NCBI GenBank assembly: GCA_036172245.1
Contig: JAYWIR010000010.1
Location: 2,666,001-2,730,000 of the forward strand
Length of the DNA stretch: 64,000 bases
Origin: Raillietiella orientalis
Taxonomy: Eukaryota
Reading direction: 5' to 3'
Shown: positions 1-64,000 of the stretch, in pieces
How the letters are laid out: every line of letters starts with the position of its first letter
How positions within the stretch are numbered: the first letter of the stretch is position 1
Notes under the pieces: model-generated
Databases searched by the model: none
Seen by the model: only the letters and a program-made list of their open reading frames with translations
Told to the model about the DNA's origin: nothing
Translations under genes and position numbers: made by a program

Positions 1-3000
1 GCATTAATAATCTGAAGATTCAGGGCATTATGTCAATCAAAACACATTCTTCAAGATCTCTCAAGATATTCTTATAATTATTATACTAAACATCAAGTAT
101 TAAACAACGTTTCATTATTTAGTAATTAATTAATAAGACACATTATATAGTATAATTTAATGACTATGTTTAATGAAATTAAGTATCAGTTTTTTCACAA
201 ATTAACATTGCAAATTGAATATAATAAAAAAAATTTGAATCTTAAATCAATAGAGTATGTGGATGGAGTTGATCTTAAGGGTGCGGAGTCTTGCTGTGGC
301 CGACAACTGGCAGGTGTCTTGGAGACAGAACTGGTGTATGAAATATGTGGTTAGCAAGAACAGATTTATTTTGCATATATTGGGGTACACACACACAAAA
401 AAAAAAAGGATCGAAAGCCGAAGTCTTCATGTCTTTCCAATCTTGTCGAGGGGACATCCCGGTTCATTCTTAAGAAGCAACGCTGTCCGATTCAAAACTG
501 CTGGAGAAGACGAGGTGCCATCTATTCCATAATCGGTTTGCACCAAGCAATTCATTGCCAAATTGCCCAAGCTCTTCCTATTGATGCTGCCGCAAGATTT
601 ACAAGCTTGATCTGCTTTTGATTTCTTATCAACTTCCCTTAATTCATTGACAAAGTTGCCAGTAATACTCCAGGGTGTGATGGATCTGATGTCCATCTAG
701 TAACTGTTTTTGTCTGCCAATGAACCCTTCATTGTGCACTTGATGTCTATCCTGAAATGGAAAGGGAGATTCAAAGTTTCGTGGAATGGCAGAATTCGAA
801 AGCTTCAAGATCAATTTCTTTTTGGTATTTCTATTTGGCAGTGGTTTATGACCACAAAACTGGTCATGTGCCTGTTATGGGGTTTATTAGTCCCATTTGC
901 TCATGGAAGGGAAACTGTAGTCTCTTCTATGCACCCTGGTTTCTCGGGAGAATGGCACACGAAAGGAGTAACATACACTTAACCCAAGGATAGACTGCGG
1001 ACTCTGGGATTTTCGAGACATCAGCAGCAGATAAAGAAAAAATTCTCATGCATGCTTTTTCGCTCGCTGTCCGCCTAAGGTCAAACAGTTGGACAGAATT
1101 ATGGGTTTCACATCAAATGGCCTACAGTGAGAGTGGGTTTAGAAAATAAGAATGCTGGCCTCCCTTTCCGTAAGGGCTTATTTCTGCAAGGCAAAGCAAG
1201 AATGCCCCTCTGTAGTACCCTAAATTCAGTTTGAGTTCGGAACCCTGATCATTCTAGATTCAGTTGATCTCCATCACTGCCGAATGGAACCGCGCAAGAT
1301 GCCCTTCGGCAAGATTCAATGGTAGCAAAAGACAGTCCTCCTACAGTGGCGAAACATGCTGGTTCCTTTTCATTGCTGGTGTGCAGTTTATTTGTCGTGT
1401 TCAGTTGAAAAGACAGGTGACTTCATTCCAAAAATTCCAGTTTTCAGAGAAATACGAATCCGGTTATGCTCATCCGGTTATATATTCAAATACGAATCCG
1501 GTCAAACATGGGCACCCTTCTGGTCAGCGTATTTTCTAGCCTAAAGTGTTTTAGGAAGCTATCAGCAAAAATGCACGTGGAAAAGCAACACTCAATATTT
1601 TCCCCATTTCCAGATTTTGGAAAGAAGACTTCAAACTTGGTGCTGTCGCGTCGTCAACACGTTATCAGCACGTAGGGATGCAATTACGCAAAACGCAAAT
1701 TCAAGGAGAACACGTGCTCACGCGAAGAGTGTCTCGTTCCTGCGAAGAAGTGCCGCTCCATGCAACGATGTGGACTACTTAGTGCCTGACCTGGGAAGAG
1801 CCATCCCGGGATTGCCTTCCGAAGGACACTCTTCCACTCTTCTCTTATATTTTAGAACCCAATGTGAAGGATTCGCTCATCACCGAGTGAGCTGTAGTGA
1901 TGGTCCGGAAACCACCAGTGAGAAATGAAATCTCTTGCCCTATTTTGAGAGTGTCAGATTGTCTTGGACCCCTTGAAACAGTGTGATACTCAACATGATT
2001 GGCATGGGTTTTTGTGGGCAGCGCACCATCAGAATGATCAGCAAGTGTTCTTCCCGCAGGTTTAGTACCAATGCAAAACGACCAAAAAAATAAAGCGGTC
2101 CCACATCAAGGTATGAAACGATGGAAACATCGCGCGTTGGCAAGAGACGAAGGTTCCTAGAGGTTAAAGAATAAGCTTCTAAGACATATCTAACATCTAA
2201 AATTTCGGGTGACAAAAGTATTCCTGATTCTAAAGTATCCTTGATAGCATATTGAATAGCGCTTCGCAGGTGGGAGAATCAGAACTCTTTGATAACAGAT
2301 GCCGTAACGATGACACTCAAAGTATTTGCAATAATGCAATCAGTAGAATGAGTGATAGAAGCAATATTATTAGTAGGTTAGAACAGAATGATGCCGATAG
2401 AATGGGTAGCGAATAAAAAGGCATCCAGAAAGGGATCGTGTTCTGCTGGAGGCCGCCCTCTCCATCCTTCCTAGGATGCTGGCAAGTTTCATCTGCACGC
2501 TCCCCAGGCGAGACCATCTGTCCGCTGTCCGCAGGAAGCGAATCACGACTTTGATGTCGCTCCTTCCGTCTCCTCTTTCGGCGTTGCCCCAGATCGTCAC
2601 AGTCCCAAAGTGAGAATAGGGAGCTTCTACTGGGAGCAGAGGAACAGAATTTGCCAGGGAGCTGAGGCGAGGCCCAACGCCGCTTAGCGGCGGAAGGGAT
2701 CGCCGCATTTCGTGGTTAAATGAAGGTCCTCATGGGGCGATGTTGAGATCAAGATGGACGACCAAGGCGCTTGATACTGCAACTGATTCGATCCCGCAGA
2801 AACAAAAGCTGCTCTCCTGAGCTTCATCTATCCCGCCAAGCTTCAGCACTGTGACTGCCTCGCAAGACGACGGGAAGGCAAGGAACGCGGACGTTAGCAA
2901 GGATGCATCAGAAACGGTGGGCATGTCAGTTGCTTCTGGATAACCTTTCTGGATAACCTCTAGACTTCATCACGGAACTGTCAGAATCGGGAGCGACCTC

Positions 3001-5886
3001 CAGCATGCACCTCAAGAAATGGACTTTGGGATGCTGATTCAGGAGGCACCAGTATGAAACACGGATTCATCTCTGGAATATTAGGAATCACAATTAAGAG
3101 GGAAGCGCATCCAGGGAAGGAAATCGAGACGAACTTGGGCTGCAGAAAATGAAGCGAAAACTGCCGGCGAGGATTTTGGCCAGGATTTTTTTTTCTCCAC
3201 TCCAGAGGGTATCCTCAGTCAGGTGTACCTGCGTGAGGGGTTATCAAATATGCAGAAGCGTTCTGTTTCATCCTGACAAGTCAAGCTTTCCATTCTCGTT
3301 AGATCCCGTTCCACTGAGGGGCAGTGGCTTCCTCTAAGAATCTTCCCTTGAGGTCTTTTGTCAAGCAGAGAATGCGTCGCTCCATCTATGGAAACCTCCA
3401 GCGAGCCGTTGTCTAGAGAGGGCGTGTCGCTTGCAGGATGACGCGCACGCATGTCCGCCGCACAGCAGACTCTCGAACGCCTTTCTGCAGCGCAGGAGAC
3501 GAGGGATCCTTCCATGGTCGTCCATCCGGCCATGAGCCACACCTCGAGATGTCCTTGTCGCCTCATGAACGACGGTGACCAGAGCTTTAGGATGTGTCTG
3601 AGATTTAAATCTGGTCCGGAATTCGGAATCTGATGCGAGTGAGCCTACAGAGAGAACGATGATTCCATTACCCTTCGAGTGCATCCTCAGAGATCGGGTC
3701 GCTCCCAAGTCTCTGTTTCTGTGGAATCGATCCTGGAAGCATGCCGTGGATTGCATTTTGAATCTCCGCGCGATTTCCCCTTTATTTCACCCGGTCACGC
3801 TGGGACGTTTATTGTAAAAAAGAATATTTACAAAAAAAACAGTCATCGAAAATATAAAAAATGTCTTCCTTCGTAGTGGCTTCACTTCACCACTGCGAAC
3901 GAAAATGCTGTATCGGGGCGCTGCTTTTCGTGAGCAGCTCCCCCGATGAGGTCCGCAAAGGAGGAGCGGGGGAAGGAGTAGACAAAAACAAAAACACACA
4001 CACACAAGAGTTTCGTTTAAAAAATGTTGCGGGGGAAGGGAAGTGATCACAGATTTTTTCCTGGCGTCCTCAGCATCCTCTGAGGGATGTTGGCAACTTT
4101 CTTCTCCTTTTGTTGGCAGCGATGTGGCCATCTTGTCGTCTTCCTCATAAAGGAGCAGACAATTACGATGATCTCATCATTCGACTGGCCTCTGTCGTCG
4201 CGGCTTCTCGCCTCCACGATCTCACGAAGGTAGCTAGGGAAACTGCAGGCGACATCGAGTCGCGCGTGAAGAGGCACAGCAAAACCTCTCTGTCGTTGCC
4301 CATCGGGAGTGGGAGGACCGTAGAGAAGCGTTCTCTGACACTCAGGAAGGCAACAAAATCCAATACAGGGGGACTGGAAGGTTCCCCGTTCCCCGAACCT
4401 GGCACAGTCTGGGGTTACACTCTCCCTTGACCAGTGGTGGACTCGTGCGTTGCATGAGATCGCCCAGTGCAACAACTGCGATGCCGAGTCCTGCCACTTC
4501 AGAGGAAGAATGGAGCTGTCCACAAGTACTGGGGGTATCTCTGCCTCTTCAGGCTGGATGTACAGGAGTTTCACCCAGAGACCAATTTTGGTGGGGATGG
4601 TGGCATGGGTAAATGCAACAGCCAGTTGACGCGCCGTCCAGCATCCCAGCTGCTTCTTTTTTCCCGCCATCTCGCAGGATACTTCCAATCTTGCAAGAGC
4701 ATCACTGTTTTCACTTTGTGGCATGGTGCCCAGCGTGGCCGCAAGTGGGGTGATCGCTCCCAGGTGGTCTTCTGTGGGCAGTCCGTGATTTCCTGCAACG
4801 AGCAGCGAGCGCAGTTTGAGAATCTCAGGCATCGTGATGGCTCCGGGTTCGTGCCGTTTCTTTTCGCCCAAGTCTGAACTGCTTCCTGTTTCCAGACACC
4901 ACAATTGCCGAGGCCACAGGAAATCCACCTGTTTTCCTGGACCAAGGCGATCATTTGCCGAAGTTGGTACCCGCACCGGAGCAGCTCTATCGGTGGCCAT
5001 GCACGAGGAACGTACCGAGTCCCTCGGCGCCGGCTGCACGTTTGGCCAGGAGTCTGACTAGGACTCACCAATGGATGGTCTAGAACTTCGCCGCTATGGT
5101 TAATCTTCTACACTGGAGCTCACGCTCCAAACTCTCCAGAGGCAGGACCCCGAGTCCGGAGTCCTTTAGGGCGCGCTTCTTCGATCGGTGGTGGAGCTGC
5201 CAGAGATCCCAATTCGGAGTCTCGGAGAGGGGAATCTCTGAAATTTGTTGTTGCAGTCCGTTTACGTCTCATGAACACAGCCTTGCTCCCCTAACTTCGA
5301 TCATGGGCTCCAGTAATGACCGAACGATCCCTGATACTATGACTTGCTGTCTCTTCCTGTTGGATGATTTGTTCGACCTGAAGCTTTGGGAAAGGCCGTG
5401 GCCGACACTGCAAAAGGATAGGATTGGTTTTGCCGTCCACATGGGTGCTGCTTTTCCGGCTGCTCCTCCATTGTAACTCGTCATGGCCAAGTTGGCGGAA
5501 ATGGAAAAGAAACGGAAACCTGGAGAGCGAACGAGACGTCTACGCCCTGTTTGACCATCTCTCTCTTGAAGGACAACGGAAAGCTGATACTTAATTGCCG
5601 GAAAAGCAGTTTGTTCTTAGTCACGCCACATTACTAATGTGATGCATTTACATTCCTAGCTACATTTTCAAATCCTATACACAGAGAAATTTGACGTTCA
5701 CTGTCAGCTGACGCGCCCGTCATGTGACCCCACGCTTCAGTACAGAGCCTCCTTGCACAGTGTGAAAGGTGAATTAAAGCAAGGAGTCTAGAAGATTCAC
5801 GAGTTCCTAAAATGACTTCTTTGAGTAGATGTTGAATGGCCTCTTTTCATTCTGGCGGCATCGCAGCTTCCGGTGAAATCTAGTTG

Positions 5887-6578
5887 TTTCTACAAGGAGA
5901 ACTTCATGGCAGAAGTTCTTGAAGCTCTTCCATGGAATCCAGTACTACTGGTTCTGCAGTCCCATGCATCGTCGGAATACCAAGTTTTGCTTGTCATCAT
6001 CAAGACGACCTCACTTCGCCTCCATCCTATCGGATGCAAGGGAGCCTGAGAGCTGCAAAAAAAGAATATCTTTCGAGGATCTCAGCCGACCATTTCCGTG
6101 CTGTGGAAGAAGGAAATCCGTTCCCCAACCAAAATGTTCCTTTCGTTGCGAGCTGAGGATTGACATCCAAACACCGAAATGTTTCATCTCCCATGAAAAT
6201 GCCTCCTCCCCCAAGGTATCTCTTCAACGTGTCGCTGGACCGTGGAAGCTCGACCGATCCCTTTCTCAGCTCGTCAAGCTGCCGAACGCTTTTTGTTCTG
6301 CGGTGATGACGAAGGCCACTTCTCGTGTTATTTTGGGATCCGCTAAGCGCAGGAAGAGGGGCAAAAAACAAAAAAGAAACGAATGCGTAGAACAACTGGA
6401 TTTCCGTATCAGCCAAGATCTTTAAATGGTTGCGTAGGTAGCACAACTGATTCTGGGAATTGCAGCTGTGCACGTATGACCGCGACATCTTGAACTTCTT
6501 AGTCGTTCTAGTTTCTCCAAGGAGAGCTTCATGGCAGAAGTTCTCGAAGCTCTTCCATGGAATCCAATGCTGCTAGTT
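5887..6578 (+). repeat. ~65 bp dispersed direct repeat pair (about 5887-5953 and 6512-6578)
   Basis: TTTCT(A/C)CAAGGAGA(A/G)CTTCATGGCAGAAGTTCT(T/C)GAAGCTCTTCCATGGAATCCA occurs twice about 625 bp apart, with about 7 mismatches over the aligned length. Confidence 0.85.
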
Positions 6579-7717
6579 TCGTTCTAGTTTTATTGAGGGA
6601 AAATAGGGAGAGTCTGAGGGGTTTCCGAGTGCCCATTGTGCGTAGAAAATCAGAGACTCCTACAAGCAGTCATTTTTTTCCCTCGCCCAATAATCCGAGG
6701 GAAGCTGCATCGATACCTCAGGTTGAAATGGCTTGCCCAAAGATTTTTTCATTCTTTTCAAAGAAGAAGGAGTTTTCCTTGATTTTGGTGAACACAAGCT
6801 GCTGATCTGCTAGCAAGGAGATGATATGCCTCATGAACTTACAGTAATGCAATTTCCGAATCTTCCGACAGGGAACTGCTTTCTTTTGCAGCGGAGACTC
6901 TCCATCGGCTATTCTGTGATCTCAGTGGGGCTTTTCCCTAAAACTCTGGACATCCCTCCTCATCTTTTATGGAAATATTAGAGAGTGAGGAGTTCCGTGT
7001 AACACTTTCATATAGTACTGGTTAACTATTCAGAATAAATAAGCTATATTGGCCAAATGTCAAAACGTATGAAAAGTATCTTCAAAAAGAGAAGTAAACA
7101 AACGCGCCACAAACATGTCACAGTTCCATAGAACACAGTTGAGTATCGGAACGCTGGAAATACTTGCATTGGATTAAATTGCTTTATTACTTGAGTATAA
7201 CTGTTTGATATTGGGCACATCACCACTAATTACATTCATACTCACATCGACGTCAGCATATCAGGAGACTCATTTAACGACTCGAAGAAAGAAAAGTTTA
7301 AAGTACCGGGCTGAATATCAAAGGGAAACATAGTTTATAATTTCAACGAAAAAGACGGAAGCCCTGAGTTTGGGAAAATAATGCATATTAATAACCAGGC
7401 ATTTAGCGGAAAGCATCACAAAGCATTGAAGAGTGAAAGCAGATACTCCAGTAAAATTGATTTGAAATCGCTGTTCTTATAGAAATCAGTTTTGAAACAA
7501 TAGTTATTTTTTAGCTTCAAATTAAAGACATTTGCACGCTGGTTACAAACTCAGAAGCTAGAGGGTGATTGCCAAGAGATGTGCTAAAGATTGCGAACTT
7601 GCTATCAAGAAGATGCTTCAACAGGTGCAAGCTTGTGAAGGTTCGAGAAACTTGCTTTCCCTGAAGGCTTATAATCATTGAATTTTGTCTGTCACTGAAA
7701 ACCAATGCCGCCCCAGC

Positions 7718-7798
7718 TCAGGTTTCAGCGTCACACTCACAACTGTGTGAATGTTGTGATATAAGAGTAACTTTCACCAAAAAGGGTGTCATCCCAGT
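7718..7798. repeat. Fragment resembling a Wolbachia intergenic palindromic repeat
   Basis: Contains CAGCGTCAC...ACAACTGT...GGGTGTCATCCCAGT. GTGTCATCCCAGT matches my recollection of the start of the common Wolbachia repeat (TGTCATCCCAGTG...CACTGGGATCC). It is truncated where the IS630 fragment begins. Confidence 0.6.
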
Positions 7799-7954
7799 CT
7801 CAAAAAAGTAAACTATACACAAAAAAAATTTTTTCTCTACCAGGAAAGGGATGAAGAAAAACGCAAGGAATTTATAAAAAAAAGTAGCGAAAATAAAAGA
7901 AGATTTAGTATTTATAGACGAATCAGGCATAGAAGACAATGAATTTTATGCAGG
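7796..7954 (+). mobile_element. Bacterial IS630-family transposase fragment (frameshifted, truncated at both ends)
   Basis: Translates as SLKKVNYTQKKFFLYQERDEEKRKEFIKK, then after one extra A in the A-run at ~7876-7883 as VAKIKEDLVFIDESGIEDNEFYAG. This is the typical IS630 linker (Y-x-ERDEEKR) plus the first catalytic Asp motif (F/Y)IDESG. No inverted repeats are visible. Confidence 0.85.
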
Positions 7955-7961
7955 TCTGTAG

Positions 7962-8020
7962 TTTACATTAAAATTTTATTTTATATTATTGTAAGTATTA
8001 CGCAACTTTAGAGGACGATT
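7962..8020 (+). promoter_or_regulatory. Bacterial-type sigma70 promoter-like and Shine-Dalgarno-like sequence upstream of the dcd fragment
   Basis: TTTACA (7962-7967), a 16 nt spacer, TATTAT (7984-7989), then GAGG at 8011-8014 six nt before the ATG at 8021. The DNA is AT-rich, so the promoter match could be chance. Confidence 0.4.
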
Positions 8021-8110
8021 ATGGCGGTTATGCCGGATAAATGGAGAAAAGAAAAGGCTGAAAACTTTGGAATGATAGAGCCTTTTGTGGATCACAAAGA
8101 TTGTTTTTGA
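8021..8110 (+). pseudogene. dcd: 5' fragment of a Rickettsiales/Wolbachia-type dCTP deaminase
   Basis: [26 protein letters not shown] (8021-8098), then DCF and a stop. It matches the Dcd N-terminal pattern M-x-x-M-(S/P)-D-K-W-I...MIEPF as I recall it for Wolbachia. The conserved SYGYD motif that should follow is absent. Confidence 0.75.
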
Positions 8111-9381
8111 AGATTGTTGATTATACTTTCCTTATATTCATTACATAATTTTACAAGTCATTGAACTCTGTCTGTTACTGAAAACTACCGCAAACACGCT
8201 CTTTATCAACATCAAAGGCATTATTCTGTCGAGACATGGAGTTTGCAAGTTCAAGATTCCTTGTACCATTTGTAGCACTCTGATTCAAGGAAAAGCTTGT
8301 GTTACCGTAGGCGAAGTATTTTCATTTTTTAAAATCAATTGAGAATCACAATTCAGTCATGGAAACATAGCAAATAGACTGTTTGCGTGATTATAAACAC
8401 TTGTGAATTGAATTGTGAACAAAGGTAGTACTACTTGTGGAACCAGAAACAGTTTTCTTAGACTTCCCAATACTCCAACGTTCACTTGGTAGATGGGAAT
8501 AGTATCATTTGCTACAAACATCCGAAATTCGCGGGAGAGAATTCATATTAAAAACAGTAATAGTTTACATTTTGACTAATATAACGGGTAAACTGATAAT
8601 TCTGATCACTGTGAGACTGGATGCTCAATCACAATCAAACGACAATTTTCAATAGTCTCTCAAGTGAAAATATGTACCTTGGCTATCGAAGATATATCTC
8701 CACTATTCATGCAAAATTTTGCAGCATCTGGAATCCACACTTCCAAATGTATCTTTAAGGCTTTTTAAATTTGATTGTAATATCATCAGCCAAATCGCCA
8801 CTTGAAAGCCGGTCTTGTTTTTAGAATAACTTGATTCCTTTGTGCTATTCCTTTGTGTAATAGCTGGAACCCAGAGCCACTGACTAATTGGCAACAAGAA
8901 ATCCTAAAAGCAATCATTTACTCTATTAGATTGATCAGGATGAATCATTGAAAAGCCTCTTTCCAGAAAAAAGGGGGTTCAATGAAGTTTTGAAAGGCTC
9001 ATGATATCAATTTTCCGAGGCTGAATCTCGTATCTAATAGAAAGCTTGATTTCTTTGTGTAATGTCAAATCCATTTTATGTTATTCTCGCTACTACTTTA
9101 GGCATATAGGATCTGTTGTTTTCCTTTCATGCTCATCGTTCAGGCAAGTGCATTTTCCTGATAGATGTTGCGTGAGTGGAACTGAGTACCCCTGAGTTCC
9201 GTGCAGGAAGCGACCATATCGTAAATCTTACAGTCTTCTGAGTGCACTTGTGAACATGCGGTGGTGGTAATTAAGAAAGTTTTTTGGAATAAGCTCCGTA
9301 TCTAAATGGTAATCTCAGCGTTGGTTGTCATAACTTTTATGATCTTGGAACTTATGTATATGTAAAGTTTGACCTAGCACA

Positions 9382-9453
9382 ATGAAACTAGATGTGTTAT
9401 GGAAATATCCCTATCTAGCAGAAGATCAACTACATGGATTTGATAATTACACA
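9382..9453 (+). CDS. EPT1: EPT1 coding exon 1
   Basis: [24 protein letters not shown] followed by a GTAAGT donor at 9454. Confidence 0.9.
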
Positions 9454-12400
9454 GTAAGTTTTTTGTTTGGACAGTTTTGAAGTTAAACAGCGCGCGATGA
9501 AAGAAAGCGACTGTTTTTTAAAACAATGCATGCTCATTAAGCAAAATTATCCTTGTTATTTGTCGTTTGTTTAAACAGTTTTTTAAGATCAAAAACAACA
9601 CTGGGCGTAAGCATTCGTAATTCGCGATTTGTTATTTTATTTAAGATGCCATGATTTCTTGCGTTGTTTCATTTACTCATTGGATTACCTCTTTTAGTAC
9701 AATTGCCGAGACACAAATCCATTAGGTAAATATATATGCCATCCATATTGGAATTTTGTTGTGAAAGTAAGTAATAAGTTCTTTTACTTAATTGTTCTAA
9801 AGCTTTCAAACTCTTAATGTTCGAAACTGTTTTTGAAAAGCTGAAGCAAATATAGCTCTTTTTTTCTCCGTGTGAGTGTCATTTTATTAGTTTTCATACA
9901 ATAATTTGATGTAAATAAATTTTCAATAAAATGAAATGTGAAACGTTTATGCGTATGATCTCATAAGTATTATTTCTGTTTTTAGATTTATTCTATTCTT
10001 GCACTTAGATTTATTCTTGAAATGGGCAATTACAAATACAGTATTAATACTGTATTTGTAATTCTCATATAATGATACAAACAGACAAGTCCTCTGTGTA
10101 TACTTTGCATTAACTTTATGCACTTATTCCAAAAGTATAACCTTTTATCAAGTGATTAGGTACTTGTGTGGAATCAGCATGATGAAATGGTAGTCAGTAA
10201 TGTCTTGAACTTTTTTTGCATAGAGAGTAAGGTAACAGTTTTTGTAGCATTTTTGTTTTGGCAGTAGTATCATGACCCAGTATTGGGAAAGTCCTTTTTC
10301 TGTCTTTCTTTATAGACAACATGACATTCAGAATCATTTATTTATACTTCAGAAACTAATGTATAGTGCAATGTGTCTCTCAATCCCAACTTATGTGGTT
10401 TCTTGTTTGAAACTTTTGTTACTGTAGCTTTGGTTTCTTGTAAGCTTGTCATAGAATCTTCTAAAATATTGAATCTTTGTATAAGATGCGTTCAGCTTAA
10501 TAAATAAATAACCCATTTGTAGTGCTTTTAAGACATACAGTGGATAGGACAACCAGTGTATGTCATTTTTGTGGCTCATCAACTTGTGACTACTTTGGAA
10601 CTACCTTGATCAGTTCCAAGGTAGAGTAATTATTTGGTCTTTTCCCATTTTAGATTTAGTGCAGTAAATTTATTGTGTATCTTCCAAAGATCCAAACACT
10701 GTGATGTTTCTTAGGTAGATAGCTAGGTATAATTCTTTTTATGTGAGTCAGATTTCTTATATGGATGACTACATTTCTGACTGGTTTTATCCAATACAAG
10801 AGGTCAAATCAAAATGTATTTTATTACTATATGCCTCCACATTCACTTTGTCATATAACTAACAAATTGTCTATTTCTCGCAAGTCTGGCACTTACATGA
10901 AGCACATTAGTGCTTAGTTTGCTCACCTGTTGCATAAATTTGTACACTAATCAGTTTGTTGTTGACTTCATAGTAAACAATGTTAAAGCACATTTTAAGA
11001 TACTGAAGTACTTTTCATCTTCAGTTTATTTTACATTTTCACTGAAGATATTTTTTCAGTTTTCTTTTGGTTTTAGCAACCTGTTGCCCCAAATGTATGG
11101 TACATAAGTATTTCATAATGAAAAGGTTCTTCAAGTGAGTTGCTAGTGCTGACATGTTTCTAAATTTATGTTGCCTTTGCAGTGGCTGTGTTCTTGGGTA
11201 ACTTTCCTGGGTCCATACATAAAAATTGTGTTTCCAAGCTCCAAAAATTTTCTTTTCTCTGTTAAGTTGATGAACATATTAGTACCAGGTTATACTTTTG
11301 TATGGTAATATTTTTATACATTTGTTTGTTATTTGTCATCCCACTTTCAGGTATGCTTGGCTAGCATTTCCTGTTTACGTAATCATCTTCACTAACAATT
11401 TTACTTACATCATTACATAATCACTTCATTTGAAAAAAAAAGTGATTATATGTATCCTTTTGCTGCACAGTTAGCTTAACTTTATGAAGTGCCCCCTGCT
11501 ACATAAGACAGCTTTCTGTGGGCTCTTTTTCTGGTTGTTCTGACAACAACACAGTTAGAATTAAGTTTGAAGGTGCATGCACTTAATGAGTTAAATGATT
11601 TTGGTTTTTATCATTTTTTGTCATCATTAGGTCCATTTCCTTATTACCAAATGTATTTGTTTTGAACACAAAAGCCCATAGTCCATTAGTTTGTTGTGAT
11701 AAAATAAAATTTGGAATCCCAATCTCCATTTTATTGCCATTTGTGGTTTTCCCTTAAAATGAACTCGATGTTATACGTTTTAATGAAAACAGTGTTTGCA
11801 ATTATAGAAAACCTTTTTATATCTGCATATCTTGCATCTAGTTGACTGATGTTCTGTTGACCTGTAAGAGAGCAAATTACTTTTATGGTTGTTTTTTGAT
11901 TCTCAGATAGCATAATGCTGCAGGCATGGTACAATAAATAAATAAATATGGACTTTAAATGTGACAGTACTAATTTTTTGTTTTTACCATTACAGAATAC
12001 ATTATTTACATGTTACATTTTTGTATTAATCACATATTTGCAGTATATGTGGGTTCCTTTTTCTGAGCTTTAATTTACAAGCCAAACTGATGTCTATCTC
12101 AAATTATGGTACCTCATCCCTGTCATGATGTGGCAAATATATGTTTCTATGTTTCTCTTCCAAAAATTTTTCCTAAAGTCGTAAAGTTTTTAAGGGACAT
12201 CTAACAATAAAAAAAATTATGTAAAACACACAGGTGATTCATAGAGATGAAACAAATGAAAAATAAAAAAGAGAACTAATTTAAAAGTGGTAATGCACAC
12301 ACATGGAGTTTTGATAAATGATACAGTGTGAGTGACTGACTTGATTATGATTTTCATATATAGGATATATTACTTAATTTGGTTTAATATATTTGATTCA

Positions 12401-14961
12401 CAATATGACTAATTAAAGATGCTTGTGCAACATAATATAATATGGATAATGTGGATGTGCTTGTTGGTGTAGTTATTTGCAAAGTTTTTTAAGAAGGATA
12501 TATAAAAGATTTTCTAAATGATTTTCATTTTTTAAATATTTAAGAATTTGCACATGTGTTTATGAATTAGTAATACCCAAAAAATAAAGCAAGTGTTGCA
12601 TATTGAATTTTTTCATTATAATAGAAGCTTACTTCATATGTAATTTAAGGTACTTATTAAGAAATAACTTCTCCCAATACGTGTTCCATTTGTAGTATGC
12701 ATCAGAGATGTAAAAATTGCAACCCTCTGTACTTTACTCTTTATAAGATCATGTTTGTGAGTATGGTTACATATAAAGTTATGAGTTATCTTTGAATAGT
12801 GAGAGTAATATTTGCAATTATTATTTTCGTAGTTATTTGTTGGGTTAGAAGTAGAGCATTTGGTCATTCTTGTTTAAATTGTGTATAGATAGTGAGAATT
12901 CGGCACCCCCTTAAATGAGAATAAACAAAAGTAGAACTGTTTACAGGATTCGCATGAAAATTTTCGTTTCTGTTTGTTTGTTTTGGGAGTATGTTTTTTT
13001 CCCTCGTATATGTCATTTTGGTTGAAAAGCGCAATGAATTGAATGAGTACAATATTCCAGTATTTTTAAAACCAAGTACACTATTAATAAGTGAAGTAAT
13101 ATGTATTCGTTTATTTTTGAAGTATTTAATAAAGAGCAAAACCATTTCTTCATTTTTAGTTTTGTAAATGAACACTTTGGCTGCAAGTTGCCAGCAATTA
13201 ATTTAGATTGTTCCTTTTTTGTTTTTGTTTTTTGTAGATTTTCATATTTAAAGTGTTGCACATGCATCTTGAATTTGCCTCTTCTGATCACTGAATTCTA
13301 GCTTCTTCAAATTTATTTATTGCAGATTTGAAAAGATTTTTCTGATGATAAGTTAATCAGAAGTAATGAAGATACTTTTACATATCACATCATTGTTATT
13401 AAGTAAATGGAAATATATTCCATGCTTTTCAAAGCAAGAGTTGTATTGATAATATTGTGTTTCAGAAGTTATAATGCCTTCTTTTTTATCAATATAAATG
13501 TGTACACTGTTTAGGCAACAATACTGTAATTTTGTTAAATTCTCATGATCCTTTCATATCACGAAATTTTTGAACTTTTTTATTTCAGTTGTGTCCAATG
13601 TGGATAGCACCAAATGTGTTGACTTTTATAGGATTTCTTTGTACAGTTGTTTGTTTTTTGGTGTTTACTTATTATGATTATTATTTTTGTGGTTGTGCAG
13701 TGGAATTTACTGACTGTGCATCTATTCCACGCTGGGTTTGGATGTTCACTCCTCTAATGTTACTTGCATATTATACTCTAGGTTTGTGGATTTTTGATTT
13801 GCCTATTGAAATTTACTTTTTTTCTTTTTTTTTTCATGATCAGATGGCATAGATGGAAAGCAAGCAAGGAGAACTGAATCTAGTAGTCCATTGGGAGAAT
13901 TGTTTGACCATGGCTTGGATTCATGGTCTGCTGTTTTTGTTCCTGTATGTTTTTATAGCGTATTTGGGAAAGGATACTACAGCATTCCACCAGAGCGTTT
14001 CTTTTTTGCTTTATGGGGTGTATTTTTATGTTTTTATATGACGCATTGGGAAAAATACATCACTGGCATATTGTTTTTGCCATGGGGCTATGATCTTTCA
14101 ACAATGGTAAGGCATATTATTACAGAAATTTAATCCAGTTTTTGAAAGATAACCATCGTAATTTATTTCATGACATACTTCTTTGGTTGCCATTTTTGGA
14201 ATTTTAGCATCATATTTTCGTTGGGATTATATCCAAGTCATGTGTTTGAAGCAACTCTGTGGATTGGGTTCCTATTCCTATGTATGCCTATGACTGCATA
14301 TAACATCTACCAGTAAGAGTGATGCAACCATCACATATAATTTGCTTTGCTAATTCTAGGCATTACACAACTCATGTTGGAAAGCTTCTTACTATTAAGG
14401 AATCTCTAAGACCTCTTAGTGCAGTTTTGCTGTTTATGATAATTAGTATTTGCTGGGTGTTTCTTTCTCCTTCAGACATATTGCGTTACGATCCCAGAAT
14501 GTATTATTATTTAACAGGAACTGTGTTCTCAAATATCTGTGTGAGTAATTTGATATCTTAAAATTATTAAGCGCAAGCAACTTCAGTTTAGAGCCATTTG
14601 ATAATTAGTCAGATGAGTGGAACTCGATGTGAGCTAGTCAATGTTCTCATGTATCCTTATACTGCAGCTGTTCTGCTTAGTGTGAGCATAGGCAGCTGTG
14701 CAGAAATCATTATATTTTATGTACTTGCGATACTGATGACAGTGTTGCATATTCACTATGGAGTTTGTGTGGTAAGTTAATGTGCTGTTGATGTGCTTTC
14801 ATACTCTGTCTGTTTCTTTAATTGCTTGGTTACTCTTTCCTACTTCTTTTCAGGTTAAACAGATGTGTACTCATTTTCAAATCAAATGTTTTCATCTAGG
14901 AACGAAATACCATGTTAATCAGGACGTTCTTCCTTTACTTCCAGGTGAACAGGATCAGTGA
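9382..14961 (+). CDS. EPT1: Ethanolaminephosphotransferase 1 (SELENOI/EPT1-like CDP-alcohol phosphatidyltransferase), 8 coding exons, 409 aa
   Basis: join(9382-9453, 9698-9766, 13589-13781, 13844-14106, 14149-14312, 14360-14540, 14592-14771, 14854-14961) = 1230 nt. All introns are GT-AG and the frame is continuous. It has the CDP-alcohol phosphotransferase motif [26 protein letters not shown] and EPT1-like segments ([52 protein letters not shown]). Confidence 0.95.
9698..9766 (+). CDS. EPT1: EPT1 coding exon 2
   Basis: CTTTTAG acceptor, [29 protein letters not shown] donor at 9767. Confidence 0.93.
13589..13781 (+). CDS. EPT1: EPT1 coding exon 3
   Basis: TATTTCAG acceptor, [16 protein letters not shown]...LAYYTL, phase-1 GT donor at 13782. 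Confidence 0.93.
13844..14106 (+). CDS. EPT1: EPT1 coding exon 4 (catalytic motif)
   Basis: [11 protein letters not shown]...GELFDHGLD...[14 protein letters not shown] donor at 14107. Confidence 0.95.
14149..14312 (+). CDS. EPT1: EPT1 coding exon 5
   Basis: [19 protein letters not shown]...[10 protein letters not shown] after a 42 nt intron, GTAAGA donor at 14313. Confidence 0.85.
14360..14540 (+). CDS. EPT1: EPT1 coding exon 6
   Basis: HYTTHVGK...[31 protein letters not shown] donor at 14541. Confidence 0.92.
14592..14771 (+). CDS. EPT1: EPT1 coding exon 7
   Basis: [17 protein letters not shown]...[15 protein letters not shown] donor at 14772. Confidence 0.92.
14854..14961 (+). CDS. EPT1: EPT1 terminal coding exon 8
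   Basis: CTTCTTTTCAG acceptor, [38 protein letters not shown] stop. Confidence 0.92.
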   Translation, partial: VKQMCTHFQIKCFHLGTKYHVNQDVLPLLPGEQDQ

Positions 14962-17900
14962 ACATTTGAAAGTGCAGTGTTTCTTCCTATGCCCTCAATT
15001 CAAGTGCATCTGAATTGTTCTTCGGTTTTTCCTGTCATCTTGTGCTTTTCATTACCTTTCATTAATCATGATAACTTTTTTGTTGCAAGGATTTTTACTT
15101 CCTAGTCACTTTGTTATCTGTCAAATATATGTATCTCGTCACACTCAGACAGAGCAAACCTTAACATATTTTCTTCATTTCTTTGCATTTTGATATTCTC
15201 TTTTCTCTTTATACTAAAATAATATATTCCATACTATCAGCTATTGCATACATTCATTTATGGTGTAATAACGAACTGATTCATTTCGTATTGATAACTA
15301 TATGTGATATGACATATTTGTATGCGTTAAAAATTCAGTGTTTCTTATTAGCCGCTCATAATTGGACTTCATTATTACTGTTAAAAAGGATTGTTCGCAT
15401 GTTAACATCCTGAATGAAATTGTAAGCCAGTACTGAGTGCCCATATTTCCGCAAATATATGTCTGATTTTTATTGGATTGCATTTTGATTCACTGTCTCA
15501 TTTGTGTAATCGCATACTTGCCCTTTTAAGTCGTATTATGGAGTAGGATGTGTTATCCCATTTTATCCAATATTTTCCTGCGAGTCGGTGCATATAAAAT
15601 TTTGTAGCACTTTTTTCTTGTATTGCACGTCAGGAAGTACCAAACGGTATCATGAACTTTTAAACTGTGAATGCAGCTCTCTGTTCCAATCATATATTAC
15701 TTATATGAAAATGGCGTTTTTGGTGAACCTCAATGGCCATACCTGGAAATACATGAGGAATTCACAGAAATTTTGAAGGAGTATCTCTGAATCACAAATC
15801 TCTGTTTTAAAACGAACCGGCACCTAGAAGTTCGGAATTTTAAAGTCAGTAAGTAGTAAGATGTGAAGTAATTCATTTGGGACATGAGCGCGCGTTCGTG
15901 ATGCTCATTGGGATGCACAGGAAAGGAAAATCGTGTTGTGACTTTAAAATTTTATAGTTCGTTCCTTCCAAATGTAGAATTTGGAGAGCCAAAACTAGTG
16001 CGATGAATATTTGAATTTTACCATCTTGAGTGGTATACTTCTTGTGAATGTTATTTGATGGCCTTTTTCGCCCCGGGGTTGCGGAGTGGCGAGGAGACGG
16101 TGAAACAAAAACTCTTGCTGACGAATTCTGAGAAATTCGTAGTGCTTTGAATGCCGTTTCACAGTCAGGTGCAAAAGAACCGTATGAGCCTTAGAGGCAC
16201 CGCACCACAGGTGACCATGAAGCATGTTGCAGCTTCTTTAACGAATCTTGTGCAGTGCTTTCACGGCATAGATTGGGGGAACCATTCCGATGATCGTTCG
16301 AAAGTGGTGCGATTCGAAAATCACTTTGGAAGCAAATTGTGAATGCCGTGCGCGCTGATTTTCAGAGTGTCGCGAACCGAAGGATGAAAGTTGGAAGAAG
16401 CACCACACCGGGAATTGTGTAAACAAACACGGGAGGAGTTGGCTTCCCAAGTGTCAGCTTTGTGTTCCTAAGTACAGACTCCGCTTTCCGAGTTCAGCTC
16501 TTTGACCCTTTGAATGAGTGATGATTAACGGGTCCAGTGTTCAAGCAAAATGAGCTAATGAGCCACGCGATCTCGAAGTGAGCCTCTCTGGTTTCAAAGT
16601 GCAAGTTGTGAACGAAGTCGGAGTAGGCTTGAGGAAGCCGCTGGGGTCCGAGTAGGTTGTTTGCTCGCCGGTGTTTGGTCTCTGCCTCTTTCTTTGGAGG
16701 GATGTCGCCGGAGCACGCAAGAGTCGGCGGCGGCTTCGACGGACTTTCCTTGGAGTAGGCTTCTCGAATCACCAGTTTCTCTCCAGGTGAATGAGCCGAA
16801 TGGCGGATTTCAGGCGCTGTTTCGAGTGTCTGCCAGCGAATTGCAATTTCAGTCCTTGTTTTACAGTTCGGCCTTTCTGCGTTCGTGATTTCGTTTTTTT
16901 TTGCCACATTTTCGGTTTGCCGTGTTCCCTATACTTTTGTATCCGGGGGAAGGGGATTTTCCGCCCGTTTTAAAGCTATTGAATGGGTGCGGTTGTTATG
17001 CTTTATCGTTTACTTTTGAGTGTTTCGGTCTTTTTACGAAATTAGTTGGTACGAAGTGCACTTCATGCATATCGGTTCTTCCAGGAGTGTGGAGCACTTT
17101 GGTAAACACGGATTCCAAAGAGCGTCGTTTTTCTATCTTGCAGGCCATATCGAGATAAAGTTTCAATCTTCCCGCCACTTGGACCCCGTTTATTTCGTTG
17201 AAGGCTTGTGCGTTCCAACACTCTGAGAATTGCGTCTCCTTTCCCCTGAAAACAGTAGTCTTGACATTCCTTCCGAGAATCCTTAGAAGTTTTATCAGCC
17301 ATGTGGGTTTCCCAGTGTGTAGTTTCTTGTCATTCTTGTTTTGCATCCAGATACGGGAAACCACTGCTCGTTCCTGTTTCGTTTTCCTCTGAAACCTTGC
17401 CATGTTTTCAAATCTTGTATAACTCTGCTCGAGTGGCTGAAGAACGGGGTGGTGCTGACGTCTGTTTTGATGAGCTGATTTTACTTCAAGCCTCACCAAA
17501 GGTGTAAGGTCACGTTCGATTCCTGGTTCGGTCTGAACGTTTTCCGTTGGAGAGTTTTCCACCTTCCGTGAGCAAGGGCACATGTGCCTCCTTGTGTCCA
17601 GGTGGCGATTGCGGTGGCTTGGTTTTCATGTACGTGGATGGGTACATATGTGTGTGTCCCATGAAGTAAGCTGTAGGGAACTTGATCCTGTGCTGGTAGC
17701 GTCCCTGCGTTAAAGGAGGCTGGAACGGCTTGCGTGAGGCTGCAGAAAATTTCGCAGTCATGCTTTAAGGAAGATTCGTGAGGTAGAGAGCTCTGGTCAC
17801 ATAAACGTATCAAGTTTTTTTTTTTCTTTGTGTTAGAAATCTGAGATTTCTTAAGTGGTTTCTCCTTGCAGCTAACTGAAAAAGGGTATATGTTTATAAA

Positions 17901-20228
17901 AGTATTTGTTTAGGTGAAAAGTGTATTTGGGCTTATAACGTCTAACCAGAGAAAAACGACGCAGCTGATTGATCACAAGTCGCAAAGTGAGATAACGGTT
18001 CTACAGTAGAGTAGCAGTTCCAATAGATGTAGGCGAACGTGACGTACCGTAAATAGGTCGTGAGGATCGTTCGAACAAAACGTTTGTATTGGTAAAAAGT
18101 CAGAAGTGGCAGTTGTGACAGAAAATGACAGTTGTAATATACTCACGGAGCAAGCTTTCTGCCGAATCCATCAAACTCCCATTGAAGGGAAGCCATTGAA
18201 GAATCCGCTCATTGTGAATGTGCGTTCGTTTCTTCATAAGCTAAACATCCCGGAGATTCGACTAATGTTTGATTTGCATGAATGGACTTTATTACTGCTT
18301 GCAAAACCATCCTAACACTCGAGTTTTTTTTTTTTGCAACCATTTCAAGCACGGTGCCCCATGGAAAAGTAGTTGGTCCCTGCGGCTACGGAAAGTCAGT
18401 TCTCTGGAGTAATGTTGCATTTGGTTATCAATTTTTGTTTTGTTTTGTTTTGTTTTACTCACCACGCACATTGCTTGGTTTCACACACGAAGTACGGAAA
18501 CGATTTGTATCCTTTGGTTGCTTGTTTTAAAGCCTTCCTCCTTCCAAAAGCACACTGTCCGTTTTGCATGCCCCGAACGGCGAAGTCACTTAACCAACAG
18601 TCCGTTGAGTGACGCAGAGGACAGTGCTTCATCTTGCTGGAGCAGAAAGAAAATAAAGACACCGTATCGCCAGATGAAAAGAACAAAAAACTAGCCACAC
18701 GTGTTTGTATCAATAACCTTTAGGATTGATCCATGATCCAACGTGTTTTTGTTTACACTTACACTGTGCCAATATTTTACGTGCTGCTTTAAATTGGTTT
18801 GAGAGGAAAAAAAAGTCATGTATATGAGGTCACCTGCAGGTTTATGTACATCTGGCGTGCTTGCAATGTATTAAGTGGCAAACTTTTCACCACTGTCACT
18901 AACCAGTGCCCCAACTACGTTCTACAACTACGTGTAATATGTGTAATAATAGTTAACCCAGATAGATCCTGTCATGCGAAGTGCTCTTGCAAATGTAGTT
19001 GCCCAGTATTGTGTTGTGTTGACGTGTCCATATTTAGGAAAATACGGAAACATCGTAATGCGAGTCATTAAATCAAACGTAAAGTCAGTGGATTGAGGAA
19101 GGTTATTGATTGGTTTTTACAGAAAGGTATGCAAGTCCTTACTCTGTCTTTGGCCTGCTCTGTGTCAAAGGTTAGAGAGAGAAGAGCAGCTGCGCTTGAA
19201 TGAAAGTCGCAGAAGAGTGTCGACGAAAACGAGGATCCTCCGATTTCATTCCTGGCGGCAATTAGGTGTGATCCGTTGATATCCGCTGATGACGGCAAAT
19301 CCCAATTCACGTCCGTACATTGCGGTCACGTTAGGTTTTGTTGTGAAGCTGGCAACACTGCTTCCGAGGTTGCTGTCTGCCCGGGCGATTTTAACGTGGA
19401 CGGAACACGAGGTTTCAAAGCAGAACACGAGGTTGGAAGGCGCCCTTAGCTGACCGAAGCCAAAGCATCGGTGTTGAAATGAAGATTTTCTGGCGTTTGA
19501 ATCTTCCGCGTACTAACCGTACTTGGAAAGAGGTTTCCCCCTGGAGAAATGTTCATGAGAAGAATCGGAAAACAAGCACGAAAGCTTGAAACGCGTTGCT
19601 TCAAATTGCGTTTGACCAAATGTGTTTGCCCACGACAGAAGCGCGATTTTGAGGGATAAGGAAAGAAGGGAAAAAAATAGCCGAAGATGTTGAGCCATGA
19701 ACACGACAGCTGAGCTGTGTATGGAGAAACGTTGGAGTGGTATTCCTTATCTTTTCTCAGAAAGTACTCCACGCGAAATAAAATAGAAAAGGAATGCCCA
19801 TGCGAAGTAACTTCAGAATTTGCGCTAACCCCCCCCCCCCAAAAAAAAAAGTCGAGCATCGCCTCAATCGGCAGGGCAGGAAGTATATAAAGGCATCCCA
19901 CTGGATTAGGCAGTCTGGAAAACTTTTGCCAGCATGAGCGACAAAAGTGGAACTGCTGTTCGAACACGAGGCATTGCAGTCGTTGTTTGATATAGTAAAT
20001 AAGTTATCTGAGAAGGCACTTTCTCATCCACAGGTATCGTAGGGAGAAGTCCTGAGATGATTGCTTAGTTTTTATTCATTTTATTTGTGCTTTCACGTGC
20101 ACCGGGGAAGATGACTTCGATTGTAAACATATTTTCTCTTTAGTCATCGAATTGTATATCTTGCGGGGTTGTACTGGAAAAAAAACGCCAGAAGGCTGGC
20201 TATGTAAGTATATTTTGAAAAGAGGGGA

Positions 20229-20557
20229 TGATTCATTCGGGAGCAATGCAGTTTCTTCTGTCATCCGCGGGGCGATTCAGCACTTTCGGATTGTGTTATC
20301 TGTCTAGCATTGCAAGTCCCATTAAGGACCTCAAACTCGGAGCAGTGTGTCGTACCAAGGACTGAACTCCTGAAGATGCTCCTGCGGATGCTGATTCATT
20401 CGGGAGCAATGCAGTTTCTTCTGTCATCCGCGGGGCGATTCAGCACTTTCGGATTGTGTTATCTGTCTAGCATTGCAAGTCCCATTAAGGACCTCAAACT
20501 CGGAGCAGTGTGTCGTACCAAGGACTGAACTCCTGAAGATGCTCCTGCGGATGCTGA
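20229..20557. repeat. Perfect tandem duplication, 2 x 163 bp
   Basis: The unit GATTCATTCGGGAGCAATGC...CCTGCGGATGCT starts at 20230 and 20393, with no mismatches seen. Confidence 0.97.
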
Positions 20558-20581
20558 AGAGGGCCTCTTCAGCATCCGCAG
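20545..20581. repeat. Perfect 18 bp inverted repeat with a 1 nt spacer
   Basis: CTGCGGATGCTGAAGAGG-G-CCTCTTCAGCATCCGCAG. Confidence 0.95.
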
Positions 20582-23500
20582 AAAACCCGCGGAACACCTG
20601 CTGGTGCGGTTCCGTAAAATCCGTTCTCGTTCCCCGGCACACGGGGTGTGTGCGGGGGGTAGGTAGCTTGGTCGGTGTTCCTCTTGTGCGCTGAGCTCCC
20701 GATCTCTCTGAAAGCAGCGCCGCACAGAAACTCGCTAAAGCCCGTTTGAAGGTTTCTTTAAATGAAGGCTCCAGCCCGAGGAAAGAGAGGGCAAGCAACC
20801 GTCTAGGCAGGGGAACGCGTAAATTGGCAGATCGTTTCAGATCCTCCCTGGAGAGAGCGGCGCGGTTTGGTGCTTGGACCAACACAGTGTCTTCGTAGCA
20901 CAGCACCAAGGTCCGAGCACAGTGTCTTCATTCCTTTCAGACATGGATACGTTGGAATTCGGTGATGCTAAGCTCCTCGGTGACTCCAATCATCCCAGAA
21001 TCTCTTCGCCTTGCTAGGAGGCTCAGTCGTGGATGCAAGTGCAACAGAGAACGGTTCTCTCGGGTCATTCACGATGTCGGTCGCAAGTCGAGTGGGCAGC
21101 TGCGTGTACGCCGCGGAACAGCTTGCGCGCATCTGCAGTACCATATGTCCGAATCAGACGTGCCAATCTTATACTACGTGGACGCCCTCAAATCATATAC
21201 GTGTTAGTGCCTGCATTTGTGGGTTTGCCTCCGCGTGTGCAGGCCATCCACCAATACTTGCATCTTGCTCGTACACTCAGTCGCGCGTGCAAGTAACGTG
21301 CATTCCTGCATTCGTTCGTTCACGCTTGTGCATTGTACATGTGTGTACGACATCATGTGTTTATTCCTACGGAACGAACGAAAAACCTCTGGGTGGATGA
21401 TTGGATGTCCACTTCTTCGAGTCGATGTTCATCTTCGAGCGAAGCGGGCGGGAGAGCCAGCGCTCGGAGCGTTTCAACCACTGGCCAAGTGGTTGCAGGT
21501 GGCTGCAGCGCCAGGTCAGCCGCGACAGTCCACTGCTGGCTGGCGCTGCAGTCGAGTCTGGTTGGTTCTGCCATGGAGCTCTCTGCGACCAACGGAGAAC
21601 CTTGGGGCGGTCGGTGAGCCCGGATGTGCTTCCCGTCAGGGTCCGAACGCCGGCTCGCTTCACTCGTGTTTTCCTGGGTCAGGAAAGGGTTCAAGAGGGA
21701 GGGAGGAGAAAAAGGAAATAGGGACGAGGTTGCACGAACGTTTCTCTATCTGTCTTGCCCTCCTCCCAGGTGTGAGTGGACGACTCCTTCAGGTCTCGAA
21801 TTTTCCTTTGCAGAGTTCCTCCGAAACGCCCTTCCTCTTCTGCCTGTCCTGCTCCTCCTTTCGCGCAGCCCCAGCTAATGAGGGTCGTTTCGACGACACT
21901 TCCCGCGGAGATCTGGAGGAGGCAGTCCCGGTCTTTGCATCCACCCCCGGGACGCCGTGACGATGGGCTGCGTCTTCACTGCAAAGAGGGCTCGGACTTG
22001 GACCCCGGGTGGTGAAGACTCCGCCGACGCTCTGCTCCCGCGGGGCGATTTTCTCCCCTTCTCGGCAGCTTCCAGCTTTCCCTTGGAGGCTTTTCTCACG
22101 CCGCGAGCTCGATCGGGGACTCCTTGGATGCTTCCTTCGGGGTCGGAGGAGCACTGTCCCCTTTTCGCCTCTTCCCCCTTCCCCGGCGCGACCTGCCTCT
22201 GTGCCCTCAAGGAAAGTCTTCGAGGCACGTGCCGGGGTACACGCAACGATACGGGAATCTCTCCTCTTTCTCTCCCCCCCTTTTTTCCACCACTTCCCCT
22301 GGAGTGGTTCGATTGTTGAGGTGCGATCAGGACCCTCCTTTCACCGCGTTCCCGCAGAGCACATGGGGCACACGCTGCGCGGGAGTTCCTTGCAGCTGTC
22401 GAAGCCCCATGGCGACCCTACTCAGCGGCCGGATGCAGGGAGTGCTCCGGGCACCACGAGTGTATCCCTCCAGACCCTCGGCGGGAGGAGCCTGAGGGCA
22501 CGGAGGGAGGGAGGGGCACTCGGGTTCGAGCGCCTCCCTCCAGCGCTGAGGACCGGAAGGAACGTCCGTCCACTTTCCCCCCCGTTCCCCGAGGGCGGAT
22601 GCCCGACGGAAGGAGGATCCTGTCTCCTGGAGCGACGTTCCCCGCCGGATGATCCCGCGTCGTTCCTGCGGAGGAGACCCCGGATTTCCTTTCGTCAACG
22701 CTACCGGAGTCTTCCTGTCTCTCCTCCATGGACTCTCTCAAACCTGCCGGGAAAAATCCCAGCGGGCCACCGAGCATCACCTGACATCGGCAGTCCTCAT
22801 CTTTCTTCCCGGGTCCACGGGTAGGGGCGGGGCTCCCAATCTTCGTCTTCCGGTCGCGCCTACCCTCACCCCGCTCGTCGACTCCCCGCTTCCTGCGGAC
22901 TCCTTCCGTCTCTAGCCAGGATCTCTCGGAGGGCCCCTCCCGGGCGGGGAGTGGCCGTCGTTGGGTCCCGTCCGGAGAAGGGGTCCCTGGACGAGTGGAA
23001 CCAAGTCCCCTCTCGACGCCCGTCCGGGAGCGCTGTCCCCGCAGTCGGGAGCCTCGAAGTGGACGTCCCCGGGGAAAGAGGGGCGCTGAGGCGGCGGTCC
23101 TAAAGAGAGAGAGCGCCCCGGTCTCGGTCCGGGCACCACCGCGCCTCCCTCGAGTCCGGCGGCGGCCTCCGGAAGTACGCAGGCGCGCGCGCGCAGGCGA
23201 GCACAAAGGCGGCGGCGGCGCGCGGCTCCGCTCCGCAGGAACTCGCGCGTCTGGTCGTCGCGTGTATCTCCCAACAGACGGGACCGACGTCCCTTCCCCA
23301 CAGGGAGCGACACCTGCCGCACCCCCTCTTTCTCCCCCCCCCTGCCCCCTCACCTGTCCCTGTCGAGCGCATGAGCCGAGCGCGACGCAGCCCCCGGAGC
23401 GAGCCCGCCCGCGGGAGCAGCTGCTGGTTTTTCCCCCCGGGCGCTCTCGGTGGGGAGAAGGAGAAAGGGGAAGGAGGTCGCACGAGCAGAGGGCCGCTCC

Positions 23501-23978
23501 CCCTCGGCGTGAGGCTTCCCCTCCTGCCTAGGGGAGGAAGGGGGTGTGGGGATGAGGGGGGGGGGGGCTGGAGCACACACCTACATCCGCGGTGCCCCGG
23601 ACTCGGCCCTTTCCGAGGGGCCACCCGCAAGGGGTGAGGAAGCCGGGAGCAGGCAGCTGCGGGGGCGGAGGGGGATGCATGGTCGAGGGACAGGAGGGGA
23701 AGCGAGGGAAAGGGAGTGTCGGGCGGCTACTTTCTGAGAACCCCCCCCCTCTCTCTTCCTCCCCTCCTCCTCCCCCTTATGCACTCGCCCCGCGATTCCT
23801 TGCCGCTTTCTGGGTCGTCCCTCCGTGGCGAGCTCTGGGGGCTGAGCAACGGGAGCGCGACCGGAAAAGAGGTGGAGGGTCCAAGCGCACCCTAGGCCGC
23901 AGGTAAATGGGAAGGCATGCGTTGCGTGTCCTGTCCGCAAGGGAGGGGGATCTCTGCGTTCCCTCGGAATCCCTAAAG

Positions 23979-24207
23979 CCATGGCAACCTCCGCACCTGT
24001 CCTCTTCGCGGAGAGGCGAGCCGTTCCGCCCGCCCGCTATTGGAGGAGCGCATCCCGCACGGCGCGAGATGATTGGCGCAGCTGCACGTGCGAGAGGGAT
24101 CCACCTGCTGGGGCAGGGGTTAAATACGGCCCGAGTGGCGGGAGGCGGCTAGTTGCCAGGCGATCGCCGTCGTGGTGGGATACCCTGCGTGCTCCCCCGA
24201 AGCGACC
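23979..24207 (+). promoter_or_regulatory. Probable snail core and proximal promoter plus 5' UTR
   Basis: TATA-like TTAAATA at 24120-24126, with an Inr-like CTAGTT about 30 nt downstream (24149-24154). Reverse CCAAT boxes at 24039 and 24072. E-boxes CACCTG (23994, 24102), CAGCTG (24079) and CACGTG (24085). Strong Kozak context GACCATGG at the ATG (24208). Confidence 0.6.
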
Positions 24208-24313
24208 ATGGCTTACGTGGTGCGGAAGTCCGGCTATGAGAACTGCCCGCTGAAGAAGAGGCCCTTCCAGCTGCTGGACCTGAACAGCGAGGAGGTGAAG
24301 GAGACGTTGATCA
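24208..24313 (+). CDS. sna: Snail-family gene coding exon 1
   Basis: [35 protein letters not shown], then a GTAAGT donor at 24314. Confidence 0.9.
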
Positions 24314-25490
24314 GTAAGTGGAGTCCTCTCCCCTCTCTCCCTATACCCCCTCCCTCTCCTCGCCCGGAACCCTCGATCACCCTCTGTTCCCCCCAGAGAC
24401 CACCGTCGTGAAGAAGGGAAAATGCGAGCCCCAAGACCTCAGCGTGAAGAGCGTCGTTCCCTGCGAGACACCTCCTCCGAGCCCGCCGTCTGACACGGAG
24501 AATCGGTTCCGCCATCACCATCATGGCCACCACCATCATCATCACCACCACCACCACCACCGGGAGCAGCAGCAGCAGCAGCAGCCATACGTCGTTACCC
24601 CTGCTCCCGTCGGGTACTCCCCGGTCCTGCAGTGCAACTCGTACGCCTCCGTCGACCCCTACTACGGCCACAAGGCGGAGTCTGCTTTCGTGCCCTACTC
24701 GGGGTTCCACACCCCTTTCTATGCCGAGGACCCGCGCCCGGACCATCGCGACCTCAGGCACCCGGCAACGATGGGTGTTTCCCCGGGCTTCCAGACGGCA
24801 GCCCACGCCCCTCAGGAGCCGCTGCAGCAGCCGCCGTACGGTGCGCCCCTCTCGCCCCAGGTGTCTCCTCCTCTGTTTTTGGATGCTCCCTTCGGCAAGA
24901 GCTGCAGAGGTGCTGGTGACAGCGGCAGCCCGGAGCAGCAGCAGCAGCTCCCGCCGCCTCCACGCCCAGAGGACGACGGCGGCGGCGACGAGAGGGACGA
25001 AGAGGCCTCCACGGCTGCGGCTGCGGCGCCGAAGGGCCGGGAGTGCCACCGGTTCCAGTGCGAGCAGTGCCAGAAAAACTACTCGACCCTGGCGGGGCTG
25101 GCGAAGCACCGCCACTTCCACTGCCGGAGCGACGAGCCCAAGTCCTTCGGGTGCCGGCATTGCGAGAAGTTGTACACCTCCTTGGGGGCCCTGAAGATGC
25201 ACATCCGCACCCACACCCTGCCCTGCAAGTGCCAGTTCTGCGGGAAGGCCTTCTCCCGGCCGTGGCTGCTCCAGGGGCACATCCGCACCCACACGGGGGA
25301 GAAACCCTTCTCGTGCTCCCAGTGCCAGCGCAGCTTCGCCGACAGGAGCAATCTGCGAGCCCACCTGCAGACCCACTCCGAAGTCAAGAAGTACTCCTGC
25401 AAGCGCTGCGGGAAGACCTTTTCCAGACTGTCCCTGCTGGTCAAGCACGAGGACAACGGCTGCCCGGGGAAGGCGGCGACGTCCTCCTAG
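24208..25490 (+). CDS. sna: Snail-family (snail/escargot-like) C2H2 zinc-finger transcriptional repressor, 2 exons, 399 aa
   Basis: join(24208-24313, 24397-25490) with an 83 nt GTAAGT...CCCCAG phase-1 intron. It has the NT box [10 protein letters not shown], the CtBP motif PQDLS, poly-His and poly-Gln tracts, and five fingers including the diagnostic [42 protein letters not shown]...[14 protein letters not shown]. The last finger is C2HC type. The exact paralogue (snail vs escargot-like) is not resolvable here. Confidence 0.96.
24397..25490 (+). CDS. sna: Snail-family gene coding exon 2
   Basis: Pyrimidine-rich acceptor ending at 24396. Encodes PQDLS and the five zinc fingers, with TAG at 25488-25490. 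Confidence 0.96.
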
Positions 25491-25659
25491 GAGCGCCGGT
25501 CGAGGGAGGTCGTCTCTCTCCTGCAACTCTAGTCAGCGCATGGAAGGCCGCTCCCGGGAGGGGCCGGAGGAAACGGACCCCTCGTCCCAGGAGGGGACTC
25601 GCCCATCCTCCTCCTTGCTCTTCCTCCTCAGACCCCTCGCCCTTCGAGGTCCTGAAAGC

Positions 25660-25665
25660 AATAAA
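25660..25665 (+). terminator. Candidate polyadenylation signal of the snail gene
   Basis: AATAAA 170 nt after the stop codon, in otherwise GC-rich sequence. Confidence 0.55.
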
Positions 25666-28600
25666 GCGCAGAGTCCGGACATCTAGCCTCCAGGGAGTCC
25701 CCGATGACCTCTCCGCTCCTCTCGTCCCTCTGGGTCGACCCCTTCCTTTGCATGCTCTCGGCCGGGTGGGTAGGGGCGGGAGGGGGGACGCTACCTCTTC
25801 CCTTCGCCGTCCACTCCTGCCGGGCCCTGACTTTCCTCACGGGGCACAGGACTTTTTCCCCTCCTGGAAGGAGGAGGAGAGGGAAGGAGAAGCTTCCGAC
25901 CCCTCTCCTTCTTCCCGTGTCCTCTGTCCTTTCTTCGCCGCCGTGGAGGGAAGGACCGTGGGCGGGTTCTTCCTTCTTTCCCGCAGGTGGGGACTGGGGG
26001 TTGTGTATGAAAGGGGTTTCCTCGCCTGCGACCTCTCCTCTTCCCCAAGGAACCCGTGGGGATAACTCCAGGCGTGGCCTCCGAGAGTACCGGCTAAGGC
26101 AGGAAGAGGGGCGCCCGGCTGGTGCAGGTGCAGGGAACGACCCACGAGAGAAGGCAGTAGGGAGCGGCGTGCGCCTTGCTGGGGAACAGACACCTGCAGG
26201 AGCGGAGATCCCGGAGTCCTGAAGGGGAGTGGGGGAAGGAGGGACGCGCGCCCTCGGGTCCCCCGCTGCTCGCTCAGGAGGAGAGCCGGGAAGGGCGGGG
26301 TGCTCCTGTCTGGAGGAGGAGCTGGGATACCGTTGGGGGGAGGGGTTTTCCTTCAGGAAAGGGGAAATCTCCGGGAGGGAAAGGGAGCGCTCTCCGCCCT
26401 GAGATAAAAAGATGGGAAAGAGGAAGCGATCTGGACCTTTTGACCTCACACCCGACCTGTTCTGCAGCTCCTCCCCTCTCCAGGGTCGCCTGGACCCGCA
26501 TCATTTGTGAGTTTCTTCTCTCCCCCGTCTTCCTCTTCCCCAGATCCCCCTTCCGTCGCTATCCCCTGCTTGCCTTTGCTTCCAAGGCGACGACAGATGC
26601 TCTTCCCATCGGTTTCGCCCAACTGCACCGGCAGGAGAGTTTGCAGTGGGAGAGGGGCGACGGATCCGGACCGAGACCCCTCTGGGCCTCCCCGTGTGCT
26701 CTCTGCGGAAAGAGGCCTCCAGAGAGGGAAGGAAAGGGGAGGATGACGGGAGAGGGAGCGGGGGTATCCTCTCACTTTCTCTCCCCCTACCGGTCGCGTC
26801 CTCTGGTCTCGGTGCCTTCCCGGTCTGACGAGTTCCCACGGGATCGCACGTCGATCGCAGCGGCGCACGCGTCTCCGTTAATCGCGCCGCCGGGAAGCGC
26901 GGTCGGAGCGCACGCGGCGCGCCCCTAAGCGGTTCGCTTCCTTCCGGGAAGACAAAGGAGGAAGGCACCAGCGCGCGCTTTCCCGCGGCTGGGCTCCCGG
27001 GCGCTCCCGACCGTGGGAACGAGAGGGTGCGGCCCGGGAGCGCGGGAGAGGGCGACGGGAGGGAGCCGCCGCGGGTACCGTGCGAAAGGCGGGACGGACG
27101 GACGGACGGATGGACGCTGCAGCTGTCGCCCGGGAGACCCGCGCTGGTGGGAGCGCGGCACGGGTCTCCCGGGAGGACGCGCCCTCCTGATCGCGCTCTG
27201 GGGGAGAAGGGGCCATTCGGCGACCATCCCCCTCCTCCTCTTCCGCTGAGCGGCGGCGTCGAACCAGCTCCTGTCCAGTGGCTTCTCCCTCCCCCCCCTC
27301 TCTCTCCAGATCGCTGAGGATGCAGCAGCCTCGAGAGGAGCTCCCCGGGCCGCGAATAAGAGGAGAAATCGGGCTCTCGCCTCCAAGGAGTCCCTCCTCC
27401 CTTTCGCTCTGCATGGGGACCATCAGCGAGATTCCGGGGCAAAGTCCGCCTTCTAGCGCTCCGGAGACTCGTCGGTTTCTGGAAAAGGGGATGGAAAGGG
27501 GGTGGGGAAGGGATGACGCCCTGACAATGCTGTTGCGCAGCCTTGTGGACGCTGCCTGCAAGAGTTCCGCCCGCTGAGGAACCCTTCTGCCTTTCTCCGG
27601 GCAAGGAAGGAGAACGGGGCCTTGGAACGCCGTGACCTCAGGTGTGCATGGCCCCTCTGTCCACCTCCCAAGGATTCTCCGGGGAAGGTCCTGCCCGAGA
27701 GGCGAGGGCAAGGCCCTCTAGGAAGCCGCTGAAAAGGAACGTGCCTTCGGGTGCGGCAGCAGCGGGGCGAAGGTTGCTAGGAAACCAAATCGATCGTGGG
27801 ATGCTAGGAAAAGGGATGGGAGGTGGCGCCGACTACGGGACAGACGGGCGGCCCGCCGCACTTCGGGAGGCGGAGGAGCAGCACCCGCCCTGCTCCTCCA
27901 TCGTGTTTCCATGTTCACGGCAACCCGTCGGACTGGGGAGTGCTAGCTGCCTCAAGCGGCCTATCACCAGGTCACGGGAGCTCAAGATCTGCAAGGACCG
28001 GAAGGAGGGGAGGGGCACGGAGGTTGGGAGCAGCGCGCCTGCAGAAAGGGAAGGGGGACTCAGCCGCCTTCTCCTCACCGGGAAGCTGCCGAAGTCCCGG
28101 AGTCCCTGACACGAGGGGGAAAGACCTCAACCCCTTCCTTCCCCACCCCACCTTTCTGGTTGAGGCAGAGCGGTCGTCGTTGCCGGGTGACAGGAAGGGA
28201 GGCCTGCGCTTCCCCTTCCCTCCTTCCCTTCCTCTTTTTTTTTCTTTTCCCCCTTTTCCGGCTCATGGCTCAATCCTCAGCGCCGCCGGCCGCTGACCCA
28301 CCGGGATCCCTGCACCTGCAGAGGAGAGTGAGGGATGGACGCACCCGACCAAGAAGGCAAGCGTAAGTCTCCCCGGGAACCCTCCATGGTGGCGTCCCTG
28401 GAGGACAGAAGTCAGGGAGGGACCCCGCAGCTCCACAGGGGTAGGGGAAGCTGCTTTGGCCCCTTATGTTTCTCCGGAAGGTACTCACGAGAAAACCATC
28501 CTTTCCCTAGGCAAAGGGAGGGGCCGTCCCCAGGAGGCGTTGAGGGGGCGGTTAAGAGGACTACAGGAGGATTCCCGAACGAAAGGACTTCAAAGGCGGC

Positions 28601-28671
28601 TGGGCGGGGAGAGAGAGAGGAGGAGACGGACGGTCCCTCTTCCTGGTGCCAGCTCCTCCACCCTCTCCCTA

Positions 28672-29657
28672 CTCGAGCCCACGCGTCCACGGCGCGGTCT
28701 GGCGGTCGCCCTCCAGGCTGGTGCCAGTCTGACGGCGCAAATCACAGGGAAGACGATCTCCTGGCACTCTCTGTTCCCCCGAATCACCCCCGCCATCCCC
28801 TTTGCGGGTGGCAAGAGCGAGCCGGTCTCGTCGATCACGTCATCTCGTCCTCCCCCCACTCCCTTCCCGTGGTCCAGCTGCCCTGAGGTTTTCCTTTGGG
28901 CGAGAGGCGCCGAAGAGCTCTTCCTCGAGCCGGTGACCGGGAACGAAGAGCGGCGGCTGCGAGTCCCGCCGCGCTGGGATCGTGCCCGGAAGGAAGGGGG
29001 ATCACCGGCGGGACCCGGCCTGACCCGATGAGAAGAAGCTGACCCTGAGGCATCCCAGGATTCCAATTCTTCTGGGACGGAGCTGAGAGATGGGAAGGGA
29101 GAGTGCGCCTGCCACCCTTTCCGCGCTTTGCTGGTCGTTTGCAAGGGTGGCGCCGCTGCTGTTTGCCGCCGCGCGAGGAGGGGGGGGGGGGAGAAGGAAA
29201 AGGAAAAGAGGAAGGAGACTGGGATTGTGGATCAGGGTCACTGGTGACAACTTTTGCATCATTTCCCTGATCATCATTTTTCATCCTCCTCCGACCGGTA
29301 TTTGCCGGGGGTGACCGCACAGAGAGGGGTCGGGATGGGGGGGGTCAAGGAACGGGATCAGAAAGCATGCCGCTTGACCGTGGTGTTTTGAATCCCTTCG
29401 CGGACACTACACGTGGGGGTGACTGCCCTCCTCCCTTCCCTCCCTCCAGCATCCCGACCACGGAGGAGGGGTGGAGGGACGAAGGAGATGACGCCAGCGA
29501 CGAGACCTGCTCGCTCTTGCCACCCATGGAGGAGCTGGTGGAGTTGATCCGGGGGGAACCGAGAGTGCCAGATCGTCTTCCTTGTGAGTTGCGCCGGCTG
29601 ACTGGCACCAGCCGGGAGGGCGACCTCCGGACCGCCCTGCGGACGCCTGGGCTCTAG
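28672..29657. repeat. Long diverged inverted repeat (arms about 28672-28874 and 29456-29657, spacer about 580 bp)
   Basis: The reverse complement of the right arm aligns to the left arm. Shared blocks include GGTCGCCCTCC, GGCTGGTGCCAGTC, GGAAGACGATCT and GGGTGGCAAGAGCGAGC. Identity is roughly 75-80% by eye. Confidence 0.9.
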
Positions 29658-30816
29658 AAGGGGAGAGAAGAACTCTCTAGTTGCCAGGAAGGCTAAGGCT
29701 GCGTCAGACCTAACAGGGAAAAGTGGGAGAGGGGCAGGGGAAAGAGCGTTCAAGGTACATCTTCGGGACATTCTTCCTTCCCCTTTTCCGCACCGCCAAG
29801 GAGCGTAGCCATGGGGAACGTCGCCAACGATTCCCACCAGCAATGCCCCTACCGGTTTGCCCCCTCGTTCCCTTCCCCTGCCCCCCCTCTCCCGCTCCCG
29901 CTTGACATCAAACTTCTGCGACCTCCGGTAACAATGCCGCCTCCTCCCCGCTCCCTTCCTCCCTTCTCCTGTTGCCACGACGCACTTTCGGTGATCTCTT
30001 CCTCCCCTCCCTCCCTCCCCCTCTCTCCCAGGCACCAATTTATCCCTCTTGTCGACTCCACCCGCGAAATCCCTTTCAGGCGGGTCCTGGAAGCGATTTC
30101 CTCCAATTTGCGCAACCGTTCCTATCTTTGTTCGCGCTCCTTTCAGAGTCCCCAATCTCTGGGAACCTGCGCTTTCCCAGGATCCCCTTTTCAGGATTCG
30201 CGGGAGCTCCTCCGCGTATCGACCTCGCCATCTTGATCGCGCACCCACCCATCCTCGCCGCAGGAGTGACCCGGGGGCGGATGGGCGCAGGCACAGAATC
30301 ACCTAATAATGACACGAGTACGGTAGTGGCAGTAGTTGCTGTAGTAACAGCCATAAACGGAGGCCTTCGGCTCCGGGGAGTGAACCTGCGTCATCGAACG
30401 GCACTGCGCCCGGGATTCTTAGGGAAGGGAACTGGGAAGAAGAAACCTGTTGGAATCCCGAATCAAATGGGATCTCTCTGACTTCCCGAATAGTTCGGGG
30501 TTAGAATTTTCGCTTTGTTGAATTGGCGACAAAGAAAATCCATTCGTATGAAGAACAATGGAGGAGGAGGAGGAGGGGGGAGGGGGGGAAGGGAAGGTTG
30601 GCATGGTAACGAATATTCAACGAATGCGAGCGGCAGCAGGTTAAGACCTGTGGCATCGCAGCCGCTGCATGCACCGGCGGCGGAGGCATTAATAAGTGTT
30701 TAACACACGGTTGCATCTGCTGGATGGGCGAAGGGTGGCGGTGTTCCGGGAACGGGAACGCGCGCGAAGCTAGGGTTAGGTGGACCCATGGCGACACACG
30801 CCCCGCCCCTGAACCC

Positions 30817-30916
30817 GAGAAAGAGAAAAAAAAAAAAAAAAAAAGAAGGAGAAAGGAAGGAAGGAAAAAGGAAAGGAAAAAAAAAAAAAAAAAAGGAAAG
30901 AAAAAAAAAAAGAGGC

Positions 30917-30950
<34 letters not shown>
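30817..30950 (+). repeat. 99 nt pure polypurine tract followed by a (GCA)11 microsatellite
   Basis: Only A/G from 30817 to 30915, then GCA repeats from 30918 to 30950. Confidence 0.95.
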
Positions 30951-30953
<3 letters not shown>

Positions 30954-32618
30954 TCGCGCCGGCTCCGAGCCCGAAAAGAGCGCGGAAAGAATTCGAAAGA
31001 GCCGATGGTGGTAATTCGAGAGAGGCGGCGGCCTCCAGCGAGGCTGCGTTTCTCACGGGACCGCGCGGAAAAAAAGAAGAAAAAAAAGGAAAGACGGAAA
31101 GGAAAAGAAAGAAAAGGGAGGCAGAAAGAACCGTCCTCCGCACTGGGACGGTCTTCCCGAATTCCCTTGAAGTCGTGTCGCCGCTTCCCGCAGGCCCCGA
31201 AATCGCCGCGCGGAGGAGGCAGAAGCAGCTTCCGGGTGGACGCGTTGCCCGGCGGTTGGCGGGAAGCCTCCCCTCGGCGGCGCTTCCGAGGAACGAGGAG
31301 GAGGAAAGGTCGGCTGCCCGTTTGCTGCTGCCCGCGCCGGGTGCCGCCGGAGCACCTGGAACGGGGCGCGCGTCCTCGCCCCCCCCCCCCACCCTCCCCC
31401 TCGAATGTTTGGCGTGCCGTCTCGGGTGCGAGCCCTCCGGTGTGCCACATCAGAGCGACAACTTTACGACCCTTTCGTCGTCCACCCGCGTTCACCGCTG
31501 CTCCCGTCCTCTGCGCGCGGAGCACTCGCTTTCCTCTCCTGCTGCTCCTCGAGGCGCCTCTCGGAAAGGAGCGCTCTCGTCGTCCGAGGGGTGCGGGGAT
31601 GCTGGAGCACGAGGCAGAGAGCGTGCCCGCCGCGCGTCAGCTGACGGAGCACCGGCCGGTCTGCTCCCATCCGGCTGCAAGCGCCGTCCGAGCGGATGGG
31701 CAGGTATGGATCGGTGTGGGTGCACCCACGCATGTAGTTGGGCGGGAGGGACACCGGGCGCCCGTCCGCGCGCGCGCAGGCACGTGCGTACCTATGGAGG
31801 GGGGGAAAATGAAAGGAGTAGCGCATCTCCTTGTCAGGATGGACGGCGGCCTCTTGCTGCTCGCTCGTCCCTCTCACTCGGGACTTCCGAACGGATCGCT
31901 CGAGGTTTCCATGGAACCGGCGGTGCCGTCTTCGGACTTGCAGCGTGACGCCCTTCCTCAGGCAACGTCGACCTCCGCCGCGTAGGAGGGGAGGGCAGCA
32001 ACAGCAAGGGGGAAGAAACATCCCACGAACTTCGGGAGCAGAATTTTTTCCCCTATCCTGGAGGATGTAGGGAGGCCCTCCGCGCCGTCTTACCTTTCCT
32101 GGCCTACCGGGAGCGGAAAGAGTTTTCGCCGCGCGAGAGCATCGGCCCCATTCCGGAGGACCACTTCGCATGCTCGGCCAGTAGAGACCCGCCCGAGAGG
32201 GGAAGGAAGACGAAGAAGGAAAGATCCTGGATGCTTTTCATCCAGAGTGTGTTGCACGGCATTCGCTTAGCGCGCAGGCGCGCTGCGCATCATCCGTAAA
32301 ACGCGAGCGTTTTTTTTTTTGTTTTTCTCCCAGGCCGAGCGCAGTCATCAGTCATTGAGAAATCCCTTTGCATTCGCAAGTTGGCCGGGAATCGCGGCAG
32401 TCTGCCGGGCGCGCGGTTTCTGATTTTTGGATTTCATCTGTGAAACAGAAGGAAAAAGAGGAAGAAAGGCGCAAATAAACAAACCCGAACGTGGGATGGG
32501 TGGGTGTCTTCCTTCGTTCCTCCTTGTTTTTCCTACAAGAAGAAAAAAAAAAAAAGGAAACGATCCGTTCAGCGTGTGTCCCGAAATCGCCAGCGTTCTC
32601 CAAAATAAACACGGAATC

Positions 32619-32623
<5 letters not shown>

Positions 32624-32652
<29 letters not shown>

Positions 32653-32705
32653 AAAGAAGGAAAGAAAGAAAGAAAGAGAGGAAGGAAGAAAGAAAGAAAA
32701 AAAGG
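32624..32705 (+). repeat. 82 nt poly-A/(GAAA)n polypurine tract
   Basis: Only A/G across the interval. Confidence 0.95.
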
Positions 32706-34012
32706 TGACCTGTTAGATTTATGACAACGTAAATCGAGCACCTGGAATCTGGGAGGCCTCGCAGCATTCAATAAATGCCGATGGAATTTCTCCTTTTATT
32801 TGCCTTCGTTGCATGGACACCAGTCTTACGGGAATTTGTCAACCGGGTAAACACGGACGCGCCGGGGGCAGGTGTTCCCGGCGCTCTGCGCCCCATTGTG
32901 GAAAGTTTCAATCAGTTGCGCTCTTTCAATTGTCCGCGCTTTGATTTCCTCTCATTCCTGCACCTCGCCCGGCCTCTTCGCACGCGACGGTTTGCCGGCT
33001 TTCAATGAGCGCGCGAGCTTTTCCTTTCTCCTACCCCCTCAGCCCATCCCTCTTTCTTTTTCCTCGTTCCCCCCCCCCCCCCTCCCTTCCCGCGTCTCCC
33101 CATCCTTCCCCGCTCCCGACGCCCCGATCCCGAACGGGACGCGGGAACACCTAGCGGAGAGAGCGAGGCTCTCTCGCGCGCGAGCCTTCGCCCCGCAAAT
33201 CCCGAACCCCCTCTCTCTCTCCAGGAAAGAAAAATCCCGTCCCGGACGGACCTCCTGTTCCGGCCCGCCTCCTCCTTCCTTCGGCTTCCCGTCCCCCCCC
33301 CCGCCACCACCATGCGGGAGCAGGCCGCGATGCTCGCAACGGACCGGCAGGAATGTTCCCGAAGGTCAACGGAAACGGAAGGCAGGCCGAGGAGGGGGAG
33401 GGGGAGCTCCCGTCGTTCCTGCTCGCGTGCTCGCGGGGTCCGCCTCGGACAGCGCGTTCCCCTCCCCTCCCCCCGACTCCCTTGGGGCTCGTCGCGTGGG
33501 AACGCCTACTCTGTGTGTGCTCTCGGGTGGCTGCGTGCCTCGGAACACCTGTTCTCCCCCTCCCCTCCCCCCTTTCTTTTCTGCCGTCCATTGTTGGATC
33601 CGCTTCCCCCCTCCTCGCCTGGGAAAAGGAGTCCCTGTTGCCTGGCGTGGTTTGCGCCGAGTTTCCCTACCGCACCCCTCTTCGTGTCTGCCGAGCGGGC
33701 CCTGCGACGGGAACGTGGAAGCGGAGGCAGGCAGCGCGCGCTCCCGGTGCCTTTGTGTGTGTGGGGGGGGGGTGCAACCGGCGTTCAGCCCGAGCGCATG
33801 TGGCATCCCCGAAAGCATCGGATTCTCCTGCTGCCGCTCCTGCAGGCTCGTCGGCGCCACCACCGCATTCTTCCCCTCACGCCTACTCCCCCTTTCTCCT
33901 TCCCTTTGTTTTCGCCTTGATCCGCCGACGGGTTCGGTGGATATAAGGATGTAAATGGCGAGCGAAGCCCCTCCCCCCCCCCCTCGCTTCACCCGTTGCA
34001 CCGCTGGGAGCC

Positions 34013-34069
34013 GGAGGTTGCGCAACAATGCTCGCCGCCCGCGGCGGGAGGTTGCGCAACAATGCTCGC
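34013..34069. repeat. Short duplicated 23 bp motif (period 34 bp) containing the palindrome GTTGCGCAAC
   Basis: GGAGGTTGCGCAACAATGCTCGC at 34013 and 34047. Confidence 0.9.
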
Positions 34070-37000
34070 GGCGGACAGACGGGCCACTGCGAGGCGGCAG
34101 CTCCTCCTCGGAGTCTTCCGGAGCGCGCGGACAAAGCCAAGGCATAAAGAGAGCGTTTATTTGGCTGCCCTTCTTCGCGTAGTGATGGGTGGGCACCCCT
34201 TACGGCCGAGCAAGAGGAATGCGCAGAGGTAGTTAGGCCCCTCGAGCACCCCTGCTCCTCCGGAAATACTCAGGCGGCGCAGCTTCCTGCGACAGCAATT
34301 CCTCTTTGCCCATCCTCCCTTTGCCCTCCGTTGCTTCCTCAAGGAACGAACGTTAGGTGCTCCAGAAACTCGCCTCCCCTCCCTTTCCGTCTCCGCCTCC
34401 TCTCTTCTTTTTCCCCTTCTTTCTCCTCCCTTCCTGCGTTTCTGCCGAGCTTCCCCCGCTGGCGGTTCCTGCGTCTCCTCTCGATTTTTGCCATCCCGGG
34501 AGCGGCCGCAGGAGCGTTCCCGCCCTAGGAAAAGGCGGGAACGCTCCTCCACTGCCTCTTCTCCCTCTCTCCGGACCTCGGCATTCCTTGGCAACGCGAC
34601 AGAATGGCGGCACTCCTTCCTTCCTCTTCTTTCCTTCCCTCGTGCCGTCTCGCAGGAGTTCCCTGTAGGGGCAGAAGGACGATGACGAAAGCGAAACGGA
34701 GTGGTGGGTAGGGAGAAGAGGGTTGGTGCGCCTCCGTTGCCAAGCTCCACCGGATCCGCAGCGCTCTCAGGTGGCGTCCATTCGCCCGCTTCAGTGACAG
34801 CGTGCCGCGGGACTTCCCAGCTGCCTCTCCCTGAGGGAAGGGGACGGGTAGGGAGAGGTCGGGCAGGTTCCCTCGAATCCTACGGGCAGGTGTCTCCACG
34901 CGCACCCGCGAGCGAGCGTGCGCGCGCGCGCGCGCGCACAACGGTCCCCTGCGACGACCGCGGTGACACGAGAGCCACCTCGGGACGGAACATCTGCCGC
35001 TCCCGCCGTCCCTCCGCGTTGCGCAAGCTGTGAGGGAGGGCGGGCCCGGCACCAGGACGCCGCTCGTTCCAGGAAGGCGCCCCCGGGGAGAGGTCTTCCC
35101 GCCCGGTAGCGGCCGCCGCTACTCGCGGGTCCTCGCCGCTTGCGTCTCTGCTTCGAACGCGTCCCGGGTCGTGAGAGGTGCCGGGCGAGGAACGCCATCC
35201 CGGATCCCCGTCGGCGGCTGCCCCAGGGGAGGTTCCACCCTCCATGATCCCCTATCCCATCTTTCTTCTCTCCCGATCCTCGGCCAAACGCGTCCATAGG
35301 AAGCGGGGGAGAAGGAAGGGAGGGGGAAGGAGAAACGAAGAGCAGACTGCCTTCGGATGCAGGCGGAAAGCGTCCCGTCCCGAAACCCGAAACCCGGACG
35401 TCACGCCCCCTCCTGGAGCTCTGTGGACGAAGCGACTGCGGAAGGGATAGGGATGCGGAGGCGTAGGGGGAACTCCTGGAGGGAGGGAACGAGAGAGAGC
35501 AGGCGTGCCTCACATGAAGAGCAGAGGGAAGGAGCAGGGACACCCTCCGAGAGGAGAGTTGGACCTGGGTGAGCACCCGTAAGGGAGCAGCGGGAGGGGT
35601 TGCTCGCTGCCGTTATCGGCAGCGAAGCGTCTGCGCGTCTCGTCTGGACCGGCGACTGCGCGGGTTCGCCCTCCGGGGGCGACAGCAGGCATCCCCTCCT
35701 GTGGACGGGGGGCAGGAAGAGAACGGATGAAGGAGACCCCAACGAAGGATCCCTCTGTCTCCACAGGTGCGTGGGGTATCCCCAACTGGCGCCGCTTGCG
35801 AGTGAGCACATCTTTCCGCAGTCCTTACTTTTCTCCTGCATGCGTCAGGTGCACGGGCGCTCCTCTGGGAGTGGGACCAGGCCATGGACCGGGCCACTGG
35901 TTGTGTAGCCGGACCACAGGGGAGAACAAGGAGGCTCCGATCTTTAAGGAGTAAGATATCCGTCCCCCTCTCGCGTATTCCATTTTCCCGATCCGACGCC
36001 TTTCCTCTCAAGGGGCCCACTCCCTACTCTCCTCTGGGAGTACCCTCTCGGTCGAGGGAACGCGGCCTCTGCTAGGAGAGGGCGCGCACCGCCTTGGGGA
36101 ATGGCGTTTGGGGCACAGGGAGTCGTCACCTCCCCCCGCGGAACGCTAGGGGATGCAATCTCCCTCCTGGTTGAACCGGGGGTTCTCCCCCGGCAAGTTT
36201 CTTCTTCAGCCTCTCGGTCCAAGTGCGGTCCCCCCGCGGGAGGGAGGGACTCCTCCACTGCCTTGGAGGGAGCGGAGGCACCGAGACGAGGGAAGTGGGA
36301 GGGAGGGAGGACAGGAAGGGGAGGCTGTTCTCCTCGGAGGGTGAGGGACGGGCGTTTCCCGGGAGCGTCTCCTCGGCTGGAAGAGGGGTTCCCCGTTCGC
36401 GTCCGGTTTCCTCCGTTCCCGGCTTTCGCGCGCTGCACGCACTCTCGTGGGAGGGCGCGCAGCCTGTGGGCAAACCAACCGTCAAGGGTTCAAAGTTCAG
36501 GAACCTCGGTGAGGGGAGGGGAGAAGGAGGACTGAGGGAAGAGGAGCCATGCTCTCTTTCCGGGATCCCCGGGACTGGTAAAAAGGAAGAGCTCCCCATC
36601 CGTTGAGATGTGCAGGGTGAGAAGGGTGAGGAAGGTCAAGGGGCGGGCGGTATGCGTGGACCGGAAGTCCGTCCTCCTGGAGAGGGGAACAAGGGTGGGA
36701 AGAGGGGTTTCCGGAGGGTCGCCACCCCTCCCCCGGCTGATGCTACAACCGGAGGGCGTGTCTGGATCGTCCCTCGCGCGGGTCCGGGACGGCAAGGAAG
36801 GATGACGGCGCGGTCCGCCTTGGAGTCCCGAATCGTCCCGGAAGCTTCCCTGATAGGCGGTTTGGAGGGAAGCCTCTCGCCGGAAAAGGGGAGAAGTGGG
36901 GAGGTGGGCAATGACAATCCCAGAAGCCAATTTCTCTCTGTGGAGCTGCCGCGTCCCGACCCCTCCGCGACGCGTAGGCTTCGCGGGTGTACCTTCAGGG

Positions 37001-39612
37001 AAGGAGGAAGAGTGGCATCTCCCTCTCCTTTCCTCTGCCTCTCGTCCAGGGACAGAGAGGGGAGCCCTTCCCGGGCATCTTCGTTGTCTGGGAGAAAGGG
37101 ACAAGTGCCAGCGGGGCGCACGGGGAAGGTCCTTCGAGACGCTTGCGCAGGGGGAGGAAGGGGGAGGAGCTCCCTCGGTGAGACTGCGGGGAAAGGCGCG
37201 GCTTCGGTGGCCTCCCGCAGCCGCCTAGGGCGCGCGCGCAACCGTTTGGGAAAGGGGAGAGGGGAAGGACGCGGGAATGCCGGCGCTCCCGTCCCCTCTC
37301 CTCCCGACGGAGTATCGAAACACTCCTCTGTGCTCGTGTCCTTCTCCTCCCTTCCCTCCTTTTCTCTCCCTCTCTCCATTTCTCCCTCCCTCCCCTTCTC
37401 CTCCTTCTTCCTCTTCCCAGCTTCCCCAGCTCGAAGGGCGGGAATTCGGGACACAGCAGTCGCCCCTTTGTCCCGGCGGTGGCGGGTAGCCTGTGCCAAC
37501 CGCTCTCGCGAGTTTCCATGGGGAGTGCGCCGCATGTCGGCGTCCCGATGGAAACCGCTCGCGCCGCTCCCCCGACCGCGCACCCGACGACGCCAGGTGG
37601 GGATTTCGCCTCCCTCCCTCTTCCGTTACTCGCTACCGCGCGCGCGGAGCGGAGGGACGCGCTCGCGATGCGCTTACCGAGCGCCCATCCCCATATGGGT
37701 CTCCCCCGGATGGACCCTACACGCCTCCTGTAGACCCTCTCCTGAAGTCCCCCTAGGATCGACTCCTCGCGTTCCCATAAGCGAAAGGGCAGTCTCCTCG
37801 AGGAAACTCAGAGTCTTTGGGCTGGGGAATCCCAGAGGATGAGCGGTCGGGAGAGGAAATTTCGTGCATCTTCCCCGGAGACAGAGGGGCAGCTCCGAGT
37901 TCACTATCCCTTTGACCGCGGGACCTCCAGGAATCCTTGGGGGGAGGGAGGGAGACGCCTTCTTTCATCCCGGGAACAAGTCCAGCGCAGTTCTCCTTAA
38001 AAGGGTGCGACCCACAAACCTCCTCCTCCTGCAGGTCGCTCATCACCGCTTTCCTGTTGAGGGATTGGAGTTCGTGGGGGAGGAAAAGGAAGGCCTGAGG
38101 ACCCAGAGGGAACAGCAATTGCGGGACGGACAACGCCATCCTTGGGTCTCGAACCTGCTGCATGCCGGTGCTCCTGGTCCAGCGGCGGGGAATGTGGAAA
38201 GGGAGAGGGGGTGGATGGGACGCCGTGCCGACCCTGCGGCACAGCGCGCACGCGCGCGAGGGCGAGGGCGGCGCCGGCAGGTGCTGCCGCCTTAAAAGGG
38301 CCCCCGCCCCGGAGGCATCTGCCGCTTCCCAAGTCCGTGCCCGACACCTGTCGCTCCCACCTGTTCCCGGCTTGTGCCGCCGCCACACGTCACGGGCGGC
38401 GACGACGACGCAGCGGCGCACGTGGCGCCGGGCGCTTCTGGCCCGCGGCGGGGAAGGGGCGCGCGACTCAAAGTTTGACCGGTGCAGGCCACATGCCGCT
38501 CCTGCACACGTCCGCTGCCAGGGGGCGAAGGGGAAGAAGGGGAAAACAATGTGTTTGTCTGGAGGGCTGAGGAGAGACTCCGTGCAGGGGAGGATTCCCG
38601 GAAAGGGCGACTGGTAGGGGAAGAAGGGGGGAAGAGGGCCTCCTTTCGTTTGTGGTCCCTCCGCCCAGCTCTCCTCTTGCCCTCGGAGAAAGCCCATGAG
38701 CGGGACAAGCGAAGTCCTTCCTCTCCCCGAGGTAAGGAGGCATCCTCTCCCCCGGGATCAGAGGGCCCTGTTTCGGACCCTGGGCCGCCTCGGCTCCAGC
38801 GGACGCTCCACACGAGCTCCCGAGGTGGGGCTTTTCCTCCCTCCGAAAGGAAGGGCCCTGAGCTTGTATAACCAGGGGAGGGAAGTGTATCCTGGGTTAG
38901 TGCCCTCCCTCCCTCCCTTAACCTGGCGTACTCCTGTCTCGTGGCAGGAGCAGTGCCCAGTGCTCTCAGGGATGCCATCTTAAAGGAAGTGAGGAGGGGA
39001 AGCGACTGAGAGCCCAAACGAGCGATCCTCGTTCTCCCCTCCCTTCTTTCGTCACAGGAAGGAGCATGTTTCATGGTCAGGACGCCGCATCTCTTCGTCT
39101 TCCTGGGAGCCATGGGGGAGAGTGAGGGGGCGCCTCTACTTTCCCTCTCCCTCTGCGGGGAGGTTCCGCAGTTCCCTGAAAGAAGAAGGTTCTCATGGAT
39201 CCATCCCTTTGCGTGGGAGAGACGGCGCTTGTCCCTGGGAGCGTACCCAAGACCTGAGTGGAACGGCAGCAGCTAATCGGAGCGCCAGTACTCCCAAAGG
39301 GAACAGGATCCACTGGGACTCCGGAGGTCCTGGATAGCAAGGAGGGATGGGAGATGGGGACCGCGCTGGGAGAGAGAGAAAACTCTTTTTCCCACTGCCC
39401 TGTCCCGGGATCTCTCGCTCCCGGAAAGAAGCACGGCAAGCTCTTGGGAAGGGAGGGTGGAGCAAGGCGCTGGGACCCGTGGGGATGAGGCGCGTTCCTC
39501 CCACAGCTCCCTTGCATCCGGCAGACGGCTTGTTTTCCCTCGCCTGCCTGCAGGAACCCTACCATCCGACCGAGTGGGCAGGGGCGCCACCAAGATGGAG
39601 CGGGCATCGGCC

Positions 39613-41724
39613 AGGAAAAGCGCTGGGGAGGCGGCGAGGGGGGCAAAGCAGGGTCCATCGTTCCCACTCCGCCGCGTTTCCGACGGCCGCTCCCCGACGA
39701 CCCTGAGGGCACAGCTGGGGGCTGCCTCTCCCAGGCGCCGCGCACGCGCCGGCTGCACCCGGCTTTCCTGAGCTGGAAAGAGACTTCCCGCCTGCTCTAG
39801 GGGGCACCTGAGGTGGCCGTGGCCTGCGAGTTTCAAGTGGCGTCCCCCTCGCCTCTTTCAGGAACGGGACTTTCCTCTGGGGTGGTCCCTACAACCCGCT
39901 CTCCCAAGGGTCGGAGGGGTGGGATCGAGCGAGGATCTCAGAATTTCTTCCTGGTCGACCCTGAAGTCTCTTCCCCCTCTCCCTGCCCCTCCTTTCCCCT
40001 TCCTCTCCCCTGAACAAGGAGGGCGTCTCCCTTTCTTTCCTCTAAGGGTGGAGGCAGTCCGCCCTGCGCTTGCCGTGGTCCGCTTTTGAGCCTCTTAGCC
40101 TCCCTCCATACCTCTCCCCCCCCCCGTTATCTTCTCCTCCCCACTCCTACCAGAACAGGTTCCAGTGGAGTCATGGGAGCCCCACGAGCACCTTCCGCAC
40201 CCTTCAGAGGGATCCCATCCCTGGTGCGCGCTTCGCACCACTCCACGCTAGGGGCGATGTCTCCTTCCTTTCTTCCTCTCCTTCCTCCTCCACTCTCCAG
40301 ACTGTAGTGCCTCAAGAGCACCGTGGCAGGCGGAAGGATGTTCCTGGTGACTCCTTCCCCTCCCTTCGACCACCGGAAAACCGTTTGCTCGTCAGCTGTC
40401 ACCGGGACACTGGAGCTCTCAGGGAGGAGTAGGGGGTGGTTTGCAGGTTCCCTGAAGATTCCCCTGAAGGAAGCCGATGAGGAGCGCAATGCACTCCTTC
40501 TCCCCCCTCCCCCCGTCTGGAATTTGATCGTCCGGTCTTTTCGCCTCCCGTCCCTCATCCCGTTTCCTCTCACCTTCCTCACTGTCCTGCAAGGGGAGCC
40601 GCCCGCGGAAGCGGCGATTGAGCTCGAGGCGCACCGGAAGGAAGTAGGAGGAGAAGGGGGAGAGGAGAGGAGGAAGCGCTGCGCAGCTGCCCCTCTCCGG
40701 GGGGCCGCAGCTTCTCCGGTCGGTCGTGACCCCGCATCCGTGCTCGGCATGAGAAGAAGCGACCTCTCCGCGGTCCCGGGAGGAAGCGCTCGGGCAGCGT
40801 CCTAGCGGCGCCAGCGTCCCCTCGCACCCACGGCCTTAATCCTGATTCATCGCTCTCGTTGCCGTTGGAGCTCGGGTCAGGACCTTTGGGAAGTAACCCT
40901 TTCTTCCTTCCCTTCCTTTCGCACCACTGTCTTTCTTCGAGGGGGGTCTTTGGGAAGAGGAGAGTCCTCCCTTGCCTCCTGGAGAGGGGGAGGGGGAAGG
41001 AGAGGAACGCAAGTGGCTGCTGGCACGGAACAGGACAAGGGAGGAGGTGGGAGAAAAGGGGAACCTCGTGGGAATCGACTTCCAGATAAGCCCGCGCCGC
41101 CATGCGCGACCATGGAGGAGCTCCCGGCTGCTTCAAGGACTTCCTCTTTTGGGAAAGAAGCCCTCCCTCTCCCGAGGACAGCACCTCGGGAAGGGGAGAG
41201 GGGAGGATCGGGGCTCCCTCAGGAGATCGGCCGAAGCATTCCAGAAGGGAAGCTCTTTCTCAGGGTCCGCTCTGGGAGGGAGGAAAGGATGGAGGCTCCC
41301 GGCCTACAACCTCTAGCCCACTCGGAGATGCGAAGAATCCGATGGACTGTAGGGATCTTTCCCAGTAGCCGCACGAAGCGCCGGGACATCTTTTGGGACG
41401 CTCTCCCGGAAAGGAGTCGCTCTCCAGGTCCGAGGCGAGGGGGTTCTGCCCTGAATTCAGGATGGCCGCCCCCCATCCCCCAGTCCTGGGGACGGAAGTC
41501 TGCGGGGAGAAGGAAGGGCGATCCCTGCCCGCTCCGCCGTGTTTCTGATGGCCGCTCGCCGCCGACCCCGCGGGCTCTGCTGGGAGCTGCCCCGCCCAGA
41601 CTGCGCCGCGCACGCTACAGCTCTCATTTCCTGAGCTGGAGGAAGACTATCCGCCTGGTCTAGGGGGCACTTGAGTCGCCTGTGACCTGCGAGTTTCAAG
41701 CAGCGTCCCCTCCCCTCTTTTAGG
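39613..41724 (+). repeat. Diverged direct repeat pair (about 39613-39862 and 41493-41724, with weaker similarity extending ~170-220 bp upstream)
   Basis: Shared blocks CTCCGCCG(C/T)GTTTC(C/T)GA(C/T)GGCCGCTC, TTTCCTGAGCTGGA, TCTAGGGGGCAC and CCTGCGAGTTTCAAG. Confidence 0.88.
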
Positions 41725-44700
41725 GGTTAGGCTTTCTCAGCTGCCACCGGTTCCTCCGCCGCTGCGGAGGAACCGGTGGCACCTTCCTTCCCGTCCACCA
41801 GGAAGAAACTGCCTGGCCTTCTCCCTCCTGGAGCTCTAGACGGGTCGCATTCGAACTCCCATCTGATCCGTCCCTCGTCGCGAGGAGACGGACGCTCGAT
41901 GGTGATGGCCGTAACTCCCTGGAAGGGATGCACGGCTCCTGGTATTCACCGGTCCTCGCAAGAACGCGAACCGGTTAGGAGCTCAACCAGCTTGGGGCTT
42001 TCTCCCCGCAGGAACCGGTTCCACTTGCGGAGGAGTAGGAACAGAAGAGGCACCGGAGGAACATGGCCCGCCTTCGGTTGGTGGGCGGCGGCGCGGGAGC
42101 GAAACCTGGAAAGCTCAGTCGGCCCGGACGCAGGGAAGATGTTAAGGCCACCACGCCTCGGTTGTCAAGCGCGACCCGGAGTGCAGCAGCGGATTCATCT
42201 AAACCTGACCTGAAGGTCAGGTCGGGTCGAATTCAGGAAGCGCGAATCTCGGAGTGGCATGGAAAGAATGGACGCTCCCGAGCAGGATGAGCCGAAGTCG
42301 CGGGAGGTGCCTGCTAGGGATGTTCCGGGCTGCCCGGTCCCGCGGTGATCTCCGAATGCTTCTCGGAGAAAGGAAAGGAATACAGCGACGATCGCCGAGT
42401 TCTCGGGGTCCCGTGCCCAGCTTCCGCTCCTTACGGGTTGACGGGATGCTTGTCCGGGTTCCTCGACGGCGGCTCGCTCCGCTCTCCCGAGAATCCAAGG
42501 ACTCTTCCCCACACCAGAGAGGCAGCGGGTTCCGGATCCCCGGGCGCAACGCTCCGCCTCGCAACTCTCCCTCGTGTGGTCTCTTCCCCTTCCCCCTCCT
42601 CCCAGCTTCCTCGGCGCGACCTGGTCGTGCGAGAGTGGCGGAACGCGGCGGTCCATTTGCAGCTGGAGGACGGCCGCGACGCCGCGCAGGCGCGCAACCC
42701 GCCGCACTCGCGCGTGCGCGCCGCCGTTCACCTCGGCTCGCAATGCCTTCCTTCCTCGCCGTGCCCCCCGCCCGTCGCTGCTCCCGGAGTTGCCCCTGTC
42801 GTCTCCCTTCCGCTCGCGACGCTTGCATTGTTGTTGCCCGTCGCTGCTCCTTCTGCCCCCACATTCTGCTGCCAGCCGCTCGCGGCGCTTGCTCTGCGGA
42901 CCCTCGCCGCTCGCAACGCCTGTTTGTATTTTTTTTTTTTTGGCCGTTGCCATACAAAGGAGATGTCCACCTGTCTCGCAGTCATCCAGCTGTATCCACG
43001 AGCTCGCCCGAGGGGATAGTCAAAGCGAGAGGAAAGCATCACCTAATGCCATGGAAACGGATAGCTAATTTCCCGTCTTCGCACAAAATCCCACCGGCGG
43101 GCGAGGAGAATTCCCGATGTCAGGTGGGACCCGAATTCCCCGCGATCTGCAAGGGACAGGCGAGAGGAGGAGGAGGAGAGCACGCGACGGTATCTCCCTG
43201 CAGGGTTTGAGGGAAGTTTCCGGGGAAGCGAGCCCACGCGATGTCTCCCTCGCTTCCCTCCCTCTCCTTCCTTCCTGCCAACGGATTGCTTGCGGGGAGA
43301 AATCGGGCAAAGATGCCTGCACTCTCCCGGATGCAGGCAGGTCAGATTCGAGGCGCCTCTCCGTTTTCACCAGTCGCGCGGGAGGGACAGAAGCGAAAGA
43401 CGGGGTGAGGGAGAGAGAAGCCCTCACTCTCGAGCCGCGTCACCATCTGCCAGTGGGAATTCCGAGACCTTCCGCAGCTGCGCGGCGGTTGCCGAGAGAC
43501 CAGATGTACAGAAACTCATAAAATGTGCTCCAGCCATCCGGCACGGCTGACGAAAGGTCACTCGCACGTTGTAAAGAGCGACGGAAGCGCCGGTGCGGTC
43601 ATCTGCTTTATCGCTGGAGCTCTCCCGCCCTGTGGGGAGGGGTGTCTGGGCGGCATCCGACCTCGTGGAAGTGAGGGAGGGGGGGGGGGTAGATCGGATG
43701 GTCCCTTGCTCCTCCCCTAGGCTCCCGAGGGCTCAAGAACGATCCAGCGGAAGCGAGAAAGCCAGCTCTCCCTCAACGCCTGCACCCGGCCGCCGATGCT
43801 CATTCGATGGGTTCTCCTTCAGGGGATCGCACCCCATCCAACCCGAGGAGGAAGCAGAAGGTCAGCTGCTGCGCAGCAGCGAGCGAACCGCTCAGCGGCC
43901 GAGGCTTCAACGAGACTTCCGCCGCCGCCGCTTGAGGACAGCCGCGCGTGCCGAGGCGGCGAGATACGCTGAGCGGATCCTTTCCGCTTCCCTGAGAGAT
44001 AATTCAGCGCCTCCTGCCCGTCGGGAAGGACTCGCTCCCTACTCGGGGCTCGTTCCCGCCAAACGGTTTCCCGACAGACACGAGCCGCTGCTCTCCAGCT
44101 TTTCCGGAGACGGAAGGCGGAGGAGATAGGGTGTCCACGTGGGGATCGGTGGTTTCTCCTCTGGAGAGCCCGCTCACGTGCCAGGAGGACCCGTCGCATC
44201 TTCACTCTCCGAGAGCGCCCGTGTCCCTCTCTCCCCCGCACCCCTCCCCTGTCTGCTGGGCGGCAGCCCATCTCCAGGCAGCACAGGAAGACGCGCCGCA
44301 TACTTGCTCTCTCCAAGCCGCCCGCCTGCATGGCCCGGGGGCCGGCCCATTCGTCCGGAGGGACTCCCGAGTTGCCACAGCGTCTCCCTCGTCGCCTTCT
44401 CTGTCGAGAGGCTCCCGAAGGGGATGGAGGCGCGCCACCTGCAGGAAACCTGCGAGGGACAGCAGCCGCAGCGCCTGGGCGTCCGCGCTATGCAGCGGGG
44501 GTCGAGGGGGAGTTCCGCATTCTGCGACGGGCGCTGGTCGGCCGAAGACGCGCAGCTCTCGTCCCCGCGCGCAGGAGCCTACCAGATGCTAAAGGACTCC
44601 CTCCCGTCTGCTCCCCGATCACGTTCGCTCGCTAATTGGGGAAGGCGCCTGCGTCCTGCCACAAAGGCGCTTTTTCATCCCGTCGCGGGAGTCTCCGCCA

Positions 44701-47700
44701 ACCGTCCGCGCACCCCGTCTCAAAGGGCGCTCGCATGCTAATCGGCAAGGTGCCTTCTTTATCCCGTTGTGAAAGACACCACTCCCGTTCGGCGTCGGGG
44801 ATGCATCCTCCTTAGTCCCCTTGTCAAAAGGCTCCGGCTGCAACAAAGGAACAGGGGTGATCTACGTCTTCATCCGCCAGGGAGCGGGCGTCGGAGCCAA
44901 CAGCGGCTAGGTGGTGGCAAGGTGGCACCCCGAAACGGCGGGAAGCCGCGAGCAGGATGCCCCCGCGACCGCCGCCGTCCCGAAGGGAAGACTGGAGCTC
45001 GCCGGAACAGTCCCAGCTCCCTCCTGGTGCGAACTCCTGAGTGCTTCCCCGTCTGGGACGCGTCCGTGCCTCTGGCGGAAGACGAAGGAGTCGTGGGATC
45101 TGGCGCGCGCGTAGTGCCTCCGCCGACCATGGAGACGATGATGCACCACTCCTCCTGGAGCGAAACTGAGAAGGGGAGGAGGCGATGGGAATCGCCCTCT
45201 CGCCTCCGGAAGAACAGAGTGGCAGGGTAAGGCGAGAAGGAACGTCCCCTCCCGGGAAAGAGGGGACACCTCTCTCTGCGCCCTCCCTATCCCTTTGGAC
45301 CGGAGAGCTCGGGTGGGACTCACGTTGGCCGCTTCAGCACTGCGGTGCCACTTCAGAAGACCCATCTCTCCCCTCCCCCTCCTTCCAGAAGAAGGGGCAG
45401 AAAAAAGAGAGGCACACCTCGGAGGAGCACGGAAGGGGTGTCATTCCCCACCCCTCACTCTCACGGAACTGCACTGGTGCGTCAGGGTAGGCGGTGGCGC
45501 ACACGTGGCTCTGGTAGCGAGGGCGAATTTTCTCCGCAGCGGCAGCATGCGTGCGGTGGTGGCGGGGTGGTCGCCGATCAGTCCCCGCCGCCATAGCGAC
45601 CGTGGTGCTTGCGATGTGGAGCTGATACAGAGGTGGCGGAGGAGCGGTGGTCGAGGTGCGGATGCGCCGTCGACACCACCCGCTCCAGAGCTCCCGATAG
45701 CCGGAGAAATCCTCGGTTTCCCGGAACCGCAGCGTGGCGGCGTGGCGAGGATCCGAGGCCGAGCCGCCCAGTCCATTCTTTCTCCCGAGCCCCCTCCTCC
45801 CCTCCCGTTCGTGCGAGAGAATCTCCAAGAGCGGGCTCCAGGGACTTGGGAGGCAGCACCGTGAGGAGAGGAAATTGGAGTTTCCGGCGGCGGCGGCGGC
45901 GTGGTCACGGGGAAAGTCCAGGAAGCGATCCTCCCGAAAGCGATCCTTCTCGTGCGGGCGGGAGATGCGGAAAAGGAGGGAAGGGGGCAATCCCCCCTCA
46001 GAGGCAGGGATGCGATAATCGTGTGGAGCAGGGCTAATCGGAAACAGGAGGAGGGTTCCCCTTTCTCTCATCCGTGCCGAGCGGTGCTACCGGAGCGGGA
46101 AGAGGCCGCGCGAGGCCTGCAACTTTCCCAGAGACCTCCATCCAATTAGCGGAAGCGGCAGATCTCGTTAGAGCCGCGCGCGCGCGCGCCGCTCCGCGAG
46201 GCACACGGAAGACTCCCGCGTGCCTCTCATGCGACCAGGAGTGGCCACTGTCACCTCGAAGAGACGGGGGGAGGGGACGGGCTAGGGGACGGCCAAAATC
46301 GCCCTTTCCTGCCTCTCCGCTTCCCTATTAGCGCACTCCACAGAGTTCGGGGAGTGTTTGGCAGGGCGGCAAGGGGGGCGACGCTGGAGCAGGGGACCCT
46401 CTTTGGATGCACCTCCTCTGTGGTGGTAGGCACGAGAGGATCCGAGGAAAACGTTGCATCCGGGTCCTCAAGGGCTGTTTCGATTCCATCCTCACCTGAG
46501 GGGCTCTGAAGCCGAAAAGGGTCCTAAAGGAAGGCTGGGAGACAAGGAAAACCCCGTCATCAGGGGTAGTGGCCACTCCGATCACTGAGCGGGCTTGAAA
46601 TCCTTCGAATGCGCCCCGGGACGCCCTTTGCCATCTTCGAGTCGCTTCCTGCATGCTGCCGGCAACAAGTCCAGCCTCAGGGTTGCCAACTCCCGGAAGG
46701 GGCAAGGTACATGCTCTTCTCCTCCCGAGGCCTTTGTGACTCTCGGAAAGGGTGACCCGAAAGTGGGCAGTTGCTCGACTCTGGCGCGCCGATGGTGCTG
46801 TAGCAGCACCATCGAGCACGGCAGCGATTTGACCTGATCAGTGGTTCCCCCTGTGGTGCACGCGGCGTGCTGCTCGCTCGAGTGCAGGGTGGCAGCGACC
46901 GCGTTCTCCTTGATGAAGGGGCACTCCAGTGGTTCGCGGTGGACGAACCCGTCCGCAAGGACAGGCAGCAGGACGGAGAGCTCCCAAAAGAAGACGAGGA
47001 ACGGACGAAGCTGCGTGCCTGGTCGGAGAGTTCTGCTCGGGAGAAAGGGAAGATGAGGGGAATGCTTTCAGAAGGGGCGAGACCGGAGCCAAGGAGGACG
47101 GGCGAGGTTAGCGGCAGAGCAAGAACGTCCCCACGGGAGCCAGCCCAGCTCCTCACGAACCTGTGACTCCCCCTCGAGCTATGAGAAAGCGCCAGAGGCG
47201 AGCCATCGACTGGAGAGGAGCCGACGACACGGAGATGCTTGTAACACACCGTGACCAGCCGAAGAGCTGCCCAGCCAATACAACACTGCTGTTTTGGTTG
47301 TTGTAATGGCAAAGTTGCGATGGAGAGGACACTGCGAGTGCTTTGGTGGTCGCGTTGGTGAGGAATTGCGCGCCGGCGACCAGTGGGTGTCCACGTATCC
47401 TTTGATGCTTACAACGGAGTCGGCGCTGTGATTCCTAGAGTCCCCCATAGAGACAGCAGCGGCTGCGTGGCGGTGCATCGAGGTGCTGCCCGCGGATGAT
47501 GCAGAGACTTGATTCTGCACGGACGTGGTGGCGGCGACGGGAGTGCTGAGTCCGCGGATAACCGGGGCGGGGGGTCGCCGTTCCTTCCTGAGGTGTTGCT
47601 ATGGGACTTCCCAGTAGCTTACGAAGAGCCCAGCGAGCCGCTCCTTGTGCTCGCGGTCCCGTCGAACCAGAGGGCTACAGACAGTGTGGACCTTCCATCT

Positions 47701-58300: not shown

Positions 58301-61240
58301 CCCTCCTTCCCTGCAGGAGGACAGAGAAAAAGGCGGGAAAGCAGAGCTGCTGCTGCGAGGCTGGTGCTGCCCTCCGCGGCTTGCCTGGTTGTTTTTCCGA
58401 TGCGAGGATGGGGAAGGGGCGCCTGCGTCCGTCGGAAGCGCGCTCGCGCTTCGCTTGGCCACCCACCGCGGAAACCGAGTATCCGAGGCGCCCTTTCGTG
58501 ACGTCCTGCCACCACTGCGCCCCCTCGCCCTCCTGCTTCTCTCCCTCTGCGTTCCAGCGCGTCCTGCTCCTCCCGCCCGAAGAGGCACCCGCCGTTGCGA
58601 GTCCCTCACGCGCTGATCGTCCCATCGCGAGTCGGGGGATCTCCCTGGGTTCGATGCGCTCGCTAAGGCATAGTTTTCCGAAGGGTCACAGCACCAAGGG
58701 GGGAGAGGAAGGGAGGGAGGCTAAAGGACGGATGAGCTGAGGGGGGGGATAGTCCGTGTCCTCATCCTCGGAACCACTCGCTCGCTTTCTTCCCAAGCTC
58801 TCCGGAGGGTAGCACCGAGTCCGGACCCCCCACCCGCCTCCGCGGAGTATGAGCTTCCAGAGGCGGTCCTCTCCTGCCGCCTCCGGCGCTCAGGCATTTC
58901 CCAATAAGTGGGGTGAGGGGGCGGGCTGCATCCGCGGCATGGCGGGTCGTTTCCCGTGGGTGGAGCCGTCCAAGCGGGGAGAGGGGGGAAGAAGGGAGAG
59001 AGCAATGGTGCAGGCCGCAGTTCTCCCAGCCTGGCACCGCCTTTTCCGGGACGGGAAGTATCCCCGGTCTTCCGCTCTTGCGGATTCCTCCTCGCGTCTT
59101 TCGGAGGAGGGCTGTGAGGGGGTGGAAGAGGAGAGACGAATCGGGAACTCCCACACGGGTGCGGCCTGGTGAGCTTCCTCCTCTCCGCGCGTTGCCCATT
59201 CCAGGGTCCTCCTGGTCTTTCGTGACGACGGGATGCCGCGGACCTCGACGGCTCGCCGTTATTTATGGCAGCGCGGCCCCTCGGTGGAGACGGCGCGGAA
59301 CTGTTCGCCGGCTGCTTAGCGACCGACCGCCGCGGCGCGTTTCCTTTCCCTGACCCCTTTGCCTCTTGCCTGATGGCCGCGCGTGCTCAGCAGGAGGACC
59401 CGTCGAGTGACGCCGTGTCCTCTCAAGAGGAAGGAGCGGGAGAGGGTATGGGGGGTGCGGTGGGGCGCTCGTCAGCGGCGTCGGAGTCTCCGTGATCGCA
59501 GCCGCGTTCAGAAGGGCAGCTTCCCCCTCCCCCCGACCTCCCCCTCTTCCTCTTCCTATTCTTCCTCGAGGTCACCCTCTGGAGTCTTTCTCCCGAAGAA
59601 GCGCTCCAGAGACTGCCCCGAGAGCCAGGAATTCCCCTGCACGAGGACGGGCCTCACCCCCACGGGGCCGAACGAGGGACGGCATCCCCCAGGGCGGGTG
59701 CTCGCGGACGGATGCACCAGGCGGAGTGCAAAGCCTCCTCGACCCCAAAGGGAAAAGTGAGGGAGGATGGGGAAGGGGGATGAGGTTTCTTCCGGTGGAG
59801 ACTGGGGATGCTGCGAGCGCACATCCGAAATGGTGGACTGGACAGAGATTCGTGCTGGTGGGAGCGTGAGCCAGCAGGGAATCGCTCCAGGGGTGCGGAG
59901 AAGCTCCGGTTCCAGAGAAAGGTGGCCCGCAGACAGGGGGAGGGACGGACCGCAGATTCCTCTCCCCCCCCCCCTTCAGTAGAGGAGGAGGATGCCCACT
60001 ACCCCCGACAGCATCAGTCCGTCGCTCCTTCCAGCGTTTCCTCCTCCCTCCGGGCCTCAAGGGGGCGGGAGGGAAGAAGATATCTCTCGAGGATGCCCTG
60101 GGCGTGAGAGGTCCCACAGCCTCTCAGGACGAGCTGTGAGCAGAGGGTCGGACGCCACTGACCTCATGGCAGAGGGATGGCGGTACGAGTGGAGTTCTGC
60201 CCTGATAATCCGGGAATCAAGGAAGGAGACGGGAGAGAGCTAGGATTGTGAGCCCCTCATCGCGTGCAGCCCCCTGGGAGTCCTGCAGGAACCGCAGGAG
60301 CCCCATCTTGTTCTCGGAGTAGGCGAGGTCTCTCCAGGGTGTCCTGAACAGCACGCAAGGAGCGTTCTGGACGCGTGCCGGAACCCTCCCGGGCTATCCG
60401 GAAGGCATTCCGCCTGATTCTTTTGATTGGCGGAGCGGGATCCTTTCATTCCTATGCCGCCGCCATCTCCGCTCTCCCACTCACCCCTTGTCGAGAGGGT
60501 GTCCGAAGGTTCCCGACTGCCCTCGATCTTGCAAGCACCGCCCACGCTTCAGAGGGTGGTGGACCCCGGCCAACAAGACTGTTGGGAAGTGGAGGGAAAG
60601 GGGGGAGGGGAGGCAAAAGGGCAGATGGAAGGCATGAGGCCCTCTGGCTAGGAGGCAGGTCGAGGGTTTCCGGGAAAGAGGCGCGGGGGGAGGGGATAAC
60701 TGGTCGGAGACCGTTTCATCAACGTCTCATCCCGGGGAAGGTCTCTCTCCCGTCTGGGTGTGCTCTGCCATTCCCGGAGACGGTCCTTCCTTCTAAATAC
60801 ACGTCCCATCGATGTTACCGTCAGTTTCCCTACTTTTCTTCATTGTCACGATGATCTGCTCCTTCCAAAGATCACTCGGGTAGAGTCTGTGGACATGAAG
60901 GAGACGTGCTGGGACGGCGGACAGACGCTCTAGATTTGTGGGTCGAGAGGACGAGGTGGAGAGCACTATCTCTAAGACAACTTGGAGAAAAGGACGGGTA
61001 GCCGTGACGCCGTTCTATCTTCGAGTGCGTCCTCCAGCACCACCCACCTTTAAGAAAGGTCCGGAGCAGACCTTCGTTACGCGTTTCCGGGAGGAGTGCA
61101 AACCGCGGGCAGCACGCATGGCACAGCGTTCCCATGCGAGGTGCGGGCGCCGACGGCCCAATCTCTGCAGGAGGTTTCCCCCTTCTCCTGCGTTTCCGTA
61201 GAAACTCTCATGTGTGGAGACTCAGGCTAAAATCCTCCGA

Positions 61241-61377
61241 CCACAGTGAGACGTGAAGACGCTACAGTGGAGGCTGTCTCAGGGAGACGCCACAGTGGAG
61301 GCTCCACAAAAAAGACGTCACAGTGAGGGTGCCACAATGGGGGCGCCACAGAGAAGACTCCACAGTGAAGGCTCCGC
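61241..61377 (+). repeat. Degenerate minisatellite built on CCACAGTG(G/A)AGG-like units
   Basis: About 8 imperfect units, e.g. CCACAGTGAG, CTACAGTGGAGG, CCACAGTGGAGG, TCACAGTGAGG, CCACAATGGGG and CCACAGTGAAGG. Confidence 0.7.
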
Positions 61378-64000
61378 GCAGCGTCTCCTCCGCTGTGAGA
61401 GCGATTGGGGTGGTATGGTCTTGAGCCACTAGACATTCAGAGGAGGCTTCACCATTGTCCCCCGAACCCTCCTCTCATCGTCTCGAGGAATAAGGACGAT
61501 CCCGCGTGGCGGGGGCGGAGGAGGAAAGGAGAAGGGGAGATTCCCCCTTTTCCTGCCTCAGAGAAGGAAGAGGGCGGGGCGGGAAAGCCCCCGGGACGCC
61601 TTTTCCTTCCTCCGAAACCGCCACCGTTTCCCTTTCCGGAGCGCGCGTGCGCGTCCGCCGGAAATCTCGCGGGCGGGGGCGTCGCAGGAGTTCCCCGCTC
61701 TCCCCTCGAGCATTCCCCCAATTAGGTGGCCCCGTCCAAGGCGCCGGAGGAGAGGGAGGAGCAGAAGAATGTCGGCCGGGCGGCGGCTGCGAGCCCGTGG
61801 CAAGGTCAGCCAGCTCGTGCTGTGCACCTGTTCGTGCGACCGCCGCTGCCGCGCGCCAGGCGCTCCCGTCCCGGCGGCGGCGAGAGCGCACTCTCTGGGC
61901 GAAAGAGGACGACGACGCACGGACGGACCGCAGCTACTCACCTCTCCCTCTCGTCCTACCCCTTCCCCCCCTCCTCTTACCCTCCCCTCTGCGTCCGCCC
62001 GTCCTCCACTTCCTCGCTCCCCCCCCCCCCATCCTTCCGTCGAGCGACGGGGAAACAGCGGATCTCCTCCTTGCCTCACCCACCTGCCGAGCCAGTGTTC
62101 CTTGGCCCTTCAGGCTGTGGCCAGTCAGGAAGGAGGGATGGGCCGAAAGGGGGCGCGGCACTGCTTCTTTTACGATGGGGGCTACCGGAGGATTTTTCGC
62201 TTACGGCGAGGAGGCCGAGGGAGGAGGAGGGGGGGGGGGATACCGCGCGTCTGGAGGACACTCCGAAAGCCCAAGGAGACATCTACCCCCCCCATCCTTC
62301 TCCTACTTCGCGGGTCGCGTCGCGTTGCCCGGGAAGTTCCTGTCCTGCAGGGAGGAAACGGCAGCTCCCGGCTTTTCACCCTCTCCGGCGGAAGTGCGCG
62401 ATCCCCACCTTCTGTCCGATCCTCGTCCTGACGCATCTCAGGAGGAGGAGGAGGAAGGGGAAGAGGAGAAAGGGGCTTCTCTGTTCCATCACGTCCCGCC
62501 CCTTCCCGCCCTACACAGCGCGTCTGCCGTCCGCGATGGCGGAAGGCGGACGTCCCAGGTCCCTCTTTCCGGGAAGCGCCGCCCGACGGCTCGCTCGGAT
62601 TCCTCTTCCTTGTGGCAAGCAGGCACCCCTCTTTGGGTAGCTACAATGCTTTTTCCCTGAGAGATGGCCGCCCACCCCTTGAACTAGTTAGGGAGAAGAG
62701 GCACGACGGGAGAGAGGCGCTGGGCTCCTCCTTTCCTTCGGCACCCTCTGGAAGGGGGATGGGAGTCCTTTCCTGCCTTCCTCGCGAGCCTGGACACTGC
62801 CGTTGCCGCCTGGGATGGGGAGGGACACGGAAAACTGGGAGTGTCTGCATCGAACGCCACAGCTTCTTCCCTCGAGCACTCCTCTGGGGTCCTTCCGACT
62901 GGGCGGCGGCGTCCTCGCTCCGGAGCAACCCCACTCGCCCCCGTGCCTCTGGTGGGAGCCGCCACCTCAAGCGTCCCCTCGTCCCCGCGCGCTTGGCGTT
63001 CCCCGAGCCTCTCCCTCCCCTACGCCCACGGCGAGCTGGAGCAGACGCTAGACGAAACGGCGCCACTCGCGGCAGCGGCGGATGGCTGACCGACTTTTTT
63101 TTTCTTTCTTTTTTTTTCTCGCCCCACGCCCGGAGGGGAGGGGGTGGGTGGGTTCAGCTGTAGCGCGTGACGGCGACCGCGACGCCCCTTGCGCCCCCAA
63201 GAAGGCTCCCGCGAACGACCCCGACACGCACGCACACACGCGCGCACACACACGCACCCCAATTCCCGTGCCCTTTCCACTTGCTTCTCGTGACCCAAGG
63301 CGTTTCACATTCTTCGCGCGGCTCTCGGGGCCCCCTTGCCGCGCGCGCAAGTCGCCGGAAAAGAGACGAGGGAGGGCGGCACCTGCCGGCGGAAACGCGC
63401 CGAAGAGCGGGCGAGGGTGTGGGTACGGGCGCTCACGTAAATACGCGGGATGTAACGGTCGCCAAGGACGGGAGGGAGGGAGGAAGCGGCGGACGGGTAA
63501 AGGCGGCGGCGGCGGCGGCGTCCGGCAGAGACGTCCTCCTCCGCTCTTCCTTCGCGCCCTCCAGGAATGCAACCCGTTCATGCCTTCCCCCCCTCGAGGC
63601 GCTATCAGCGGCACTCCACCGCAACCTTTCCCCGCGCTCCCTTTCTTGTTCCTTCCTCTCCCCCTCAGCCTCCTCTCGGAAGAAGAGGCTCTGCTCCCCG
63701 AGCGCGCGCCTCTCGTGGGGGGCCGCGTACTACTGCAGATGGATACTGCCGCCGCGGCGCGGTTCGCAGGCGCGGGCCCTGAGGTACGCGGCGGCAGCTC
63801 GGCTCGCGGGGCCTCGGTCTCCTGGCAGGGGGGGAGAGGGGAGGGAGATCCAGAAGCGGCGGCTCACCGGCGCGACGAGCCACTCTGGATGGATGGATGC
63901 GCTCCCGATCGCAAAGCGGGAGATGCGTCTCTTCTTCCGCAGATGTTCGCCTCTCGCGGGATGCACACCTTTCGGATGATGCATCCGCGTCGCACCTGCT

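Follow-up and report, generated by a model that had tools for sequence, protein, structure and literature searches.

The window, that is, the whole 64,000-nucleotide stretch of DNA analysed here, is interrupted at 7704-8156 by a 453-bp insert made of four abutting pieces of Wolbachia DNA (A to D, with lengths of 95, 153, 147 and 58 bp, respectively), and the rest of it is eukaryotic, with an intron-split phosphotransferase gene and a Snail-type zinc-finger gene. A 28-nt direct repeat brackets the insert within one base on each side, and in the assembled window the insert is continuous with host DNA on both sides, as read at the level of the assembly. The features of the locus are as follows:

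7675-7702, no strand: left copy of the direct repeat, TCATTGAATTTTGTCTGTCACTGAAAAC, host sequence of 28 nt, presumed target-site duplication
7704-7798, plus strand: piece A, internal fragment of a Wolbachia gene (glutamate-synthase-beta/2-polyprenylphenol-hydroxylase) running into the start of a palindromic element, 96% identity
7799-7951, plus strand: piece B, IS630-family transposase fragment from the gene interior, covering the region of the first D in the DDE motif, 84% identity
7952-8098, plus strand: piece C, 69 nt upstream of dcd and dcd codons 1-26, 97% identity
8099-8156, minus strand: piece D, internal fragment of a Wolbachia ORF following ankyrin repeats, antisense relative to A-C, 93% identity
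8158-8185, no strand: right copy of the direct repeat, host sequence of 28 nt, beginning one base past the end of piece D
9382-14133, plus strand: intron-split choline/ethanolamine phosphotransferase gene, with conserved exons at 13574-14133

The preliminary description of this locus had named three bacterial features between 7718 and 8110. All three are present in the sequence, and their BLAST matches to Wolbachia loci are significant, so that a chance resemblance is not involved. The bounds and the count were both too small: bacterial DNA begins at 7704 and ends at 8156 (not at 8098 or 8110), and a fourth Wolbachia piece at 8099-8156 had been missed.

The exons of the neighbouring phosphotransferase gene match PF01066 (CDP-OH_P_transf; 26.9 bits against a cutoff of 22) and the solved chains of CHPT1 and CEPT1 (E = 2.4e-17). 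Its putative first coding exon, at 9382, lies 1226 bp downstream of the insert; this exon gave no match, and its start codon is putative. The gene, named EPT1 in the preliminary description, can be placed on these matches as an intron-split choline/ethanolamine phosphotransferase, but no more narrowly. G+C content is about 30-35% in the stretch at 7-16 kb that holds the insert and the phosphotransferase gene, and about 65% from 21 kb to the end, with the shift at about 16000-22000. A perfect tandem duplication at 20229-20557 (period of 163 nt, 2.0 copies, 100% identical) could be a very recent duplication or an assembly stutter. Within the GC-rich 43 kb, Pfam matches were found only for the zinc-finger gene (68 of the 162 stop-to-stop ORFs of at least 140 aa were searched, the sample being the longer ones from position 21208 on). 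This is a single-exon gene of the Snail/Scratch C2H2 type at 24318-25487 (plus strand) with long His and Gln runs, and the nearest Atlas clusters of its protein are mostly arthropod; for the phosphotransferase exon Chordata came up most often, and both results may be read as leads only. The GC-rich part also holds a tRNA-Lys (CTT) at 52449-52523 (minus strand), which gives weak generic matches to Wolbachia tRNAs with no sign of transfer.

Searches for the donor covered 60 species-representative genomes of the genus Wolbachia, together with BLAST against Wolbachia loci. The peptides of the window itself hit no family in NCBIfam and Pfam profile searches; they are too short for profiles, so that origin was tested at the DNA level and genes were assigned by way of their Wolbachia counterparts. 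Some part of the query is matched at E <= 1e-12 in 56 of the 60 genomes, and the four pieces have DNA identities of 84-97% to Wolbachia genomes, with E-values between 1e-19 and 1e-67. BLAST against the Wolbachia loci gave E = 1e-67 for 7952-8098, E = 5e-41 for 7799-7950 and E = 3e-31 for 7704-7791, and no match for 7650-8150 was found in the phage collection. A degenerate pattern for 10 Dcd residues, scanned against one genome each for 185,579 prokaryote species, retrieved eight stretches, seven in records titled Wolbachia and one in a Rickettsiales MAG. The suggestion that the donor was Wolbachia is borne out by these identities and by the confinement of the Dcd pattern to Wolbachia and that single MAG; all four pieces of the insert are Wolbachia-derived sequence, as a nuclear Wolbachia insert (nuwt) should be. 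None of the 60 species-representative genomes is the best match for all four pieces, and only G030 carries three of them (A at 87%, C at 93% and D at 93%), on three different contigs.

Piece A is 96% identical over 95 nt to G043 (C138:10345-10439), 92% to G003 and 87% to G030. Its left 34 nt are gene coding sequence, and its right 61 nt (7738-7798) are multi-copy in many Wolbachia genomes. The donor frame around the match in G043 (locus L039) is a 729-aa ORF that matches NF005128, a putative bifunctional glutamate synthase subunit beta/2-polyprenylphenol hydroxylase (E = 1.7e-183), and also TIGR02697 (WPE_wolbac, the Wolbachia palindromic element; 75.9 bits against a cutoff of 27.55), with the WPE domain at residues 543-578 of the gene. 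The window reads in the same frame as this ORF (QVSASHSQL.ECC.IRVTFTKKGVIPV, QVSASHSQLCECCDIRVTFTKKGVIPV) and stops about four residues into the WPE domain, in mid-hairpin, retaining only the leading part of the repeat; neither the 36-residue WPE domain nor a complete palindrome is found in the window. Since the donor sequence continues on either side, piece A is truncated at both ends. The repeat originally noticed here, the 15-mer GGGTGTCATCCCAGT at 7784-7798, was correctly recognized as a repeat; the piece itself, however, starts 80 nt to the left of it and takes in unique coding sequence. In the donor-side locus of G043 (L039, 1-2193), the glutamate-synthase-beta/polyprenylphenol-hydroxylase-like gene remains open through the in-frame insertion of the palindromic element, and this resembles the in-frame palindromic elements described in Rickettsia genes. 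The Wolbachia palindromic element has itself been described as a mobile repeat (PMC4898810).

Piece B has matches in 22 of the 60 Wolbachia genomes at E <= 0.001, the best of them at 84% identity (G060, G011). When translated, these Wolbachia copies match NF033545 (transpos_IS630) with E = 6e-6 at model positions 113-182 of 299, and they also match PF13358 (DDE_3); their 25.9 bits for NF033545 fall below the cutoff of 100, as expected for fragments. Piece B covers model positions of about 113-170 only and is without IS ends, and two A-runs in it differ in length from the Wolbachia copies. As first described, the transposase peptide is frameshifted, with YQERDEEKRKEF in one frame (7838-7873) and LVFIDESGIED in the next (7906-7938). 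Neither a profile score above the cutoff, nor a full DDE domain, nor terminal inverted repeats, as a full IS630 element would have, were found for piece B, and as far as its sequence tells it is a piece that came from an IS630-family element without being one itself. In common with Wolbachia IS630 and eukaryotic Tc1/mariner elements, it encodes the region of the first catalytic aspartate of a DDE transposase; unlike Tc1/mariner and whole IS630 elements, it holds about 50 of roughly 300 codons and has no terminal repeats, which indicates that it did not arrive by transposition. Its 84% DNA identity to Wolbachia IS630 copies marks it as bacterial and not as a host Tc1/mariner element, and since no copy is closer than that, its source IS variant lies outside the sampled genomes. 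Best hits to eukaryotic Tc1/mariner elements, with no match for dcd, had been named as the outcome that would speak against a bacterial insertion; the hits obtained, in searches of Wolbachia sequence, were those to Wolbachia IS630 copies and, at 97%, to Wolbachia dcd.

Piece C is identical to G040 at 143 of 147 positions and 96% identical to G014 and G034. It opens dcd at 8021 with a Shine-Dalgarno GAGG six bases before the ATG, and codons 1-26 run from 8021 to 8098, in agreement with the 26-residue N-terminus that had been read here after GAGG-N6-ATG. The frame opened at 8021 closes at 8110, giving a 29-codon 'dcd' ORF. G040 has the full counterpart, a dCTP deaminase gene of 185 codons (TIGR02274, 166 bits against a cutoff of 92.8), and with the profile matches of the Wolbachia counterparts both original gene assignments, IS630 transposase and dCTP deaminase, hold. 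Piece C in the window gives no profile match, and no full-length Dcd fold above the cutoff is found there; on its DNA alignment it is a 5' fragment of dcd. The upstream-plus-5' segment that it matches occurs in most of the 60 genomes. Three substitutions in piece C, at 7970, 8017 and 8046, are private to the window and fall in columns that are invariant in 16 Wolbachia/Rickettsiales loci; the one at 8046 changes Ile9, invariant in these loci, to Arg.

The left end of piece C has a peculiarity of its own. The B/C joint (7951/7952) coincides with a CTAG upstream of dcd, and it is between 7952 and 7960 that the 16 Wolbachia/Rickettsiales loci compared part ways, continuing into several unlike upstream sequences. 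G040, which matches piece C best, has an IS5-family element lying exactly against this CTAG. In the set of 16 loci, the CTAG, some 70 nt ahead of dcd in Wolbachia, has the look of a hotspot (see L027 of G040, 1667-2341), beyond which palindromic repeat ends follow in L004, L007 and L035 and unrelated sequence in the others, besides the IS5 element of G040. A random break would rarely be expected at such a site, which hints that the B/C joint, or this DNA end alone, was shaped in the donor; the end at 7952 may already have arisen in the bacterium, where cutting at the terminus of an IS, for example, could produce it.

Piece D matches G030 (C55:2075-2132, minus strand) at 54 of 58 positions, with E = 3.8e-19 in the search of the 60 genomes, and weaker partial matches (82%) occur in G041, G060 and G034. 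Its homology breaks on both sides. On the minus strand it reads 18 residues corresponding to VKLCNEYKKSIMNNPQKQ in an ORF of G030, and the ORF neighbouring this match has ankyrin repeats. An interpretation of the 59 nt after the dcd fragment as filler was rejected on the match of 8099-8156 to G030.

The two copies of the flanking 28-nt host repeat are identical at 25 of 28 positions; no such match arose in 100 shuffles, and the local alignment score of 43 compares with a mean of 15.5 and a maximum of 25 in 500 shuffles. A longer flanking repeat of 34-35 nt was considered and rejected, the right-hand 'TTACAA' belonging to piece D. Apart from these bases, 8099-8157 does not resemble the left flank significantly: scores as high came up in 121 of 500 shuffles. 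The left repeat and flank (7560-7710) gave no meaningful Wolbachia match: 11 of the 60 genomes returned AT-rich words of 19-26 nt, with E = 0.004 as the best value per genome, and these were treated as chance.

The contiguity of the pieces in Wolbachia, which the preliminary description had wanted compared, was examined in the 60 species genomes: pieces A-D are not contiguous in any of them, and the idea of a mosaic, put forward at the outset, fits this result. Every Wolbachia match covers one piece only, and none spans two. Where the genome is complete, distances of 30 kb or more separate the pieces: G060, for example, has dcd (piece C) at 760 kb, a D-like match at 791 kb and copies of piece B at 248 and 262 kb. 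Since A, B and D come from within genes and C breaks off at codon 26, the donor sequence runs on past every joint. According to the donor alignments, neighbouring pieces have 0-2 nt in common at each joint.

The mosaic, whole or in part, could have pre-existed in a junk region upstream of a broken dcd in the donor Wolbachia, a region that would be made of IS remnants, repeats and pseudogene scraps, and could have entered the host as one 453-bp fragment. We consider such an origin unlikely, and it is the CTAG coincidence at the B/C joint that keeps it alive at this low probability: the region just upstream of dcd varies between strains, the B/C joint falls exactly at the variable boundary, the IS5 element of G040 abuts the same point, and truncated IS630 remnants adjoin other elements in Wolbachia (L019, L021, L023). 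Against this, no two pieces are adjacent in any of the 60 genomes, piece A derives from the interior of a gene with a long open frame and piece D is an antisense internal fragment, dcd is cut at codon 26 although the matched segment is present in most of the genomes, and the donor would have had to undergo several deletions to bring four such truncations together in 453 bp. Metagenome scans for the B/C and C/D joints also gave no matches; both were limited to exact matches, and the evidence from them is weak. With 60 species-representative genomes as the basis of the comparison, some strain beyond this sample could hold part of the mosaic.

Arthropod sequencing data often contain Wolbachia reads (PMC9894559), and reads of a live Wolbachia could in principle have been built into a host contig. 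An assembly chimera or contamination of this kind is highly improbable here. An assembler error would join long stretches colinear with a bacterial genome, whereas the insert consists of four fragments of 58-153 bp from unlinked loci, including an inverted one, lies well inside 64 kb of contig and has a duplicated host 28-mer on its two sides; in addition, the private substitutions at Wolbachia-invariant positions fit a decaying copy and not a live gene.

Taken as a whole, the locus probably represents a dead nuclear Wolbachia insert, in which four unlinked fragments would have been end-joined into a staggered break of an animal chromosome, probably that of an arthropod, and have since been decaying. 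The host repeat lying within one base of the insert on each side, the eukaryotic surroundings and the lack of further Wolbachia DNA in the searched parts of the window speak for integration. Wolbachia DNA would have been broken into fragments of 95, 153, 147 and 58 bp from four unlinked places of the genome, and these would have been ligated to one another and into the staggered chromosomal break by non-homologous end joining. Fill-in of the stagger would have produced the 28-nt host duplication on either side of the insert, which would then have drifted neutrally. The 28-nt duplication and the joint overlaps of 0-2 nt fit joining at a repaired break, and we infer that the joining of the pieces happened in the host, together with the insertion itself. 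The private substitutions in piece C and the repeat copies differing at three of 28 positions suggest an old, neutrally drifting insert, as far as such small numbers go, and its age may be considerable. A more specific version can be offered tentatively: Wolbachia DNA might have been shredded to sub-nucleosomal sizes (58-153 bp), perhaps on the destruction of a bacterium within a cell of the germ line, and four random scraps might have been stitched to one another and into the staggered break, with the end at 7952 possibly produced in the bacterium by cleavage at the end of an IS. Judged from the sequence, nothing in the insert is able to function: all the gene pieces are incomplete, one of them runs antisense, and the IS fragment is without ends or a full DDE domain.

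The 28-nt duplication would also fit the capture of filler DNA at a break from any source, and Wolbachia inserts can be large and extensively duplicated, as reported in the available text of PMC4299567 and PMC3849323. The mosaic could then have arisen at another place in the host genome, inside a bigger and rearranged Wolbachia insert from which a piece was later copied to this site as filler. This course of events is considerably less probable even than a mosaic formed in the donor, and the parts of the window that were searched yielded no further Wolbachia DNA: neither 1-7703 nor 8157-22000 matched any of the 60 genomes at E <= 1e-5 among the five candidates scored per genome, and 20001-60000 showed nothing beyond generic tRNA similarity to five Wolbachia genomes.

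Direct end joining of several fragments into a host break, the reading that we prefer, has known counterparts. The closest mechanistic parallel is provided by mosaic NUMT/NUPT insertions, in which organelle fragments are concatenated and captured at double-strand breaks by end joining. These share with the present insert several short non-contiguous donor fragments, little or no microhomology and a single chromosomal site; they differ in that the donor here is a bacterial endosymbiont, not an organelle. The nuwts of arthropod and nematode genomes are alike in that Wolbachia DNA is joined to host chromosomal DNA and is non-functional and decaying. The insert described here differs from them by its length of 453 bp, its patchwork of four fragments and its clean 28-nt duplication, while the available text of published accounts stresses large or duplicated nuwts. 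Wolbachia 'genomic fossils' have been described (PMC4046930), and the available text of PMC3849323 and of bioRxiv 10.1101/2025.03.17.643741 contains nothing on mosaics or joint structure; a literature search on Wolbachia lateral transfer together with non-homologous end joining returned general papers only.

Transfer of Wolbachia DNA from endosymbiont to host is well documented, and this insert is a further example of it. Since both junctions and the three internal joints are readable at base level, the locus provides a compact example of the repair process that would import endosymbiont DNA into a chromosome. Those who annotate genomes or screen them for contamination may also take a warning from it, as ORFs of bacterial appearance, like the 29-codon 'dcd', are not genes. 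Across related host species, the insert could serve as a presence/absence marker for dating the transfer. Beyond that, it records contact, past or present, of the host lineage with a Wolbachia strain, and if the host species is without Wolbachia today, it would record an infection that has been lost.
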